From Verrucomicrobiales bacterium (GTDB lineage: Bacteria; Verrucomicrobiota; Verrucomicrobiia; Verrucomicrobiales; DEV007): a stretch of DNA of 64,000 bases. The DNA is taken from assembly GCA_021648365.1 (NCBI GenBank), contig JAKISY010000009.1:6975-70974 (forward strand). Direction: 5' to 3'. Made by a program: the position numbers and the translations under genes. The notes beneath the pieces were generated by a model. The model made no database searches. It was not told the origin of the DNA and worked only from the letters and a program-made list of their open reading frames with translations. This document shows, piece after piece, positions 1 through 64,000 of the stretch (positions are counted from its first letter, which is position 1; each line of letters opens with the position of its first letter).

Positions 1-266
1 GATTCCAAACAAGGCTCATCCTACTGATTCTTTTCGCCATTGGCTCAAGTGTGACATTTCCTTTACAGATTCACGCACGCAGCGCAGCAGATCTACGCGG
101 AAAATTAAGCTGATCAAAGATTTCAAACATTTGCAAAAACCTCGCTGAAAGCGATCTCCGCCAACAGTAGCAATTCTTGATTCCAAAGCCACGCAGCCAT
201 GCTATGGTGCCAAGTCTCGTGAAGGCGAAAGCTTCGCCCAACAAAGGCTCTATTTTCTAAATCATC

Positions 267-1097
267 ATGGCATACGGTTTCGGCTCCAAACTCATCGATA
301 GCACAGAACGCAAATTTGGTCACCTAGCCATACCCGGACTGTTGCGCTGGGTAGGCGGCTTCCAGCTCATCGTCTTCATCTTATCTGCCATTGATCCCAA
401 TTACTGGAGCATGATCGCCTTTGATCGCGACGCCATCTTCAGCGGACAAGTCTGGAGACTGTTTTCCTACCTGTTTTTTCCACGCACCACTAGCATGTGG
501 TGGATTTTGTTTTCCATCATGTTCCTCTGGTTCATCAATACCGGCTTAGAATCCGCTTGGGGCAGCTTCCGCACCAATCTCTACCTCTATGCCACCTTGC
601 TCTGCGCGACCACGCTAGGTTTGCTCTTCCCCCACATGTCGAAGGATGGAGCAGCGCTCTCCATGCTCGTTTACAGCAATCTCTTTTTTGCCTTTGCCAG
701 CCTTTACCCCGAGCAAGAGATCCTGTTATTCCTCATCATCCCCGTCAAAATAAAATACCTCGCTTGGATCGGAGCTGCCATCTTAATCCTCTCCGCCCTC
801 GCATCCCCACTGACAGGGCTTTTCACCCTCTGCGCCCTGCTGCCCTTATTCGCCGTTTTCGGTCCAAACTTCATCCGCAATGCTAGGCAGCGCAAACAAG
901 CCTCCACACGCCGCGCCAAATTTCAAATGGACACCCGCGGCCCCGCAGGAGATGCCTTTCACGTATGCAGCATCTGTGGCATCGACGACGTCTCTGATCC
1001 TGCCACAGAGTTCCGAGTAGCCGCAGATGGTGACGAGTATTGCGAACTGTGCCTCAAAACCAAACAAGAAGAAGAAGGTCAAAGCTCAAGTGCATAA
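267..1097 (+). CDS. polytopic membrane protein, rhomboid-like, with C-terminal CxxC...CxxC zinc-ribbon-like tail
   Basis: 276-aa ORF with about 6 hydrophobic segments. GQVWRLFSYLFFP resembles the rhomboid WR motif. Tail is HVCSICG...EYCELC. No clear catalytic GxSxG or His seen, so the function call is tentative. Confidence 0.5.
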   Translation: MAYGFGSKLIDSTERKFGHLAIPGLLRWVGGFQLIVFILSAIDPNYWSMIAFDRDAIFSGQVWRLFSYLFFPRTTSMWWILFSIMFLWFINTGLESAWGSFRTNLYLYATLLCATTLGLLFPHMSKDGAALSMLVYSNLFFAFASLYPEQEILLFLIIPVKIKYLAWIGAAILILSALASPLTGLFTLCALLPLFAVFGPNFIRNARQRKQASTRRAKFQMDTRGPAGDAFHVCSICGIDDVSDPATEFRVAADGDEYCELCLKTKQEEEGQSSSA

Positions 1098-1109
1098 CCC
1101 CCTGCTACC

Positions 1110-2339
1110 ATGCGTGCTGCCAGCTTTGTTCATTCTTTGCTCCTGACCTCCGCCCTGCTTTTGATAGCAGCAACCATGCCGTCCGCGAGCTGGGCAAAAA
1201 CATCACCCGTGCTCAACGGTATCGACCAATTACAAGCGCAAAACTTTGCCGCGCTCAAAGGTCTGCGTATCGGGCTGATCACCAATCAAACCGGCATCAA
1301 TCGCCAAGGGCACTCGACCATCGATCTGTTAGCACAAGCACCAGAGGTCCAACTGGTCGCGCTCTTCAGTCCTGAGCATGGCATCCGAGGTAAATTGGAC
1401 AGAGAAAAAATCGACGACTCCAAAGACAGCAAAACCGGCACCCCGATTTTCAGTTTATACAAAAACAAAATCCGCAAACCGACAACCGAGCAACTGCGCA
1501 ATCTTGATGCTCTAGTTTTTGACATCCAAGACATTGGCTGTCGTTTTTACACCTATATCTCGACCATGGGCCTGTGCATGGAGGCTGCGGCGGATGCCGG
1601 TCTGAAATTCATCGTACTCGACCGAGTCAACCCCATCGCCGCCGAACGAGTTGATGGCCCCATTCGAGTCGGTCCCACAAAATTTGTCGCCTACCATGAC
1701 ATCGTCATTCAGCACGGCATGACCATCGGCGAACTGGCAAAAATGATCAATACCGAGAAAAAGTTGCACGCCGACCTCACCATCGTGCCCATCCAAAATT
1801 GGACGCGCTCTCAATTTTTCGACTCCACCCAACTCCCCTGGATCAATCCCTCACCCAACATTCGCAACCTACAACAAGCTATTCTCTACCCCGGAGTCGG
1901 CTTGATCGAATTCACCAACGTCTCCGTCGGACGCGGCACACACAGCCCCTTCGAGCGCATCGGCGCCCCCTACATCGATGCTGAGAAACTAGCCAAGCGG
2001 CTCAATGCCTACCGCTTGCCAGGCGTTCAGTTCAAAACCACCCACTTCACCCCCCAATCGAGTGTTTTTGCCAAACAAAAATGCCACGGAGTTCAAATCA
2101 TCCTCACCGACCGCCAAGTCTATCAAAGCCTCGATACCGGACTGATCCTCGCCCGCACCTTGATGCATTTATACCCCAAGCAATTTGATCCCCAGAAAAA
2201 ACTCAACACCCTATTGCTTCACCCGCCTACCATCAAAGCTCTGCGTGAACAACGCCCCCTGCAAGACATCCGCCAACTCTGGCAAGCAGACCTGAAAAAG
2301 TTTCACCAACGTCGCCAGCGCTATCTTTTGTATCCTTGA
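1110..2339 (+). CDS. DUF1343 family protein (NamZ-like exo-beta-N-acetylmuramidase)
   Basis: 409-aa ORF with a signal peptide. Motifs GLRIGLITNQTGINRQG, LFSPEHGIRG and FDIQDIGCRFYTYISTM are typical of DUF1343/NamZ. Confidence 0.85.
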   Translation: MRAASFVHSLLLTSALLLIAATMPSASWAKTSPVLNGIDQLQAQNFAALKGLRIGLITNQTGINRQGHSTIDLLAQAPEVQLVALFSPEHGIRGKLDREKIDDSKDSKTGTPIFSLYKNKIRKPTTEQLRNLDALVFDIQDIGCRFYTYISTMGLCMEAAADAGLKFIVLDRVNPIAAERVDGPIRVGPTKFVAYHDIVIQHGMTIGELAKMINTEKKLHADLTIVPIQNWTRSQFFDSTQLPWINPSPNIRNLQQAILYPGVGLIEFTNVSVGRGTHSPFERIGAPYIDAEKLAKRLNAYRLPGVQFKTTHFTPQSSVFAKQKCHGVQIILTDRQVYQSLDTGLILARTLMHLYPKQFDPQKKLNTLLLHPPTIKALREQRPLQDIRQLWQADLKKFHQRRQRYLLYP

Positions 2340-2406
2340 TCACTCCTTGGTGGAAAATAAGCTGGAGATGGTAAGAGCAATTCCATATTACTTTTAGTTA
2401 CGCGAT

Positions 2407-4806
2407 ATGATAAATCACATACTGACTTTGGCAGTGGTCTTGATGGCTCTACTCCCCCTATCTATCACCAGTGCTCAGGACACTCCGCTGAAAGCGGATC
2501 TCAACAAAAACCTGACGCCCCACGAACTTAAAAAAGCTCTACAAAATTTACAAGAAACGCTCGCTGATGAAAGCAGCGACCTGCCCACCGGTCACTACTT
2601 CGAGTTCGCCGACTGGGTTCTGGAAGAATATTCCAAATGGCGGAAGCTCCACCCGCCTAAAGAAATTCAAATCAACATTCCTCCAGCCACTCTTCCTGAC
2701 GAAGGAGAGCCTGTTGACCCGTTTGCCGAACCTGACCTTCAGACGAGAGAGCTTCCATTGAATAAGTTTGATTTTGTATTCACGTTAAATTCAATTTTCG
2801 AAAAACTCTTCTTTACCAAACTGGAGACTTCCATTCCAGGATTCATTTCTCTTGCCAAAAAACATCCAACCTTGCGAACCGAAAACCTGTTCGCCTCTCT
2901 GCTCAATAACTACCTGATCGTTGCCAATATTCAAAAGCTCACTCACTCACAGAGCCTTCCCAAATCTTTACCCGAGGCAAAAGGTGAACTTCCCGACTCC
3001 TTACAACAAGTAGCCCCCGAATTACAATCTGCCTGGAGAAAAGCTAAATTCATCGAAAATACGATCATTCGACTGTTTCCAAACGGCAATGACGACACCG
3101 TTTCTTATCTGGGAAATAGCACCTATTTTGATAAAATCATCGGAGAATGCCTCATTGATGACAACTGGAGTAATGCAAACACCATTAATGATTATTCATG
3201 GGGCAACTGGTGTGCTGTTGGCAGTGGAAATTTTGTGTGGCAAAAACTCAATTTTCTTGTTCTTCACCGCATCCATCTTGGGAAATCAGATGAAGGGCTC
3301 GCGCTACTTCTTTACGCTTGGTTGTCTCAGTCGACTTCTCAACATTTCCTCACCTATGACTTCGATGATGAACGTTGGGACAATATACTGAGCAGCAACA
3401 TTCAGAAATCAGGCAGCGACTGGCAGAGTCCAGCCTGCGGTATGTTATTGATGCATTCTAGATGGATAAATTCACGTCATCTAGCAACCAAAGCGAGGCA
3501 AAAAACGGCACAACTTCTTTCTCTAACCGGGCAACTACAACTTCCAGATCCCAAGGAAACCCTAGAAGTATTAGTTGGCATTCTTAAGCGTCACTCCATA
3601 GAAGACATTCGCTATCTCGGCGATCCTTTTGCTGAGTCTGAAGGCGGCAAATTTGCTCTCAACTCGGAAATCAAATCCAACGCAATCCAAACCGTCGCTT
3701 CTCTAATCCACAAGGTGGAATACGGGTCTGAACTAATTGACGCCATCGAGTTACTCGCCGCTCTAGCACCGAAAACCAGCAAGAACGATTTACTCCAATT
3801 GATTTCAAGCCCAGTCCCTTCTCTTTCACAAGCGGCCTATGATGCCCTAAAAGCAAATGGCTACGAGAATGAACTCAAACCCATCACTCCTTCCAAGCAG
3901 GAAAGTTTTGAGCTCACCCTCCGACTAGGTGGCAAGCCAATATCTAGCCTCCCCATTTACACAAAACAATTCTTGATAACAAAAGACCGTAACTCATTCA
4001 CAGTATTTGGAGGGCAAATAGACGACCAACTAGGTGGAAATGGCGAGATAAGCTTCAAGCGAAATGATCACGCTCACGCCTCGGATACCCGAGGTGTTTT
4101 TGCCATTTACCCACGAGGAAAAGAACACCTGATTCCGTGGACTCCCACCACTCCCGTTTTTGCTTACATGGAAAATTTCGCCGACTTAAAAAAGCATCAA
4201 AATCAAATCATCGACCTTCTGGCCCACTCACTGGACATCAAATTACAATTCCCTAAAAACAGGCTAAGCCCGCCAGAAAATGCTCAAGCTGCACAAATCA
4301 TCATCGGCACTCAACCCTTATTTTTAGCCGACTCTGAAATGAGCATCTACTTTCACGCCGCAAATTACAAACTGGAAACTCGGAACAATCATTTCAAGAT
4401 GGACCAAGTTGGACCCGCTTGTTATTCCTTTCACGTGCAAGCTCCCGGTTGTGCTATTTACACACAAACTGAACCTATCGCTGTAACTCAGAACCAAGAA
4501 ATCCTAATAAAACTCAAACCAGGACATCAACTCAAATACTCCCTCGACAGCAAAGAAAATGAAGCTTTCTCCATCACTCTTATGCTCCAAAGTTTCGACA
4601 AAAAAGGAAAAGCGATCTGGAGCGAAGTGCTTGAAGTCCAAAACGAGTGGCAATTCATCAACTGGAACCACTTAGAGTCTGGCAAATATGAACTGCACGT
4701 TTTTAATATGCTCAATCATTCTTTGAAACCCAGTAAATTAAACTTCGAAATCAAACCCAGCGATCCTGAAATTGTAGATCTAGGGAAAATAAAAGTTCCA
4801 CGATAA
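2407..4806 (+). CDS. secreted hypothetical protein (orphan, 799 aa)
   Basis: Long uninterrupted ORF with an N-terminal signal peptide (LMALLPLSITSAQD). No family motif recognised. Visibly AT-richer than neighbouring genes. Confidence 0.7.
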   Translation: MINHILTLAVVLMALLPLSITSAQDTPLKADLNKNLTPHELKKALQNLQETLADESSDLPTGHYFEFADWVLEEYSKWRKLHPPKEIQINIPPATLPDEGEPVDPFAEPDLQTRELPLNKFDFVFTLNSIFEKLFFTKLETSIPGFISLAKKHPTLRTENLFASLLNNYLIVANIQKLTHSQSLPKSLPEAKGELPDSLQQVAPELQSAWRKAKFIENTIIRLFPNGNDDTVSYLGNSTYFDKIIGECLIDDNWSNANTINDYSWGNWCAVGSGNFVWQKLNFLVLHRIHLGKSDEGLALLLYAWLSQSTSQHFLTYDFDDERWDNILSSNIQKSGSDWQSPACGMLLMHSRWINSRHLATKARQKTAQLLSLTGQLQLPDPKETLEVLVGILKRHSIEDIRYLGDPFAESEGGKFALNSEIKSNAIQTVASLIHKVEYGSELIDAIELLAALAPKTSKNDLLQLISSPVPSLSQAAYDALKANGYENELKPITPSKQESFELTLRLGGKPISSLPIYTKQFLITKDRNSFTVFGGQIDDQLGGNGEISFKRNDHAHASDTRGVFAIYPRGKEHLIPWTPTTPVFAYMENFADLKKHQNQIIDLLAHSLDIKLQFPKNRLSPPENAQAAQIIIGTQPLFLADSEMSIYFHAANYKLETRNNHFKMDQVGPACYSFHVQAPGCAIYTQTEPIAVTQNQEILIKLKPGHQLKYSLDSKENEAFSITLMLQSFDKKGKAIWSEVLEVQNEWQFINWNHLESGKYELHVFNMLNHSLKPSKLNFEIKPSDPEIVDLGKIKVPR

Positions 4807-4815
4807 ACCTCCCAC

Positions 4816-6225
4816 TCACTCCGCCAACAACGGGTCACCCTGCTTTTTGCGCCACGCCTGCAAACGTTTCTTGAGTAATTCAAATCGTGCCTGATGCCGC
4901 GGCAAACCCGCCAAATTACTCATCTCCCACGGGTCTCTTTTCAAGTCGAACAACTGCCAATATTCCTTCACTGGATAATAAATCAGCTTCCAGTTATCGT
5001 CGCTGCGAATCATTCGCTGAGCATTGGTGTAATAACCAAAAATGTCCTCATGGTGTTTTTCTGCCTTACCTCTCAGCACAGCAGCAAAACTCTTCGCGGT
5101 CACTTCCTCCGGAATCTTGATCCCCACCAAGTCGCAAGTCGTCGGATACAGTTCGCGCAGATAAGTTTGCGCATCACTTCTCGAACCCGCCTCAATCCCT
5201 GGACCAGCGATGATCATCGGTACATTGATGGTATGCTCATACATATTCTGCTTGCCCCGCAACCCGTGACTGCCCACCGCCATGCCGTGATCGCTCGAAT
5301 AAATCACAATCGTATTATCCAATTCCCCACTCTCCTTCAGAGCCTTCAATATACGCCCCACCTGAGCATCCAGATCATCCACCACCGAATAATAAACTCG
5401 CAGCAAATCCTTCACCGCATATCGCGTTCGTGGCCACGCCAGTAGAGCTTCATCACGACCATCAAAGTTGCCGTGATCAAAAGGGTGTTCGGGCAAAAAA
5501 TTCTCCGGCACTTTCATATACTCCGTTTTGTATTTGCCCTCCATGCCCGGCGGCATGAACAGCGGATCGTGAGGAGCAGTAAAGTTCACCTGCATCAACC
5601 AGGGTTTGTCACCTTGCTGCTGGATCAAACCAATCGCCGCGTCAGCAAACTTCGCGCTGATATCCGGCGTCAGACCCACTCCCAGTTCTGGGTATTTCTT
5701 TTTCCCATCCTCTGATTGAAAGATCCACCCGCGATAACCTGTTACCGGAAAGCCCTTCCAATCCTGCTGTTCCTTCATCCACTTGCCGCCCCCACCACGG
5801 TAATAACCTGCCACTTTGGAATAGCCCGCCTTCGTTGGCGTAGTATTCACATGCCACTTCCCCACATACCAAGTATCATAACCAGCCTGTTTAAAAGTTC
5901 CCGCCCAGAACTTAGTGTCTGGATCAAAATCAATCCCCCGACGACTCTGTTGATGTTCCCATCCATGCATGCCGCTCATGATCTCCGAACGGCTCATCCA
6001 GCAAATCGGATACGAACAAGTCGCCCGTGAAAAGCTCATCCCTCGCGCCGCCAAGGCATCCAGATTGGGCGTATGAATTCGATCATTACCAGCCAAAGAG
6101 CGAATCGTATCTGCACGTTGATCATCCGCTAACAAGAAAAGAACGTTCGGCTTCTTTTCATCAGCCATCACCGAACCAGCAAACAAACACAATGCCGACA
6201 GCAATTTGATTGTTAGATTTCGCAT
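4816..6225 (-). CDS. S1 family sulfatase with non-canonical CWMSR nucleophile motif
   Basis: Start chosen at MRNLTIKLLSALCLFAGSVMA (signal peptide), ATG at 6225..6223. Motifs NVLFLLADDQRAD, GKWH and SSDHG. The active-site region reads PICWMSRSEIMSG instead of CxPxR. Confidence 0.9.
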   Translation of the reverse strand: MRNLTIKLLSALCLFAGSVMADEKKPNVLFLLADDQRADTIRSLAGNDRIHTPNLDALAARGMSFSRATCSYPICWMSRSEIMSGMHGWEHQQSRRGIDFDPDTKFWAGTFKQAGYDTWYVGKWHVNTTPTKAGYSKVAGYYRGGGGKWMKEQQDWKGFPVTGYRGWIFQSEDGKKKYPELGVGLTPDISAKFADAAIGLIQQQGDKPWLMQVNFTAPHDPLFMPPGMEGKYKTEYMKVPENFLPEHPFDHGNFDGRDEALLAWPRTRYAVKDLLRVYYSVVDDLDAQVGRILKALKESGELDNTIVIYSSDHGMAVGSHGLRGKQNMYEHTINVPMIIAGPGIEAGSRSDAQTYLRELYPTTCDLVGIKIPEEVTAKSFAAVLRGKAEKHHEDIFGYYTNAQRMIRSDDNWKLIYYPVKEYWQLFDLKRDPWEMSNLAGLPRHQARFELLKKRLQAWRKKQGDPLLAE

Positions 6226-6263
6226 TGTAACCCCTTGCCACGCTGTAAAAGGGGCGTGCATTA

Positions 6264-6408
6264 GTAAATGTGGCGCGCAATGGCATTGCGTGGAGGAACC
6301 GACTCGAGGGAATACACGGATTGCCAATCCGTGCCACGTTGCGAAGGAAGCTTTGGGCAAGTAAGTGGGACGCAATGGCATTGCGTGGGGCGACGGGGTA
6401 GTTCGAGG
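6264..6408. repeat. two ~45-nt direct repeat units, each carrying the palindrome ACGCAATGGCATTGCGT, flanking the palindrome ACGGATTGCCAATCCGT
   Basis: Unit 1 is at about 6264..6310 (palindrome core 6276..6290). Unit 2 is at about 6361..6408 (palindrome 6370..6386). The central palindrome is at 6316..6332. All lie in the 275-nt spacer between the dehydrogenase stop (6501) and the sulfatase start (6225). Confidence 0.7.
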
Positions 6409-6500
6409 AGAAATTGCTAATTCAGCTATTCGAACCTTAACAAAACCCCAAAACAAATTCACCCTCCGTGTTACAACTTTATAATACGATGTCCACATGT

Positions 6501-9500
6501 CTACTTCCCAGCCACCTTCATCAAGTAGGCAAACAGATCCCGCAGTTCATCATCCTTCAAGCCCACCAACAAACCTTCCGGCATCAGCGAAATCGGCGAT
6601 GCTTTCAGCGAGGTGATCTGATCACGTGTCAAAGTAGTCAACTGCCCAGCCGGATCTCGCAAAGTCACTGTCTTAGGATTTTGATCAGCAATCATGCCAA
6701 TCAACGTGCGACCATCTTTCATCGTCACGATGAAGTTGGTGTAACCCTCGCGAATCTCCAAACTCGGATCAATCATCGCCGGCAACCAGAACTCTAGGTT
6801 GCCTCGTTCATAACCTGTCAAATCAGGGCCAATCACCCCACCCTTATCAAACAGCTTATGACAAACCACACAACGCTGAGCAAACAAGGCATCCCCTTTT
6901 TTCGCATCACCAGCACCCTTCTCCAACAATGCCATGATACGTTTGATCTCCGCCTGTTTTGCCGCGGCAGGTTGCGCCCGCATGTCTGGCCAATGTTTGG
7001 CTACCAGCGCATTGATCTCTCCATCATTGTGCAACTTCAACTGCTGCACCACATCTGGCTCGATGTCCCTCGCTTTGATCACCCATGCATCCACTTGAGC
7101 CAAAAACAACTTCGCCCAATCCTTACGACTCGCCAAAACCCTGTCCGCCGTGCTGCGCACATTGTGCTCCGCAGGCAAGCTGCGCCCATATCGAGTCAAG
7201 ATCGTCTTAGCGATGGAGATGTCATCGTAGTTCGCCAACGACTGCATTGCCACTCGCTTCAGCGCACTTTGCTGATCCTGAGCCAAGACCGCCAACAAAG
7301 GTGCAATCACACTTTTATCGCCTAAATTACCAAACAACTTCGCCAAGGTCACCCGCTCTAGAGTATCGGACTTGCTGCTCTTCACCACCACGATTGCCTT
7401 TTTCAAAGACGCCTTATCGCCGCGTTGAACCCCTAAGACCAGATCGCTGTCTCCAGCTTTTTTAGCGTATTCATCCATCGCTTTAGTCAAAGCCGCTGGC
7501 AACTTGGGAATCGTTGATCCTTGGAATGCTTGTTGCAAACCTGTCATCAAAATCTTCTGAGCTTCTTCGTCAGGTGCTAACTGCAATAGCTTGGCACACA
7601 TCTCAAAATTCTCAGCTCCACCCGCCATCGCATAGCGCCGCATCAGACGTGCTGCCATTTCCTGTTTGAACAAAGGCAGATCCCAGATCTTGCCATCCTT
7701 GACCATATTCTCGATCTCGCCACTACCGTCCTCAGCATGAGCCTCCAGCGCCCACCAGTTCATCAGCGGCATGTGCAAGTCCTCCATATCTTCACTGCGC
7801 CCGAGCAAATTACGCACAATAGGAATCGCTATACTGGCAGGCAATCTTTTGGCAGATGCCGCCAACTGGGAACGCACATGCACACTGTCATCTTTAGCCG
7901 CCATTTCCGACAGCTTGTCGCCCAGATCCGTGCCCGCTTTACGCCGATCACCCACCAGCCTTACCACCCAACGACGCACATCCGCATCCTGATTCTCCAA
8001 CCACATGATTGCTAAACCTTCGGTCAATCCCCCCAACAGATTCAAAGCCCACAAAGCCTCAAGTGATTTCTGCCCACTGTCAGCACTCACCAGTTTTTTC
8101 AATTGCGGCAATACCGACTTATCACCACGCCAGCCCAACTCCAAAACCGCCCGCCGCCGCATCCAGCGATTATCACCATCAAACAAAGCGATCAGATCCG
8201 CATTCGACGTTTTAGCGAGATCAAAAGTCTTATGCTTCATGTCCATGCCCTTTGGCTTGACGCGATAAATACGACCACTGTCTTTATGCCAGTTATCCAC
8301 CGGGTAAACATGGCTCAAACGCGTGTCTGACCAGTCAGCAATGTAGATGCCACCCTCCGGACCCACCGCACCAAACACAGGGCGGAACCAGCGATCTTTG
8401 GTCACCATCAAATAATCTTCGTCCTTAGTCTGATAAGTCGAAGTGTCCGCCATCACCTCCGAGACATGCACCACGTTCTGCAAAGAATTCGGCGCAATGA
8501 TTTTCCCCTTGTAAGAATCGGGAAAAAGCCCGCCCTCATAAATCATAAAAGCCTGAGGAAAACGACGAGTATCCCCTTCATGACGCATGTGTTTAAAGTA
8601 ACCAAAAGCATAGGGATTGGTCAGCGGTCCGTGTTTACCCCAACCCTTCTCGCCATAACTTCCCTGCGGATAATACATACCACGGGTATTGCCATGATTG
8701 GTGCCAGAAAACACCCGCCCCTTGGCATCGATCTCAACACTGAAAGTATTGCCGCCACCCTCGCCATAAATTTCAAACTCATGGGTATCCGGATGATAAC
8801 GCCAGATGTTCTGCCCCTTCCACTTCACCATCTTACCCGTTGCCGGATTTTTCACATTGCCGGTGCTGGTACTACCATTAGCTCCATACAGCCAACCATC
8901 TGGCCCCCACTTCATATTACTCATCACCGAGTGCGTGTCCTCAAGCCCGAAGCCTGACAAACGCACTTCTGGATCGCCATCGGGAATATCATCACGATCA
9001 GCATCAGGATAAAACAACAGATAGGGAGGGTTACTCACCCAGATTCCTCCATGCCCGACCACCACCGAAGTGGCGATATTCAAACCCGTGATCACATCCT
9101 TGTGTTGGTCGTAATAGCCGTCCCCATTAGTATCTTCAAACACCGTGATGGTATCCTTGCCCTTCACGCCATGCGGAGGAGGCTCCGGCACCTTGTCAAA
9201 AACAGCCCGCAGATAGTTGTCGTATTCCACCACCTTCAAACCCGCAGGAAACTGATACTGCAAATACTGCATCACCCACATCCGACCACGGTGATCCCAA
9301 GAGACAAACAAAGGCTGACCAATCACCGGCTCACTCGCCATCACCTCCACTTCCACATCCTTGCGTGTGCGAAACTCCTTCGCCGCTTCCTGCGCGGAGA
9401 CCAAAGGGATATCCAAAGAAAGCATGGTCCCCCTGCCCTTGAAATTTTTGATAACATCCACCACCCCTTTGTTACCCGCCATGGAGGTGTCTTTTTTCTT

Positions 9501-9638
9501 CCCCTCCTCCGCAGGCACCGATTTTTTATCATCAGCAGCTGATAGCGTTAGGGGTAGTAACAGCAAGCTAAGCATTGCTACAATTAGAGCATTTTTTGTG
9601 ATCATAAATAACATCTGTTCTGAGGGATTCGAAAACAA
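6501..9638 (-). CDS. PVC-type membrane-bound dehydrogenase domain / HEAT repeat / CxxCH heme-binding protein
   Basis: 1045-aa ORF with a signal peptide (true start possibly at M9 or M12, 9614 or 9605). N-terminal beta-propeller region (GRMWVMQY, GPDGWLYGANGST), HEAT-like repeats, and a C-terminal CVVCHKLF cytochrome c motif followed by the SLMPEGL tail typical of Pirellula/Verrucomicrobium-type heme proteins. Confidence 0.85.
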   Translation of the reverse strand: MFSNPSEQMLFMITKNALIVAMLSLLLLPLTLSAADDKKSVPAEEGKKKDTSMAGNKGVVDVIKNFKGRGTMLSLDIPLVSAQEAAKEFRTRKDVEVEVMASEPVIGQPLFVSWDHRGRMWVMQYLQYQFPAGLKVVEYDNYLRAVFDKVPEPPPHGVKGKDTITVFEDTNGDGYYDQHKDVITGLNIATSVVVGHGGIWVSNPPYLLFYPDADRDDIPDGDPEVRLSGFGLEDTHSVMSNMKWGPDGWLYGANGSTSTGNVKNPATGKMVKWKGQNIWRYHPDTHEFEIYGEGGGNTFSVEIDAKGRVFSGTNHGNTRGMYYPQGSYGEKGWGKHGPLTNPYAFGYFKHMRHEGDTRRFPQAFMIYEGGLFPDSYKGKIIAPNSLQNVVHVSEVMADTSTYQTKDEDYLMVTKDRWFRPVFGAVGPEGGIYIADWSDTRLSHVYPVDNWHKDSGRIYRVKPKGMDMKHKTFDLAKTSNADLIALFDGDNRWMRRRAVLELGWRGDKSVLPQLKKLVSADSGQKSLEALWALNLLGGLTEGLAIMWLENQDADVRRWVVRLVGDRRKAGTDLGDKLSEMAAKDDSVHVRSQLAASAKRLPASIAIPIVRNLLGRSEDMEDLHMPLMNWWALEAHAEDGSGEIENMVKDGKIWDLPLFKQEMAARLMRRYAMAGGAENFEMCAKLLQLAPDEEAQKILMTGLQQAFQGSTIPKLPAALTKAMDEYAKKAGDSDLVLGVQRGDKASLKKAIVVVKSSKSDTLERVTLAKLFGNLGDKSVIAPLLAVLAQDQQSALKRVAMQSLANYDDISIAKTILTRYGRSLPAEHNVRSTADRVLASRKDWAKLFLAQVDAWVIKARDIEPDVVQQLKLHNDGEINALVAKHWPDMRAQPAAAKQAEIKRIMALLEKGAGDAKKGDALFAQRCVVCHKLFDKGGVIGPDLTGYERGNLEFWLPAMIDPSLEIREGYTNFIVTMKDGRTLIGMIADQNPKTVTLRDPAGQLTTLTRDQITSLKASPISLMPEGLLVGLKDDELRDLFAYLMKVAGK

Positions 9639-9691
9639 TCAAACCATAACCAGAAATCAGCTTATGAAAACCCAAAATTTGCTCTTCAGCA

Positions 9692-9749
9692 CTCAATGTG
9701 CAACAGGTTTCCAACCTGTCTCCTCCGAAAAAACAGCTTACAAAGCTGT
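9692..9749. repeat. REP-like hairpin repeat (32-nt block plus a second hairpin)
   Basis: The block ctcaatgtgCaacagGtttccaaCctgtctcc at 9692..9723 (stem ACAGGTT/AACCTGT, 9703..9719) is followed by ACAGCTTacaAAGCTGT at 9733..9749. The 32-nt block recurs at 20532..20563. Confidence 0.7.
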
Positions 9750-9910
9750 GCTACATTCAAAACTCAAATTCTTTCGCTGCGCGGAAGCTACCAACGCATC
9801 GTCACCGAGATGTGTGAACGCCCATTCTCTGCATCAAGAACCCCTTCCTCCCACACCTGCCAGACTACGCTGCGAAGGCTCACCCAGCAAACGCTCAACA
9901 CTGCCCCCCC

Positions 9911-11260
9911 CTACCCAATCCTGTCCTTCTTCTGCCAGCGGAACCAACGAAAAAAACGCTTCACCCACTGCCTCCCATAACACCACCACAGCCCCGGGTC
10001 ATTCTTCGTCAACGCTATATCAAAACGCACCAACCCACGCGCCACCTGCAGACGTCGCATCTGCTTAGCTGTCACCTCCTTCGCAAAAATCTCAATCGCA
10101 CGATCCTCACCAGCGATTCCCATTTCAATAGCGCGCTTTTTATCTGCCAGCACATCCCCCATCGCCCTAGCAAAATCCTCCACTTGCCGCTCCTCGACCA
10201 ATCGCCCCGTCTCGCCATCGATCACCATCTCCGGCACACCCGCCAAGATCGTGGACACACAAGGCACCCGCGCGCCCATCGCCTCCATGATCACTGTCGG
10301 CAGATTATCCTTACCTCCATCCTTTTCCGTCACACAAGGCAAAGCGAAAATCGCCGCACCTTCAAGATAAGCAATGATCTCATCCTGAGATTTGGGTCCA
10401 GCCAGTTCCACACAATCCTCCACCTCACACGTCCGGATCAATTCCAGCAACTCGCCCTCCAGCGGCCCATCCCCTACAATCACGCAGCGAAAGTCCTGCA
10501 CCCCATCCTTTTTCATCAACGCACAAGCTTTGATCAAATCATCAAAACCTTTTTTCTCAATCAGACGCCCAACGCTAAAGATAAGCCGCTCGCCACTCCA
10601 CACCGCCTCATCATCCCGCCGTTGACCAGCTTCCCGAAAAGGTTCGAGATTCAACCCATTATACACCCGCTTGACCTTGCTCGCCGATTCCGGAAAACGC
10701 CCCTGCAAATCCCGCACCGTGTAATCACTCACCGTCACCACTAACTCAGCATCACTCATCAACTTGGCAAGCGTGATTTTAAAATCTGTTTTGCAAAAAA
10801 GGTCATTGGCGTGACCCGTAAAGCTATAAGTGATGTCATAGAAAAACTTCAACCACCAACAAGTCCTCGCCCCAATCCCAGCAAAATGGGAATGCGCATG
10901 CTGCACCCCCGCCTCCTGCAACATCACCCCAATATAAGCCGCTTCATGCACCCGCCTCTTATCCGCCCGATCACCATGATCGCTCCAGTGACGCAAAGTC
11001 AACACCACACACTGCGGCAACTTGCCTTCAGCTTTCAACTTTTTCACCGCCTCGACCAATTCATCTCCCTGCGGCAAAAAATGCACACGCTCGTAAAGAT
11101 CAGCAGGGAAATGTTTCTGCTCTTCCTCCTCAAGCCGCGTATCACGAATCGAAAAAATCAACGGCTTCATGCCCTGTCGCTCCAACTCCAAAACTTCCCG
11201 CACACAGAAAGTCTGAGTGAAAGAAGGAAAACGCTCAAAAACGTAAGCAAGGTGGTTCAT
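9911..11260 (-). CDS. glycosyltransferase family 4 (GT-B, WcaL-like)
   Basis: 449-aa ORF with N-terminus MNHLAYVFERFPSFTQTFCVREV. The C-terminal GT1 core has an EGFG-type region (PCVTEKDGGKDNLPTVIMEAMGARVPCVST). Confidence 0.8.
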   Translation of the reverse strand: MNHLAYVFERFPSFTQTFCVREVLELERQGMKPLIFSIRDTRLEEEEQKHFPADLYERVHFLPQGDELVEAVKKLKAEGKLPQCVVLTLRHWSDHGDRADKRRVHEAAYIGVMLQEAGVQHAHSHFAGIGARTCWWLKFFYDITYSFTGHANDLFCKTDFKITLAKLMSDAELVVTVSDYTVRDLQGRFPESASKVKRVYNGLNLEPFREAGQRRDDEAVWSGERLIFSVGRLIEKKGFDDLIKACALMKKDGVQDFRCVIVGDGPLEGELLELIRTCEVEDCVELAGPKSQDEIIAYLEGAAIFALPCVTEKDGGKDNLPTVIMEAMGARVPCVSTILAGVPEMVIDGETGRLVEERQVEDFARAMGDVLADKKRAIEMGIAGEDRAIEIFAKEVTAKQMRRLQVARGLVRFDIALTKNDPGLWWCYGRQWVKRFFRWFRWQKKDRIG

Positions 11261-11378
11261 GGAAAGGCTGTAGGTGGATTAGGCTTTAGGCATCCGTATT
11301 GGAAGCTCACCATATTTCGATAGCACAGATGGGCAAGTCTCAATTCATCGCAAGAATGCATAAGCTCTCGCACGGACA

Positions 11379-11423
11379 TTGACATTTTTCCGAACGCATG
11401 CGATATTAGATTCATAATGAATC
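11379..11423 (+). promoter_or_regulatory. candidate sigma70-type promoter plus palindromic operator of the vapBC-like operon
   Basis: TTGACA at 11379..11384, a 17-nt spacer, and GATATT at 11402..11407. A perfect palindrome GATTCATAATGAATC at 11409..11423 lies immediately downstream, and TGAATCA is repeated at 11431. All lie upstream of the antitoxin ATG at 11461. Confidence 0.4.
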
Positions 11424-11460
11424 ACATAGTGAATCATTACCGACCTCTAGATGCATAACC

Positions 11461-11718
11461 ATGGAAACAATCACCTTACGTAATATTAATCCCGAGTTAA
11501 AAAAGGCACTTATTGATAAAGCCGAGCGGGATTCAGCTAGCCTCAACAGTGTCGCGCTGCAGGCTTTGGGCGAAGCCTTTGGACTGCAGAACGGGCCGCG
11601 ACGCAAGCGTAATCCCGAACTGGAAAAATTGGCGGGTACATGGAGTGAAAAGGATAAAGAGGAATTTGAAAAAAACACCTCCTCCTTCAACAAAGTTGAC
11701 GATGACCTGTGGCTATGA
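11461..11718 (+). CDS. vapB: type II antitoxin, ribbon-helix-helix (VapB/FitA-like)
   Basis: 85-aa ORF with N-terminus METITLRNINPELKKALIDKAERD (RHH pattern). Its stop overlaps the PIN gene start in an ATGA (11715..11718). Confidence 0.75.
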   Translation: METITLRNINPELKKALIDKAERDSASLNSVALQALGEAFGLQNGPRRKRNPELEKLAGTWSEKDKEEFEKNTSSFNKVDDDLWL

Positions 11719-12107
11719 AGCGTATTCTCATAGATACCAATGCCTACACAGCTTTCATGCTTGGGCAGAAAGATGTCGTGACAACATTAAGTTTTGCTCA
11801 AGAAATATTTATTTCTCCTACCGTCATGGGAGAGCTGCTTGCAGGCTTCAAAAACGGCAGCCAAGAAAAGAAAAACAGAACTGAACTGGATGCATTTTTA
11901 GATATTCAAAATGTCACGGAAATCGATATTAATTCTGAAACCGCGGAGTTTTATGCCGAGGTATATCGAGCTTTACGCAAAAAGGGTAAACCCATCCCGA
12001 GCAATGATCTCTGGATTGCTGCAAGTGCTTTGCAGCATGGGCTTGCCATTTGCACACTCGATGCGCACTTCAGCCTGATCGATGGTTTGCTGGTGGTGGG
12101 TTTATAA
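11715..12107 (+). CDS. vapC: type II toxin, PIN-domain ribonuclease VapC
   Basis: MKRILIDTNAY carries the first acidic PIN residue, and SNDLWIAASAL and TLDAHF are later PIN motifs. Translationally coupled to the upstream antitoxin. Confidence 0.85.
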   Translation: MKRILIDTNAYTAFMLGQKDVVTTLSFAQEIFISPTVMGELLAGFKNGSQEKKNRTELDAFLDIQNVTEIDINSETAEFYAEVYRALRKKGKPIPSNDLWIAASALQHGLAICTLDAHFSLIDGLLVVGL

Positions 12108-12256
12108 CCCCACCCCAATGGCACTTAGTGTCGTTATTCTACTTTGCCTCACACTACTCCCAAAAAATATTTCCAACCACTGATCGCTACAAATACCCCC
12201 CATTTCACACACAAGCTAGCTCACAGAATTTCAAATATTTCATTCAGATGAGTCTG

Positions 12257-12296
12257 CCTCTGTTTTCTCCCTTTCCTCCTGTTCAAATCCTTCATA
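12257..12296. repeat. dispersed PVC-type intergenic repeat (CTCTGTTTYCTCCCTTKCCTCCTGTTCAAA family)
   Basis: The sequence cctctgttttctccctttcctcctgttcaaatccttcata matches 28727..28757. An inverted partner of the latter lies at 28802..28831. Confidence 0.65.
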
Positions 12297-12381
12297 GTTT
12301 GTAACTATTCAGGTCTTTTTCCGTTGAAACAATAAAAACGCAGCTATTCAGATCTGCAAAAACTGGGAATTACGTCCATCT

Positions 12382-12451
12382 GGAGGGGCAAGTTCCACCT
12401 TGCCTCGGTTCACCAATGTGCTTGCGAAGACACGCAGGAGCGTGCCCCTCC
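12382..12451. repeat. dispersed intergenic repeat (GGAGGGGCAAGTTCCACCTTGCCT / GCGAAGRCACGCAGGAG)
   Basis: Both sub-blocks recur at 59977..60027 in the opposite relative order. Locally, GGAGGGGCA...TGCCCCTCC form an inverted repeat. Confidence 0.65.
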
Positions 12452-12554
12452 ATTTGCCGTTCGTTGAAAAGACGATTTACTTATATTTTCCAAAAATGGC
12501 TAGGGCAGCTGAATAGTTACACCCGCCCCACCATTTACCTTTTATCCGCCTACT

Positions 12555-14732
12555 TTAAATCATCGTCGCGATCACCAAGGCAACCACAGACATCAGCTTG
12601 AGTAAGATGTTCAGCGACGGACCAGAGGTATCCTTAAAAGGATCCCCCACCGTATCACCCACCACCGACGCTTTATGAGCATCTGACCCTTTGATTAACT
12701 TAACCCCGTCGATCTCGACGCCCTCTTCGATCATCTTCTTAGCATTATCCCATGCTCCGCCCGCGTTGGACTGGAACAACGCCATCAGCACTCCCGTCAC
12801 CGTCACCCCAACGAGCATGCCGCCGAGCATCTCTGCTCCACCGATGAAGCCAACCGCCACCGGAGCTACCACTGCCAACAGCCCCGGTTTGATCATTTGA
12901 GCAATCGCAGATTTGGTCGAAATCTCCACACATTTGCCATACTCAGCTTTGCCGTCTGCGGCATCAAAAATATCGCGATCTTGCTGTGACCAGTCTTCTT
13001 TTTCCTTGTCTTGATTTTTTTTCATCACGTCCAAAGCAGCACGCAATTCGGGAATTTCACGAAACTGACGACGAACCTCGTCAATCATCGCCATCGCCGC
13101 ACGCCCCACCGCCACCATCGACAAAGCCGAAAACAGGAACGGCAACATGCCACCAACAAACAACATCGCCACCACCTTCGGATCAGTGATCTCAATCGAA
13201 AGCTTAGCATCATTCGCCACCTCCCAAGAAGTCTTGAACGCCGCAAACAAAGCCAAGGCCGTCAAAGCCGCCGAGCCAATCGCAAAACCTTTACCAATCG
13301 CCGCCGTGGTATTTCCCACTGCATCTAATTTGTCCGTGCGCTGACGCACCTCTTTCGGCAATTCGCTCATCTCAGCAATGCCACCCGCATTATCAGAAAT
13401 CGGTCCATAAGCATCCACCGCCAACTGAATCCCTAAGTTAGACAACATACCTACCGCAGCGATCGCGATACCGTAGAGACCTGCAAAATGATGTGCCGCC
13501 AGAATAGTCACCGCCAATATAATGATTGGCAACGCCGTAGACATCATCCCCACTCCAAGTCCCGCAATGATGTTGGTCGCCGAACCCGTCATCGACTGTT
13601 TGACGATATCCAGCACCGGTTTTTTTCCCGTTCCCGTGTAATACTCCGTGATCATTCCGATCAACAACCCAGAACCCAGACCAAATAAGATCGCCACAAA
13701 AACTCCCATCGAAGTGTATTCTTTTCCATCAACCATCCACGAAGCCGGCAACACCTGTTTGACGATCACAAAAGCCGCGATTAGAAGGATCACCGCCGAG
13801 ACAATCTCCCCAGTATTGAGCGCTTTATGCGGACTACCACCACTCTTCACTTTGACAAAAAAGGTGCCTATGATCGATGTCACGATACCCGCTCCAGCTA
13901 ACAACAAAGGCAGTATCACTGCGCCAAGCCCGTCCATCGAACCTGAAAACTCCGGCAACATCACAAACACCCCGCCCAAGACCATCGTCGCGATGATCGA
14001 TCCCACATAGGACTCGAACAAATCCGCACCCATGCCAGCCACATCACCGACATTATCACCTACATTATCCGCAATCGTCGCCGGATTGAGCGGATGATCC
14101 TCAGGAATGCCCGCTTCCACCTTACCCACCAAATCTGCGCCCACGTCAGCCGCTTTGGTGTAAATCCCACCACCAACGCGTGCAAACAGAGCGATCGAAG
14201 ATGCCCCAAAAGAAAATCCTGTGATGATCGTCATCACCGAACTCAATTTTTCTGGATCATCAATGCCGATCGTCTTGCTGTAGATCAAAAACAAACCGCC
14301 CAGTCCAAGCAAACCCAAGCCCACCACTCCCATGCCCATCACCGCGCCACCACCAAAAGCCACTTCAAGCGCTTTACCAAGACTCGTCCTCGCGGCATTG
14401 GTCGTCCGCACATTCGCTTTGGTCGCCACTTTCATGCCGATGTAACCAGCCAAAGCTGAGCAAAACGCCCCGACAATGAACGACAAGGCAACCAGTCGCT
14501 CTGCTCCCTGATTCATAAACGCGAGCAATACAGCCACGCACACCACAAAAATAGCTAGCACCTTATACTCAGCTTTCAGAAACGCCATCGCCCCCGTAGC
14601 GATGTGCTGGGAGATCCTTACCATTTTTTCAGTACCAGGATCCTGTTTGGCGACCCAAGTGGATTTCCAAAAAGTGTAAACTAAAGCGAGAATACCAAAA
14701 ACAGGTATGATGAGGATGAGGGTTGATATCAT
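12555..14732 (-). CDS. hppA: membrane-integral K+-dependent-type pyrophosphatase (H+/Na+ pumping)
   Basis: 725-aa polytopic ORF with motifs [39 protein letters not shown] and [16 protein letters not shown]. Ala (not Lys) in GNTTAA marks the K+-dependent subfamily. Confidence 0.95.
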
Positions 14733-15023
14733 TTTTTATAAGTTGGGAGTTGACAATTCACTGTCATTCATGAGCGAAAACACCTTTCCTGAAACTAAAC
14801 AACGTCCGCTTGCCTAAATCATCTCAGGCCAGCGAACGCGATACGTCTCCATGCTTTACTCTTGAAAGCACTAGAGCCTATACAAATCCCTTGTGCTGGC
14901 AATAACCAAATTAATTCTTTTTGAAAAAAATCGTATTTGATCGCTTTTGTTTTTACAGTTACGACACTTACTGTAAATTCAACCAATCCATCTACCCCAA
15001 AGCCTGCTTCTCTCTGCTACCGA

Positions 15024-15659
15024 ATGACCATTTTTTCACATCAAAAACCAAAACAACGTTTCACTCAATCCTGGCTACTTTTAGGTTTACTGCTCTGGCT
15101 CACACTATTGCAGAACGCTGACGCTAAAAACTTCTCCACCGTCGTCATTGATGCTGGGCACGGAGGCAGTGACAAAGGTTCCAATTGGTATGGAGTTCAC
15201 GAAAAAAAACTCACTCTCGATCTTGCTAAACGAGTGCAGCGAATATTGAAAAGCAAAGGAGTGCGCACCGTGATGACTCGCAGCACCGATACCTACGTCG
15301 CTTTAGACAAACGTGCTCAGATCGCTAATCGGCAGAAACACTTCATCTTTGTCAGCATCCACTTCAACGGACACAAAAACACCTCCTACAAAGGCATCGA
15401 GACCTTTTACTACCCTGGCTCCAGTAAAGGAAAAAAACTCGCTACCAAAATTCAATACGAATTAGGCAAACGCATCAAAACTAAAAACCGCGGCATCAAA
15501 AGCGCCCGGCTCAAAGTCCTGCGCCTCACCAGAGGCCCTGCCGCCTTAGTCGAATGTGGTTTTCTCTCCAACCGTTGGGAGAACAATCGCTGCAACGCCT
15601 CCTGGCTACGAGAAATCATCGCCGAAGAAATCGTGCAAGGCATCATGGCTTATCGCTGA
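15024..15659 (+). CDS. N-acetylmuramoyl-L-alanine amidase (Amidase_3)
   Basis: Start at MTIFSHQK..., followed by a signal peptide. Motifs VVIDAGHGGSDKGS, VSIHFNG and AALVECGFLSN. Confidence 0.85.
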   Translation: MTIFSHQKPKQRFTQSWLLLGLLLWLTLLQNADAKNFSTVVIDAGHGGSDKGSNWYGVHEKKLTLDLAKRVQRILKSKGVRTVMTRSTDTYVALDKRAQIANRQKHFIFVSIHFNGHKNTSYKGIETFYYPGSSKGKKLATKIQYELGKRIKTKNRGIKSARLKVLRLTRGPAALVECGFLSNRWENNRCNASWLREIIAEEIVQGIMAYR

Positions 15660-15779
15660 GGCATAGCTGATGCTGAGCCCCGATGTGACACGGGCATCGT
15701 GCTTATTTCCCTAGCTCATCACGCAACCAAGCAGTAGAAAAACACTAAAGCTTTCGACATATTCCCCCTCTGTAGCAGC

Positions 15780-17144
15780 TCAATCATCGTTTGAGTCAAA
15801 CCGCCTAAGGCACTCAATAAAGCCAGGCGCAAAATCTTGTGGACGTTTGTCCACCCACTGTCGCACCAGCTCCATCGGAAAATACGCTCCGCACTCGATC
15901 TCTCGACCATGAGTGCGAATCTTGCCAGACACCTCACAGCTGTAGAGTCTCACGAACTCCCAGCCCGTCTGCTCACAAGCTTCTATGCGTGCGATCTCTT
16001 GCAGCGCTTCTCCCCCATCCACCGACCTCGCTTTTACCATCAACTCCTCATACAGCTCCCGCTGCGCCGCCGCTTCGTAGGTCTCACCTGCATCGAGATG
16101 CCCTGCCGCACTCGAGTCCCATTGCCCCGCATGACGATCTTTTAGTGCAGATCGTTTCTGTAGATACAAGTTACCCTTTTTATCCAACACAAAAATATGC
16201 ACCGCTCGGTGACGCCAACCCTCGCTGTGCACCTCTGCGCGAGTTGCTTGCCGCAATACCTGATCCTGCTCATCCACCACATCAAAAATCTCAGCACTAC
16301 TGTCCTCGGGTAAATCCAAAACAGGATGATCATCCCGCGCATTGCACAGCTCCACCCACTGCGGTAAACTAAGTTCCTCGGCACGCGCACTGTCACTGCA
16401 TTGCAAGCGTGATACTAAGCCCGACCACTCTTCAGCTTTAAGTGATAAGTTCTTTTTCAGCAATTTACGCCGCTGAGCAAAACCGCGATTGGTGAGATCA
16501 TCGAATAAACGCTTGCTGAAATAAGACAGCTCGCCAGCCTGACGAGCCTGCAGCACCACGATCGACGAATCCACCTTCGGGCGTGGGTGAAAACATTCTG
16601 GTCCCGCCGTTCGCACCAGATCCACATGCCACTCCGCTTGCACCCGCAAGCCAAGTTTGCCATACGCCTTGGTGCTAGGCACCGCCACCAGGCGCTCAGC
16701 CACCTCCTTCTGCAACATCAACACCGCACGCACCACCGGTGTCGGTTGTTCGAGAAAATTACGCATGATCGGTGTCGCCGCCGAATAGGGCAAATTGCCA
16801 ATCAGCTTGATCGGTCCCTCCAAAAACAAGGGGCGCTTGTCATAAGTGATCGCATCCGCATGAATCACCTCCACCTCCGACGAATCGACAAACTCCCCAC
16901 GCAGAAATTCAGCTAAGCGACGATCTTTTTCGATCAAGATCAATTTGCGACAACGCCCCACCAAATGACGACTCAACGCCCCCGTGCCAGGACCAATCTC
17001 GACAATCACATCCTCTGGCTGCGGATCCAGTTGATCCACAATCCATTTAGAGAACTCCTCATCGACTAAAAAGTTCTGCCCCAGTTCGCGACTCGGCACC
17101 ACATCGATAGCTCTGAGTGTTTTTCGTAGTAGCTGATCGCTCAT
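15780..17144 (-). CDS. rsmA: fusion protein: 16S rRNA (adenine1518/1519-N6)-dimethyltransferase RsmA/KsgA + C-terminal Nudix hydrolase
   Basis: The N-terminal ~270 aa has ELGQNFLVDE, VIVEIGPGTGALS and GNLPYS. The C-terminal ~170 aa has an intact Nudix box GHLDAGETYEAAAQRELYEELMV. It is one open frame with no internal stop. The start overlaps the bcp stop in an ATGA (17141..17144). Confidence 0.85.
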   Translation of the reverse strand: MSDQLLRKTLRAIDVVPSRELGQNFLVDEEFSKWIVDQLDPQPEDVIVEIGPGTGALSRHLVGRCRKLILIEKDRRLAEFLRGEFVDSSEVEVIHADAITYDKRPLFLEGPIKLIGNLPYSAATPIMRNFLEQPTPVVRAVLMLQKEVAERLVAVPSTKAYGKLGLRVQAEWHVDLVRTAGPECFHPRPKVDSSIVVLQARQAGELSYFSKRLFDDLTNRGFAQRRKLLKKNLSLKAEEWSGLVSRLQCSDSARAEELSLPQWVELCNARDDHPVLDLPEDSSAEIFDVVDEQDQVLRQATRAEVHSEGWRHRAVHIFVLDKKGNLYLQKRSALKDRHAGQWDSSAAGHLDAGETYEAAAQRELYEELMVKARSVDGGEALQEIARIEACEQTGWEFVRLYSCEVSGKIRTHGREIECGAYFPMELVRQWVDKRPQDFAPGFIECLRRFDSNDD

Positions 17145-17617
17145 GATAACACCGCCAACAATTGATCCAAATGCTCAAGCGGTTTCACTTTTCTGAAAAC
17201 CTCCATCACCTTACCCTTTTCATCGATCACAAAAGTCGTGCGCTCGGTTCCCATGTATTCTCGCCCATAGAGTTTTTTCTGCACCCACACACCATAGGCT
17301 TCAACGATCTCTTTCGATTCATCACTGATCAACGGAAACGGCAGCTCATATTTGTCGATGAATTTACGGTGACGTTTCACCGGATCAATACTCACCCCGA
17401 ACACCTGTGCCAATGCCCCTATCTTTCCCCAAGAATCCCGCAAAGCACAAGCCTGCTTGGTGCAGCCTGGAGTATCATCCTTAGGATAAAAATACAGCAC
17501 CACCTTGCGCCCACGCAAAGCTTTCAAGGATACCTGTACGCCATCCTCATACTCACCACCCACTACAGGCGCCTCAAATTCTGGAGCTTCATCGCCCACT
17601 TTAACTTGCTCAGTCAT
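17141..17617 (-). CDS. bcp: thioredoxin-dependent thiol peroxidase (peroxiredoxin Bcp)
   Basis: Start at MTEQVKVGDEAPEF (ATG at 17617..17615). Motifs VVLYFYPKDDTPGCTKQAC and FPLISD. Confidence 0.9.
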   Translation of the reverse strand: MTEQVKVGDEAPEFEAPVVGGEYEDGVQVSLKALRGRKVVLYFYPKDDTPGCTKQACALRDSWGKIGALAQVFGVSIDPVKRHRKFIDKYELPFPLISDESKEIVEAYGVWVQKKLYGREYMGTERTTFVIDEKGKVMEVFRKVKPLEHLDQLLAVLS

Positions 17618-17676
17618 TTTATGCACTCTACTCTTATATGAAAAAGCTTCAGCAACTATATTCACCACCTAATTCC

Positions 17677-17704
17677 AATGGCACTTAGTTAACTAAGTGC
17701 CATT
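17677..17704. promoter_or_regulatory. perfect 28-bp palindrome in the bcp / pgsA divergent intergenic region
   Basis: The sequence is AATGGCACTTAGTTAACTAAGTGCCATT. The half-site (AA)TGGCACTTAGTG also occurs at 12117..12130 and 41882..41893. Confidence 0.5.
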
Positions 17705-17782
17705 GCACCTAATTCCTAATTGCTTTCGGGTAATAACCTCCAGCTATCTCCACTTCGTTACGATTCTTAATTCTTAATTCAC

Positions 17783-18391
17783 ATGACCACCGCCAACAAA
17801 ATCACCATCACCCGGATCGCCCTGATTCCAGTGTTTGTGACCTTTGCCTTTTTGTATGGCGCTAGTGTGCAATCTGGAGACCCGCAAATCAACTGGCGCT
17901 ATGCCGCCCTGATTACTTTTGCCATCGCAGCCCTCAGCGACGGACTCGATGGTTATGTCGCCCGCCACTACAATCAGATCAGCCGACTCGGCATCCTGCT
18001 CGATCCGCTCGCCGACAAAGCGCTGATGCTCGCCGCCGTATTCACCCTGAGCTTTGCCCGCTGGCCAGTCAGCTTCCCCATCTGGTTCACCGCCTTTGTC
18101 TTCATCCGCGAGTTCATCATCCTCAACGGCATCGCCATCCTGCATCGCATCAACGGCAAAGTCCCGATCAAACCACACTGGATCAGCAAATCCTGCACCG
18201 CCCTGCAAGTGACCGCCATCGTATGGCTGATGCTCGACTTTCGAAGTGACAGCGACCCGCCGATGTTCCTGCTCTACCTCGCCGGCTTTTTCACCGTGCT
18301 CTCAGCCCTGCATTATATCCTCGAAGGTGTTCGCCAGATCAAAGAACACGGCAAACCCTTGCCCGGTACCAATGCTGATGGTAGTTATTAA
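17783..18391 (+). CDS. pgsA: CDP-diacylglycerol--glycerol-3-phosphate 3-phosphatidyltransferase
   Basis: CDP-alcohol phosphatidyltransferase motif DGLDGYVARHYNQISRLGILLDPLADK, in a 202-aa membrane protein. Confidence 0.85.
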   Translation: MTTANKITITRIALIPVFVTFAFLYGASVQSGDPQINWRYAALITFAIAALSDGLDGYVARHYNQISRLGILLDPLADKALMLAAVFTLSFARWPVSFPIWFTAFVFIREFIILNGIAILHRINGKVPIKPHWISKSCTALQVTAIVWLMLDFRSDSDPPMFLLYLAGFFTVLSALHYILEGVRQIKEHGKPLPGTNADGSY

Positions 18392-18412
18392 GCAAGTCAC
18401 ACACACCACTCC

Positions 18413-19735
18413 ATGAAAGCCCCACACCAACTCCTTACTCACTCACCACTAAAGGCTTGCCTGATATTTTTACTATCAGCACTGTATATGAATCCGCTCT
18501 TCGCCATCCCCAAAGATGCCAATGTCGACGAAGCAAAAGTGCCCAAATTCACCCTGCCCGACCCGCTGACGATGACCGATGGCACGCCTGTGACCTCTTC
18601 TCACCAGTGGAGTGCTCGCCGTCGCGGTGAGATCCTCGACCTATTCAAAGAGCACGTTTATGGCCGTTCGCCAGATGGACTGCCTGCAGGTCTGTCGCAT
18701 CAGGTCACTCAGACCATCCCCAACTTCCTCGACGGCAAAGCTACCCTCAAAGAAATCCGAGTCCTATTCAACGGCAAAAAAGACGGGCCCAAAATGCACA
18801 TCTTATTGATCCTTCCCAATCATACCAAAAAACCAGCGCCAGCCTTTCTCGGACTTAACTTCAGCGGCAACCACAGCATCCACCCCGATTCACGTATCAC
18901 CTTATCAAAATCCTGGATGCGCCCGAAAAAAGACGGCAGCGTCATCGATCACAAAGCTACCGAAAAAGCACGCGGAGCCAGTTCTAGCCGTTGGCCTGTG
19001 GAAACCATCATTGACCGAGGTTACGCCCTAGCCACCATCTATTACGGAGACATCGATCCTGACTTTGACGACGATTTCAAAAACGGCGTGCAACCACTCT
19101 TCTACCGTGAAGGACAAAAAAAACCCGCAGCCAATGAATGGGGCTCCATCGGCGCTTGGTCTTGGGGCTTGAGCCGCGCCCTCGACTACCTCGAAAGCGA
19201 CCCAACCATCGATGCGAAAAAAGTGAGCGTGCTCGGCCACTCACGCCTCGGCAAAACCTCACTGTGGGCGGGCGCCCAGGACCAACGTTTTGCCATCGTC
19301 ATCTCCAATGACTCAGGCTGTGGCGGTGCCGCCCTCAGTCGACGCCGTTTTGGAGAAAAAGTGAAACGCATCAATACCTCCTTCCCCCATTGGTTCAACG
19401 ACCGATTCAATCAATACAATGACAACGAAAATGCCCTGCCCATCGATCAACATCAACTCATCAGCCTGATCGCACCTCGCCCCGTTTACATCGCCAGCGC
19501 CTCCGAAGATCTCTGGGCCGATCCCACAGGCGAGTTCCTCTCAGGCAAATACGCCGAACCCGTCTATGCGCTGTTTGGCAAAAAAGGACTCGGCTGTGAT
19601 CAACCTCCAGCCGTCGATCACCCCGTCGGTGACTTCATTCGCTACCACCGGCGCAGCGGCAAACACGACCTCACCGCTTACGACTGGGCACAATACCTCG
19701 ACTTTGCCGATCGTCATTTGATCAAAAATAAATAG
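18413..19735 (+). CDS. CE15-like glucuronoyl esterase (alpha/beta hydrolase)
   Basis: Signal peptide present. VLGHSRLGKTSLWAGAQDQRFAIVISNDSGCGGAALSRRRFGE matches the bacterial CE15 nucleophile region (GHSRLGK). Confidence 0.7.
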   Translation: MKAPHQLLTHSPLKACLIFLLSALYMNPLFAIPKDANVDEAKVPKFTLPDPLTMTDGTPVTSSHQWSARRRGEILDLFKEHVYGRSPDGLPAGLSHQVTQTIPNFLDGKATLKEIRVLFNGKKDGPKMHILLILPNHTKKPAPAFLGLNFSGNHSIHPDSRITLSKSWMRPKKDGSVIDHKATEKARGASSSRWPVETIIDRGYALATIYYGDIDPDFDDDFKNGVQPLFYREGQKKPAANEWGSIGAWSWGLSRALDYLESDPTIDAKKVSVLGHSRLGKTSLWAGAQDQRFAIVISNDSGCGGAALSRRRFGEKVKRINTSFPHWFNDRFNQYNDNENALPIDQHQLISLIAPRPVYIASASEDLWADPTGEFLSGKYAEPVYALFGKKGLGCDQPPAVDHPVGDFIRYHRRSGKHDLTAYDWAQYLDFADRHLIKNK

Positions 19736-19788
19736 CCCCACGCAATTTAACTTCTTACTTCCCACCCCAACTTTAAGTCACACCTACC

Positions 19789-20325
19789 ATGCAAAGCACA
19801 CTCATTATCACCATCATCGGACCCGACCGCCCGGGACTAGTCGAAACCATCTCCAACACCGTCACCCAAAACGGAGGCAATTGGCTGCAAAGCCAGATGG
19901 CACATCTGGCAGGACAATTTGCCGGCATCTTGCAAATTTCCGTAGCCACCGATACTGCTGAGCAACTCAGTAGTGCTCTCAACAAGCTCGAAAACAATGG
20001 GCTTTCCGTTTCCGTCGCCACTGGAAAAAAAGCAGATCTAGAGCAAATCGACCACAGCGGTTCACGCCTACTATTAGAAGTGATCGGCCAAGACCAACCC
20101 GGCATCGTTCGCAAAATCTCCGCAGTCATCGCCGCCCATTCAGGCAACGTCGAAGAGCTCAATACCAAACTCACCAGCGCCCCTTGGTCAGGCGAGACCC
20201 TCTTCCAAGCCAACGCCGTCCTCCACCTCCCAGAAGGACAATGCCTAGATGACTTCCGCAGCGACCTCGAAGCGATCACCCAAGATCTCATGGTCGATCT
20301 AAGCCTAGTCCAGCAGGTCAAATAA
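19789..20325 (+). CDS. glycine cleavage system regulator GcvR-like, tandem ACT domains
   Basis: Two ACT-like halves: MQSTLIITIIGPDRPGLVETIS... and ...LLLEVIGQDQPGIVRKIS. 178 aa. Confidence 0.75.
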   Translation: MQSTLIITIIGPDRPGLVETISNTVTQNGGNWLQSQMAHLAGQFAGILQISVATDTAEQLSSALNKLENNGLSVSVATGKKADLEQIDHSGSRLLLEVIGQDQPGIVRKISAVIAAHSGNVEELNTKLTSAPWSGETLFQANAVLHLPEGQCLDDFRSDLEAITQDLMVDLSLVQQVK

Positions 20326-20531
20326 AGCTCATTTTTGTGGAGTGCGCGCGGCTCGACGCCGCCTTTCCATAGCCTCAGAGAGCAGCCATCGGATGCCCAT
20401 ATCCCGATGCCATTGCGTCCCACATCTCCACCACTTCACTTCCCAATTCGTTATCAGCGAAGCGCTTATCGTTGTCGTAATCAATCCCAACGTATTCAAC
20501 AACGAATACGATTTTCCAAAAAAAACCTACC

Positions 20532-20563
20532 CTCAATGTGAAACAGCTTTCCAAGCTGTCTCC
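20532..20563. repeat. second copy of the 32-nt REP-like hairpin block
   Basis: The sequence ctcaatgtgAaacagCtttccaaGctgtctcc differs from 9692..9723 at a paired stem position (G-C becomes C-G) plus one unpaired base. It lies between convergent genes. Confidence 0.7.
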
Positions 20564-20571
20564 CATCCCCT

Positions 20572-21165
20572 TCACCCTCTATCATCCTGAGCAGAATAAT
20601 AGCCAACCAAATCTTCCACCGACATATCCTCAGCGGACACTCCAGCAAGTCCGCTGCCCTGTTCGGCAACTGCACTCGGGGCTGGCGTTGCCAGAATCTC
20701 CACCCGCGCTGTTTCATCCACCTTTTCTCGGCTCACTTCACGATCTTTAGCCAACGAAATCGGCACCGTATCCAGTGACACCGCATCACTCACCTTAGCT
20801 GTTACTGGCTCTGGTTCATCCGCAGCAATCAAATCCGCCATATGCGCCCGCGCAGCCTTCGCTAGAAAATCAATCTCATCACTCATCAAGTGCATAAAGA
20901 TCAAACGGTAATTCTCCATCGAAACCGCAAGCAAGTTACCGCCATCGTAACCAAAAGCCATCTGATCCACCACTCGCCCCTGTGCTTTGAACTCCTTGGT
21001 CAAGCCCTCCACCACACGGCACACCTTCACCAAGCGAGCCGCCGAATAGGGGAAATTCTCATAGCTCACATCTCCGTCTTTTAACAGACAAACCCCTCGC
21101 ACCGTTCCCGAAGCTAACAAAGCCTCCAAAGGTTTATTGCTGATAGTCGTATCACCCATATCCAA
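20572..21165 (-). CDS. hypothetical protein, roadblock/LC7-like N-terminal domain with acidic disordered tail (tentative)
   Basis: 197-aa ORF. The pattern GTVRGVCLLKDGDV...GGNLLAVSMENYRLIFMHL fits the alpha-beta-alpha roadblock pattern only loosely. The C-terminal ~75 aa are low-complexity and acidic. Confidence 0.45.
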   Translation of the reverse strand: MDMGDTTISNKPLEALLASGTVRGVCLLKDGDVSYENFPYSAARLVKVCRVVEGLTKEFKAQGRVVDQMAFGYDGGNLLAVSMENYRLIFMHLMSDEIDFLAKAARAHMADLIAADEPEPVTAKVSDAVSLDTVPISLAKDREVSREKVDETARVEILATPAPSAVAEQGSGLAGVSAEDMSVEDLVGYYSAQDDRG

Positions 21166-21178
21166 ATTAGCTATCAGC

Positions 21179-21658
21179 TCAAACCGCGTCTCCCATCACT
21201 TTTAATAACTTCCGCATCGGCATGCGCTTGTTCACCATCGCACCAATCAAATGCGGATCTCGTGGACTCGAAGTCGAGTCGTAGCGGTAAGCGATCGCAG
21301 AATTGCCATCGTAAATAGCGACATAGCCAATCGTCTCCATTCCCAATTCCTCCCCAATCGCCTCACTGCCCTCTTTCATTACGTTCAAATCACGCGCAAT
21401 CGCAGCCTCCTCCGCATGCCCAGTGCGACCTCTGATCCCATGGGCAGAGACACCAAAAAGCCGTGGCGTCTCGCTAGCGAGCGCCTCCTCGAGCACCGTT
21501 ACTGGTGATTCTCCCGGCGTTATCGGCTGGGTAAAATCACTACGGTCATTTTTTTCAACTGGCTCTGTTTCCATGAAATCAGAACTTTCCGGTTCAATAA
21601 GTGCTTCCACAATACGGGTATCTATGTATCTATTTATAATGTGCCTCGATGCCCCCAA
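21179..21658 (-). CDS. hypothetical protein, possible roadblock/LC7-like domain (tentative)
   Basis: 159-aa ORF (alternative start METEP at 21574). Acidic N-terminus, then a ~100-aa globular part (GYVAIYDGNSAIAYRY). It is 13 nt upstream of the previous gene, so they probably form an operon. Confidence 0.4.
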   Translation of the reverse strand: MGASRHIINRYIDTRIVEALIEPESSDFMETEPVEKNDRSDFTQPITPGESPVTVLEEALASETPRLFGVSAHGIRGRTGHAEEAAIARDLNVMKEGSEAIGEELGMETIGYVAIYDGNSAIAYRYDSTSSPRDPHLIGAMVNKRMPMRKLLKVMGDAV

Positions 21659-21741
21659 GACTTCCGAAGCATACGCATTTTCAAATCTGTCGTCGACACT
21701 TTTTTTACTTTTCTTTGATTTATCTTCAAGAGTTCAAAAAA

Positions 21742-23112
21742 TCACAAAGCCTTTTCAAAAATATCTTTTTTATTTCCCTGCAGGATATTTCTCTCCCCTT
21801 CGGAGCGCCCAATAATAACGGCACCGCAAGAATCGCTGAAAATGTTCACCACCGTGCGCGACATATCGAGCAGGCGATCCACCGCCAACAAAACCGCCAT
21901 CGCCGCCGCTGGGTTCAACCCGGGGATGTTGGCGCTTTTGAAAATAATCAAAATCGCCACCAAACTCGCCGACGGCACCCCCGCCACCCCGATACTGGTG
22001 ATCAGCGCCATGAAAACAATCGCAAACTGCTCAGGCATCGTCAGCGGATATCCCAAGACCTGCGTGGTGAAGATCACCGCCACGCACTCATACAGCGCCG
22101 TGCCGTCCATATTCACCGTCGCCCCCAGCGGCAGCACAAAACTGGTCGTGCGCCGTGATACCCCAGAGTTATCGATCACACAACGCATCGTCACTGGCAA
22201 CGTCGCCGAAGACGAAGATGTCGAAAAGGCCGTCAGCATCGCCTCCTTCATCGCCTTAAAATGACGCCAAGGACTGACTCGTCCCAGCGTTTTGAGCAAA
22301 ATCGGCAAGACCACAAACATGTGAATACCCAGAGCCAACAGCACCACCAGAAAATACTTCAGCAAGGTGCCAAACAAAGTCGATAAACCCGTCTCAGCCA
22401 TCACCGGCACGATCAAAGCAAACACCCCAATCGGCGCAAAGATCATTACCCCGCGAGTGATCGTGATCATCAAATCATTCAAAGCGACAAAAAAGTGCTG
22501 CATCACCTCCGCACTCTCCCCCTTCATGTGCGTCATCGCCGCCCCAAAGACAATACTAAAAAAAATCAAACCCAGCATTTGCCCCTCCGCCGCAGCTTTA
22601 ACGATATTGGTAGGCACCATGCTCTTGAACACATCGAGGATCGTCTTCGTTCCGTTACTCGCCCTCTCACTAGCAGCCTCCACCTTGGCGTTGGGGTTTT
22701 CGCTCAGCTTCTGCGCTTCATTATCGAACATCTTACGGATCACCGGATTGGGCTCGCCTCCCTTAAAACCGGGTTTCATCACATTGACCACCGCCAAACC
22801 GATGAGAATCGCCAACAAACTGGTCAGCGCATAATACATCAACGTCTTCAAACCCATGCGCCCAAAGCCCTCCATTTTGCCGAGTCCCGCGATCCCCGTC
22901 ACAATCGATGAAACGATCAAAGGTACAATCACCATCTTCAGCGCACTCATGAAGATCGTGCCAAAAAAGCGGCAACTCTCGATCACAAAGTGACCAAAAC
23001 CACTTTGCCCGTTGGCATCGTGACTGTCATGACCTAATGCCGCCCCAGCGATCGCAGCCAGTGCCAAGGCAATCAAAATTTGCCAGTGAGGTTTGAGCTT
23101 GAGTAAAAACAT
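21742..23112 (-). CDS. dicarboxylate/amino acid:cation symporter (DAACS / GltP family)
   Basis: Start at MFLLKLKPHWQIL. Motifs SSSATLP, PLGATVNMDGTALYE, GVAGVPSASL and DRLLDMSRTVVN. Confidence 0.9.
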   Translation of the reverse strand: MFLLKLKPHWQILIALALAAIAGAALGHDSHDANGQSGFGHFVIESCRFFGTIFMSALKMVIVPLIVSSIVTGIAGLGKMEGFGRMGLKTLMYYALTSLLAILIGLAVVNVMKPGFKGGEPNPVIRKMFDNEAQKLSENPNAKVEAASERASNGTKTILDVFKSMVPTNIVKAAAEGQMLGLIFFSIVFGAAMTHMKGESAEVMQHFFVALNDLMITITRGVMIFAPIGVFALIVPVMAETGLSTLFGTLLKYFLVVLLALGIHMFVVLPILLKTLGRVSPWRHFKAMKEAMLTAFSTSSSSATLPVTMRCVIDNSGVSRRTTSFVLPLGATVNMDGTALYECVAVIFTTQVLGYPLTMPEQFAIVFMALITSIGVAGVPSASLVAILIIFKSANIPGLNPAAAMAVLLAVDRLLDMSRTVVNIFSDSCGAVIIGRSEGERNILQGNKKDIFEKAL

Positions 23113-23285
23113 TGGCAGAGAATCGGAAGAGAATAAAAAAGCGCGGCAATCGCCAGCTCTTAGAACCATGGAGACGATCCCTCAATTGTCTAATGCTTAA
23201 TTTCTATTTATAAATCTCACTTGCAAGACAGCGAAACCACGTCTTTTGTAGCCACTCCAACCCATAGTTAAAACAACCTATTCAC

Positions 23286-24464
23286 ATGAAAGTATTTTCA
23301 AAAACACTTCTTACCTTTGCCGTGGCAGTCACCTCCACCTCGATGCTACAAGCCGAGCCCACCGAAGCCACTGACCTTTTCACCCAAGGCGATTCCGATC
23401 GTCCGCTCTACCGCTACCCTGGTCTAGTCAAAAGCAAAGCAGGCACTTTGATCGCTGTAGCAGAAGGACGCAAAAATAAAGCATCAGGATGGGACACCGT
23501 CGATATCTTCATGCGCACCTCCAAAGACGCCGGCAAAACTTGGAGCGATGTCAAACAAATCACCAAAGCACCCGCCGATGCCAAAGACAACCCCGTCTCA
23601 CTGACGTTGAAAAAGCCCGCGCACGCTGGTGAAATCGCCACCCACAACCCCACCTTGATCGCCGATCAAAAAAACGGCGGCATTCACATCCTCTACGGTG
23701 TTGAATACAACCGCGTTTTCCACATGACCGCCGATGATAACGGCGAAGGACTCACCGAGCCCGTTGAAATCACCAAAGTTTTCGAAGAATTCAAAAGCGA
23801 AGTCGATTGGAAACTGATCGCCGTAGGACCCGGAACTGGCGCGCAGCTGAAAAGCGGACGCCTCGTGGTACCCGTTTGGCTGTCCCTCGGCAAAGGAGGC
23901 ATCGGCTTCCAACCAGCCGCCACCGCCACCATCTACAGCGATGACAACGGCAAAACCTGGAAACGCGGTGAGATCGTCGCTTTCGACCTCGACATCACCA
24001 ACGCCAAAACTGGCACTAAAATCGAAAAACCGCTTGAAGCAGCCGTCGCGCAGACAGCTGACGGCTCCGTGGTTATTAACATCCGCAACAAAGACCTCAA
24101 AGGCATGCGCATCCAAGCCACCAGCAAAGACGGTGCTACTGGATGGAGCGAAGCAGCAGGCATCAAAGGTCTGCTAGAGCCGATGTGTCAAGGTAGCCTA
24201 GTCAATACCAAAGCTGGATTGATTTTTGCCAACCCAGCCAACATGATCATGCGTATGAAACTCACCGCCCGTCTCAGCACCGACAACGGCAAAACCTACG
24301 CCAGCTCACAAGTGATCGACAGCGGCATCGCTGGTTACACCTCGCTCGCAGCAGGTGAAGGCGACAGTGTCCACATCCTCTACGAACGCGGAGCGAACAT
24401 GTCCGAATCCGAACCAGAAGCAATCACCTTCCGCAGCTTCTCAAGTGCTGATTTCAAAAAATAA
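23286..24464 (+). CDS. exo-alpha-sialidase (GH33)
   Basis: Signal peptide and an RIP-like YRYPGL motif. Four Asp-box/BNR repeats: SKDAGKTW, SDDNGKTW, SKDGATGW and STDNGKTY. Confidence 0.85.
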   Translation: MKVFSKTLLTFAVAVTSTSMLQAEPTEATDLFTQGDSDRPLYRYPGLVKSKAGTLIAVAEGRKNKASGWDTVDIFMRTSKDAGKTWSDVKQITKAPADAKDNPVSLTLKKPAHAGEIATHNPTLIADQKNGGIHILYGVEYNRVFHMTADDNGEGLTEPVEITKVFEEFKSEVDWKLIAVGPGTGAQLKSGRLVVPVWLSLGKGGIGFQPAATATIYSDDNGKTWKRGEIVAFDLDITNAKTGTKIEKPLEAAVAQTADGSVVINIRNKDLKGMRIQATSKDGATGWSEAAGIKGLLEPMCQGSLVNTKAGLIFANPANMIMRMKLTARLSTDNGKTYASSQVIDSGIAGYTSLAAGEGDSVHILYERGANMSESEPEAITFRSFSSADFKK

Positions 24465-24487
24465 GCGTCCAGTGTTTTAAAAAAATC

Positions 24488-24524
24488 GGGTTGGCGTGAT
24501 GCAAATCACCCGACCCCTTTTTTT
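24488..24524 (+). terminator. Rho-independent terminator of the sialidase gene
   Basis: GGGTTGGCGTGAT-GCAA-ATCACCCGACCC stem-loop followed by seven T residues. Confidence 0.7.
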
Positions 24525-24533
24525 GCCCCCATC

Positions 24534-24582
24534 TCAGATTTCAGATTTCAGATTTCAAATCTCAAATCTCAAATCTCAAATT
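24534..24582. repeat. heptanucleotide tandem array (TCAGATT)3(TCAAATC)3TCAAATT
   Basis: Seven consecutive 7-nt units end 7 nt before the ATG at 24590. The two blocks are near reverse complements of each other (AGATTT/AAATCT). Confidence 0.85.
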
Positions 24583-24589
24583 CTTCCTC

Positions 24590-25228
24590 ATGAAACTCCT
24601 ATCCGTCAATCGCTCCCTACCGCAAAACATCGAGTGGCAGGGCAAGACCATCGCCACTGGTATCTTTAAGATACCAGTAACTGATGCAGTCATGATCACC
24701 GCCGACGGACTCTATGGCGACGACCAAGCAGACCTCAGCGTTCATGGAGGCATCGACAAAGCCGTCTATCTGTTCCCCCACGAACACCACGCCTACTTCG
24801 CCGACCTGCTCGGGCGGCCAGTCACCGATTTCAACTACGGTCAATTCGGAGAAAATCTTAGCACCCAAGGACTGCTCGAAAGCGAGACCATGATCGGCGA
24901 CCGCTTCCGCATCGGCGACACCGCAGAGTTCGAAGTCTCCCAACCACGAGAACCCTGCTTCAAACTAGGCATCGCCCTGCAAGCCCCGCAAATCCTACGC
25001 CCCTTTTTGAAAAGCCTGAAAACAGGCTTCTACCTGCGCGTGCTCACCGCCGGAACCATCCAAAGCGGAGATCCCCTCAAGCAGATCCACCACGCAAAAA
25101 ACTCCCTCAGCGTCGCACAGATCACCCGCCTGCGATACTTCGACCAAGAGAACCACCACCAACGACAACAAGCAGCCAACTTACCCGCACTCACCCAAAG
25201 CTGGCGAGAATCCTTTGGCTCAAACTAA
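24590..25228 (+). CDS. MOSC domain-containing protein (YiiM-like)
   Basis: Motifs DQADLSVHGGIDKAVYLF, GENL, FRIGDTAEFEVSQPREPCFKLG and GFYLRVL. Confidence 0.85.
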   Translation: MKLLSVNRSLPQNIEWQGKTIATGIFKIPVTDAVMITADGLYGDDQADLSVHGGIDKAVYLFPHEHHAYFADLLGRPVTDFNYGQFGENLSTQGLLESETMIGDRFRIGDTAEFEVSQPREPCFKLGIALQAPQILRPFLKSLKTGFYLRVLTAGTIQSGDPLKQIHHAKNSLSVAQITRLRYFDQENHHQRQQAANLPALTQSWRESFGSN

Positions 25229-25340
25229 CCAACATCCCTGCTCCCTCCATTTGTAGCGCAGCCGATCCAGCTGCTTCCTCATCAGTTGCCTGATCAAACA
25301 AAGCCGTTTAATCCAACTAGCATTTTCTACTTGTGCTATC

Positions 25341-25598
25341 GTGCTACCAGTGAAAATGTCTTTGGTTTTGGATGAAAGTAACTTTCGAGACAAGTTATCA
25401 ATTTGGACTTATGTATTCCTTGTTGTTGTTATTTTTGCCTGTTTTATTTTGGCAAAATGGACTCGAGAAGGTTACTCAAAACTTACCTTTAGGGTAGGGA
25501 TTTTTGGCTTAGTCAATCTGTTACTCATTTTAGCTTCGCCTGCGCCGTGCGCTTCTATTTACTGGGTATTTTTACACTGTAATACGCGTTCCTCATAA
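25341..25598 (+). CDS. possible small two-TM membrane protein (hypothetical)
   Basis: 85-aa ORF (GTG start, ATG at 25356) with two hydrophobic segments. AT-rich, with no homology recognised. Confidence 0.3.
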   Translation: MLPVKMSLVLDESNFRDKLSIWTYVFLVVVIFACFILAKWTREGYSKLTFRVGIFGLVNLLLILASPAPCASIYWVFLHCNTRSS

Positions 25599-25971
25599 AC
25601 TTCGCGTGATTCATAGTTGGTAGGGGATTTTTCACCATGAAGAAATTGAAGGACGGGAAGGCAGGACGGAATAAGGGTTCTGTATTTTGAGTTTAGTATT
25701 CTTCATGAACTTCGTGTGCTTCATGGTGAATTGTGTTTCTGAGGATAACTGCGCAAAACGGTACAGAATAACCTCTCTCCATGTCTGGCGTTCTGAACAT
25801 CGATTCCAGAAACTGCAAAACGAACGCGCCAGAAAAACCTAGGACCGTTACGCCGCTGCCCCGCGCTTCCGCGAAACAAGATACCTACCGCTAATAGAAA
25901 CCCATAGCACAGGTTGAACATCTGTTTCACAGTGTTCCTGTGAAACAGTCTAGGCAGTGAGGAACCTCCCC

Positions 25972-27981
25972 CTAAGATCTTCCACGACCGCCGTCGCGTC
26001 CACGACCACCGCCGCCGCCGCGCTCTTTCCATCCACCGCTTCGTCCGCCACGATCTTCACGTCCACTGCGTCCGCCTCGATCTTCACGATCGCCCTTCCA
26101 CTCTCCACCTCGACCACCACTTTCATCTCCATCACCCCCACTATTTCCCTCTCCTCGGTCATGACCTAACTTGAATTCCCTACCTCCCAGACGAGATTTG
26201 CGGGTCTTCATCAAAAGTTCGTCCACTACATCGTGATTCACCTCAATCGTGCTGTGGTCGTCATGGATCTTAATTTTTCCCAAAGTGCCATTGGGAATAC
26301 CCGCTTCGCAGTAGCACATGCCAGCAATGTCACCAGGCTTCATGCCTGCTTTTTTCCCTAAGCTCAAATACAAAACCGCCTTATCTCCAGCCACTTTTGT
26401 TTCGCTTCTGTAATTACTAGGTCCTTCCGAGCGATCTCTAGGTTGGCGATCCTCTCGCTCACCTCGACCACCTCGATCGTCTCTAGAACGCTCACGACCA
26501 CGGTCATTGCGATCCCCTCTACCGCCATCGCGACGATCACCACCATCTCGGCGCCCTCTTTCACCACCATCGCGGCGCCCTCTTTCATTACGGCCTCCAC
26601 GATCACCACGATCACCACGATCACCACGATCACGATCCCTTCCCGGACGTTCTGGGCGATCTTCTTCGATGAATTGCCCTTCACGATTACCTTGAGCTTC
26701 CTTCAACAAAGTGAACAGCGCTCCTGCTATGTCCGTCGCCGAATGATCTTGATCAAGCAGGCGTTGCACCAGCTCTTCGTATGCTTTAAAATCGCCACCC
26801 TCCAAACGCTCTTTCACTGTGTCAAATAGCAGATCAGCACGTTTGCCCTCGACCTGTTCTTGAGACGGGATCTTCCTGCGCTCAATTTTTTGACGAATGA
26901 AACGCTCAATCGTCTGCAAGCGATAAATCTCACGACCAAACACAAAACTGATAGCTCTACCCGAACGCCCAGCGCGACCGGTACGACCAATGCGATGCAC
27001 ATAATCCTCTGGATCGTAAGGAATATCAAAATTGAACACAATATCGATGTCATCGACATCCAAACCACGCGCAGCCACATCGGTAGCTACCAAAATCTCC
27101 ACCTGCCCATCACGGAAACGTTTCAACACTCGCTCGCGCAGATTCTGACTGATATCACCATGCAGGCGATCAGCAGAGTAACCGCGCCCAATCAACGCCT
27201 CGGTGCATTCATCCACCATGCGTTTGGTGCTGCAAAAAACAATCGCCAAGCGCGGCGGATCCATATCCAGCAAGCGCGACAAAGCCTCCAATTTCGAGCG
27301 ACGGCGAACTTCGTAATAACACTGGTCAATCGAATCCACCGTCAGTGCCTTGCGCTCCACCTCGATTGTTTGAGGGTCAGTCGAATAGCGGCGAGTCAAT
27401 TTCTCCACCTGCGGATTCATCGTCGCCGAGAAAAACGACGTCTGTCGATCCTTCGGCATATCCTTGAGCAAATCCTCCATGTCATCCTTGAATCCCATGT
27501 CGAGCATGCGATCAGCTTCGTCCAAAACGATGCACTTGATGTTTTCTGTAGGGAAAGTCCGGCGACGCAAGTGGTCGAGCAAACGACCAGGCGTGCCTAC
27601 CACAATATGCGTGCCCTGACGCAACGCGCGAATTTGACGATCAATCGCAGTCCCGCCATACACTGGCACCGCACGTAATCCTCGCATTTTAGAGCCCAAA
27701 CGATGCACCTCATCACACACCTGCATACACAACTCACGAGTCGGGCAGATGATCAAACACTGCGTTTTGGATAAATTGAGATCTATCTTCTGCAATACAG
27801 GCAAAGTGAATGCTGCCGTTTTCCCAGACCCAGTCTGCGACAAACCAATCAAATCCGTGCCCTCCAAAGCGGGAGGAATTGCCAAGGCCTGAATCGGCGA
27901 AGGTTTCTCATACCCTAGCACTTCAATAGCCGCTAAGATTTCATCCGATAAGCCTAGTTCTTTAAATGACGGTGTTTCCAT
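25972..27981 (-). CDS. deaD: DEAD-box ATP-dependent RNA helicase (DeaD/CsdA-like) with DbpA-type RNA-binding domain flanked by RGG/RD-rich low-complexity regions
   Basis: Motifs: Q motif PSPIQ, GSGKT, PTRELC, DEAD, SAT and [10 protein letters not shown]. These are followed by an [17 protein letters not shown]... tract, a DbpA-like fold ([18 protein letters not shown]...) and a terminal RGG tail. Confidence 0.9.
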
Positions 27982-28171
27982 CTGTAGATAATATAAAAAG
28001 TTTCAAAACCACGGCACACATCACGATTTCATGTTTCAGCACGCCTCCGTAGGAGGAAAGTCTCCAGTTCGAGCAGCACCTATCGCCTCGATTCCCCCTA
28101 TTTGCAACGCAAATCGAGCAAGCCCCCTCGCTTTTTAATATCTCCCCATCTTTTTCAAATCATCAAGCCAC

Positions 28172-28204
28172 AAAAAACGCCGTCCCTCGATTAGAAGGAC
28201 GGCG
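28172..28204 (-). terminator. Rho-independent terminator of the small secreted protein gene
   Basis: On the minus strand, CGCCGTCC-loop-GGACGGCG is followed by TTTTTT, about 40 nt after the stop at 28247. Confidence 0.7.
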
Positions 28205-28246
28205 TGAATTTTTCCCTGCATCAAACAGGGTAATCCTGTAAAAGAA

Positions 28247-28555
28247 TTATTTAATCTCTGAAACAGTGAATACTTTTTCACCGTCTTTTTCAGACACTTC
28301 ACCAGTCATTTCGACTTTTTTGGAACCCTTACACACATTTTTGTGCCAAGGTTTTCCAGCTTTGCCTGCCAAAAGGTAAGTCACGGTTTTGCCGTCTTCT
28401 TTTACCTGAAGCACGTTGGTGCATTTACTAGCAGTGCCAAGGTCGCATTTTGCGCAAGTAGCAGTTCCTTTGATAGTCGTATCTTTAGCAGATGCGTTGA
28501 GAGCAGTGAACGCCAATACGGCGCCAAATAGAGTAGCTGTGATCAGTTTTTTCAT
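28247..28555 (-). CDS. small secreted Cys-containing protein (hypothetical)
   Basis: 102 aa, signal peptide MKKLITATLFGAVLAFTALNASA, four Cys (CAKC...C...C). It is a monocistronic unit with its own terminator. Confidence 0.7.
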   Translation of the reverse strand: MKKLITATLFGAVLAFTALNASAKDTTIKGTATCAKCDLGTASKCTNVLQVKEDGKTVTYLLAGKAGKPWHKNVCKGSKKVEMTGEVSEKDGEKVFTVSEIK

Positions 28556-28726
28556 GAGTTTTTTTTAGTTTGAGTTCAGCAGTCAGTCGTTAGACGAACC
28601 ATTCACCTTACAAATTATTCATAAGGTGATGCATTATCTATCACATAACGCGAAATGGGGCAAATGTTACAACCGCTTATTTATAAAAGGTCATGTTGTG
28701 TTATTTTCCTCCCCATCAATCATCCC

Positions 28727-28831
28727 CCTCTGTTTCCTCCCTTGCCTCCTGTTCAAACTCCCTCATCGAACACCTTCATAAACTCAAGCTGCATAAAACT
28801 TTTTGAACAGGAGCTAACAGAGAGCACAGAG
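28727..28831. repeat. inverted pair of the CTCCTGTTCAAA-family repeat
   Basis: cctctgtttcctcccttgcctcctgttcaaa (28727..28757) and tttgaacaggagctaacagagagcacagag (28802..28831) are imperfect inverted copies. The same unit occurs at 12257..12296. Confidence 0.65.
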
Positions 28832-28953
28832 AATATTCTTTTATAGTAAAATAGCTGAAACTTACCACCCTCTACTCACTCTCCTAATCCGCGTCATCCG
28901 AGAAATCCGTGGTTAACGCTCTTCATTAGTGTTGATCAGTGTGAATTCGCGTC

Positions 28954-29586
28954 TCACTTTCCCTCACCTATCCGCAAACAAATCTGCACCCCCGGCCCGT
29001 GCACCCCTTCGATCAGGATCCCCTCAATATCCGCCGTCTTCGAAGGCCCCGTCACCCAAATCACATTCGAACTACCGCCCAAATTCTCAATCGCTTGAGG
29101 AATGTTGGCAAAAACCTTTTTTTGATCCGTCAACACCGCCACATGCACCCAAGGAGCCAAAGCCGCCAGACGGTCCACCGTATCCTCATCGTTCAAAATC
29201 ACCGTGCCCGACTCCGCAATCACCCCACTCGCTTTAGTGATCCCAAAAACATAATCATCCACCCTTTGATGATCAAATTCATAACTCACCTGCAAACCCG
29301 CCTCCACCAATACCTCTCCCACCGCCTGCTTCAACTCAGGATCACAATAGCCCTTCCCAAACCCTCCCTCTTTCAAAAACTCCACCAAGTCCGTCACTTC
29401 TTGCATTGGCTTACCACTGACCGCAGAAAAATTCTCAGCAAACTCCGTCCATCCGTCCTGCTCACTTCCCTTATGCCTAGCACTCAACAAAAGCGCACTA
29501 TCATACTCAGGCAAAACCGCCCTCTCACCCAAGCCCAACAGAGCTTCCTTCACCGCCAACTTCACTGTGTCCTCATCATTCTTCAT
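28954..29586 (-). CDS. lutC: lactate utilization protein C (LUD domain)
   Basis: Start at MKNDEDTV (29586), 2 nt after the lutB stop. The LUD/DUF162 pattern is GTVILN...LAPWVHVAVL...GPSKTADIEGILIEGVHGP. Confidence 0.85.
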   Translation of the reverse strand: MKNDEDTVKLAVKEALLGLGERAVLPEYDSALLLSARHKGSEQDGWTEFAENFSAVSGKPMQEVTDLVEFLKEGGFGKGYCDPELKQAVGEVLVEAGLQVSYEFDHQRVDDYVFGITKASGVIAESGTVILNDEDTVDRLAALAPWVHVAVLTDQKKVFANIPQAIENLGGSSNVIWVTGPSKTADIEGILIEGVHGPGVQICLRIGEGK

Positions 29587-29588
29587 TC

Positions 29589-30983
29589 CTAATTCCTCCC
29601 GCGCTCCTTCATCCAGCGTCGAAACTCCCCACCGGACCACTTCGGCAGCGTCCTGATCTTCAACCACGCTTGCAGCGGTTTCACCGGCATCATCGTGATC
29701 GGTAAATGATTCATCGCCTTGGACGCCGTCATCGCCGTTCGCCAAAGTTTCGGCGACGTCGCCAGCTTAGCAAAGGGCGCCATCGGCGGTGAACCCGCAG
29801 ATTTAATCCCCTCTTGGTTCGCCCGCGACCGCAATCTCAATAACAATTCCGGTATCGGAATATTCACCGGGCACACCTCATTGCACGCCCCGCACAAACT
29901 CGAAGCCTTGGGCAGATCCGCATACTTAGGAAAGTCATCACCCGCCAACAAGGGGCTCAACACCGCCCCGACCGGCCCACCATAAACCGCACGATAGCCA
30001 TGCCCACTGGTCTGACGATAAACCGGGCAGACATTCAAACAAGCTCCACAACGAATGCAACGCAGAATATCTCGCTCTTTCGATGCCAAAACTTTGCTAC
30101 GTCCATTATCGAGAAAAATCACATGCATCTGCTCCGGTCCCGAGGGCTGCTCTGCACTGCGCGGCCCTTTGATGAATTGCGTATAAACCGTCAACTGCTG
30201 CGCCGTCGCTGACCTACCTAGAAGATTAAGAAATAATCCCAAATCCTTATCCCTCGGCACCACCTTCTCAATCCCCACCAGCGCGATGTGCAAACCATTC
30301 GCAGCCATGCCAAAACGCGCATTGCCTTCATTGGTCACGACCACCAACCGTCCCGACTCCGCTGAGACAAAATTCGCCCCAGTCATACCCGCATCGCTTT
30401 GCAGGTATTTTTCTCGCAGATGTTTGCGTGCTCGCCGAGTGATCGTCTGCGGATCATCGTTGTACTCCCCCAAACCATGTTCTTCAAAACTCTCCGCCAC
30501 CTGACGCCGGTTTTTATGAATGATCGGCTGCACGATGTGACTCGGAGTATCCTCATCGATCTGGATGATAAACTCCCCCAAATCGGTCTCGACACACTCC
30601 ACCCCATTCTTTTCCAGATAGTCATTGAGGTGGATCTCCTCCGTCACCATGCTCTTTGACTTCACCACCCGCTTGGATCCATTCTCATTCAGAATAGCTA
30701 ACACCTGCTCACGCGCATCTTCCGCAGTAGAAGCAAAATGCACCTTGGCTCCGTTTTTCAGCAAAGCCGCCTCTGCCTGCTCTAAATACTCGTCCAGATG
30801 CTCCAGTGTATGCTGTTTGACCTCTCCTGCCAAACGCCGCAAAGCATCAGGATCGCCGTAATCTTCTTCCAGCTTCGCCTTGCGGCCAGCTACCCGAGTC
30901 ATCACACTCGACAACACCGCATCGCGCGTCTCGCGAGGCAAGTCGCGGGCAAACACATCAATCGGCTGGACAGACTTACTCAT
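29589..30983 (-). CDS. lutB: lactate utilization protein B, 4Fe-4S iron-sulfur protein
   Basis: Two ferredoxin motifs, CIRCGACLNVCPV and CGACNEVCPV, plus an LUD-type N-terminal region. Confidence 0.9.
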   Translation of the reverse strand: MSKSVQPIDVFARDLPRETRDAVLSSVMTRVAGRKAKLEEDYGDPDALRRLAGEVKQHTLEHLDEYLEQAEAALLKNGAKVHFASTAEDAREQVLAILNENGSKRVVKSKSMVTEEIHLNDYLEKNGVECVETDLGEFIIQIDEDTPSHIVQPIIHKNRRQVAESFEEHGLGEYNDDPQTITRRARKHLREKYLQSDAGMTGANFVSAESGRLVVVTNEGNARFGMAANGLHIALVGIEKVVPRDKDLGLFLNLLGRSATAQQLTVYTQFIKGPRSAEQPSGPEQMHVIFLDNGRSKVLASKERDILRCIRCGACLNVCPVYRQTSGHGYRAVYGGPVGAVLSPLLAGDDFPKYADLPKASSLCGACNEVCPVNIPIPELLLRLRSRANQEGIKSAGSPPMAPFAKLATSPKLWRTAMTASKAMNHLPITMMPVKPLQAWLKIRTLPKWSGGEFRRWMKERGRN

Positions 30984-31738
30984 CTCTGCTTCAAACCCAC
31001 ATCACGCAATACTTGCACCGCGTGACGGGTCTCAATATTCTTATTTTGTTTCTCCGCCAGACCTCCCATGTGCATCAGACAACTCATATCCGCCGATACC
31101 AATAGATCCGGCGATTGCTCCAACACACTGTCCAATTTCACCTGCCCGATCTCTCCCGACAAATGCGGAAAAGTCACCGAAAAAGTCCCACCAAAACCAC
31201 AACACTGCTCCGGCGTGCCGACCTCCACCAGCTCCACGCCTTCGATCGATGACAACAAAGTCTCCATCGCCGCACCCGTATCACTGCCACGAGTATGGCA
31301 GGAGTGATGCAATGCGATCTTCTTATTCAAAGTCCCTGCCCACTGCTTCACTCCCAAGCCATTCACCAGAAAATCAAACAACTCCCAAGTCCTCCCCGCT
31401 AGACTCTCCACCTCTTCGGTATCTGCTTTGTCCTCGAACAACAACTGTGACCCGTGAAAATGCATCGCTGCACAAGAGCCAGAAGGCACGATCACTGGTA
31501 GATCACCAGCAAAAACCTCCGCCGTGTAACGCCCTATTTTCTCCGCCGCAGGGAAATCTCCCGAGTTAAACGCAGGCTGGCCACAGCAAGTCTGCGCTTC
31601 CGGAAAGATCACCTCACAACCCACCGCCTCCAATACCTCCACCGTCGCTTTTGCCATATCGGCAAAAAACACATCCGACAAGCAGGTCGCCATCAGCAAA
31701 ACTTTACGCCCCGCTGGTCTGGATTTGGTTTGTGACAT
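30980..31738 (-). CDS. lutA: lactate utilization protein A, (Fe-S)-binding CCG-domain oxidoreductase
   Basis: CCG motifs (TCCGQP, QCCGFGGTF). The stop overlaps the lutB start in an ATGA (30980..30983). Confidence 0.9.
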   Translation of the reverse strand: MSQTKSRPAGRKVLLMATCLSDVFFADMAKATVEVLEAVGCEVIFPEAQTCCGQPAFNSGDFPAAEKIGRYTAEVFAGDLPVIVPSGSCAAMHFHGSQLLFEDKADTEEVESLAGRTWELFDFLVNGLGVKQWAGTLNKKIALHHSCHTRGSDTGAAMETLLSSIEGVELVEVGTPEQCCGFGGTFSVTFPHLSGEIGQVKLDSVLEQSPDLLVSADMSCLMHMGGLAEKQNKNIETRHAVQVLRDVGLKQR

Positions 31739-31791
31739 TTACTAAAAATGGTTCATTCAGATTCAACCGAGCTAGGGTCTTGAGCAAAAAA

Positions 31792-32961
31792 CTAAGCCAA
31801 GGGCGGAGGCACATCAGCAGAAGCTCGCCCCGCATTCACCTTCTTAATCACCAATACGATCAGCCCGGCAGCCACCACCAACAGCGTCACCCCCAAAACC
31901 GGACGATAAAACACCCAAGCAATCGCAATAGTCACTAGCGACAAACAAGCCGCCAGCAAAAACGCAATGATGCCCGTGCCAGCTCCAACGATGCCACCCA
32001 CAAAGGGAATCACATCAGCCAACACCGATGCCACTTTGAACACCATATTAAAGCCGATCATCATCAGTAAAAAACCTCCTCCACGTAACATCCAAGCCAA
32101 AGCCACGTTATCAGCCTCCGCCTTTTCGAACATTTGCTCTGCTGAGTGACTGCCAGTTTGCAACAACTCCACCTCACTGCCATTGGCAGTTTTATAGGGG
32201 ACAAAACTCTGCCCTTTCTGCACCGACACCAAACTGACCTCCAACGGCTTCACGGATTTGAAACTCACTCTCAGATCCCCCACCTTGGAATTGGCAGGAT
32301 CCGCCCCGATATAAAATCCACCGGACACCACTTTGACACTCTGCTGTAAATCCTGCGGTAGCATCTTCCCTTCACCCACGTCCACTGGGCTGGTATCATT
32401 AATTTTAGCCACCAAAGAAGGCGATAACAAAAAAGCCCCTAACTTCACTTTCTCAGCCTGCCATCGTTCCGAGGTATAAAGCATCTCCTTACCATTGGCA
32501 TGCCCCTCCAGCACCTTGAACTTGGACGAGTCCACCGGCGCATCCGACCACTCAAGAGCGTAAGAGTAGCTTTTGGTAGTTTTGGTTCCTCCTCCAAGCT
32601 TTTTCTCCTGCTTGCTCGATACCGATTCCTGCCACTGATAAATCTCCACATCACGCTCCAACTTCAGCGCCGTCGCACCCACACCGAACACCGGATCACT
32701 GAGTTTTTCATCCGTCTCAGCTCGCCCCGTCAGATGAATCAATTTGCCTTCGTTACTTTTGTCCAACGCCTCACTCGTCACCTCCATCACTTTGCTGCTG
32801 CCTTCCTGCAAAGCTTTATGTCGCTTCACCGCCCGTCCCTCATTCCAAAATAACAAAAAAAACGCGATCGCAATCAGAATCGCTCCCAAAACAATCCCCT
32901 TCAAAGCCCCGCCTATTCGACTGAACCACGATTGATTAGATACTTCTGTGTAATCTGCCAT
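31792..32961 (-). CDS. TMEM43/DUF1625 family membrane protein
   Basis: Start at MADYTEVSNQSWFSRIGGALKG. N-terminal TM segment followed by FWNEGR, a large soluble domain, and three C-terminal TM segments, which is the typical TMEM43 layout. Confidence 0.7.
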   Translation of the reverse strand: MADYTEVSNQSWFSRIGGALKGIVLGAILIAIAFFLLFWNEGRAVKRHKALQEGSSKVMEVTSEALDKSNEGKLIHLTGRAETDEKLSDPVFGVGATALKLERDVEIYQWQESVSSKQEKKLGGGTKTTKSYSYALEWSDAPVDSSKFKVLEGHANGKEMLYTSERWQAEKVKLGAFLLSPSLVAKINDTSPVDVGEGKMLPQDLQQSVKVVSGGFYIGADPANSKVGDLRVSFKSVKPLEVSLVSVQKGQSFVPYKTANGSEVELLQTGSHSAEQMFEKAEADNVALAWMLRGGGFLLMMIGFNMVFKVASVLADVIPFVGGIVGAGTGIIAFLLAACLSLVTIAIAWVFYRPVLGVTLLVVAAGLIVLVIKKVNAGRASADVPPPLA

Positions 32962-33083
32962 TTTATTATAAGGGAGGAAATTGCTGCTTCGCATTTTGAG
33001 GCAAACCTACTGCCTTCATCATACACAAAATAAAGTAGAATAACTTTTCAGATTTACCAGTCCGCAAATCAAAACGCCTAAAA

Positions 33084-33133
33084 CACCTGCCACGTAGTGC
33101 GGGCTTCCAACCCGCAATTCTCTTAGGCAGGTG
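33084..33133. repeat. nested hairpin of the N7-TCC-N7 REP-like family
   Basis: Outer arms CACCTGCC (33084..33091) and GGCAGGTG (33126..33133) enclose TGCGGGCTTCCAACCCGCA (33098..33116). Confidence 0.55.
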
Positions 33134-33283
33134 GGGACACCCGCCCGACCTACAGCCATCCGCGTTCCCATCAAACTTCACAGCAGCTGTGCAACAAAAA
33201 AACTCAAGCACTCAAAAGCCCCAAGCCCTCACTTGCAGATGACCATTTCCTCTGCAATCTTGCCACTGAAACACTTCCATAAC

Positions 33284-36200
33284 ATGATCACGCTCCGCCT
33301 TTTTAGCCAAACCCTCCTCGCCCTCACAGCCTGCACCTTGCTCTGCGCGCCTTCCTCCCAAGCAGCAGGAAAAAAAAAGCCCAACGTCATATTTATCCTC
33401 ACCGACAATCACGGAGCTTGGTCACTCGGATGTTATGGCAACAAAGACATTCGCACTCCACACATCGACAAAATGGCAGCGGAAGGGGTTCGTTTCACCA
33501 ATGCTTTTGCCAACAACGCCGTCTGCTCACCCACCCGAGCCACCTTCCTCACCGGCCTGATGCAGTCCCAGCACGGAGTGCACAATTTCCTCCATGGGAA
33601 AAACCTGCAAGTCGGTCCCGATCAACGCAATACTCTGGCGAACTTCACCTCACTGCCCGAAGTGCTGAAAAAAAACGGCTACTCCTGCGGATTGGTCGGC
33701 AAATGGCACCTTGGTAATAATACCGAATCCAATGAAGGGCTCGACGACTACTGGGTCACCCTGCCTGCCGGTGGCACCTCGACTTTTCACGGCGCGACCA
33801 TCATCGAAGACGGCAAGCTGCGCAAAGAGCCCGAATACCTTACCACCTTCTGGACCAAACACGCGCTCAAATTCATCGACCAAAGTGTCAAAACCCCCGA
33901 CAAACCCTTCTTTTTATACCTCGCTTACAATGGTCCCTACGGACTGTCCCGCTATCAGTTGAAATCATCAGGTAATCGCCACGCCAAATATTACGCCGAC
34001 AAAGATCTGCCATCTTTCCCGCGTGGAGTCATCCACCCGTGGGAATACAACAACCGCGAATATTTTGGCAACCCAGTTAGCATCCGCCGTTACGCCGAAG
34101 AACTCAGCGCCATCGATGATGGTGTCGGCGAATTGATGCAAAAACTCAAAGATCTCGGCATCGACGAAGACACCCTAGTGATCTTCGCCGCCGACCAAGG
34201 CTGGGCAGGAGGTCAGCACGGCTTCTGGGGCATGGGCGACCACACCCGCCCGATCAATGCCTTCGACTTTTCGATGAAAATTCCAATGATATTCCGCCAA
34301 CCTGGCAAAATCCCCGCTGGCAATACCCCCGATATTCACGTCACCAACTACGACTTCATGCCTAGCGTGCTGAGCTATCTAGGTATGGGCGAGCAAATGC
34401 CGACCGCCCCCAAATCACCAGGACGGGATTTTTCACCAGCCATGCTCGGGCAAAAAACCGACAAGTGGGACAACAGCGTATTTTACGAATACGAAAGCCT
34501 ACGCTGTGTGCGCTCGGGAGACTGGAAATACATCGAACGTTTTGAAGATGGCTACGACGAGCTCTATGACCTCAAAAATGATCCCGATGAACGCCACAAT
34601 CTGATCAACGAAGAAAAATCGCTCGCCAAAAAAACTGAACTCAAAAAACAACTCGATGATTTTTTTGCGGTCAATGTAGAGAAAAAATACGACCTCTGGA
34701 ACGGCGGCATCTCCCAACCCAAAACCCTCGTCTGGGGCAAAGAAGCTCAAGACCGGCTCAAAGCCAATCTCGCCAAAGGGCGCGGCACCATTCCTAACGT
34801 CTTCGATCCCTCATTCAGCCCTCCGTCAATGACCCTGCCCGACGGCTACATCGCCGAAGTCGCCGCCGCGCCACCACTGGTCGAGCGTCCGATGATGGCG
34901 ACCTTTGACGAATACGGCCGCTTGTTTGTCGCCGAGAGTTCAGGCGTCAACTTGAACGACAAAGAACTCGACAAGCAAAAACCCCACTCGATCAAACTGC
35001 TCGTAGATACCGACAATGATGGCATCTTCGACAAAGCCACCGTTTTTGCCGACAACATGACCTTTCCACAAGGCGCGCTGTGGCTGCAAGATTCCCTCTA
35101 CGTGATGTCCCCTCCTAGCCTGTGGCGACTCGAAGACACCACCGGCAACGGCGTCGCCAATGTGCGTGAAGAATTGGTCACTGGTTTCAAATACACCGGC
35201 AACGCCGCCGATGTTCACGGCCCCTTCCTGCATCCCAACGGACGCATCTACTGGTGCCACGGACGCAAGGGGCACACCGTGGTGGATACCGATACCGGAC
35301 GGGTAGTATCCGACAACAAAGGCGCGCGCATCTGGTCTTGTTTCCCCGACGGATCGGATATCCAGGTTCACGCCGGAGGCGGCATGGACAACCCCGTGGA
35401 ACTCGACTTCATGGACAACGGCGACATCGTCGGCAGTATCAATCTGTTCTACGGTCGCCCACGCGGTGATACGCTCAACCACTGGATTCACGGCGGTGTC
35501 TATCCTCGTTATGACCAACAATCCGTCATCGATGAGTTCAAAAGCACCGGCCCGCTGCTGACCGAATTTCACAACTTTGGCCACGTCGCCGTATCAGGCA
35601 TGATGCGCTACCGCAGCGCGCACGTGAACCCACAATGGAAAGACAACATCTTCACCACCCACTTCAATACCCAGCAAGTGACCCGCACCGTGATCAAACA
35701 ACAAGGCTCCACCTACGCCTCGGTCAAAACCGTGCCCTTCCTCAAAATCAACGACCCCGGCGTCCACATCACCGACGTGCTCGAAGACCCCAACGGCGAT
35801 TTATTAGTGATCGACACTGGCGGCTGGTTCCGCCAAGGCTGCCCCAATTCCCAAGTCGCACGCCCCGACATCTCAGGTGCCATTTACCGCATCCGCAAAC
35901 CCGGTCTGCGTGATCGCAAACAAGATCAATGGGGCAAAAATCTCGAATGGAAAAAAGCCAGCTTCGACGAAGTCGCGCATCGCCTCAATCACGACAGCTT
36001 TTCCATCCGCGAAAAAGCTAGCGCTTGGTTAGCCGAACGTGGCGAACCCTCCATCCCCGCACTCGCCGATGCGCTGGAAAGCACTGACCCCATCCTGCGT
36101 CGCAATGCCGTATGGGCATTGTGTCGCCTACCCTTCACCCAATCTCGTGAGCTATCGCGCAAAATGCTAACCGATCCCGACGAATCCGTAAGACAAGCCG

Positions 36201-37825
36201 CCGCACAAGCTGCCGGTATCAATAATGATCGCCGCGGAGTCGATGCATTGGTCGCCCTCGTTCGCAACGACACCGCCCCCGTCGCCCGCGAAGCTGCCGC
36301 CTCGCTCGGCATGATCGGCAACAAAAAAGCCGTGCCCGGCATCCTCGCCACCCTCGACCGCGAAATGGATCGCCACCAAGAACACGCTATGATCTACGCT
36401 CTCATCGAGCTCAATGACTACAAAAACACCGCCAAAGCTCTAGAATCCGAACACCCCCTTGTGATCAGCCGTGCGCTCTGGGCACTCGATCAAATGGATA
36501 GCTCCAAATTGCAGCCAGGCGACGTTCTCACCCTGCTCGATCGCGATGATGAACAACTCGGCAAAACCGCCACTCAAATCGCTAAACGCCACCCTGAGTG
36601 GGATGGAGCCATCGCCAACCGTTTTTTTGAATGGCTCGATGACAAAAAAACGCTGACTCCCTCTCAGCATAATACCATCAGCCTGTTGGCACCGAGTTTC
36701 ATCACCACTCCACCCATGTTCCCCATCGTCGCTCAGCTGCTCAACAGCGAAGATGACAAACAAAAAGAACTCGGTTTTGCGATCATCGCTGCTAGTGACC
36801 AATCTCCCCTACCAGAGACTTGGACTCCTGCTTTCAAAAAAGCACTAACCAGCAAAGACCAACAACAACTGCTGCATGCGCTCAACGCTTTAGCTAAAAT
36901 CAAAACCGATAGCTTTGATCAAGACCTGCGCAACATCGGCAAAAGTGATCAACAGAGCACCATGATCCGCATCCGTGCCCTGCATGCCGTTTCCACCAAA
37001 AACGCCGTCTTGCACCCCGCTGCCTATCAACTATTCAAAGGTCTGTTGCAAGCCGATGCCAGCCCCTTCCAGAGACTCGAAGCCGCACAAATGCTCGGCA
37101 GTGCCAAACTCACCAAACCTCAGTTGATCGAAATAGCACAGCTCACCATCAATGCCGGCCCGATGGATTTACCACATCTGATCAAAGTTTTTGAAAAACA
37201 ACGCACTCCAGAGATTGGCATGGCGCTTGCCAAAGCTCTACCCAAATCCCCCGGCATCGGCAGCATCCCCGCCACCGAGCTGCAACGTTTATTCACGCAT
37301 TTCGGAGCCGAAGTAACCGCTCAATTCAAACCCACCTTGGACGGACTACTAGCCAAAGCCGAGCAGCAAACTCAACGCCTTGCAGCGATCGAACCCGAAC
37401 TCGACAACGGTGACGCCAAACGAGGGGAAGCCGCCTTCATCGCAGGCAAAGGAGCTTGCATGACCTGTCATAAAATCGGCAACGTCGGACGCTCCATCGG
37501 GCCAGAGCTCACCCACATCGGCAGTATCCGAACCAAACGCGACTTCCTCGAATCCATCCTCTACCCGAGTGAATCCCTCGCCCGCGACTTCGAGTCATTC
37601 TCCGTCACCATGAAAGACGGCGCAGTCCACTTCGGCTTGATCAAAAGAGAAAGCACCGACTCCATCTACGTCACCGACCTAACAGGCAAAGAAACCGCAC
37701 TGCCTAGATCCAATGTGAAATCTGTCGCCCCCGTCCCCATCTCATTGATGCCGCAAGGTCTAGATGCCGCCATGAGCAAACAAGAACTGCTAGACATCAT
37801 CGCCTATTTGAAAGCGAGCCAGTAA
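33284..37825 (+). CDS. fusion protein: S1 sulfatase + PVC-type membrane-bound dehydrogenase beta-propeller + HEAT repeats + CxxCH heme-binding domain
   Basis: Start at MITLRLFSQTLLALTACTLL (signal peptide). The sulfatase part has NVIFILTDNHG, canonical CSPTRATFLTG, GKWHLG and ADQG. The propeller part has ATFDEYGRLFVAES and DVHGPFLHPNGRIYW. HEAT-like repeats include DPILRRNAVWAL and DESVRQAAA. The C-terminus has CMTCHKIG ... SLMPQGL. It is a single 1513-codon frame. Confidence 0.85.
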   Translation: MITLRLFSQTLLALTACTLLCAPSSQAAGKKKPNVIFILTDNHGAWSLGCYGNKDIRTPHIDKMAAEGVRFTNAFANNAVCSPTRATFLTGLMQSQHGVHNFLHGKNLQVGPDQRNTLANFTSLPEVLKKNGYSCGLVGKWHLGNNTESNEGLDDYWVTLPAGGTSTFHGATIIEDGKLRKEPEYLTTFWTKHALKFIDQSVKTPDKPFFLYLAYNGPYGLSRYQLKSSGNRHAKYYADKDLPSFPRGVIHPWEYNNREYFGNPVSIRRYAEELSAIDDGVGELMQKLKDLGIDEDTLVIFAADQGWAGGQHGFWGMGDHTRPINAFDFSMKIPMIFRQPGKIPAGNTPDIHVTNYDFMPSVLSYLGMGEQMPTAPKSPGRDFSPAMLGQKTDKWDNSVFYEYESLRCVRSGDWKYIERFEDGYDELYDLKNDPDERHNLINEEKSLAKKTELKKQLDDFFAVNVEKKYDLWNGGISQPKTLVWGKEAQDRLKANLAKGRGTIPNVFDPSFSPPSMTLPDGYIAEVAAAPPLVERPMMATFDEYGRLFVAESSGVNLNDKELDKQKPHSIKLLVDTDNDGIFDKATVFADNMTFPQGALWLQDSLYVMSPPSLWRLEDTTGNGVANVREELVTGFKYTGNAADVHGPFLHPNGRIYWCHGRKGHTVVDTDTGRVVSDNKGARIWSCFPDGSDIQVHAGGGMDNPVELDFMDNGDIVGSINLFYGRPRGDTLNHWIHGGVYPRYDQQSVIDEFKSTGPLLTEFHNFGHVAVSGMMRYRSAHVNPQWKDNIFTTHFNTQQVTRTVIKQQGSTYASVKTVPFLKINDPGVHITDVLEDPNGDLLVIDTGGWFRQGCPNSQVARPDISGAIYRIRKPGLRDRKQDQWGKNLEWKKASFDEVAHRLNHDSFSIREKASAWLAERGEPSIPALADALESTDPILRRNAVWALCRLPFTQSRELSRKMLTDPDESVRQAAAQAAGINNDRRGVDALVALVRNDTAPVAREAAASLGMIGNKKAVPGILATLDREMDRHQEHAMIYALIELNDYKNTAKALESEHPLVISRALWALDQMDSSKLQPGDVLTLLDRDDEQLGKTATQIAKRHPEWDGAIANRFFEWLDDKKTLTPSQHNTISLLAPSFITTPPMFPIVAQLLNSEDDKQKELGFAIIAASDQSPLPETWTPAFKKALTSKDQQQLLHALNALAKIKTDSFDQDLRNIGKSDQQSTMIRIRALHAVSTKNAVLHPAAYQLFKGLLQADASPFQRLEAAQMLGSAKLTKPQLIEIAQLTINAGPMDLPHLIKVFEKQRTPEIGMALAKALPKSPGIGSIPATELQRLFTHFGAEVTAQFKPTLDGLLAKAEQQTQRLAAIEPELDNGDAKRGEAAFIAGKGACMTCHKIGNVGRSIGPELTHIGSIRTKRDFLESILYPSESLARDFESFSVTMKDGAVHFGLIKRESTDSIYVTDLTGKETALPRSNVKSVAPVPISLMPQGLDAAMSKQELLDIIAYLKASQ

Positions 37826-37921
37826 ACCTCCCCTGAATAGCTCCATGCTTTGAATAAGTGCAAATTTCGACTTGCTGTAGTAGTCCTATTCATGCCCTCA
37901 CCCAGGCGTAAAAACTAAACT

Positions 37922-38125
37922 CAGAACACCTGACTTAGGGCGACCTTATTCTGATACCACTCTGAACTGCCGTCCGCAAAATATTAGAACTTTACGCATT
38001 AACATCAGTCCGTGGAATGGATTGGCAATCCGTTTTTTCTCGTTTTGGTATCACTTTGAATTTTAATCTCAAATTTAACGATTCCCATTCCAACAGCATT
38101 TCCCAAGGACGTGTCAGGTGTTCTG
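37922..38125. mobile_element. MITE-like non-autonomous element, copy 1 (204 nt)
   Basis: Terminal inverted repeats CAGAACACCTGAC...GTCAGGTGTTCTG. Flanked by a 5-bp direct duplication AAACT (37917..37921 and 38126..38130). Internal nested inverted repeat GATACCA (37953)/TGGTATC (38046). About 70-75 percent identical by eye to copy 2. Confidence 0.75.
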
Positions 38126-38128
38126 AAA

Positions 38129-38597
38129 CTACTCGTATCTGAAAAACTGCGCTAGTAAGGAATGGTATTGCTCAAAACTTGAAAGATTGTTATGCCCGCT
38201 TTGTTGCACCACTCGCACAGAGACTTGGGATCGAGGGAAGGCATTTACCAGTCGCTGCGAATGCTTCCTAGCTATGACTTCGTCCTTGCCCGCAATGATG
38301 ATCAGCGTTTTAGCCTTGATGGAATGAACCCTGCTCAATGAATCATACAGCATAAGCATTGTAAACAACAGGTTCGCCATTCCCCCCAAAGTAAATAATC
38401 GCTTTCTCCTTGTTTTTGTTAAGAACGATAACCTCAATGGACTCTCCTCCATTCTCAAAAACAAGTTGATCATAGGGATGGTCAATCCGAGCCGTCGGAA
38501 AGTAAAGAAAGCTCCGCTGAAATACAAAAAGCAGCAGTCCTACCAAGAGATACATTGCCAAGTAAAACATCAGTCTTTTTTTATTACGCTTACTCAT
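38129..38597 (-). pseudogene. decayed alpha/beta hydrolase (internal deletion plus frameshift)
   Basis: One frame holds the N-terminal part (MSKRNKK...IIYFGGNGEP, 38343..38597). Another frame holds the C-terminal part (KTLIIIAGKDEVI...SGHNNL...). Total length is about 156 codons versus about 260 expected. The nucleophile-elbow region is absent. AT-rich. Confidence 0.6.
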
Positions 38598-40822
38598 CTT
38601 ACCCCCACCTCACTGATATCGATCTGCTCAAAACCCAATATCCGAATCACTGCAGCATTGCCCACCCGAAAGTCATCCTTCGCAGGGTTCGCCAACTGCG
38701 GATCTAGGCTCAAGCTGTTTTTTTCCACCCCCCTTTTGCGCTGCTCAGCCAGAAAAACATTCGCCCACTTGGCATCACTCGAGTTAAAATACAAATTGCG
38801 ATCTGCCCGACAAGTGCTCAAAGCCGACGCCGGACGCAAACGCCCTGAGTGCCTCCACGCCTTTTGATGTTCAAATAAAATCTCCTGCCCTGCCTCCTGA
38901 GAAACAAAAAGATTGCCTTGCACCCGCGATCCTGCCACCGGAGCCCCTGAAAAAACTAAATAACCACGCTGATGTATGCCCTCCCTCCCTACTGGAGTTT
39001 TTGATCTCAAATCGTAAATGATATTATTAACAATATCATTCCTGCCCTTACTGATGATACCCTCGCCCCGACAACGAGCGATCACGTTTTTTTCAATCAA
39101 CACAGCGTGCTGATCATCATCACAGCGAATCGCCGCATTCATATTTGCACTAGTGATGTCGTGAATGAAATTATGATACAGATGATTGCCCCTGCCCGTT
39201 CCCGAAACGTAAATCGCATTGCCGTCGCCCATCAACTCCATGCAATGCGAGATATCATTGTAGGCAATCGTATTAAAACGCCCGTGCATCAGCGGCTCTC
39301 GCTTTTTCCATGTTCGCTCTTGTCCCTCCAACAGCAAAAGCACTTCATCCCAGCGCACCGTGCGACTCGATTCCTTCCTACCCTCCCGATCCATCTGCGT
39401 TCGCCCACTCACCACGATTGCAGTGTAGGGCACATGTCGGATGCTATTATGCACCACCTGATTGCTACCACTTTGCCAAAGAAAAATCGCAGGTGAGTGT
39501 TTCCACAGCTTGCCAATATGATGAATCGTATTATCAGCAATCACGTTAGCACGATTAACATCTTTCAGCCCCAATCCATAACCTGCCAGCAACACTCCGA
39601 CACCCCCAAGGTCTGCAAACTCACAGCGACGAATCTGATTGCGCTGACAATGCAAATCCAACCTGATCCCTGCCGACGCGCTGTTGGTGAATTTGCACTG
39701 AGTAAAAACACACCGCTCCGCACTCCGTAACCGCACCATCGCACTTGGTTGATCATACATCTCCCAGTCATGCTGCAAACCTAGCCCTGCTTTTTTCTCA
39801 CTCCAGCCAAAAGCGTTTGCCTGAGTGAAGGTCAAGCCATGGAAACTCAGCCCCTTCACCGGCTTGTCTTTGAGATTATTTCCATCCACTTGCCCCTCGA
39901 TCAACAGCAACTGCGCCAAGCGCCCCGCAGTGATGTCACCCGAGGGCTTTTGAGCATCTGGAGGCCACAAATACAGCTTATTCTTAACTTCATCGTAAAC
40001 CCACTCTCCTGGCTCATCCAAAACCGCCAACACATTCTCCACCCACAAACTGCCCTTGGGAAAATAGGCTTTAGCTGGTGGCAGCATCGCATAGGTCGCA
40101 GGCTCTCGAGTTCTGATCCATCCACCTTTGCGATCGACACTCTCCACCGTCAGACGATTCATCACCCAAGGAAATTTTGGCACCAGCTCAATCGTCGCAG
40201 CAGTCAAATCCCCCAAACCCTCAAGATCGTCCTTAGCCAAATACAAATGACGCTGATCAATCGCCCTGCGGAAACGATACGGCACCTCTGCTGGAGGTCT
40301 TGCCAAAGGATCATACCCGCGACTGCGCGCTCGTGGCAGCATTTCATCCCCCTCATACAAAGCCCGAATTGGCTGCCAATCTTTATCCACCGCGATCTCC
40401 CATAGATGTTCTCTGCTCGATTTTTCCCACTCACCCGTCAATTTAGCAGCACCGCTGAAAATCGCTTTTTCTCCTGGATAACTCGCATACACCACCCGCA
40501 CGCCATCTTCCACACTGTCCCTCAAATCAAAAACCGCCGTTTTCTTCAAACGGTAAATACCCCCACGCAACCATACTCGGATTTCCATTCCTTGCTTTTG
40601 CTCCACTTGTCGCACCGCATCTCGCGCTCTTTGCAAGGTCGCAAAGGGCTCCACTTCGCTCCCACTTTGAGCATCATCGCCCTCCGTAGCGACAAAAAAT
40701 TCCACCCGCTCTACTGCCATCATCTGCCCACCAAAAAATAACATCGTCACCACCCCGTAAAGCAGGCAGCGACAAATTTCCAGTTTTAGCCACAGAGCAA
40801 ATAATAAACGCATCCACGCCAC
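38594..40822 (-). CDS. right-handed parallel beta-helix repeat protein (pectin-lyase fold)
   Basis: 742-aa ORF with FFVATEGDDAQSGSEVEPFATLQRARDAV, an N-terminal motif common in beta-helix proteins. Repeated N/H-rich beta-helix turns (NTIHHIG, HNSIRHV, YNDISHC, HNFIHDI). The exact start is uncertain. Confidence 0.7.
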   Translation of the reverse strand: MAWMRLLFALWLKLEICRCLLYGVVTMLFFGGQMMAVERVEFFVATEGDDAQSGSEVEPFATLQRARDAVRQVEQKQGMEIRVWLRGGIYRLKKTAVFDLRDSVEDGVRVVYASYPGEKAIFSGAAKLTGEWEKSSREHLWEIAVDKDWQPIRALYEGDEMLPRARSRGYDPLARPPAEVPYRFRRAIDQRHLYLAKDDLEGLGDLTAATIELVPKFPWVMNRLTVESVDRKGGWIRTREPATYAMLPPAKAYFPKGSLWVENVLAVLDEPGEWVYDEVKNKLYLWPPDAQKPSGDITAGRLAQLLLIEGQVDGNNLKDKPVKGLSFHGLTFTQANAFGWSEKKAGLGLQHDWEMYDQPSAMVRLRSAERCVFTQCKFTNSASAGIRLDLHCQRNQIRRCEFADLGGVGVLLAGYGLGLKDVNRANVIADNTIHHIGKLWKHSPAIFLWQSGSNQVVHNSIRHVPYTAIVVSGRTQMDREGRKESSRTVRWDEVLLLLEGQERTWKKREPLMHGRFNTIAYNDISHCMELMGDGNAIYVSGTGRGNHLYHNFIHDITSANMNAAIRCDDDQHAVLIEKNVIARCRGEGIISKGRNDIVNNIIYDLRSKTPVGREGIHQRGYLVFSGAPVAGSRVQGNLFVSQEAGQEILFEHQKAWRHSGRLRPASALSTCRADRNLYFNSSDAKWANVFLAEQRKRGVEKNSLSLDPQLANPAKDDFRVGNAAVIRILGFEQIDISEVGVR

Positions 40823-40873
40823 TATAAGCTAAACTGATTGCCGATCAGTCAAAAAAATGCCACCTTTGCCACT

Positions 40874-41845
40874 ATGAACCCTAAATCACCAAACCCCTCA
40901 CTCTCATCCCTCGGTCGCCGCAACCTTTTGCTCTCTGCGGGCACCCTCGTTGGCGGTTTAGCTTGCGCCACCGCTCCCCAACTGCGCAGTGCAGAAAAAA
41001 CCTCAACTCAAGCCAAAGCCTTCACCTTCTGTCTCAATACCAGCACCATTCGCGGTCAGAACCTCACCATCGCTGAAGAAATCGATGTCGCTGCCAAAGC
41101 AGGTTACGACGCCATCGAACCTTGGTTCCGCAAAATCAGTGCCTACACTGAAAAAGGCGGCTCTCTCAAAGACTTGCGCAAACGCATCGACGACCACGGC
41201 TTGCAAGTGCCTAGCTCGATCGGATTTGCCAAATGGATCGTCGATGATGACAAAGTCCGCGCAGCAGGTCTCGAAGAAGCCAAGCGCGACATGGATACCA
41301 TCGCTCAGCTCGGCGGCACACGACTCGCCGCTCCACCCGTAGGCGCTACCAAAGAAGCCGGTCTTGACCTGCGCAAAGCAGGCGAACGCTACCGCGCCTT
41401 ACTCGAACTCGGAGATGAAATGGGCATCGTGCCGCAAGTCGAAGTCTGGGGCTTTTCAAAAAACCTCAATCGTCTGTGCGACTCCACCTCCGTCGCCATC
41501 GCCGCCGATCACCCCAAAGCCTGCATCCTCAGCGATGTTTACCACCTATATAAAGGCGGCTCCGCTTTTGAAGGACTGCGCCTACTCGGGCCACAATCCC
41601 TGCAAGTCATCCACATGAATGACTACCCCGACATCCCACGCGCAAAAATCGGCGACGCTGACCGCGTTTTTACCGGTGACGGTATCGCCCCTTTGCAGCA
41701 AGTCTTTGATATTTTCAAAAACATCGGCGCGCAGCCCGTATTATCCCTAGAACTCTTCAATCGTGAATACTGGAAAATGGACGCCTATGACTGCGCCAAA
41801 GAAGGCTTGGACAAATTAAAAGCCAGCGTAGCCAAATACGCCTAA
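40874..41845 (+). CDS. sugar phosphate isomerase/epimerase (xylose isomerase-like TIM barrel) with Tat signal
   Basis: Start at MNPKSPNPSLSSLGRRNLLLSAG (twin-arginine signal). The TIM barrel pattern is GYDAIEPW...LAAPP...VEVWGFS...HMNDYP...SLELFN. Confidence 0.8.
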   Translation: MNPKSPNPSLSSLGRRNLLLSAGTLVGGLACATAPQLRSAEKTSTQAKAFTFCLNTSTIRGQNLTIAEEIDVAAKAGYDAIEPWFRKISAYTEKGGSLKDLRKRIDDHGLQVPSSIGFAKWIVDDDKVRAAGLEEAKRDMDTIAQLGGTRLAAPPVGATKEAGLDLRKAGERYRALLELGDEMGIVPQVEVWGFSKNLNRLCDSTSVAIAADHPKACILSDVYHLYKGGSAFEGLRLLGPQSLQVIHMNDYPDIPRAKIGDADRVFTGDGIAPLQQVFDIFKNIGAQPVLSLELFNREYWKMDAYDCAKEGLDKLKASVAKYA

Positions 41846-41933
41846 ACCTTTGTCGCGACAGTATTTTGCTACACTAATCACTGGCACTTAGTGAAAATGC
41901 GTTTATCGGTGGGCGACACACCCAACCGAAGCA

Positions 41934-42374
41934 TTGAGCGAGCAACGAAAAAAACCAGGCACCCGTAGAGAAGCACGGGAAGCGACGATCCAGTTTCTCT
42001 TCAGTCACGATCTGAACGATGAAAACTTGCCGGATCAAAGCAGCGAATTCTGGGAACTACGCACCGCGCGTCCCAAAGTGCGCGATTTCGCCAAAAAGCT
42101 GATCGCAGGGATTTTTGAACACCTGGAAGAAATCGACCAAACCATCGAGGAGGCGAGTAAAAACTACACTCTCAAACAACTCACTCCCGTCGATCGCTGT
42201 CTGCTGCGCCTCGCCACTTACGAGATTTTTTACCGCGATGACATCCCGCCAGCAGTGACCATCAACGAAGCGATCGAAATCGCTAAACGTTTCGGCTCCA
42301 CCGAGTCGTCTGGTTTTATCAACGGAGTGATCGATCGCATCGAAAAAGAGCACCGCAAAAACCAGACGAGCTAA
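41934..42374 (+). CDS. nusB: transcription antitermination factor NusB
   Basis: TTG start. Motifs REAREATIQFLF, LLRLATYEI, VTINEAIEIAKRFG and GFINGVIDRI. Confidence 0.85.
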   Translation: MSEQRKKPGTRREAREATIQFLFSHDLNDENLPDQSSEFWELRTARPKVRDFAKKLIAGIFEHLEEIDQTIEEASKNYTLKQLTPVDRCLLRLATYEIFYRDDIPPAVTINEAIEIAKRFGSTESSGFINGVIDRIEKEHRKNQTS

Positions 42375-42418
42375 AGAGCCGCGCCAAACTCTGTTTTTAT
42401 AATCACCACTTATTTGTC

Positions 42419-43270
42419 ATGGGTTTATTCAAATCGATTATCAGCCGTTTCACCTCCCGCACCGAGATCGACTGGGAGGATCTCGAAGCCACCCTCATCG
42501 GCGGCGACTTAGGCATACCACTAACGACTAAAATCGTCGATCAGCTGCGCGCACAGGGACGCAAAATCAGTGGCGACGATATTGTCGAAGCTTGCCACAA
42601 AGAGATCACCGCCATCCTCGGTGAAGAAACTCCCCCACTGCCACAAAAACGCGACGACGGTATGCCCACCGTCATCCTCGTAGCCGGAGTCAACGGCACC
42701 GGCAAAACCACTTCCACCGCCAAGCTTGCCTATCTTTTAAAAAAACAAGGCAACAGCGTGCTACTCGCCGCCGCCGACACTTTCCGCGCTGCCGCCATCG
42801 AGCAACTCGAAGTCTGGTCGCAGCGACTCGATATCCCCTTGATCAAAACCCAATACCAAGCCGACCCCTCGGCAGTCTGTTTTGACGCCCACCGTTCTGC
42901 TATTCAAAACAAAGTAGACTTCCTCATCTGCGACACCGCAGGCCGCCTGCACACTCGCGACAATTTGATGGCTGAGTTACAAAAGATCCAACGCACCCTT
43001 AAAAAGCAAGATGAGAGTGCCCCTCACGAACGACTCCTAGTCGTCGATGCCACCACCGGATCCAATGCGCTGTCCCAGGCAAAAGAATTTCAAAAGGCCC
43101 TCGACCTCACAGGGCTGATCGTCACCAAACTCGACGGCTCAGGCAAAGGCGGCAGTGCCGTAGTCATCAAAGATCAACTCGGTATCCCCACCCGCTTCAT
43201 CGGCACCGGTGAAAGCGAAACACATTTCAATGCCTTCTCCCCGCAGTCTTTTGTCGAAAACATTCTGTGA
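42419..43270 (+). CDS. ftsY: signal recognition particle receptor FtsY (NG-only short form)
   Basis: Motifs GVNGTGKTTSTAKLA, DTAGRLH, TKLDGSGKGG and IGTGE. Confidence 0.9.
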   Translation: MGLFKSIISRFTSRTEIDWEDLEATLIGGDLGIPLTTKIVDQLRAQGRKISGDDIVEACHKEITAILGEETPPLPQKRDDGMPTVILVAGVNGTGKTTSTAKLAYLLKKQGNSVLLAAADTFRAAAIEQLEVWSQRLDIPLIKTQYQADPSAVCFDAHRSAIQNKVDFLICDTAGRLHTRDNLMAELQKIQRTLKKQDESAPHERLLVVDATTGSNALSQAKEFQKALDLTGLIVTKLDGSGKGGSAVVIKDQLGIPTRFIGTGESETHFNAFSPQSFVENIL

Positions 43271-43391
43271 GCCTCACCAATAGGCATTCGACAAAAAACG
43301 CTCGAACAAATCGGTAAAACCTTATTTGTCAACTCGCCCAATACGGAGCCGACATCGGATAAGAGGCTCGCATGAGGTTCCCCGCCATCAT

Positions 43392-43640
43392 CAGAACACC
43401 AGACATGGGATAAGCATATTTTGATACCACTCTGAACTAATGCCGCAGAATATTAGAACTTTGAGCGTTAGCACCAGCAGCATGTGGCATGGATTGGCAA
43501 TTTGCCTTCGGGTAGTTTCCTCCAGCTGTCTTCGCTACGCTACGGCTGTGTTTTCTGTATCGGTATCACTTTCAACTGTAATCTCAAATGTAGCTCCCCC
43601 TATTCCAACAACATATTTTCAGAACGTGTCCGGTGTTCTG
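43392..43640. mobile_element. MITE-like non-autonomous element, copy 2 (249 nt)
   Basis: TIRs CAGAACACCAGACA...TGTCCGGTGTTCTG. Flanked by a 5-bp duplication ATCAT (43387..43391 and 43641..43645). Same orientation as copy 1, with about 45 nt of extra internal sequence. Confidence 0.75.
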
Positions 43641-43660
43641 ATCATGGCTAAAATCCAACG

Positions 43661-43867
43661 ATGAAAGTCACTTTCGACAAAGCTCACGGCAAATACAAAA
43701 AAGGCTACCAGACCATCGAGTTCGATCCACCCTACAAACGCTACGTCGGCGACGCTGCCGATTTCGCCAAAATCCTACGCGGCGAAAAAGAATCAGACTT
43801 TTCACCGCAACACGATCTCGCCGTACAAAAAGCCGTGTTACAAGCTTCAGCACTCCCTCTCGCTTGA
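43661..43867 (+). pseudogene. probable C-terminal remnant of a Gfo/Idh/MocA-type oxidoreductase
   Basis: 68-aa ORF ending ...DFAKILRGEKESDFSPQHDLAVQKAVLQASALP, resembling the C-terminal end of Gfo/Idh/MocA proteins. No Rossmann N-terminal part lies upstream. Confidence 0.35.
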
Positions 43868-43926
43868 CACTTATCATCAGCGAGTGTTTATAAAACTATC
43901 TAAAGCCACACACTCGTTTTTATACT

Positions 43927-45375
43927 ATGATCAAACGTCGCATTCTCACCACCCTCACCGCATCCCTATTCCTTGCTAGCCCTTGCCTAATCCAAGCGCA
44001 GGATGCTAAAAAAGAAACCGAGAGCAAAACCAAAAAACTCCCTAGCGCAGCAGATCAGATCAAAGACCTGTCTTCCTTGCCCGATTTCACCAAACAGTTG
44101 CAGCAGACCATCGACCAGAGCGGAGGTAACTTGGCTTTTGTCAAAACCGGCATCTACCGCATCACCCAACCGCTGATTTTTGATCTCACCAAACACGGCG
44201 CAGCCAAAGTCACCGGTTCAGCAGGTGTCACCCTGATCATGGACGGCCCTGGCCCCGCCCTCAAATTTGTCGGCAGCCACCAAGGCACCGCTTCTCCAAA
44301 ATCATTCCAAACCAAAACCTGGGACGAACGTATGCCCATCGTCAGCGGCATCGAGATCATCGGCAACCACCCCGAAGCCGTCGGCATCGAACTTTTCCAA
44401 ACCATGGAACCCATCATCTCCCGTGTTTCTGTGCGTTGGTGCCTGCATGGCATCCGCCTCGCCACCCGCAATCGCAACGTCACCATTTCCGACTGTCACC
44501 TCTACGAAAACTCAGGGGTAGGCATCTATCTAGATGACGTCAATCTGCATCAGATCAACGTCTCCAACTGCCACATCAGTTACAATCGTCAAGGCGGCAT
44601 CGTCGTCAGAGATGGCAATGTGCGCAACCTGCAAATCACCGGCTGCGACATCGAAGGCAACATGCCAGGCGAACACGTGCCGACCAAAGCCGCCAACATT
44701 CTGCTCGACGTATCTGCCACCGCAGGCGACAAAAAGCACTCCATCGCCGAAGTCACCATCACCTCTTGCACCATTCAGCACAGTGCTAATTACTCAGACA
44801 TCAAAGGTAAATACTCAGCAGTAGGCGGAGCCAACATCCGCATCCTCGGCAAAGAGAGCTGGCCGATCAACTCCGTCACCATCACTGGCAACGTCATCAG
44901 CGACACCGAGAACAACATCGACATCACCCATGCGTATGACGTGACCATCAACTCAAACGCCCTCTTTGCTCCCAGCTCGAATCACTTGTTAGTGAAAAAC
45001 AGCGAACGTATCGTGGTCAGCGGAAACAGCTTCAACCCCCGCCAATTCGAGCGCCCCGCAGCACTGATCTTCACCGATTCTAAAGACTGCGTGCTCAGCA
45101 GCTCCACTATCCACGCCGCCAAAAACCCAGCCGGCGCCGTGCAACTGAACAACTGCAGCAACATGCTACTCAGCGCACTCAACCTGACTGAAAATGCCGT
45201 TGGCATCAGCTTGAACAAAACCGACGGAGCCACCATCAGCAACTGTCGCATCTCTCGCACCCTCGAAGGCGGCGCAGATATCATCATTGGCGCAGACAAT
45301 AAAAATATCCAACTTTCAGGCAACGCCTTCAGTGGCAAAAGCGATATCGACACAGCCGCGAAGCTCAAGAAATAG
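43927..45375 (+). CDS. secreted right-handed parallel beta-helix repeat protein
   Basis: Signal peptide present. Repeated turns ISDCHLYENSGVGIYL, VSNCHISYNRQGGIVV, ITGCDIEGN, ITSCTIQHS, ITGNVISD and VSGNSF. Confidence 0.75.
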   Translation: MIKRRILTTLTASLFLASPCLIQAQDAKKETESKTKKLPSAADQIKDLSSLPDFTKQLQQTIDQSGGNLAFVKTGIYRITQPLIFDLTKHGAAKVTGSAGVTLIMDGPGPALKFVGSHQGTASPKSFQTKTWDERMPIVSGIEIIGNHPEAVGIELFQTMEPIISRVSVRWCLHGIRLATRNRNVTISDCHLYENSGVGIYLDDVNLHQINVSNCHISYNRQGGIVVRDGNVRNLQITGCDIEGNMPGEHVPTKAANILLDVSATAGDKKHSIAEVTITSCTIQHSANYSDIKGKYSAVGGANIRILGKESWPINSVTITGNVISDTENNIDITHAYDVTINSNALFAPSSNHLLVKNSERIVVSGNSFNPRQFERPAALIFTDSKDCVLSSSTIHAAKNPAGAVQLNNCSNMLLSALNLTENAVGISLNKTDGATISNCRISRTLEGGADIIIGADNKNIQLSGNAFSGKSDIDTAAKLKK

Positions 45376-45481
45376 CTTGGATTTCCGCATAATCCATCGC
45401 ATAGTGAGTAAGCGTGTCCCTTGAACGATCAAGGCACATCGAGTATCTAGTTTTCCACCTTCAACCCACCCACACACACGC

Positions 45482-45760
45482 ATGGAGTTCGACTGGCTCG
45501 ACGTTCATTTTGACCTCAAAAAAATCAGTCCTCGAGAAGTCGAGGAGTCATTTGAGGACCCGTTTGCCATCCGCCTAATTCCTGACCAGGAATTAACGGC
45601 ATCAGACGTGCGCTACATCTGTCTCGCCAAGACCGTGGGTGGTCGCTCCTTATTCTCCATCTTCTGGACTGACGGCAAAAACTGCCGCGTTATTTTCACT
45701 CGTGACATGACCGACAAAGAACACGGCTTTTACGAACGCAAAAACGCCGAATATATTTAA
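45482..45760 (+). CDS. brnT: BrnT-like (DUF497) type II toxin
   Basis: 92 aa. MEFDW start, EVEESFEDPFAI and RVIFTRDMTDKEHGFYE match the BrnT layout. Followed by a BrnA-like gene. Confidence 0.6.
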   Translation: MEFDWLDVHFDLKKISPREVEESFEDPFAIRLIPDQELTASDVRYICLAKTVGGRSLFSIFWTDGKNCRVIFTRDMTDKEHGFYERKNAEYI

Positions 45761-45798
45761 CCTTCTTTCAGCCCCAACCTTTTACCCAAAAACACATT

Positions 45799-46083
45799 GT
45801 GAAAGTTCTAACAGACTGGAAAGACCTACCGGATTTCGAAGACGAAAAACAAGAAGCTCAATTCTGGGCCGACCACATGATCGAACCGCATCTGATGAAT
45901 GCCTCGATCCACAAACCCACCGTCCGAGAATCGACCACCATCACCCTGCGCTTTGATCCGCAAATGCTCTCACGCATCAAACGCATCGCCCGCTCTCGCT
46001 ACCTGAATTATCAAAGTATGATGAAACAATGGCTCAGCGAACGCGTCGAGCAGGAACTACGCAATTCCAATCAAGACAAATAA
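45799..46083 (+). CDS. brnA: BrnA-like antitoxin (CopG/RHH C-terminal domain)
   Basis: GTG start. Motifs PDFEDEKQEAQFWADH, TTITLRFDPQMLSRIKRIARSRYLNYQSMMKQWLSERV. Confidence 0.7.
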   Translation: MKVLTDWKDLPDFEDEKQEAQFWADHMIEPHLMNASIHKPTVRESTTITLRFDPQMLSRIKRIARSRYLNYQSMMKQWLSERVEQELRNSNQDK

Positions 46084-46093
46084 ATGGTTTTTT

Positions 46094-46200
46094 GTAGGGC
46101 GAGCGCCCCGCTTGCCATCCCTCTTACGCCCCGCTTGCCACTTCCCTTTTCACCTCGGTAGCCTCGTCATCTTGCGTTCAGGCTACCTTCATTCCCCTTT
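46094..46200. repeat. intergenic repeat cluster (TGTAGGGCGAGCGCCCCGCTTGCCA, duplicated GCCCCGCTTGCCA, hairpin GGTAGCC...GGCTACC)
   Basis: GCCCCGCTTGCCA occurs at about 46105 and about 46128. A hairpin lies at 46157..46187. Similar TTTGTAGSG-initiated blocks follow the stops at 25228 and 51499. Confidence 0.5.
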
Positions 46201-46229
46201 CACAAAACTAACACCTAGCTTATAATATC

Positions 46230-47300
46230 ATGAACAAAAAAGTACTCGTCCTCGGAGCCGGCAACATGGGAGCATCCCACGCCAAAGCCTATCACAACCT
46301 CGACGGCTTTGAAGTCGCCGGCATCGTCACCCGTAGCGCCGCTAGTCGTGAAAAACTCGCCGAATCCCTCGGCGGAGACATCGCCCTGTTTGGTGACTAT
46401 GATGAAGCCCTCGCCGCAGTCAAACCCGACTGCGTATCGATCAATACCTACCCAGAAACTCACGCCGAATATGCCATCAAAGCCATGGAAGCTGGAGCGC
46501 ACGTTTTCCTAGAAAAACCTCTTGCCCCCACCGTCGACGAAGCGCAAAAAGTCGTCGATACCGCCGTGCGCCTCAACAAAAAACTCTGCATCGGTTACAT
46601 TCTTCGTCACCATCCCTCATGGATCAAATTCATCGAGATCGCCCGCACCCTCGGCAACCCCTTGGTGATGCGCATGAACCTCAATCAACAGAGCCACGGA
46701 GATATGTGGAACACTCACCGCAACTTGATGAACTCAATGTCCCCCATCGTCGATTGTGGAGTGCATTACGTCGATGTGATGTGTCAGATGACTCAATCCA
46801 AGCCGATCAAAGTCAACGCCATCGGAGCACGACTCTCCGATGAACTCAATCCGGGCATGTACAACTACGGCCAACTGCAAGTGACCTTCGAAAACGGCAG
46901 CGTCGGTTGGTATGAAGCTGGCTGGGGTCCGATGATGAGCGAAGTCGCCTTTTTCGTTAAAGATGTCGTCGGCCCCAAAGGCTGTGTCTCCATCGTAGCC
47001 GACAAAGCGGGTGGCGAATCCGAGTCCTCCAACGTGGACTCCCACACCAAAACCGAAGCCCTGCGTGTTCATCATGCTGAGTTAGACGAAAACAATCAAT
47101 TTGTCAAAGAAGACGAAATCATCAATCTCGAAGACGAACCCGATCACGACGCCTTGTGCCAACGCGAGCAAGCTTACTTCCTCAAAGCTATCGACGAAGA
47201 CATCGATCTCACCGACCACATGAACGACGGCGTCAACAGCCTGCGCATCGTATTGGCAGCCGAGCAATCCTTCAAAGAAGGCCGCACCATCGACCTGTAG
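46230..47300 (+). CDS. Gfo/Idh/MocA family oxidoreductase
   Basis: Rossmann N-terminus [26 protein letters not shown] motif, 356 aa. Confidence 0.85.
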
Positions 47301-47346
47301 CTTCCGCCCCTACAGCCTAAACTCCTATAGCCTTCAAGCCTTCTTA

Positions 47347-47814
47347 GTGAAACAGATCACCATCTACACCGACGGCTCGTCCTTGGGCAACCCCGGGCCG
47401 GGCGGCTACGGCACCATCCTACAATACAACGGCAACAGCAAAGAGCTAAGCCAAGGATACGCCTGCACCACCAACAACCGCATGGAGTTGATGGCAGCGA
47501 TTGCTGGGCTGGAGTCGCTCAAAGAAACCTGCAAAGTCAGCCTCACCTCCGACTCCAAATACGTCATCGACGCCATGACTAAAGGCTGGATCGAAAGCTG
47601 GCAAAAAAAAGGTTGGAGCCGTGGCAAAAATAAACCGCTCAAAAACACCGACCTGTGGCAACGCCTACTCAAAGCTAGTCAAAACCACAACGTCACGTGG
47701 TTGTGGGTGAAAGGTCACGCCGGCCACCCAGAAAACGAACGCTGTGACGAACTCGCCGTCGCCGCCGCCTCGCAAAAAGGCAGCCCCCCCGACGAAGGTT
47801 ATCAACCAGAGTAA
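47347..47814 (+). CDS. rnhA: ribonuclease HI
   Basis: GTG start. Motifs [30 protein letters not shown] and [17 protein letters not shown]. Confidence 0.9.
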
Positions 47815-47852
47815 ACAACTTCCCTGAATGACACCACGCAAAGTATAAAATC

Positions 47853-49118
47853 ATGAAAACGAACAACCCCCTCAAAACCGTAGCACTATACGCCTTCTGC
47901 CTCATTGGCAGCCTACCCTTCACTGCCACTGCCGAAGATTGGCCAGAATTTCGCGGCCCTGGCGGGCAAGGTCACTCGCAAGCCAAGCAGGTGCCGATCA
48001 AATGGTCCACCGATAAAAACGTCGCTTGGAAAAGCAACATCCCCGGCACCGCTTGGTCCTCTCCGATATTGATCGGTGACAAGCTCTACCTCACCACCGC
48101 TATTCCCGAAGGCAAAAAAAACTACACCCTGCATGCTCTCGCAGTGAATGCACAGGACGGAAAAATCCTCTGGGACGTTGAAGTCATTGGTAAACAAAAA
48201 GGCAAACCGGCTCGCATGCACAAAAAGAACAGCCATGCCTCCCCCACCCCTATTTTTGAAGACGGCAAAGTCTATGTGCATTTCGGTCATGACGGCACCG
48301 CTTGCCTGAACGCAGCGGATGGCAAAACCCTCTGGAAAGTAGATATCAAATACAATCCCGTGCATGGCAACGGCGGCTCCCCCGTACTCGTCGATGACCT
48401 CCTCATCTTCAGTTGCGATGGCAAGGATAATCCCTTCATCATTGCACTTGATAAAAATACTGGTAAAACCGTATGGAAAACTCCTCGCGCCGTGGAGGTG
48501 TCTCGTCACTTCTCTTTCACCACCCCGCTGCTGATCGAAGTGAACGGTCAGCGCCAACTGATCAGCCCCGCCAGCGGTGCCGTCATCGCTTACGACCCCA
48601 GCAATGGAAAAGAAATTTGGAGATGCGGTTATGGCGAAGGTTATTCTGTTGTCGCCCGCCCCCTGTATGCCAACGGCTTGATCTATGTCAGCACTGGCTT
48701 CAACAAAGCCAAGCTAATGGCGATCCGCGCGGAGGGAAAAGGCGACGTTACCAAAACCCACATCGCTTGGGAATATGAGAAAGCCGTGCCCAAGGAGTCC
48801 TCTCCCATCATCGTCGATGACTACCTCTACATGAACGACGACAAAGGCCTCGCCACCTGCCTCGATGCCAAAACAGGCAAGCTGATCTGGGAAGGACGAC
48901 TCACTAAAAAGAACTACTCCGCTGCACCCATCTATGCTGGCGGGCTGATCTATTTCCACGATGGCGAAGGCATGACCACCGTGATCAAACCTGGCAAAAA
49001 ACTCGACATCGTCGCTCGCAATGACATCGGTGAGCACGGCCTATCCTCCTTCGCGGTCACCGATGGTGCCTTGTTCATCCGCACCGATTCTGCTCTGTTT
49101 CGAATCGGCAAACCCTGA
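47853..49118 (+). CDS. PQQ-like beta-propeller repeat protein (secreted)
   Basis: Signal peptide, DWPEFRGPGGQG, and repeated ...G..LW... blades (GKILWDV, GKTLWKV, GKTVWKT, GKEIWRC, GKLIWEG). Confidence 0.8.
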   Translation: MKTNNPLKTVALYAFCLIGSLPFTATAEDWPEFRGPGGQGHSQAKQVPIKWSTDKNVAWKSNIPGTAWSSPILIGDKLYLTTAIPEGKKNYTLHALAVNAQDGKILWDVEVIGKQKGKPARMHKKNSHASPTPIFEDGKVYVHFGHDGTACLNAADGKTLWKVDIKYNPVHGNGGSPVLVDDLLIFSCDGKDNPFIIALDKNTGKTVWKTPRAVEVSRHFSFTTPLLIEVNGQRQLISPASGAVIAYDPSNGKEIWRCGYGEGYSVVARPLYANGLIYVSTGFNKAKLMAIRAEGKGDVTKTHIAWEYEKAVPKESSPIIVDDYLYMNDDKGLATCLDAKTGKLIWEGRLTKKNYSAAPIYAGGLIYFHDGEGMTTVIKPGKKLDIVARNDIGEHGLSSFAVTDGALFIRTDSALFRIGKP

Positions 49119-49126
49119 GTTCTACT

Positions 49127-49903
49127 TTGAACGTTACTCAATTCAATCGCAACGCCTGGAACTTCCAATCGATGGAGGGCTGTCGCTGGAGCACGCCTGT
49201 TGAACCCGACGTGATCGAACAAGCACTCAAAGGAAACTGGCAAGTCTTGCTCACACCTAACAAAACCGTGCCATCACCCTGGCTCGGGGAGGTGAAAAAC
49301 TTCGACCTGCTCTGCCTCGCCAGTGGTGGTGGACAACAAGCCCCTCTATTTGCCGCCGCTGGAGCCAAAGTGACCTCCTTCGACAACTCTGATGTTCAAT
49401 TAGAAAAAGACCAGCTGGTAGCCGATCGCCATCAGCTAGAGATCACCACCATGCAAGGCGACATGGCAGACCTCTCAGCCTTTGACGACGCCTGCTTTGA
49501 TTTGATTTTCCATCCCGTCTCCAACGTCTTCGCTCCAGACATCCATCCCATCTGGAGAGAATGTTTCCGCGTGCTCAAACCTGGAGGGTCGCTGCTCAGC
49601 GGATTCATGAACCCAGCATTTTTCCTCTTTGACCACGTGCACGGTGAAGAAACCGGCGAACTGATCGTCAAATACCCACTACCCTATTCTGACCTAGACT
49701 CACTGACAGAGGATCAACTCGATGACCAAATCGAAGCCACTCTCAGCCTTGAATACAGCCACAGCCTGCAAGATCAAATAGGCGGGCAAACCCAAGCAGG
49801 CTTCATGATCGCCGACCTTTACGAAGACAGCTGGGATGATCAATCTACCGCCCTCAACCCCTACATGCCCACCTTCCTAGCAACACGAGCGATCAAAAAT
49901 TAG
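49127..49903 (+). CDS. class I SAM-dependent methyltransferase
   Basis: Motif I LCLASGGGQQAPLFAAAGAKVTSFD, then LKPGGSLL. TTG start (alternative ATG at 49172). Confidence 0.7.
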   Translation: MNVTQFNRNAWNFQSMEGCRWSTPVEPDVIEQALKGNWQVLLTPNKTVPSPWLGEVKNFDLLCLASGGGQQAPLFAAAGAKVTSFDNSDVQLEKDQLVADRHQLEITTMQGDMADLSAFDDACFDLIFHPVSNVFAPDIHPIWRECFRVLKPGGSLLSGFMNPAFFLFDHVHGEETGELIVKYPLPYSDLDSLTEDQLDDQIEATLSLEYSHSLQDQIGGQTQAGFMIADLYEDSWDDQSTALNPYMPTFLATRAIKN

Positions 49904-49996
49904 CGTGCAAAGGCTGCTATTCCGTCCTACATTCCGCCGGCAATGCTTTGCCCAGCGCAATCACTATCTGCAAAAGCCATATCCTTTTTATCAGCC

Positions 49997-51499
49997 ATGT
50001 CACAAGAAGCCACACCAACTAGCCCAGAAGAAGAAGTCAGCGAACATCAGCTGATCCAATTTCGTCGTCAGAAACTCGACAGGCTGCGCGAACTCGGCGT
50101 AGATCCTTTTGGTGGCAAGTTCGAAACCACTCACCAACCCGCTGCTTTACGCGCTGATTTCACCGAAGATATCGAAGTCAAAGTCGCTGGCCGCATCGTC
50201 GCCCACCGCGACATGGGCAAGAGCCAGTTTTTTGACATCGCTGACATCCACGGACGACTGCAGTGTTTCCTCAATCCCAAATCCATCGGCGACGAAGCTT
50301 TTGAGATCTTTCAACAACTCGACATCGGCGATTGGATCGGTATCGAAGGCACCACCTTCACCACTCGCATGGGCGAACCCACCGTGAAAGCTTCCGCCAT
50401 CACCGTTTTGGCAAAATCGCTACGCCCACTGCCCGACAAATGGCATGGTGTGGTCGATCCTCAGATCAAATACCGCCAACGCTACCTCGACCTCATCGCC
50501 AATGAGCGCGCACGCGACGCTTTCCTCAAACGCAGTGCCATGGTGGCAGAGATCCGTAGCTTCCTCGCTCAACGAGATTTCATCGAAGTCGAAACCCCTA
50601 TGCTGCAAGACGTACCCGGCGGAGCTGCTGCCGAACCTTTCAAAACCCATCACAACGCGCTCAGCATGGACCTCTACATGCGCATCGCTCCCGAGCTCTA
50701 CCTCAAACGCCTCTTGGTCGGCGGTTTCACTAAAGTCTTCGAACTGAACCGCAACTTTCGCAACGAAGGCATCAGCCGTCGCCATAATCCTGAGTTCACC
50801 ATGCTCGAAGCTTACTGGGCTTTTGCCGACTTCGAACAAATGGCAGATCTGGTTGAAGACATGGTTTGCCACCTCGCAGAAAAATTCTGTGGAGGGTTGC
50901 AAATCGAACACAAAAACGCCAACGACGAACCGATCCGCACTATCGACCTCAGCCGTCCTTGGAAACGCGAAACCTTTCACAACCTAGTCAAAGAAGCCGC
51001 CGGAGACGATTGGTTCGACATCACCAGCGAACAACGCCGCGAGCGTTGCGCCAATCAACTCGGCGTCGAGCTCTCTGCACAAATGGAAGACTACGAAGTC
51101 AGCCAGCAAGTGTTCGAAAAACTGGTCGAAGAAAAAACCTTCGACCCCTGTTACGTCACCCACGTGCCGCGTGAACTCGTGCCTCTCGCCAAACAAAACA
51201 CCACCGATGACTCCGTCGTCGATGTCTATGAGCTGATCATCAACGGTCAAGAGATCTCACCAGGATACTCCGAACTCAATGACCCAGACGCTCAACGAGC
51301 ACGACTCGAAGATCAAGCAGGTGAAGAGACTCAGAAAATCGACGAAGAATTTCTGCTCGCCCTCGAACACGGTATGCCTCCCGCAGGCGGCATCGGCATC
51401 GGCATCGACCGCCTGATCATGATGCTCACCGGCGCCGAGTCCATCCGCGACATCGTGCTCTTCCCGCAATTGCGTAAAAGTGCAGGTGGCGAAGGTTGA
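49997..51499 (+). CDS. lysS: lysine--tRNA ligase (class II)
   Basis: Start at MSQEATPTS. Motifs GRIVAHRDMGKSQFFDI, FIEVETPML, RIAPELYLKRL, NFRNEG, HNPEFTMLE and GIGIGIDRLIM. Confidence 0.95.
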   Translation: MSQEATPTSPEEEVSEHQLIQFRRQKLDRLRELGVDPFGGKFETTHQPAALRADFTEDIEVKVAGRIVAHRDMGKSQFFDIADIHGRLQCFLNPKSIGDEAFEIFQQLDIGDWIGIEGTTFTTRMGEPTVKASAITVLAKSLRPLPDKWHGVVDPQIKYRQRYLDLIANERARDAFLKRSAMVAEIRSFLAQRDFIEVETPMLQDVPGGAAAEPFKTHHNALSMDLYMRIAPELYLKRLLVGGFTKVFELNRNFRNEGISRRHNPEFTMLEAYWAFADFEQMADLVEDMVCHLAEKFCGGLQIEHKNANDEPIRTIDLSRPWKRETFHNLVKEAAGDDWFDITSEQRRERCANQLGVELSAQMEDYEVSQQVFEKLVEEKTFDPCYVTHVPRELVPLAKQNTTDDSVVDVYELIINGQEISPGYSELNDPDAQRARLEDQAGEETQKIDEEFLLALEHGMPPAGGIGIGIDRLIMMLTGAESIRDIVLFPQLRKSAGGEG

Positions 51500-51665
51500 T
51501 GAATGCAAGGAGTTTGTAGCGATTTAGGTGTTACGCACCCCTAGGACCTGCGGAAGGGAATTAGTTCCAGAAGGTGAAAACCGAAGACAGGGAGGAGATT
51601 TAGGGAGCTTTTATAGCTGGAAGATGTTTGGAGTCCCTGGAGTATTTTTGGTGGTTCCTGTGAGG

Positions 51666-51851
51666 TTATAGCATATTATCATAAGTCGTGAAAGTATATA
51701 GCTTGAATACGGCGACATCTTCGTTGCCTGCATACCAGATAATCTTATTTCCACCACCCTCTCTCCAATAAGTTTCGTCAGCATGCACGAAGTCCGCGCT
51801 ACGCATTTTTGAAATTAAATCCTCGCCATCATTGAAGCGATATAGGTTCAA
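51666..51851 (-). mobile_element. IS66-family transposase remnant (about 60 codons)
   Basis: FVHADETYWREGGGNKIIWYAGNEDVAVFKL matches the IS66 DDE-region pattern HADET.WR..G...W.W. There are no flanking transposase sequences, so this is a dead fragment. Confidence 0.5.
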
Positions 51852-51852
51852 G

Positions 51853-54297
51853 CTAGAATTTTGATGTCGATTTCAGCTTTTCAATCATCAAAGCTACTTT
51901 GTTGCGATAATTCGCTAGGTTTGCAGGGTTGCTAGAATATTGATTCACCTTCAAAGCAACATTAGCAGGAACATGCGTCAAGTTTTGAGCCTGTTCATTA
52001 TTAGATGCGAGCGCAAGTTTTTTAAGCATAACGAGGTATTCGTAGTCTTCAATGCCGTCACGCAGGTTCTCCAATCTTAATGAAGGCAAAATACGACCAT
52101 TTTTTCCAGGGTAAACATAGTTTCCCATGCCGTTTTTATACACACGCTTATTACTGTAAGGATTAGTAATATAGGGTTTCCATGGCTTGTCAGGCCATTC
52201 GTTTTGGATGTCCAGATTGGTTGTCCATTCACGATTGATAGACCAATAAAGCACCCCGTCTATATTGTATAGATATGAGAGAGTAAAGATTATACGATTA
52301 TTAAAGACAGGATAGTCCAAGAAAAAATTAGGGAATGGAGAAACGGGGTCATCAGCACAATACCACCAGAATTTGTTGCCTGTATTTTTAAAACTTTTAA
52401 TTTCGTCGGTATGATTGGCAAAATAACTGAAGAGTGGTGCCCAGGTATTAAATTGGTTGATTGATTTTGTATGTGGCGATGAGGTCTGTAGGGTTTTCAA
52501 TTCTGGCAGCGCTTGGTTTAAAGCCGTCATGATTTGTTTGGCCGCTGCCTGTTCACTCGCAGTTTGTGATGTTATTTCATCAAACGCGTAAAGGTAGGAG
52601 TCTTCCCCAAACCCGCTCTTTTTCAGTAGATCGAAACGGGTTCTATATTTTGCAATAATTTGTTGCAGGGTTTTATCATCAACTGGGTGTTTATACCGGA
52701 GATAACCCAGTGTGAAAAAATTGGCACCTTTCTTTTTCAGCTCAGGCAAGAATTTCAGTTCAGGGTAAATTTCACGTGAGTATATATTATTGGGAGTTAT
52801 GCGGTATTTAAGCAGGAAATCATAGATGTAAAGTTTGTCTTTATCGGTTAATTTAGGCATATTGTACCACTTGCGATAAATTTCCTCAGTGAAAGTAAAA
52901 GCTACTTTACATGAGCTGGTTACCGGCAAGGTGAAATCATAGACCTGTAATTTAAGATCAATGACCTGCTCCCCTACTTTTATCTCACCCCTATAGTAAC
53001 CCGCCACCACATCAGCAGCTATTTTTACTCGCACATAGACAGGGGTAAAGCCATTTTTAGGTATGCTTACCATTGATTGCTGCCCCTCCATGATTGCATC
53101 AGGATAATCACCTACATACTTCACGTCGTATTTCGGTTTATCGCTTTTGATCGAGCGGATAACCCCCCATTCTACATGCTTTGCCAGAATGATATCTCCT
53201 GTAGTTGAAATTAAGTCAGGAATGGTTATGGAAATTTTTTCCAATTTCTGATCAGGATTACCAAGTAATATTATTTGGAACCCTTCGTATTCATTGCGAG
53301 CAGAAGAAATGGAGGCTTGATGGGTTAGTGAGAACTTTCCTGAAGTATAATCATCCACTTGTAGTACCCGAGAAGTGGTCGGCAAAGTGGTAATTATCAT
53401 TTTTTTACCGTTAACATTGCGTTTGTAAAATTCATGGTATTTGACCATATCGGCTAATCGTTTAAGTTCACCCAAAGGTAATTCGGCCGATTTATCAGGG
53501 CTTAAAGATGATTTCTTAATGCTCTTCAGGTATAGCTGGCGCTGCTGCAGCTTTTGAGCATTTAATGTGGCAGTATCAAGCTTTACTAGGCGCTTAAACT
53601 CTGTGATTTCCTCTAATGTAGGTGGATTCACTCCACTTGAGATGCTTAGTCTATCAATGAGCCCAGCAAATGAATGACCTGATGTGTTATCTAGGTTCAG
53701 GGCGCCACTGCCGATGTATGCTGGATAGTTATTGGTGGTCAACTCCGCGGGTTCATACACTTCCCTAAAACACACTTGTCCATTCAAATAGCCGATGATT
53801 TCACCTTTGTTATCCATGGTGACCACCAAATAGCACCATTGATCTGCCAGACTCAATGGCTTTGGACTTGTGGCAATAAACCATTTCCCCATTTGATCTT
53901 TGAACTTAAACTCTGGTTTCCCATCGTTTAAGCTGAGCCAATAGTTTATTTGTTGAGGACTAACGGCTCGATTCCCTTTCCAGAGTAATGTTCGATATGT
54001 ATTGATGCGTGATGGCTTAAATACGCAACTGATGGTAAAGTTATTGGTTAAACTGATGGTGGCAGAATTTTCGACTTGAAATTTATGCTTGTTACCTTCA
54101 AAAACAAATGCGTGGTTATATAGTCCTGCTACAAGTGTCTGCTCGTTCGTTGCTACGTCGTTAAGTTTGGCGGAATAATTTTGCGTGGTGTCTGTGATGC
54201 CGGTTTCGGTCAGTTGATCAAACTCCCAGATCACTTCACCCCCATATATGGGAGTGTAGGCAATTACAGAGAGGATGATGGTAAATATTTTTCTCAT
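51853..54297 (-). CDS. LamG/concanavalin-like domain + DUF4091 (GH123-like) glycan-active protein
   Basis: 814 aa with a signal peptide. The N-terminal LamG pattern is FTISCVFKP...LLWKGN...WCYLVVT...GYLNGQ. The C-terminal DUF4091-like region is FWWYCADDP...GVLYWSINREW...RLENLRDGIEDYEYL. Strongly AT-rich compared with flanking genes. Confidence 0.7.
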   Translation of the reverse strand: MRKIFTIILSVIAYTPIYGGEVIWEFDQLTETGITDTTQNYSAKLNDVATNEQTLVAGLYNHAFVFEGNKHKFQVENSATISLTNNFTISCVFKPSRINTYRTLLWKGNRAVSPQQINYWLSLNDGKPEFKFKDQMGKWFIATSPKPLSLADQWCYLVVTMDNKGEIIGYLNGQVCFREVYEPAELTTNNYPAYIGSGALNLDNTSGHSFAGLIDRLSISSGVNPPTLEEITEFKRLVKLDTATLNAQKLQQRQLYLKSIKKSSLSPDKSAELPLGELKRLADMVKYHEFYKRNVNGKKMIITTLPTTSRVLQVDDYTSGKFSLTHQASISSARNEYEGFQIILLGNPDQKLEKISITIPDLISTTGDIILAKHVEWGVIRSIKSDKPKYDVKYVGDYPDAIMEGQQSMVSIPKNGFTPVYVRVKIAADVVAGYYRGEIKVGEQVIDLKLQVYDFTLPVTSSCKVAFTFTEEIYRKWYNMPKLTDKDKLYIYDFLLKYRITPNNIYSREIYPELKFLPELKKKGANFFTLGYLRYKHPVDDKTLQQIIAKYRTRFDLLKKSGFGEDSYLYAFDEITSQTASEQAAAKQIMTALNQALPELKTLQTSSPHTKSINQFNTWAPLFSYFANHTDEIKSFKNTGNKFWWYCADDPVSPFPNFFLDYPVFNNRIIFTLSYLYNIDGVLYWSINREWTTNLDIQNEWPDKPWKPYITNPYSNKRVYKNGMGNYVYPGKNGRILPSLRLENLRDGIEDYEYLVMLKKLALASNNEQAQNLTHVPANVALKVNQYSSNPANLANYRNKVALMIEKLKSTSKF

Positions 54298-54554
54298 ATT
54301 ATTTTTTATGAATTATTCGAGTGGTCGAAAAGTAGGACGTATGAAGAATACTGAAGGAAAGCCTATTCAGCCTCCAGATTTTTCTTAGGATCCGCGCAAA
54401 GATAACTTACCCAACTCCGCTTCGATTTTCGCCTGGCTTCTGCGTTGAAATTCGACTCATTTAGCCCGCTAAACTCTGTCAAATTCCGTCTTGAATCCAT
54501 TTAAAACTCTCACCGCATATTCCACCAAACGGTCCTGAAAATCATAATTCTTCT

Positions 54555-55979
54555 TCACTTCTTACTTCTTCCTTCCTTACTCGATGTTCGATATTTCCGC
54601 AGATCCTGAGTCAATTTTTCCACCGTCTCAAGCTGCGACGCTTGTTCAGAAATATTTATATTCTCATCAGGGTCTAGCTGGTGGTCATACAGCATACGGG
54701 AAACAAACTTGCCATCCTTGCCTGTGTATTCGCTAAAACGAAATCGATCCGTGCGAATTGTATCTCCATTGATATATCGCCCAATCGCAGACGACTTCCA
54801 CGGTAGCTCGGGGTTTTTCAACAAGGGCACAAAACTCTTACCCTGCAAATGCTCAGGCAAAGGCAAACCCGCCAATTCGCTCAGCGATGGATAGATATCG
54901 ATAAACTCAGTCAGCGCCCGAGTGCGCTGACCAGGTTTCCCCACTCCCGGAGCACGCACGATCAGTGGCGCGTGCATCGAGGTTTCAAAACAACTGTGTT
55001 TGCACCACATCGTATGCTCTGCCAAATTCCAACCGTGGTCGCCCCAGAGAATCACAATGGTATCCTCTGCAAGTCCCAACTTCTCTAGCTCGTCTAGAAC
55101 CTTACCCACCTGAGCATCAGTGAAGCTCACACAGGCATAATACCCGTGAATCAAATTGCGCGCCATTTCATCTGAAACTGGTCCCTTTGCAGGAACTCCT
55201 GCATAGGCTCTCAACTCACCATAAGCGTGCACCGTGCCTTTGGGAACATCCTTCGGGGGATAATAATTTTTCGGCAAATGAATGTCGTCATGATCATAAA
55301 GATCCCAATATTTTTTCGGGGCGACAAAAGGCAAGTGAGGCTTGAGAAAACCAACAGCTAGAAAAAAAGGCTCTTCCTTGTTTTTCAATCGTCGCAAATC
55401 CGCTATGGTTTTTTCCGCGATTTGTCCATCAGGGTAATCCAAGTCTGGAGCATCCGCTGATTCATAAGGAGACCCCCGCCGTCGCCGACCTTTCATTTTA
55501 CCCCGTTCTTTGTGAATCTTCTGATTCGCCTCAAGCCGATAACCGAGCCCATTCCCTTTTGGCCTCCACACCTCCTCCGACCAACCCCGCGCATTGTCTT
55601 CGCGGTGATGGAAAATCTTGCCATTCGAGACCGTGTGATAACCATTGTTTTTGAAATGGGTGTTCAAAGTCATCACTTCTGGAACCTCTTTTTCCGCAGA
55701 AGCCAAGTAGGAAACAAAGCGCCCACGCGTCGGACGAACCCCCGTCATCAAACTGGCACGCGACGCACCACACGTCGGCACCATACAGTAAGCTCGCTCA
55801 AAAAGAAACCCCGTCTGCGCCAGCTTATCGATATTCGGCGAATGGATATGACTCTTTCCATAACAAGCTAGTTCTGGGCGCAAATCGTCCACCGCAATAA
55901 ACAATACATTCGGTTTCGCCAAAACCCAAGCTGTCCCCTGAAACCAAAACAAAGCAACTATCAATAACCATCGAATCAT
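54555..55979 (-). CDS. S1 family sulfatase (iduronate-2-sulfatase-like), CGASR motif
   Basis: Signal peptide present. Motifs NVLFIAVDDLRPE, PTCGASRASLMTG, WGDHGW and KPHLPF. Confidence 0.9.
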   Translation of the reverse strand: MIRWLLIVALFWFQGTAWVLAKPNVLFIAVDDLRPELACYGKSHIHSPNIDKLAQTGFLFERAYCMVPTCGASRASLMTGVRPTRGRFVSYLASAEKEVPEVMTLNTHFKNNGYHTVSNGKIFHHREDNARGWSEEVWRPKGNGLGYRLEANQKIHKERGKMKGRRRRGSPYESADAPDLDYPDGQIAEKTIADLRRLKNKEEPFFLAVGFLKPHLPFVAPKKYWDLYDHDDIHLPKNYYPPKDVPKGTVHAYGELRAYAGVPAKGPVSDEMARNLIHGYYACVSFTDAQVGKVLDELEKLGLAEDTIVILWGDHGWNLAEHTMWCKHSCFETSMHAPLIVRAPGVGKPGQRTRALTEFIDIYPSLSELAGLPLPEHLQGKSFVPLLKNPELPWKSSAIGRYINGDTIRTDRFRFSEYTGKDGKFVSRMLYDHQLDPDENINISEQASQLETVEKLTQDLRKYRTSSKEGRSKK

Positions 55980-56027
55980 AATACCCCCTAACTTCTATCT
56001 TCTATTTCCTGTTTCCTATTTTCATCC

Positions 56028-57590
56028 TCAAAGCTCCTTCACCGACCTTGATCCTCTACCGGGTTTTAAATCACCGGCTTTTGGATTAGGGCGCAAAGGT
56101 TTAGCTTCGACCATCTTCCTCCATTCAATCAACAAGCGATGCATCTTCTCTACCCGCTCAGGATACAACTGAAGCAAGTTATTGTGCTCAGAAATATCAT
56201 CCCGCAAATGATAAAGCTCCAACTCTCCATCCTCCAAATCTTCGATCAACTTGTAATCCCCCACCCTAATCGCACTAGCTGGGAAGCCTCCTTGGTTCCC
56301 GTAATGCGGGTAATGCCAAAACAAGGGATCTCGATCAAATCTGCTCAGCGGGTCTTTCAGTAAACTCACAAAACTCTTACCATCCACATGCTGCTCTTTT
56401 TTCAGTGGCAGTCCCGCCATCTCTAGCATCGTCGGATAAAAATCCATACTGATCAGCGGCACCTCACAGCGAGATTGTGGCGAAGTCACTTTCGGCCAAC
56501 GCACCACCACCGGTTCGCGAATCCCGCCCTCATACATCCAGCCCTTACCACCACGGAGAGGGCGATTCGAAGTCGGCCACCCTTCAGAAGATGCCAAACC
56601 TCCATTGTCAGACATGAAAATCACCACGGTATTATCACGCATACCCAAGGCATCCAATTGGTCCAATACTTTCCCTACCGCAGTATCTAGGCTCTCTACC
56701 ATCGCCGCGTAGGTCGCGTGATCTTGGCGAACGCGGATCTTTCTGGTATCCTCTTTTTGATTCAAAAACACCTGCCGCTCACTACCCCAACGCCCAGTGG
56801 TTTCCGTTAGCCCCATGCGCTCCGCTTTGGATTTATATTTCTCCACCAAAGCCTCCGGAGCCATCAGCGGAGTGTGCACTGAGTAAAAAGACAAATACAA
56901 CAAAAAAGGCTGCTTAGACTCTGCCGAACTTTGCAGGAATTTCACCGCTTCTTTAGCGAGACGGTCGGGTAGAAACTCACCCTCTGAACCTGGCGGTAAA
57001 TGATTGACGTTTTTATACGGCGAAAAATAACTCTTTGGATGCCCGTTGTGACCACCTCCTTTATTGATATCAAAACCTTGATCAGTCGGAGAAAAACCCT
57101 CATCGGGCCCAAGATGCCATTTGCCAGCAAAAAATGTTTTATAACCATGCTCCTGCAATGCCTCCGCCAAAGTCACCTCCTCCTTCGCCATCTGACACTG
57201 ATACGTCGCTGGCAAAAACTTCTCCGTGCGTTTGCCACAAAAAAAGTTGGTGGTATCCGTGCGCGCTGGGTACTTGCCCGTCATGATGCTCGCACGAGTC
57301 GGAGAACAAACCTGACACGCCGCGTAAAAGTCAGTGAACACCATGCCCGACCGTGCCAATCGATCAAGATGCTGAGTTTCATAAAAAGTATTAGGGTTAT
57401 TAAACCCCACATCCATGTAACCTAGATCATCAGCTAGCAGAAAAAGGAAATTAAGTTTTTTCACCTCAGCTGCCTTGAGCGGTAGCTGACCAAGCCCTGA
57501 AAAACAAAACACCAAAGCCAACAGCAATAAACTGCGGCAAAAGCATGGCAACAAAACTCGGGAATTGATGGAAATCATTGAAGACAGCAA
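56028..57590 (-). CDS. S1 family sulfatase (arylsulfatase A-like)
   Basis: Signal peptide present. Motifs NFLFLLADDLGY, canonical CSPTRASIMTG, GKWHLG and SDNGG. Confidence 0.9.
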   Translation of the reverse strand: MLSSMISINSRVLLPCFCRSLLLLALVFCFSGLGQLPLKAAEVKKLNFLFLLADDLGYMDVGFNNPNTFYETQHLDRLARSGMVFTDFYAACQVCSPTRASIMTGKYPARTDTTNFFCGKRTEKFLPATYQCQMAKEEVTLAEALQEHGYKTFFAGKWHLGPDEGFSPTDQGFDINKGGGHNGHPKSYFSPYKNVNHLPPGSEGEFLPDRLAKEAVKFLQSSAESKQPFLLYLSFYSVHTPLMAPEALVEKYKSKAERMGLTETTGRWGSERQVFLNQKEDTRKIRVRQDHATYAAMVESLDTAVGKVLDQLDALGMRDNTVVIFMSDNGGLASSEGWPTSNRPLRGGKGWMYEGGIREPVVVRWPKVTSPQSRCEVPLISMDFYPTMLEMAGLPLKKEQHVDGKSFVSLLKDPLSRFDRDPLFWHYPHYGNQGGFPASAIRVGDYKLIEDLEDGELELYHLRDDISEHNNLLQLYPERVEKMHRLLIEWRKMVEAKPLRPNPKAGDLKPGRGSRSVKEL

Positions 57591-57725
57591 AGCATAGCCT
57601 CAACGTAAACAAAAGGGAACACAAAAGGGTAACGTATTTGCGCCAACGATCACAAGCTACTGACCTTTCGACCTACAACTTCAACTTACCAGAGGGTTCT
57701 GGGTGCGTTTTTTTAATGGAATGAA

Positions 57726-58538
57726 TCACACCAACTCACCAGAATCGTTCGAATAGTTTTCGGCGAAGCGCTCTATCGCTATAGCTTTCCCCGTCTCTTC
57801 ATCCACATCGATCACTGCTCCGCGCAAACCCACAATTCCTTTAGCCACAGGAAAACGACAAGGTAAGGACTTGCGAAAACGACCCACAATCGGATCAATC
57901 TGACGTCCTAAAATCGACTCATTGGGACCACACATGCCCGCATCACACAAAAAAGCCGTGCCACCCGGAAAAATCTGCTCGTCCGCCGTCTGCACATGAG
58001 TATGGGTTCCCACCACGGCAGAAACCATGCCATCCAAGGTGCGCCCCATCGCTATTTTTTCACTCGTCGTCTCCGCGTGCATATCGACAAAAATCACCTT
58101 CACACCATCTTCGTCACGCATCCGTTTAGCTTCGCGCTCAGCCGCCAAAAAGGGATTCTCCAAAGGTGGCTGAATGAAGGTCCTCCCCTGCACATTGATC
58201 ACCCCGACCTTGCCTTTATCGGTATCGAGCAAAACCGACCCCATACCTGGAGTTCCCAAAGGGTAATTGAGCGGACGCAGCAAGCGCGGCTCGGTGTAGA
58301 TGTATTCGATGATTTCCTGTTGATCCCAAATATGATCGCCGCTGGTAATGACCGCCGCACCAGCACGCAACAAGCTAATACTGATCTTAGGCGTGATGCC
58401 GCGACCACCCGCCGCGTTCTCTCCATTGACGATGATAAAATCAATCCCGCGTTCCTTGCGAATTTTTGGCAGTCGAGCCGTCACCGCTTTGCGCCCGGGT
58501 TCTCCCACCACATCTCCTAAAAATAAAATCCTCAGCAT
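57726..58538 (-). CDS. ymdB: YmdB-like metallophosphoesterase (TIGR00282 family 2',3'-cyclic-nucleotide phosphodiesterase)
   Basis: Motifs MLRILFLGDVVGEPGR, NGENAAGGRGITPK, DMHAETTSEK and GTHTHVQTADE. Confidence 0.9.
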   Translation of the reverse strand: MLRILFLGDVVGEPGRKAVTARLPKIRKERGIDFIIVNGENAAGGRGITPKISISLLRAGAAVITSGDHIWDQQEIIEYIYTEPRLLRPLNYPLGTPGMGSVLLDTDKGKVGVINVQGRTFIQPPLENPFLAAEREAKRMRDEDGVKVIFVDMHAETTSEKIAMGRTLDGMVSAVVGTHTHVQTADEQIFPGGTAFLCDAGMCGPNESILGRQIDPIVGRFRKSLPCRFPVAKGIVGLRGAVIDVDEETGKAIAIERFAENYSNDSGELV

Positions 58539-58591
58539 AATTGTTCTTTTCTGTGTTAAAATACCCGTTACTGTTATCGACTGCCTATCTC

Positions 58592-59929
58592 ATGCTCAAA
58601 CATCCACGAAGCTATCCCCTAGCCATCCTGCGTTCTATTCTAGTAACATTGGCTGCCCTTTTGTCCACGAGCCTTTCACAAAACCCACCAGCTTCCACAA
58701 GCCCACAAAAGCCCGCGCCTCCCCTTAAAGTCGGCGTGCTCGCTCGCTTAGGCAAAAAGCCTGATTGGGAAAAACTCGATGTTTACCAAAAAACGATCAC
58801 CCGATTAGAGTTCCAACAACTGCTGCAACACAACTACCTGCAAGATCCCCAAGCAGCTGGCAAACTCATCCAAATACTGCCCGACCGAGTCAGGGTCAGC
58901 AAACAATCCAATCTGGCTGAAGCAGGCTATTACGACCTTTTTTTTCGCACTAGCGACGATGAAAAAATCCCCGCAGCCCCTAAAATCCACCGCTACTGGA
59001 AACCCGTCACAGAGCTACGCCCAAGTTTACAAGCCAACCGAGACCTCAGCGATCTCCACATCGTCATCGACCCAGGGCACATCGGCGGAAGCTTCGCTCA
59101 AATCGAGGAACGCTGGTATCAAATAGGGACCAAAACCATCCCCGTCACCGAAGGAGATATGACACTCAAAGTGGCTAAAATCCTGCAACAAAACCTCAGC
59201 AATCTCGGCGCCCGCGTCACCCTCACCCGACAGAACACCACTCCCGTCACTCCAGCACGCACCGCAGACCTCCTTCCCTACGCAAAAAAATGGCTCACTC
59301 GCCTACCCGGCACCCGCAAACCCTCTGCCTTCAAACTGCAACACACCGCCGAACGGCTATTTTATCTCAGTAGCGAAATCCGTCAGCGAGCAGCTTTGAT
59401 CAATGAAACCCTGAAACCCGATTTGCTCGTCTGCTTGCATTTTAACGCCGAAGCTTGGGGCAACCCTAGGAAACCTGATTTTGTTGAAAAAAATCATAAC
59501 CACATTTTGATCAACGGCTGTTACAGCCTAGCTGAAATCAAAGAAGATGACAGTCGTCTGGAAATGCTGCTGCGCCTACTGCAGCGCACCTATTACGCCG
59601 AACTCGCCATCGCCAACGAAGTCTCAGACTCCATGCGTAGAATCACCAAACTCCCCCCTTATACCTACACTGGCAACAACGCAAAATCCGTCAACCCTAA
59701 CCCCTACATCTGGTCACGCAACCTGCTTGCCAACCGGATCTACCTATGTCCCGTCATTTTCCTCGAACCCTATGTCATGAACAACCGCCAAGTTCATGCA
59801 CGCGTCCAAGCAGGTTCTTACCCTGGTACGCGCAAAATGGATCGCACTTACCGAGTCAATCTCTATCAAGAATACGCACACTCCGTAACCGCTGGGCTAC
59901 TTGCCTATTTCAAAAAACACCGCAAGTGA
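58592..59929 (+). CDS. N-acetylmuramoyl-L-alanine amidase-like protein (Amidase_3-like) with long N-terminal extension
   Basis: Start at MLKHPRSYP. Signal/TM segment, then IVIDPGHIGGSF, EGDMTLKVAKIL and LVCLHFNAEAWG. Confidence 0.65.
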   Translation: MLKHPRSYPLAILRSILVTLAALLSTSLSQNPPASTSPQKPAPPLKVGVLARLGKKPDWEKLDVYQKTITRLEFQQLLQHNYLQDPQAAGKLIQILPDRVRVSKQSNLAEAGYYDLFFRTSDDEKIPAAPKIHRYWKPVTELRPSLQANRDLSDLHIVIDPGHIGGSFAQIEERWYQIGTKTIPVTEGDMTLKVAKILQQNLSNLGARVTLTRQNTTPVTPARTADLLPYAKKWLTRLPGTRKPSAFKLQHTAERLFYLSSEIRQRAALINETLKPDLLVCLHFNAEAWGNPRKPDFVEKNHNHILINGCYSLAEIKEDDSRLEMLLRLLQRTYYAELAIANEVSDSMRRITKLPPYTYTGNNAKSVNPNPYIWSRNLLANRIYLCPVIFLEPYVMNNRQVHARVQAGSYPGTRKMDRTYRVNLYQEYAHSVTAGLLAYFKKHRK

Positions 59930-59976
59930 AACCTACCTATTTAGATATGCCTACAACAAGCGCCACCCCCCATCAT

Positions 59977-60027
59977 GCGAAGGCACGCAGGAGAGCTCAC
60001 ATTGGAGGGGCAAGTTCCACCTTGCCT
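59977..60027. repeat. second copy of the GGAGGGGCAAGTTCCACCTTGCCT / GCGAAGRCACGCAGGAG repeat
   Basis: GCGAAGGCACGCAGGAG is at 59977..59993 and GGAGGGGCAAGTTCCACCTTGCCT is at 60004..60027. Compare 12382..12451. Confidence 0.65.
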
Positions 60028-60101
60028 GCGTACGCCAACTCCCTGCCCCCCCGGGCTCACCACTCATCCATCATCCACACCTCATAATCCCCTCTTTCAT
60101 C

Positions 60102-60965
60102 ATGTCTATACTCATCGCAGGTTGCGGCTACCTAGGCACTCAAATCGCCCTTAGCTCAGAAAACCGAAAACTAGGTTACACCGCACTATCTCTTTCTGGA
60201 AAAGTCTCGGCTCAACTCAGTGGCGAAATCCTCCGCTGCGATCTCAGTGATCTCGATGCCGTGAAAAAAATATCCCATACGATAGCCCCTCCATCCCATA
60301 TCATCCAGTGCGCCAGCTCCAACCACGGCGGCCCCGATGCCTACCGTTCGATCTACCTTCAAGGCGCCCGCAACCTGCTCGCTTGCTTCCCTACTAGCCC
60401 CCTGTTTTTCACCAGTTCCACCAGCGTCTATGCTCAAACGGATGGTTCACTGATCGACGAAAACTCCCCTGCAGAACCCACTCAAGAAACCTCACAAATC
60501 TTGCGCCAAACTGAGGACGTCGTCCTAGCACATAGCGGAACCGTGCTTCGTTTGTCCGGCATCTACGGACCGCATCGCTGCCTGTATCTCAAACGACTAC
60601 TCCAGCACAACGCAACCATCCACCCCGACAGTGCACATCGCTATCTCAATCAAATCCATCGAGACGATGCCGCCACCGCAATCCTACACCTGCTAGCTTT
60701 GCCACAGGCACAAGTTGCTCAACAAATCTTCAATATCAGCGACGACAACAACTGGACCCAACAACAGTGTTATCAACAATTAGCACACAAACTCAAACTC
60801 CCCGCCCCCCCACTAAGTAACACCAACCAAGCACGAAAACGCGCCAAAACCCACCGCCGTATTTCTAACCAAAAACTCACACAGCTAGGCTGGTCACCCG
60901 CCTACCCCACCCTACTAGATGCGCTCGACCACGATCCGCACTTATTACCCTCCTTCGCCGAGTGA
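60102..60965 (+). CDS. NAD(P)-binding Rossmann protein (SDR / NAD-dependent epimerase family)
   Basis: Start at MSILIAGCGYLGTQIAL (GxGxxG), 287 aa. The upstream part of the long ORF runs through a repeat and is not coding. Confidence 0.65.
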   Translation: MSILIAGCGYLGTQIALSSENRKLGYTALSLSGKVSAQLSGEILRCDLSDLDAVKKISHTIAPPSHIIQCASSNHGGPDAYRSIYLQGARNLLACFPTSPLFFTSSTSVYAQTDGSLIDENSPAEPTQETSQILRQTEDVVLAHSGTVLRLSGIYGPHRCLYLKRLLQHNATIHPDSAHRYLNQIHRDDAATAILHLLALPQAQVAQQIFNISDDNNWTQQQCYQQLAHKLKLPAPPLSNTNQARKRAKTHRRISNQKLTQLGWSPAYPTLLDALDHDPHLLPSFAE

Positions 60966-61011
60966 TATTTAATCCTAGCCAAAACTTTGAGTTTAGATAA
61001 AGATAAAAGCC

Positions 61012-62340
61012 ATGACATCTCCGCTGTTTCGCCGCCACCTTCCACTGATCATCCTGCTTTCCACCTACCTCCCGTGCGCCTTCGAGACAAGCCAAGCACA
61101 AGACAGTGCCCCCACCGACGAGCACAGCCTAACTTTACTTCTCAAACAATGTGACAAACTTTGGAAAAGCGATCTCTCTCAGCTAAAAGATAAATTCGCT
61201 ACCCACGGTTTCGAATGGATGTCCTCTGACCGTAATGCCATTCGCAGCGTCTCGCCTGAGCTGCTTATGTTAGACGAGAAGGTTGGTGAAACCGTCATCC
61301 GAGGCAAAGAAGGCACCGTTCACCGCGTAGATGTTTCCATCTACAACCGTGGTGATCGAGGCTCTATTGACTACAGTGAATTTTCTCAAATGAAAAACCG
61401 CTGGCAAAAACACATCAGCGAAATCACCAAAACCAAACCCGAGCCACTTAAAAAAGCCAAAAACTCTGCAGTCAAACTCAAACGCATCCTCTGGTACACT
61501 CAGAACTCTGCTATTTTGTTAGAAACCAGCTCCACACAAGGTCAAGCTCAATTCATGCGCCTACGCATGGCACCCAAGCCTAAAGGCGCTTTCTACCTCG
61601 GCAATTCAAGCGGCAGGGTTCAGAAAACCCGTCAGCTTTCCGACCTAAGACGCAATCTGAAAAAAACCTCCACTGGCGATATTTTCATAACAGACATTCC
61701 CATGGTGGATCAGGGGCCAAAAGGTTACTGCGCGGTAGCCAGTGCAGAAAGAGTTTTCCGCTACTACGGTCTAGAAACCGATCAACACGAAATGGCAGAA
61801 CTTGCCCGCACCTCCTCCGCCGGCGGCACCAGCCCCACCCTGATGTATGACGCGCTAAAAGAAGCCTCAACAGGAGCTCAGTTGAGAGTTTTCAGCATCA
61901 TCGCTTGGGATACCAAAAAATTCATGGATGACATCAAAGCTTACAACCGAACGGCTAGGAAAAAGGGTCTAAGCCAAGCTCCCGAAGATTGGAGAAGGAT
62001 TCGCACCATCGGCCAAATTTATGACGCACTAGATCCGCAAGCCTACAAACAACATAAAGCAGATCGCGGAAACTATTTCAAAAGCTTCAATAACGACATC
62101 GAAAAAAACATCAATGCCGGCATCCCTCTTTTTTGGGGCATCCGCTTAGGCATGTATCCTGAACCCGAAATTCCACAAGCCAAAGGCGGTCACATGCGAC
62201 TCATCATCGGCTACAACCGCAAAGAAAAAGCCATTCTATACACCGACTCGTGGGGCCCTGGACATGAATTAAAACGCATGCCCGCCGACCAAGCTTACGC
62301 CATCACTAATGGCTTGTTCATCATCAAGCCCTCACGCTGA
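61012..62340 (+). CDS. secreted protein with C-terminal papain-like / C39-like cysteine peptidase fold (tentative)
   Basis: Signal peptide present. Candidate catalytic residues are Cys in PKGYCAVASAERVFRYYG, His in GGHMRLIIGYN and Asp in YTDSWG. The N-terminal ~200 aa are unassigned. Confidence 0.5.
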   Translation: MTSPLFRRHLPLIILLSTYLPCAFETSQAQDSAPTDEHSLTLLLKQCDKLWKSDLSQLKDKFATHGFEWMSSDRNAIRSVSPELLMLDEKVGETVIRGKEGTVHRVDVSIYNRGDRGSIDYSEFSQMKNRWQKHISEITKTKPEPLKKAKNSAVKLKRILWYTQNSAILLETSSTQGQAQFMRLRMAPKPKGAFYLGNSSGRVQKTRQLSDLRRNLKKTSTGDIFITDIPMVDQGPKGYCAVASAERVFRYYGLETDQHEMAELARTSSAGGTSPTLMYDALKEASTGAQLRVFSIIAWDTKKFMDDIKAYNRTARKKGLSQAPEDWRRIRTIGQIYDALDPQAYKQHKADRGNYFKSFNNDIEKNINAGIPLFWGIRLGMYPEPEIPQAKGGHMRLIIGYNRKEKAILYTDSWGPGHELKRMPADQAYAITNGLFIIKPSR

Positions 62341-62349
62341 TTCCACTGA

Positions 62350-64000
62350 TCACTCTGTCCTCAAGGACTCCATCAAGGGCGTTTTCAACACCACCCGAGC
62401 CGCCAACCAACAGAAAAGCAAACCTGCTATCAAAACTGCTAGATTCACACTCAGCAGCAGTTGGATAGGCAGCCCTGACGACTTTTCCATGAACATCGGC
62501 GCCACTGAAACTAAAGCCGCCGACAAGCCCACTAGAACTCCCATCACATGCAAAAACCAATGCTCAGCTAACACCATTTTTGCCAGATCTTTACGACGAA
62601 ATCCTACCGCTTGCATCAAGCCCAATTGACCACGCCGCTCCATCACGTTGCGACTGACGACCACCGCCAAGCCCACCGTGCCTAGTAACAGCCCCAAGCC
62701 ACCAAGTGTCGAAAAGATGCTCAGATAAGTATTCTGCACCGCATTAAATTCGTTCAAACGCTGCGCTGTAGGAACCCATTCCACCCCCCTGTCCTCCAAC
62801 ATCCTCGTCAGTCGCTTGACGATTTTTCCATCCTCTCCAGAAGACATGTCCAACAAAAAATAACGATAACCGGCGATATCCGAACGTTGTTGGATAAAAT
62901 TCTTTTCAGAAATCACAATGCTCCCCTGCAAAAGAGAATTCTCTAACATCCCCACTAACTTCACCGCAAAGGATTCTCCTTTGCTATTTTGATATACGAT
63001 CAGATCACCCACCCCTTTCATCAAGGCGTAGGTGGCGGTATTCATATCGATCACGCCAGGAATCACTTTCATTCCGTTCTCATCGGGCAAGGTCTTACCC
63101 AACATCTCCCAGCCTGAATCCAACTCAGCAAGCCCTTTCATTTTTTTAGTAAAATGGAAAGCTTTGCGCTCAGCCAAACCCTCAAAGTTCACCCCCAACA
63201 AACGCGGGCGCTGCGCTCGATTCAAATTCAAACAAGAAGCGTCATCCCCATCACTCACCCGAAAAGACAGCATCGAAAAGGTCGAACCTTCTTTGCTAAA
63301 ACCATATTTCTCGCGCCCCTCAGAGCTGTTCAAATCCTCATACACTGGCAAAGTCGCCGATCCCACATAAGCAAATCCACCCGTCCCCGAAGACCTAGCA
63401 TCTGCCCCTCGCTCCCCCACCAACCTAAACGAATTGATCGCCGTCACCATGAACACGCCCGACGCCATCAGCCCCACCACAGCTAGACTGCGCCCCTTAC
63501 GACGCAAAGCATTTTGCCTACCCAATCCCACTAAACTAGGCATAGCTTCACTCGTTCTTGCTAGTCGGCGCAAGATGAGACCGCAAGCAGCCACCCCAGC
63601 TAAGGTGAATAGGAAACCTGAACCAAAAAACAAACCTTGCTCCTCCATACTGCCCGCTTGTTTGGGTGCCAGCAAACAGCCCAAGCCCGCCAAGAACCCG
63701 ATCAAAGTCACCCACAGCGCAGGTGCCTTCCAAAGAGGTTTCAAATCTGACAACGAGGCATCAAAATCTCCTCCCCCAGAAATCAACTGACTAGGCCTTA
63801 CCTTCATCACCGTCCGGCTAGCGAAATAGACCACGACCACTGCGATGAAAACCGTCACCGCCCAAGCCATCAACAAACTGCTGAGTTTAAGGTAATAAAC
63901 AAACTCGATTCCCGAAGCGGCCGATTGCCACGCACCCGACATTCCCCATAAAGCTAATTGAGTGTAAACCCAACCTCCCAACAGACCTAGAGCTGCACCC
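62350..64000 (-). CDS. ABC transporter permease, FtsX/MacB-like (partial; N-terminus outside window)
   Basis: The frame stays open to the window edge. Several TM helices, a large periplasmic loop and a C-terminal FtsX-type 4-TM bundle (LGLMQAVGFRRKDL...). Confidence 0.8.
   Translation of the reverse strand, partial: GAALGLLGGWVYTQLALWGMSGAWQSAASGIEFVYYLKLSSLLMAWAVTVFIAVVVVYFASRTVMKVRPSQLISGGGDFDASLSDLKPLWKAPALWVTLIGFLAGLGCLLAPKQAGSMEEQGLFFGSGFLFTLAGVAACGLILRRLARTSEAMPSLVGLGRQNALRRKGRSLAVVGLMASGVFMVTAINSFRLVGERGADARSSGTGGFAYVGSATLPVYEDLNSSEGREKYGFSKEGSTFSMLSFRVSDGDDASCLNLNRAQRPRLLGVNFEGLAERKAFHFTKKMKGLAELDSGWEMLGKTLPDENGMKVIPGVIDMNTATYALMKGVGDLIVYQNSKGESFAVKLVGMLENSLLQGSIVISEKNFIQQRSDIAGYRYFLLDMSSGEDGKIVKRLTRMLEDRGVEWVPTAQRLNEFNAVQNTYLSIFSTLGGLGLLLGTVGLAVVVSRNVMERRGQLGLMQAVGFRRKDLAKMVLAEHWFLHVMGVLVGLSAALVSVAPMFMEKSSGLPIQLLLSVNLAVLIAGLLFCWLAARVVLKTPLMESLRTE

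Follow-up and report, generated by a model that had tools for sequence, protein, structure and literature searches.

S1 sulfatases share a common fold, represented by 7STT of Pedobacter yulinensis and by 6PRM, 7AN1, 9FO1 and 5G2V, which are carrageenan, mucin and GAG sulfatases. Some multi-domain members join the sulfatase to a second domain acting on the same polysaccharide, as in the GH78-sulfatase of the Formosa ulvan locus (structure 6HR5), and for Planctomycetes GH, lyase, esterase and HEAT_2 domains have been reported as sulfatase partners (PMC4807772). A second group is formed by stand-alone haem proteins of Planctomycetes and Verrucomicrobia, named "putative membrane-bound dehydrogenase", in which TIGR02604, HEAT and TIGR02603 parts follow directly after a signal peptide; the family has at least 7379 database matches, with roughly 20 paralogues per genome (PMC7397252), and TIGR02604 has been treated as a putative propeller glycosidase in planctomycete genome papers (PMC7397252, PMC5352709). 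The function of this architecture, considered unknown in the original prediction, is still poorly known, although one protein that possesses it, Lac161_ORF7 (AGW45552; TIGR02604 + HEAT_2 + TIGR02603), has been reported as a beta-galactosidase. Produced with a His tag in E. coli BL21(DE3) and assayed by glucose release, it hydrolysed lactose with a Km of 1.8 mM and a kcat of 13 per second (PMC5342196).

Propeller and cytochrome are also combined in quinohaemoprotein sugar dehydrogenases, periplasmic or extracellular enzymes acting on carbohydrates by an intramolecular electron relay, such as the fungal CcPDH (AA8-AA12, 6JWF); the six-bladed fold is common to sGDH/YliI (2G8S, 2ISM), and in bacteria there are six-bladed PQQ enzymes that carry haem domains (bioRxiv 10.64898/2026.07.10.737718). 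Kustd1711 of Kuenenia (7ZS0) is a dihaem electron-transfer cytochrome with two haem domains and a potential of about +350 mV, in which the C-terminal haem has Met292 as its distal ligand (PMC11791136). Finally, PVC genomes pair c-type-cytochrome-like proteins (PSCyt1/PSCyt2/PSD1) with DUF1501, a sulfatase-like enzyme of the alkaline phosphatase superfamily.

The gene described here lies in a window of 64,000 nucleotides, the whole stretch of DNA analysed, from a Verrucomicrobiales bacterium, and unites parts of several of these systems in one polypeptide. Its features are as follows:

33284..37825, + strand: whole gene, stop codon included, encoding a 1513-aa exported fusion of sulfatase, propeller, HEAT and haem c
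33284..33364, + strand: Sec (SPI-type) signal peptide, residues 1-27, cleavage predicted after SQA
33368..34693, + strand: S1 formylglycine-type sulfatase domain, residues 29-470 (PF00884, SGSH_C), of a distinct subfamily
33524..33538, + strand: formylglycine motif C81-S-P-T-R85, with conservation of at least 98% across 118 homologues and present in 84 of 84 subfamily members
34694..34825, + strand: structured linker, residues 471-514, with conserved Y-D-L-W-N-G-G-x-S-Q
34826..35923, + strand: six-bladed beta-propeller (DUF7133 / TIGR02604) of GSDH-like fold, residues 515-880
35951..37408, + strand: HEAT/ARM-like alpha-solenoid, about residues 890-1375, with HEAT_2 and alphaRep matches, joining propeller to haem domain
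37409..37822, + strand: C-terminal monohaem cytochrome c domain (TIGR02603) of Kustd1711 type, residues 1376-1513
37457..37471, + strand: haem c attachment motif C1392-M-T-C-H1396, at least 98% conserved
37748..37750, + strand: Met1489, predicted to be the distal ligand of the haem, in an S-x-M-P context with at least 98% conservation

The open frame (33131..37825, + strand) counts 1564 codons from a GTG; from the ATG at 33284 to the stop at 37825 it encodes 1513 aa, in agreement with homologues of about 1500-1550 aa, and the single uninterrupted frame originally claimed is indeed there. The N-terminus reads as a Sec-type signal peptide, MITLRLFSQTLLALTACTLLCAPSSQA, with AG following the cleavage point. 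SPI-type leaders (A-x-A) are also found in the fusion homologues, with a lipobox match in just 5 of 120, and signal peptides throughout the family are what haem c attachment requires. The gene product is one exported polypeptide in which a sulfatase is joined to a propeller/HEAT/haem c module. A profile search of this protein returned, above their cut-offs, the three matches that had been anticipated: PF00884 (residues 33-368, 153.6 bits, cut-off 25), TIGR02604 (156.6 bits, cut-off 122.2) and TIGR02603 (residues 1376-1511, 119 bits, cut-off 68.15). SGSH_C (residues 327-459), DUF7133 PF23500 (residues 514-844, 135 bits) and HEAT_2 (about residues 924-1006) complete the order signal peptide, sulfatase, propeller, solenoid, haem c.

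The fusion is widespread. The same domain set covers at least 97% of the query in 116 of the 120 best clusters, at 42-90% identity, in many Verrucomicrobia and Planctomycetes, including the complete genomes of the cultured Planctomycetes Kolteria novifilia Pan216, Stieleria maiorica and Rosistilla spp. An alignment of 118 full-length homologues has 252 positions with at least 98% conservation, distributed over sulfatase, propeller and haem domain; these include all the motifs named beforehand (DN, CSPTR, GKWHLG, DQG and CxxCH) and, within the linker, G475 and Q478. Judged from these alignments, the fusion is genuine, ancient and under purifying selection in all three functional parts. A misassembly, missed stop or frameshift merging two genes, for which read mapping across the junction had been advised, is excluded without reads: more than 100 independent assemblies, closed genomes among them, show the same continuous architecture, the linker itself holds conserved residues, and MAG JASFYY010000093.1 carries a copy with 96% identity, so that the chance of such an artefact is negligible. 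The "HEAT_2" sulfatases reported in 2016 probably are this fusion family; that paper describes neither the propeller nor the cytochrome, nor how far they are conserved (PMC4807772).

In the sulfatase domain the hallmarks of S1 enzymes are retained, namely C-x-P-x-R, LysA/HisA, the positions of the metal ligands and a C-terminal subdomain of SGSH_C type, with D41-N42, G139-K-W-H-L-G144 and D304-Q305-G306 each at least 98% conserved in the same 118 homologues. The solved S1 sulfatases share its fold (Foldseek TM 0.74-0.77, target-normalised), 7STT being nearest in sequence (4e-47) as well as in fold (TM 0.74), whereas identity does not exceed 29% and the fusion carries about 1000 extra residues. 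Moreover, the HisB position is occupied by Tyr219 and the LysB loop is replaced by G316-M-G-D-H-T-R-P323, a signature (Tyr219, G-M-G-D-H-x-R-P) that does not vary among 23 fused and 61 unfused members of the subfamily; since two canonical leaving-group residues are missing, the substrate class is uncertain. The true unfused sister sulfatases are 53-58% identical and have the same active-site signature. In a neighbour-joining tree of the sulfatase domains all fused members fall outside one clade of unfused members, a topology that fits a single ancient fusion event.

His, Asp and Asn abound among the conserved residues of the propeller (H645, D702-N703, E706, N720, R727, D729, H733, H767, N795, H828, T830-D831, D844 and C853), and conserved residues sit at equivalents of sGDH active-site positions. 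Its best Foldseek match is 2ISM (TM 0.69-0.72), a six-bladed fold of GSDH/SGL type. The "dehydrogenase" label of the original prediction therefore stands as regards the fold, which is that of PQQ glucose dehydrogenases, but the PQQ-binding residues are not kept: R-x-R has become H828-x-T830, the Lys N795, and the Arg of R-N D702. Only blades 5-6 align with the PQQ-sGDH family by hhalign, PF07995 stays below threshold (19.5 versus 25), and neither this profile nor the comparison with the family reveals an assignable cofactor site, so that the name, taken from the fold, is a weak one. Compared with quinohaemoproteins, the fusion also has an inserted HEAT solenoid of about 490 residues and a c-type, Kustd1711-like cytochrome. 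The latter is homologous to the C-terminal domain of Kustd1711 (7ZS0 residues 178-314, E = 6e-22), with CxxCH and distal Met aligned (Met1489 to Met292); the fusion has one haem domain in place of two. AlphaFold, applied to two halves that overlap, gives confident multi-domain models (pTM 0.89 and 0.84, pLDDT about 90), with an all-helical solenoid (pLDDT mostly above 90) and a linker at about 70-90 in the model of pTM 0.89; this implies that the domains are packed in a fixed way.

The window also contains the two modules as separate genes in the opposite order, as had been noted:

4816..6225, - strand: neighbouring sulfatase of another S1 subfamily, with an atypical C-W-M-S-R motif, 26% identical to the fused domain
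6501..9638, - strand: stand-alone PVC-type haem protein of 1045 aa (DUF7133 + HEAT + TIGR02603), a distant paralogue of the fused module

The sulfatase start needs correction, the probable one in ORF 4816..6498 (- strand) being Met92 at position 6225, with the signal peptide MRNLTIKLLSALCLFAGSVMA, which widens the gap to the haem gene from 2 nt to about 275 nt. With sulfatases 26% and propellers 21% identical to the fused halves, the pair is ruled out as unfused orthologues of the fusion, whose propeller forms a subfamily apart, marked by invariant residues of its own. Furthermore, orthologues of the in-window haem protein (57-69% identity) have not kept the sulfatase adjacency.

The Rosetta-stone argument built on this pair consequently fails for the pair, but the underlying link is seen across metagenomic loci. 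Of 80 metagenomic loci of the stand-alone family, 8 have a sulfatase that abuts the haem gene in the same orientation, and these 8 stand for only about four independent lineages; the density of sulfatases at a distance of 0.5-10 kb in these loci would predict 1.35 (Poisson P about 9e-5). Adjacency thus exceeds what sulfatase density explains, and sulfatases are the commonest neighbour family. The abutting sulfatases come from several S1 subfamilies, which indicates repeated independent coupling. The coupling is nonetheless facultative, since, of about 59 genomic loci of unfused sister sulfatases, only 4 have a PVC-haem gene within 10 kb (about 55 lack one) and some 90% of the stand-alone haem genes have no abutting sulfatase. 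The haem module is fused as well to ThuA and to an AP_endonuc_2 (xylose-isomerase-like) TIM barrel, and GFO_IDH_MocA oxidoreductases are often near its genes; all three are families of sugar oxidation and keto-sugar metabolism. PSCyt + DUF1501 pairs are found beside fusion genes and sister sulfatases, a likewise PVC-specific pairing, in this case of two separate proteins with domains unrelated to those of the fusion. No conserved operon partner of the fused gene was found, so its function appears self-contained.

We tentatively favour a periplasmic bifunctional enzyme that would desulfate a carbohydrate and then carry out a haem-c-linked redox step on the same carbohydrate. The sulfatase domain would cleave a sulfate ester off a sugar or oligosaccharide, with formylglycine made from Cys81 as nucleophile, a metal site of D41, N42, D304 and Q305, and K140/H142. 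The propeller, packed rigidly on the sulfatase, would take up the product of desulfation in the middle of one of its faces, amid its conserved His, Asp and Asn; we infer that it is catalytic and performs a redox step, most likely an oxidation, with a cofactor other than canonical PQQ. The HEAT solenoid would position the C-terminal His/Met haem c domain, which would hand electrons to a periplasmic acceptor and on to the respiratory chain. Unlike the partners in other multi-domain sulfatases, this one has a haem attached covalently, and redox chemistry is thereby implied. The architecture, the purifying selection, the tree that fits a single fusion, the packing in the AlphaFold models, the sGDH-like fold, the Kustd1711 homology, the signal peptides, the absence of a conserved operon partner, the ThuA and AP_endonuc_2 fusions, the nearby GFO_IDH_MocA genes and the sulfatase abutment were counted in favour of this reading; the unassignable cofactor, the replaced PQQ residues, the missing HisB/LysB and the facultative coupling were counted against it, as was the only experimental report on the stand-alone architecture, which concerns lactose hydrolysis and not redox (PMC5342196).

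That report is also the starting point for regarding the propeller as a non-redox glycoside hydrolase, lyase or lactonase in an ordinary two-enzyme degradative protein with an accessory haem domain. Its treatment as a glycosidase in genome papers and the known sulfatase fusions to other degradative domains are compatible with this, as are its resemblance to metal-dependent SGL-type hydrolases (5D9B, TM 0.63) and its conserved Asp, Asn and His in place of Arg and Lys. We consider it unlikely: the conservation of CxxCH and distal Met in every member is left unexplained, and the fused propeller is just 21% identical to the in-window stand-alone type. The lactase paper gives LacZ-like Km values of 1.8-3.2 mM for three unrelated "novel" enzymes alike (PMC5342196), and the activity may reflect contamination by host LacZ. 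Somewhat less probable still is a non-catalytic propeller/HEAT/haem part serving in binding, docking or sensing, for example a carbohydrate-binding propeller whose haem domain senses redox state or anchors the protein to a complex of the respiratory chain or the envelope. Scaffolding is a typical role of HEAT repeats, several unrelated enzymes carry the module and no cofactor site is recognisable; however, conservation is very strong and patterned, with polar residues at active-site-equivalent positions of the propeller, and a huge stand-alone family of about 1000 aa proteins without attached enzyme is hard to square with a mere tether.

The maturation or electron-supply role suggested originally is disfavoured. 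The module would here oxidise Cys81 to formylglycine in the periplasm, with the cytochrome c as electron sink, or else move electrons for activation, and would amount to a third kind of formylglycine-generating system. In its favour, two electrons are withdrawn when Cys becomes formylglycine, extended peptides are common ligands of HEAT/ARM solenoids, the sulfatases that abut haem genes come from several subfamilies, and the PSCyt/DUF1501 pairing is a parallel. Yet ThuA and AP_endonuc_2 are partners without formylglycine, most sister sulfatases with the identical CSPTR have no module nearby, the paralogue number per genome fits substrate-specific enzymes and not a maturase (PMC7397252), and the CSPTR motif emerges about 1400 residues ahead of the haem domain; this role is accordingly very improbable. 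Whichever step the propeller performs, the fusion offers an experimental handle on a large and still poorly understood family of haem-propeller proteins.

The fused gene occupies a single open frame on the + strand (33131 to 37825), in which the ATG at 33284 gives a protein of 1513 residues; this start agrees with the lengths of the homologues and is directly followed by a Sec-type signal peptide. A leader for export, which haem c attachment requires, was found in the query as well as in its homologues, and lipoprotein anchoring via L-T-A-C17 was dropped because the lipobox is not conserved. The domains expected by the original prediction (PF00884, TIGR02604 and TIGR02603) all score above their cut-offs, and the motifs TDNHG, CSPTR, GKWHLG and ADQG were all recovered. 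The domains are placed as follows:

Residues 33-368: Sulfatase PF00884, 153.6 bits (gathering cut-off 25)
Residues 33-459: Sulfatase PF00884 together with SGSH_C (Pfam)
Residues 514-844: DUF7133 (PF23500, 135 bits) / TIGR02604 (156.6 bits, cut-off 122.2)
Between DUF7133/TIGR02604 and TIGR02603: HEAT repeats, as placed by Pfam and NCBIfam
C-terminal: TIGR02603 with C1392-x-x-C-H1396, 119 bits (cut-off 68.15)

An exact look-up of this protein in public assemblies returned no record. A search of 5.8 billion proteins gave 744 matches with E of 1e-10 or better, and 116 of the 120 best clusters share at least 97% query coverage, the identical Pfam set and 42-90% identity with the fusion. Among the carriers are Verrucomicrobiales and Akkermansiaceae MAGs as well as cultured Planctomycetes with closed genomes (Kolteria novifilia Pan216, Stieleria maiorica, S. 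neptunia, Thalassoroseus pseudoceratinae and Rosistilla spp.). A scan of the species genomes in GTDB further found the fusion in members of Thalassoglobus, Rubripirellula, Rhodopirellula, Pirellulaceae and Planctomycetaceae. The same scan yielded a copy with 96% identity in a Verrucomicrobiota MAG (JASFYY010000093.1). This copy and the 116 concordant clusters exclude the misassembly, frameshift or chimera at the junction against which the original prediction had cautioned, and an artefactual origin is scarcely conceivable. Judged by its sequence relatives, the fusion is real and old. Moreover, 252 positions are at least 98% conserved among 118 aligned full-length members, spread over the sulfatase, propeller and haem domains and the linker (G475, Q478). 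Two longer variants, P0250 (1815 aa) and P0251 (1640 aa), carry an extra 170-370 residues between sulfatase and propeller, in which no domain was found by Pfam. The AlphaFold2 models, built on a 97-sequence alignment, reached a pLDDT of 90.1 and a pTM of 0.89 for residues 29-890 and of 91.2 and 0.84 for residues 505-1513, values which suggest that the domains may be packed in a fixed arrangement; the Foldseek lists obtained with both multi-domain models were dominated by sulfatase and HEAT/importin matches.

The fused sulfatase belongs to S1 by sequence and fold, the nearest solved structure being 7STT (29% identity, TM 0.74). The formylglycine motif C81-S-P-T-R85 is at least 98% conserved in the 118 homologues and present in 84 of 84 subfamily members, while the metal ligands D41, N42, D304 and Q305 and the LysA/HisA pair K140/H142 are invariant and align with 7STT. 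At the HisB position, an invariant Tyr219 is aligned to the His of the "YSVH" of 7STT, and the usual place of LysB is taken by an invariant loop, G316-M-G-D-H-T-R-P323, containing no Lys. HisB and LysB are leaving-group residues (H229 and K302 of human ARSA); since they are not kept, the fused sulfatase represents a divergent subfamily, which does not imply inactivity. The subfamily also occurs unfused: about 59 stand-alone genes (approximately 455 aa, 53-58% identity to the fused domain), retrieved by the genome scan, carry every signature residue of the fused domain and are distributed among Pirellulaceae, Gimesia, Prosthecobacter, Chthoniobacteraceae, Opitutaceae, Akkermansia and a few Acidobacteriota and Hydrogenedentota. 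When the sulfatase domains were placed in a neighbour-joining tree, the rooting of which is uncertain, these sister sulfatases formed one clade with all fused domains outside it; two genes seem to break this pattern, one being frameshifted and the other cut off by the end of its contig. The tree, with this uncertainty of rooting, fits a single ancient fusion of the sulfatase with the module formed by propeller, HEAT solenoid and haem c domain.

The relationships of the propeller are less direct. The best structural match found by Foldseek was 2ISM of Thermus, from the PQQ-dependent soluble glucose dehydrogenase family (TM 0.69-0.72, 14-15% identity), followed by the luciferin-regenerating enzyme of the SGL family (TM 0.63), and the same search recovered the six-bladed fold typical of the PQQ-dependent sGDH/YliI family. 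Sequence evidence for membership in that family fails. The GSDH profile PF07995 stayed below threshold (19.5 bits vs 25) and covered only residues 768-844, while sequence and profile searches against the PDB returned nothing beyond noise (NHL, integrin and WD40 repeats, E 0.003 or worse), so that the link to GSDH came from the fold search and hhalign only. In fact, hhalign to an alignment of YliI, 7CDY, 2ISM and 3A9G covered only blades 5-6 (probability 79%), blades 1-4 having no reliable alignment to PQQ enzymes. Within these two blades, H828-x-T830 lies opposite the PQQ R-x-R of blade 6 and N795 opposite the PQQ-binding Lys of "ALK" in blade 5; by motif comparison, the R-N of R-N-P-Q-G corresponds to D702-N703 in D702-N703-P-V-E706. 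The conserved residues at PQQ active-site positions are therefore His, Asp, Asn and Glu rather than Arg/Lys, from which we infer a predicted site better suited to a cation than to the tricarboxylate PQQ. The name "dehydrogenase" used in the original prediction is justified as to the GSDH-type fold, but not by the PQQ-binding residues or the PF07995 score; it thus denotes a fold and not a demonstrated property. Nine PQQ-binding residues have been described as the signature of the AA12-type PQQ pyranose dehydrogenase CcPDH, 6JWF (bioRxiv 10.64898/2026.07.10.737718), a structure absent from the top 50 Foldseek matches.

In the window, the fused gene is flanked on one side by a divergent TMEM43-like gene with lutABC and on the other by a GH141-like beta-helix gene, within the following surroundings:

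1110-2339 (+): NamZ exo-muramidase
2407-4806 (+): 799-aa ORF with no Pfam match, directly adjoining the separate sulfatase/haem-protein pair
18413-19735 (+): CE15-like glucuronyl esterase
23286-24464 (+): BNR/sialidase-like gene
28954-31738 (-): lutABC-type lactate-utilisation operon, upstream of the fusion gene and divergent
31792-32994 (-): bacterial TMEM43-family protein, upstream of the fusion gene and divergent
38594-40822 (-): GH141-like beta-helix gene
47853-49118 (+): eight-bladed PQQ_2/BamB-like propeller protein
51853-57590 (-): GH123-like gene with Laminin_G_3 domain, with two sulfatases
54555-55979 (-): sulfatase with C-G-A-S-R, adjoining the GH123-like gene
56028-57590 (-): sulfatase with C-S-P-T-R, adjoining the GH123-like gene

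The region 51853-57590 has the appearance of a small locus directed at sulfated GalNAc-containing glycans, and the carbohydrate-active genes scattered elsewhere would fit a verrucomicrobium that degrades glycans. In the window, genes for PQQ biosynthesis were not seen; a second eight-bladed PQQ_2/BamB-like propeller protein was observed at 2031-3632 of the surveyed locus L004, close to a stand-alone haem gene. The neighbours of the fused gene are common to close relatives only, and the synteny with lutABC/TMEM43 likewise extends to such relatives only (L001, L009 and L010). On a 3-Mb verrucomicrobial contig (L002, 555-16982), the fusion gene is clustered with a stand-alone DUF7133-cytochrome c protein, two more sulfatases, another cytochrome c protein and a PSCyt1/PSCyt2/PSD1 plus DUF1501 pair. 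More widely, nothing recurs beside fused genes and sister sulfatases except further sulfatases, two unannotated families and DUF1501/PSCyt proteins. No conserved operon partner was found around 23 fused genes or around the approximately 59 sister sulfatases, and these neighbourhoods gave no clue to the substrate; the fusion protein appears functionally self-contained.

The original prediction had read the fusion and a second gene pair in the window (4816..9638, - strand) as a Rosetta-stone couple. The domains of that pair are as claimed, in the order opposite to that of the fusion, yet its two genes are remote paralogues of the halves of the fusion, sharing 26% identity in the sulfatase and 21% in the propeller, and the true sister sulfatases are located elsewhere. 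The sulfatase of this pair (4816-6225, - strand) has C-W-M-S-R in place of C/S-x-P/A-x-R, with Met replacing Pro/Ala. It almost certainly starts at Met92 (position 6225), as the 91 preceding codons are unlike protein and a good signal peptide follows; this places about 275 nt between the two genes, and an apparent gap of 2 nt was an artefact of an over-extended ORF. No sulfatase was present as next gene beside stand-alone haem orthologues at 57-69% identity or beside the best metagenomic matches (L089-L091), and with four sulfatase ORFs within the 64-kb window the chance adjacency of sulfatase and haem genes is not negligible. A PVC-haem gene within 10 kb was seen at only 4 of about 59 sister sulfatase loci. 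On the other hand, sulfatases are the most frequent neighbour family of stand-alone haem genes, being within 4 kb in 13 of 80 metagenomic loci. In eight of the 80 a sulfatase abuts the haem gene, always on the same strand, whereas the density of sulfatases 0.5-10 kb away in these loci would give an expectation of 1.35 (P about 9e-5, a significance that is weaker in reality because related contigs are included and about four independent lineages are represented). The abutting sulfatases come from different S1 subfamilies, with about 25% identity to one another, so that the coupling seems to have arisen repeatedly. Among the loci found, L124 (5413-10981) alone sets a sulfatase of the fused type beside a haem protein encoded separately: a ThuA-DUF7133-HEAT-cytochrome c gene is preceded, at a distance of 116 nt and on the same strand, by a sister sulfatase with 55% identity to the fused domain, the order being that of the fusion. 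The proposed link between sulfatase and haem protein is supported by the excess of abutting genes but not by the paralogous pair or the sister loci; the association is probably real, but facultative.

Regarding known relatives, the stand-alone architecture had been described in the original prediction as being of unknown function, which must be qualified by one report of lactose hydrolysis by Lac161_ORF7 (AGW45552), from a Chthoniobacter-like cosmid (PMC5342196). The known likeness of this protein to the fusion module lies in the domain architecture. The assay followed glucose release by protein derived from E. coli BL21(DE3), and three unrelated proteins in the same paper had LacZ-like constants (PMC5342196); we regard the lactase activity as unconfirmed. 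PVC-type haem/propeller proteins number about 20 per genome (PMC7397252), and one stand-alone haem subfamily gave at least 7379 database matches. A brief mention of planctomycete multi-domain sulfatases that carry "HEAT_2" dates from 2016 (PMC4807772), and a 2026 preprint discusses six-bladed PQQ propellers with haem domains in carbohydrate loci also containing sulfatases (10.64898/2026.07.10.737718). Apart from the HEAT_2 mention, no description of the fusion was found by literature searches on the TIGR02603/TIGR02604/DUF7133 families and on sulfatases with a cytochrome or membrane-bound dehydrogenase. The fusion is already in databases under generic names, with its function undescribed so far, and it is akin to two kinds of protein, the multi-domain sulfatases and the cytochrome-linked propeller enzymes.

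The module has further fusion partners. Proteins at L124 (7169-10978) and L110 (9089-12982) combine an N-terminal ThuA domain with DUF7133, HEAT and cytochrome c, a type of about 1270-1300 aa to which about eleven of the 80 metagenomic loci belong by ORF length alone, and P0153 (1276 aa) joins an AP_endonuc_2 xylose-isomerase-like TIM barrel to the module. GFO_IDH_MocA oxidoreductases, BD-FAE esterases and DUF1501 recur near stand-alone haem genes. ThuA, GFO/IDH/MocA and AP_endonuc_2-type TIM barrels are components of pathways for sugar oxidation and keto-sugars. The module thus resembles a cassette that is joined to varied carbohydrate-processing enzymes, which favours a role acting on the sugar and argues against the maturation role that had been suggested for the haem/propeller protein; a function of the module as cytochrome-linked formylglycine maturase for the sulfatase is accordingly very improbable, given its attachment to ThuA and TIM-barrel enzymes too.

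The main argument for a redox role comes from the haem domain. The last 138 residues of the fusion are homologous (E = 6e-22) to the haem domain at the C-terminus of Kustd1711, a cytochrome for electron transfer in anammox whose haems lie near +350 mV; the distal ligand in that domain, Met292, aligns with Met1489 (PMC11791136). C1392, C1395, H1396 and M1489 are at least 98% conserved in the 118 homologues, and thus the predicted haem attachment and His/Met ligation are kept across the whole fusion family. We tentatively favour, at somewhat less than even confidence, a periplasmic bifunctional enzyme: the fused sulfatase would cleave a sulfate ester of a carbohydrate, a haem-c-linked redox reaction would follow on the same carbohydrate, and the electrons would be handed towards the respiratory chain. 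A sulfatase joined to a non-redox glycan-active propeller is unlikely; TIGR02604 has been listed among putative propeller glycosidases in planctomycete genome papers (PMC7397252, PMC5352709), and against this stands the conserved haem ligation. A non-catalytic scaffold is still less likely. A bolder proposal, which we consider doubtful, makes the DUF7133 propeller a new redox catalyst, with a PQQ-dehydrogenase fold and a His/Asp/Asn-rich non-PQQ site wired through HEAT to haem c; a metal centre or an organic cofactor other than PQQ might occupy this site, and the fusion would channel desulfation and oxidation of a sulfated sugar.

Were this bolder proposal true, electrons from algal or mucin glycans would pass in the periplasm straight into the respiratory chain. 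The PVC paralogues named "membrane-bound dehydrogenase", hundreds in number, would then constitute, together with the sulfatases, ThuA proteins and TIM barrels that are their partners, an unrecognised route of oxidative glycan catabolism. Planctomycetes and Verrucomicrobia are major degraders of algal and host sulfated polysaccharides, and PVC-type haem/propeller proteins are among their most expanded families, with a function that rests on one doubtful lactase report. The conserved, self-contained sulfatase fusion, beside the ThuA and xylose-isomerase-like fusions, ties the module to sulfated-glycan breakdown and, being one polypeptide in cultured strains (Rosistilla, Stieleria maiorica, Kolteria novifilia), makes substrate, cofactor and electron flow directly accessible. 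If the redox reading holds, part of the carbon of marine sulfated polysaccharides would be oxidised in the periplasm by a process that is coupled to respiration and lies outside current models.

What the first reader, a model, noticed from the sequence alone, without database searches (positions are those of the whole stretch)
37917..38130. Previously unannotated MITE-like element with 13-bp TIRs and 5-bp target-site duplication (copy 1)
A 204-nt non-coding element starts CAGAACACCTGAC and ends GTCAGGTGTTCTG, a perfect 13-bp terminal inverted repeat. It is bracketed by the direct duplication AAACT/AAACT. A second copy 5.3 kb away (43392..43640) has the same termini and internal blocks (GATACCACTCTGAACT, AATATTAGAACTTT, ATGGATTGGCAAT, GGTATCACTTT, TAATCTCAAAT, ATTCCAACA). 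That copy has a different 5-bp duplication (ATCAT), so the two are independent transposition events. Nested internal inverted repeats (GATACCA/TGGTATC) let the whole element fold into a long hairpin. No matching transposase is in the window. The IS66 remnant at 51666 is not expected to give 5-bp duplications.
Basis: seen in the sequence. Interest (0 to 1): 0.62.

Follow-up and report, generated by a model that had tools for sequence, protein, structure and literature searches.

The report
Mobile MITE family in Verrucomicrobiota
The two ~200-250-nt repeats are real copies of a small non-coding "jumping" DNA element (a MITE) that has recently moved in uncultured marine Verrucomicrobiota; its ends and insertion scars match the ISH3 family of insertion sequences, so it is a new family of an ordinary kind.

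Summary
Copy 1 (37922-38125, 204 nt) has a perfect 13-bp TIR and AAACT on both sides. Copy 2 (43392-43640, 249 nt) has 12/13 TIRs and ATCAT on both sides. The copies are 76-78% identical, and homology stops exactly at the termini.

The refutation test fails. A sister-strain contig (L004, 92-98% identical flanks) has empty sites at both positions, each with a single 5-mer. A 99%-identical copy sits elsewhere in a hydrothermal-vent metagenome (TSD AATAT). Another is in a Verrucomicrobiota MAG (L001). At least 7 other left flanks occur in one metagenome, where depth is about 5-12x that of the flanks.

New here: the target 5-mers are nearly all A-NNN-T and the termini are CAGAAC...GTTCTG. Seven ISH3-family insertion sequences I examined, archaeal and cyanobacterial, end in CAGTA...TACTG with 5-bp A-NNN-T duplications. 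An ISH3-type DDE transposase acting in trans is therefore the likeliest driver. None was found, because the rest of the genome could not be searched.

The "whole-element hairpin" and "conserved blocks" are weak. Copy 2 sits in a decayed gene and contains an unrelated high-copy ~55-nt repeat.

Verdict: a new member of a known kind, of modest interest.

The parts
37917..37921 (.). Left target-site duplication of copy 1 (AAACT)
   Evidence: The sister-strain contig L004 has a single AAACT here...GGCGTAAAAACTAAACTACTCGTATC.
37922..38125 (+). MITE copy 1, 204 nt. TIRs are at 37922-37934 and 38113-38125 (13/13).
   Evidence: It is skipped precisely in L004 and in run X1 (209 nt = 204 + 5). It has no conserved ORF and no Rfam family.
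38126..38130 (.). Right target-site duplication of copy 1 (AAACT). It overlaps the stop codon of the minus-strand hydrolase pseudogene.
43387..43391 (.). Left target-site duplication of copy 2 (ATCAT)
   Evidence: L004 has CCCCGCCATCATGGCT with one ATCAT, inside its AP_endonuc_2 gene.
43392..43640 (+). MITE copy 2, 249 nt. TIRs are at 43392-43404 and 43628-43640. It has the same orientation as copy 1 and is 76-78% identical to it.
43497..43553 (+). Segment of about 55 nt nested in copy 2 and absent from copy 1 and from the L001 copy. It is an independent high-copy short repeat.
   Evidence: Alignments. Depth is 295-380 in X1 and 70-90 in X3, and several long X3 contigs match only this segment. 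A second window copy is at 17716-17768.
43641..43645 (.). Right target-site duplication of copy 2 (ATCAT)
43296..43386 (+). Decayed remnant of the AP_endonuc_2 (xylose-isomerase-like TIM barrel) gene into which copy 2 inserted. About 25 nt more of the gene follows the element, at 43646 to about 43670.
   Evidence: tblastn of the intact L004 protein (residues about 157-180) shows a frameshift and an in-frame stop. The nucleotide alignment spans the reconstructed empty site.
25737..25795 (-). Degenerate solo left end of the same family (TCAGAACgCCAGACATGGaGAGAGGTTATTCTG...), preceded by ATGTT. No right end was found.
   Evidence: nhmmer with the 3-copy profile gives E = 0.0025 over model positions 1-60. 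This is a weak hit and is tentative.

Best explanation
[quoted passage not shown] They are about 204-nt non-coding DNA transposons with 13-16-bp terminal inverted repeats (CAGAACACC-N-GAC...).

The likely mechanism is as follows. A DDE transposase encoded elsewhere in the genome binds the two ends, excises or copies the element, and joins it to a target cut with a 5-bp stagger. Repair of that stagger gives a 5-bp duplication, with a strong preference for A-NNN-T, AT-rich targets. The driver is most likely an ISH3-family (IS4-related) transposase.

What is shown: element structure, the duplications, independent insertions, empty sites, multiple copies, and recent activity (99%-identical copies at different sites in different samples).

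What is inferred: the trans-acting transposase and its family. I put about 0.9 on 'mobile MITE' and about 0.55 on 'ISH3-type transposase'.

Copy 1 landed between two convergent genes. Copy 2 landed inside an AP_endonuc_2 coding sequence that is now a remnant.
For: Structure:
- TIRs and duplications are as described.
- Homology ends at the termini.
- There is no conserved reading frame, no Rfam family, and no promoter-like or terminator-like site in copy 1.

Mobility:
- L004, a sister strain with 92-98% identical flanks, lacks both copies and keeps one 5-mer at each site.
- An X3 contig has a copy with 2 differences in 207 nt at another site, flanked AATAT/AATAT.
- L001, in a Verrucomicrobiota MAG, has a 209-nt copy that is 81-83% identical, flanked AAATT/AACTT.
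- Seven different left-flank contigs and 5-6 right-flank contigs occur in X1.
- Element depth is about 45-180 against 14 for the flanks.

Target 5-mers seen: AAACT, ATCAT (at two loci), AATAT (at three), AACAT, AAATT (at two to three). There is one exception, CGGTT.

ISH3 link:
- De Palmenaer et al. [quoted passage not shown]
- I read seven ISH3-family elements directly. ISH27-2 is ATGAT|CAGTACATC...GTACTG|ATGAT. ISHvo22 has ATACT. The Methanomethylovorans element has AATGT. The Tolypothrix element is AAATT|CAGTAGACC. The Trichormus element has ACATT. The Nostoc element is AGAAA|CAGTAAACC.
- The MITE end CAGAACACC shares CAG, A5, A7 and C9 with all of them, and C8 with the bacterial ones.
- Bacterial ISH3-family transposases exist, in cyanobacterial plasmids.
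Against: - No transposase with these ends was found. There is none in the window, L001, L003 or L004, and the rest of the genome could not be searched.
- The fourth terminal base is A. All seven ISH3 elements I read, and the published CRGT consensus, have T there.
- T|CAG...CTG|A is invariant, so a 14-bp TIR with a 3-bp duplication is formally possible.
- Only four full-length copies could be read base by base. The other flanks come from 30-letter loose ends of Logan contigs.
- The family is rare in public collections. There was one true hit among 185,579 species genomes, and none in JGI metagenomes, IMG/VR, plasmids or phages with the patterns used.
- I found no report of ISH3 elements in Verrucomicrobiota.
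Confidence: 0.85

Rival explanations
1. The element is the same kind of mobile MITE but is really 206 nt, with 14-bp TIRs (TCAGAACACC...GGTGTTCTGA) and a 3-bp duplication. It would then be moved by a transposase family that makes 3-bp duplications, such as IS5/PIF-Harbinger-like or IS3-like families.
For: T at -1 and A at +1 are present in every flank read: 6-8 left flanks and 7 right flanks. This includes the one case (X2, CGGTT) where position -5 is not A. The empty sites cannot distinguish the two models ('both = 5').
Against: The three-base cores (AAC, TCA, ATA, AAT/ACT) do not fit the TNA or ANT targets of IS5-type elements. The ends are not the TG...CA of IS3. The same T|CAG...CTG|A picture appears in six of the seven bona fide ISH3-family ISs I read. 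In the seventh (Nostoc, AGAAA|CAG...CTG|AGAAA) the duplication is plainly 5 bp and the T is absent. In this model A at -5 and T at +5 would need a separate explanation.
Confidence: 0.1
2. It is not mobile. It would be a conserved, structured intergenic repeat or small RNA gene that is ancestrally present, with L004 having lost it by deletion between short direct repeats.
For: The nested inverted repeats give a somewhat stable fold (z = -2.35 and -1.63). Position 10 of the TIR co-varies in two copies (T-A and A-T).
Against: Copies lie in unrelated contexts: between convergent genes, inside a coding sequence, and in other genomes. Each has its own 5-mer repeated on both sides. Two independent exact 'deletions' at 5-bp repeats in one strain are implausible. 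A 99%-identical copy occurs at a different site while the surrounding genomes differ by 2-8%. There is no Rfam match and no RNA run holds the region.
Confidence: 0.02
3. It is a MITE mobilised by another 5-bp-duplicating system, such as Tn3-derived TIMEs, IS1634, IS1380, IS481, or Mu/Tn7-like elements.
For: A 5-bp duplication is not unique to ISH3 (established knowledge, and for IS1634 and IS701 relatives).
Against: The ends do not match the known termini of the alternatives, which I give from established knowledge and from the table in PMC2266710:
- Tn3: about 38-bp TIRs starting GGGG
- IS1380: CC
- IS481: TGT
- Mu/Tn7: TG...CA
- IS1634: C-----YT

The combination of an A-NNN-T preference with CAG ends is reported for ISH3, not for these.
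Confidence: 0.05

Closest known systems
ISH3-family insertion sequences (ISH27-2, ISH3B, ISHvo22; cyanobacterial 'ISH3 family' elements on Nostoc, Tolypothrix and Trichormus plasmids)
   Same: The terminal trinucleotide is CAG...CTG, with further shared positions (A5, A7, C9; C8 in the bacterial ones). The duplication is 5 bp. There is a strong A-NNN-T, AT-rich target preference, and even identical target 5-mers (AAATT).
   Different: The MITE is 204 nt with no transposase gene, against 1278-1525 bp for the ISs. The fourth base is A, not T. The host is Verrucomicrobiota, for which I found no reported ISH3 element. There is no sequence similarity beyond the first 9 bases or so.
Prokaryotic MITEs in general (e.g. 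Correia elements of Neisseria, RUP of Streptococcus, MITEAba12, Nezha of cyanobacteria; reviewed in PMC10969869). These names come from my own knowledge and the search list; I did not read the papers.
   Same: The element is short, non-coding, bounded by TIRs and flanked by duplications. It is multi-copy and mostly intergenic, shows presence/absence polymorphism between strains, and depends on a transposase in trans.
   Different: There is no sequence relationship. Those families give TA (IS630-type) or 9-bp (MITEAba12) duplications, not 5-bp A-NNN-T. No promoter, terminator or host-factor site could be shown in this element.
Tn3-derived inverted-repeat miniature elements (TIMEs)
   Same: Non-autonomous, with a 5-bp duplication.
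   Different: TIMEs carry Tn3-type TIRs of about 38 bp starting GGGG (established knowledge). This element has 13-16-bp CAGAAC TIRs.

Membership tests
MITE (non-autonomous TIR transposon) | Short (less than about 500 bp) and without coding capacity | tested here: met
   The copies are 204, 249 and 209 nt. No reading frame is conserved among the three copies.
MITE (non-autonomous TIR transposon) | Terminal inverted repeats at the exact limits of copy-to-copy homology | tested here: met
   TIRs are 13/13 (copy 1), 12/13 between the arms (copy 2) and 13/13 (L001). Flanks are unrelated.
MITE (non-autonomous TIR transposon) | Target-site duplication that differs between copies | tested here: met
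   The duplications are AAACT, ATCAT, AATAT (X3) and AAATT/AACTT (L001, 4/5 match).
MITE (non-autonomous TIR transposon) | Empty sites in related genomes, with one copy of the target | tested here: met
   L004 is empty at both sites.
MITE (non-autonomous TIR transposon) | Many copies per genome | tested here: met
   There are two copies plus one degenerate end in 64 kb. Depth is about 5-12x the flank depth, and at least 7 distinct left flanks occur in X1. The per-genome number is only an estimate from a metagenome.
MITE (non-autonomous TIR transposon) | A cognate autonomous IS with the same TIRs | tested here: inconclusive
   None is in the window or in the fetched loci.
ISH3 family (as the mobilising system) | 5-bp target duplication | tested here: met
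   The family value of 4-5 bp is in PMC2266710. Seven family members I read all have 5 bp. A 3-bp reading is not formally excluded.
ISH3 family (as the mobilising system) | [quoted passage not shown] | tested here: met
   For the MITE, all 5-mers read on both sides, and all but one single-sided flank, are A-NNN-T. For the ISH3 elements, 6 of 7 are, and the paper states the same.
ISH3 family (as the mobilising system) | Conserved termini CRGT... | tested here: inconclusive
   The MITE has CAGA, so 3 of 4 match. It also shares A5, A7 and C9 with the seven elements read. The T at position 4 is replaced by A.
ISH3 family (as the mobilising system) | ISH3-type DDE transposase present in the host and able to bind these ends | not testable with these tools
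   tblastn of four ISH3 transposases against the window, L001, L003 and L004 found nothing. The remainder of the host genome and the metagenome assemblies cannot be searched here.
IS630/Tc1-mariner-derived MITE | TA duplication | tested here: not met
   The flanks are 5-mers such as AAACT and ATCAT. No TA|...|TA is seen.
IS5 / PIF-Harbinger-type MITE | 3-bp TNA (or 4-bp YTAR) duplication | tested here: not met
   Even in the 3-bp reading, the cores are AAC, TCA, ATA and AAT/ACT.
Tn3-derived TIME | TIRs of about 38 bp of Tn3 type (GGGG...) | tested here: not met
   The TIRs are 13-16 bp and start CAGAAC.
IS66 (the fragment in the window) | 8-bp duplication and GTAAGCG-type ends | tested here: not met
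   The duplications are 5 bp and the ends are different. The IS66 transposase fragment at 51666-51851 is only a remnant.
Any Rfam RNA family | Covariance-model match | tested here: not met
   There were no gathering-level hits in the window. The only sub-threshold hit is a chance-level CRISPR-DR30 match at E = 0.56.

The most novel reading that the evidence does not exclude
This would be the first trace of an active ISH3-type transposition system in the PVC superphylum. The family was originally thought to be archaeal, and among bacteria I saw it here only on cyanobacterial plasmids. In this reading an ISH3-type transposase is currently mobilising a dedicated MITE family in marine and hydrothermal Verrucomicrobiota. 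The MITE inactivates genes (AP_endonuc_2), and one subfamily carries a second, far more abundant 55-nt repeat of unknown function as a passenger.
Probability: 0.45. Interest if true: 0.4.

Novelty: new member of a known kind. Interest (0 to 1): 0.3.

Why it matters
This is a clean, fully documented case of recent MITE mobility in uncultured Verrucomicrobiota. It has filled and empty alleles, a gene hit, and near-identical copies in different samples.

It gives annotators a repeat family that breaks assemblies and creates strain-level polymorphism.

It predicts an ISH3-type transposase in a phylum where none has been described, so it extends the known host range and target rule (A-NNN-T) of that family.

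It does not reveal a new mechanism.

Tried and rejected
1. Internal-block pattern ACCACTCTGAAC-N(6-20)-ATATTAGAAC in genome contigs and metagenome contigs gave 0 hits. The blocks turned out to vary between subfamilies: L001 has ATCACTCTGAAC, and X1 has variants with AATAAAAC.
2. Right-end pattern in metagenome contigs and viral contigs, and TIR-pair pattern in viral contigs, all gave 0 hits.
3. blastn of copy 1 against plasmids and phages gave no match.
4. The TIR-pair hit L002 (Wujia sp.) was rejected. It is a roughly 235-nt palindrome with no internal homology.
5. I looked for spurious ORFs of the element in the protein collection as a route to more copies. They are not in the collection.
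6. I tried to extend beyond the window through the look-up of encoding contigs on terminal genes. They are not on record.
7. Search for RNA-seq runs found none.
8. Coding remnants of a transposase inside the MITE: six-frame translations are not conserved. tblastn with four ISH3 transposases found nothing in the window or loci.
9. The weak profile hit at 6299-6339 is an in-CDS palindrome, ACGGATTGGCAATCCGT, and was judged chance.
10. Structured-RNA reading: the fold z-scores are modest. Three of 38 predicted pairs show a two-sided change, but with three sequences this is weak, and no Rfam family matches.
11. I ran no further search on ISH3 transposases. The results carry no taxonomy, and only 8 contig look-ups remained, so finding the one with CAGAACACC ends would have been a lottery.

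Full report
**Observation.** The sequence is as described. Copy 1 runs 37922-38125 (204 nt). It begins CAGAACACCTGAC and ends GTCAGGTGTTCTG, a 13/13 inverted repeat. AAACT lies immediately before it (37917-37921) and after it (38126-38130). Copy 2 runs 43392-43640 (249 nt). It begins CAGAACACCAGAC and ends GTCCGGTGTTCTG, and is bracketed by ATCAT at 43387-43391 and 43641-43645.

The copies align end to end at 76-78% identity. Similarity stops at the termini and the flanks are unrelated. nhmmer gives E = 2e-24 between them. With 0 or 1 mismatch, the 13-mer occurs only at these four ends in the 64-kb window. My arithmetic puts the chance expectation at about 0.08. No Rfam family matches, either at gathering thresholds over the window or at E up to 5 locally. 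No reading frame is conserved.

**Context.** The neighbours are:
- a 1564-aa sulfatase/DUF7133/HEAT protein
- beta-helix proteins
- xylose-isomerase-like TIM barrels
- Gfo/Idh/MocA oxidoreductases
- ftsY

This is a typical PVC-group chromosome. The only public genome with a homologous element is labelled Verrucomicrobiota. The window comes from a 74,205-nt NCBI contig. Copy 1 lies between the convergent sulfatase gene (which ends at 37825) and a minus-strand hydrolase gene whose stop codon overlaps the right-hand AAACT.

**Mobility: empty sites.** Public runs holding this region were found. In run X1 an 8,988-nt contig skips exactly 209 nt (204 + 5), with 5 bases that fit either side of the joint. 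I retrieved a contig of that length as L004 through the identical FtsY protein. It is 92-98% identical to the window on both sides and reads ...GGCGTAAAAACTAAACTACTCGTATC..., with one AAACT and no element.

L004 is also empty at the copy 2 site. There the target lies inside an intact 293-aa AP_endonuc_2 gene, at CCCCGCC-ATCAT-GGCT (codons A-I-M-A). In the window this gene survives only as a remnant of about 120 nt around the element, with a frameshift and a stop. So both window copies are insertions, each duplicating 5 bases of target.

**Mobility: other copies.**
- An X3 (hydrothermal-vent metagenome) contig of 2,048 nt carries a copy differing at 2 of 207 positions from copy 1. It sits in different flanks, with AATAT on both sides.
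- A TIR-pair scan of 185,579 species genomes gave one true homologue: L001:4332-4540 in a Verrucomicrobiota MAG. It is 209 nt, 81-83% identical, and lies between convergent pepA and esterase genes, flanked AAATT/AACTT. The same scan gave one unrelated palindrome in a Wujia MAG.
- In X1, seven different contigs supply left flanks and five to six supply right flanks. Element depth is roughly 45-180 against 14 for the unique flanks.
- A profile of the three copies also detects a degenerate solo left end at 25795-25737 on the minus strand.
- At least three sequence subfamilies exist. Near-identity within a subfamily across samples indicates recent activity.

**Target and duplication length.** The 5-mers read next to the ends are:
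- AAACT
- ATCAT (the window, plus a probable X1 pair)
- AATAT (X3, plus two X1 flanks)
- AACAT
- AAATT (L001's left flank, one X2 flank and one X1 flank)
- ATGTT (beside the degenerate end)
- one exception, CGGTT

The target is therefore A-NNN-T and AT-rich. Because every copy reads T|CAG...CTG|A, a 14-bp TIR with a 3-bp duplication cannot be excluded from these data alone. The empty sites are uninformative on this point.

**Which transposase.** No transposase is in the window apart from an IS66-type fragment at 51666-51851. By established knowledge, IS66 has other ends and makes 8-bp duplications.

The review of IS4-related families (PMC2266710) lists ISH3 with ends CRGT and DRs of 4-5 bp. 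[quoted passage not shown] I checked this on real elements:

| Element | Left 5-mer, termini, right 5-mer |
|---|---|
| ISH27-2 | ATGAT, CAGTACATCAC...GTACTG, ATGAT |
| ISH3B | AGGTT, ..., AAGCT |
| ISHvo22 | ATACT, ..., ATACT |
| Methanomethylovorans | AATGT, CAGTACTTC..., AATGT |
| Nostoc | AGAAA, CAGTAAACC..., AGAAA |
| Tolypothrix | AAATT, CAGTAGACC..., AAATT |
| Trichormus | ACATT, CAGTAGACC..., ACATT |

The MITE (CAGAACACC) shares CAG, A5, A7 and C9 with all of them, and C8 with the bacterial ones. It also shares the 5-bp duplication and the A...T rule, down to identical target words. The Nostoc case shows that in this family the T before CAG belongs to the target, not to the element. 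That favours the 5-bp reading here.

The one mismatch is the fourth base, which is A rather than T. ISH3-family transposases do occur in bacteria, on cyanobacterial plasmids at about 32% identity to ISH27-2. I found no paper linking ISH3 to Verrucomicrobiota. tblastn with four ISH3 transposases finds nothing in the window or in L001, L003 or L004. The cognate element must therefore lie elsewhere, and I could not search for it.

**Structure and internal blocks.** MFE z-scores are -2.35 for copy 1 and -1.63 for copy 2. The three-copy consensus has the TIR stem, the GATACCA/TGGTATC stem, a CCGCA/TGTGG stem and a central GGATT/AATCC hairpin. Three of 38 pairs show a two-sided change, including TIR position 10 (T-A in copy 1, A-T in L001). 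The inner repeats are not symmetric about the centre, so the element is not one long hairpin.

With 71% of columns invariant, the longest invariant run (13) is unremarkable (p = 0.5). The number of runs of 9 or more is borderline (p = 0.054). I therefore do not claim functional internal sites. No sigma-70-like promoter or intrinsic terminator is predicted in copy 1, and no RNA-seq run holds the region.

**Copy 2 extras.** The roughly 45 extra bases of copy 2 (within 43497-43553) belong to a different short repeat. This segment reaches depth 295-380 in X1 and 70-90 in X3, where the MITE itself is at 9 or less. It matches the interior of several long X3 contigs. It recurs at 17716-17768 in the window, with the exact core TTCGGGTA-N4-CCTCCAGCT. 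Its nature is unknown.

**Comparison and verdict.** The element meets every defining feature of a MITE that could be tested, except identification of its autonomous partner. It fails the defining features of IS630-, IS5-, Tn3- and IS66-derived elements. It matches the ISH3 signature in three of four features.

It is a new family of a well-known kind, and I found no description of it. The biology is ordinary: strain polymorphism, a gene hit, assembly breaks. The ISH3 link in Verrucomicrobiota is the only mildly surprising point. Interest is 0.3.

Noticed in passing
window 43497-43553 and 17716-17768: A short repeat of about 55 nt (GGCAATTTGCCTTCGGGTAGTTTCCTCCAGCTGTCTTCGCTACGCTACGGCTGTGTTTTCT). 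It is nested in MITE copy 2 and also sits just upstream of ORF 17783-18391. It is far more abundant than the MITE in runs X1 and X3 (depth 295-380 and 70-90) and is present inside many long contigs. It has no Rfam match. Its function and mobility are unknown.
   Followed up: partly
window 38129-38597 (minus strand): The alpha/beta-hydrolase gene next to copy 1 is a pseudogene. It lacks about 302 nt, which shifts the frame, relative to the intact 256-aa Abhydrolase_1 gene of the sister strain (L004 2114-2884).
   Followed up: partly
window 43296-43900; L004 7583-8988; L003 1-171: This is a strain-variable stretch downstream of ftsY. L004 has intact AP_endonuc_2 and Gfo/Idh/MocA genes. The window keeps only about 120 nt of the first gene (split by the MITE) and a 68-aa ORF (43661-43867) that may be a C-terminal remnant of the second; that reading was not confirmed by Pfam. 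L003, a more distant strain, has ftsY followed directly by the beta-helix gene.
   Followed up: partly
window 25229-25971: A 740-nt gene-free stretch. It holds the degenerate MITE left end (25795-25737, minus strand). Next to it is another small palindromic repeat bounded by CACCATGAAG...CTTCATGGTG, rich in ATGAAG/TTCATG words.
   Followed up: no
window 51666-51851 (minus strand): A fragment of an IS66-type transposase (motif HADETYWREGG) of 61 codons. It is a remnant with no ends identified and is unrelated to the MITE.
   Followed up: partly
window 17681-17702: A perfect 22-nt palindrome, GGCACTTAGTTAACTAAGTGCC, in the divergent intergenic region just before the short repeat at 17716.
   Followed up: no
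L002 3120-3355 (Wujia sp. MAG): A near-perfect palindrome of about 235 nt whose arms happen to contain CAGAACACCGGAC. It is not homologous to the MITE, and its nature was not examined.
   Followed up: no
L003 1725-2325: A BrnT/CopG-type toxin-antitoxin pair lies downstream of the beta-helix gene in the ERR2639424 strain. The window aligns through this region at 88% identity, so it probably carries the pair too (about 45480-46080).
   Followed up: no
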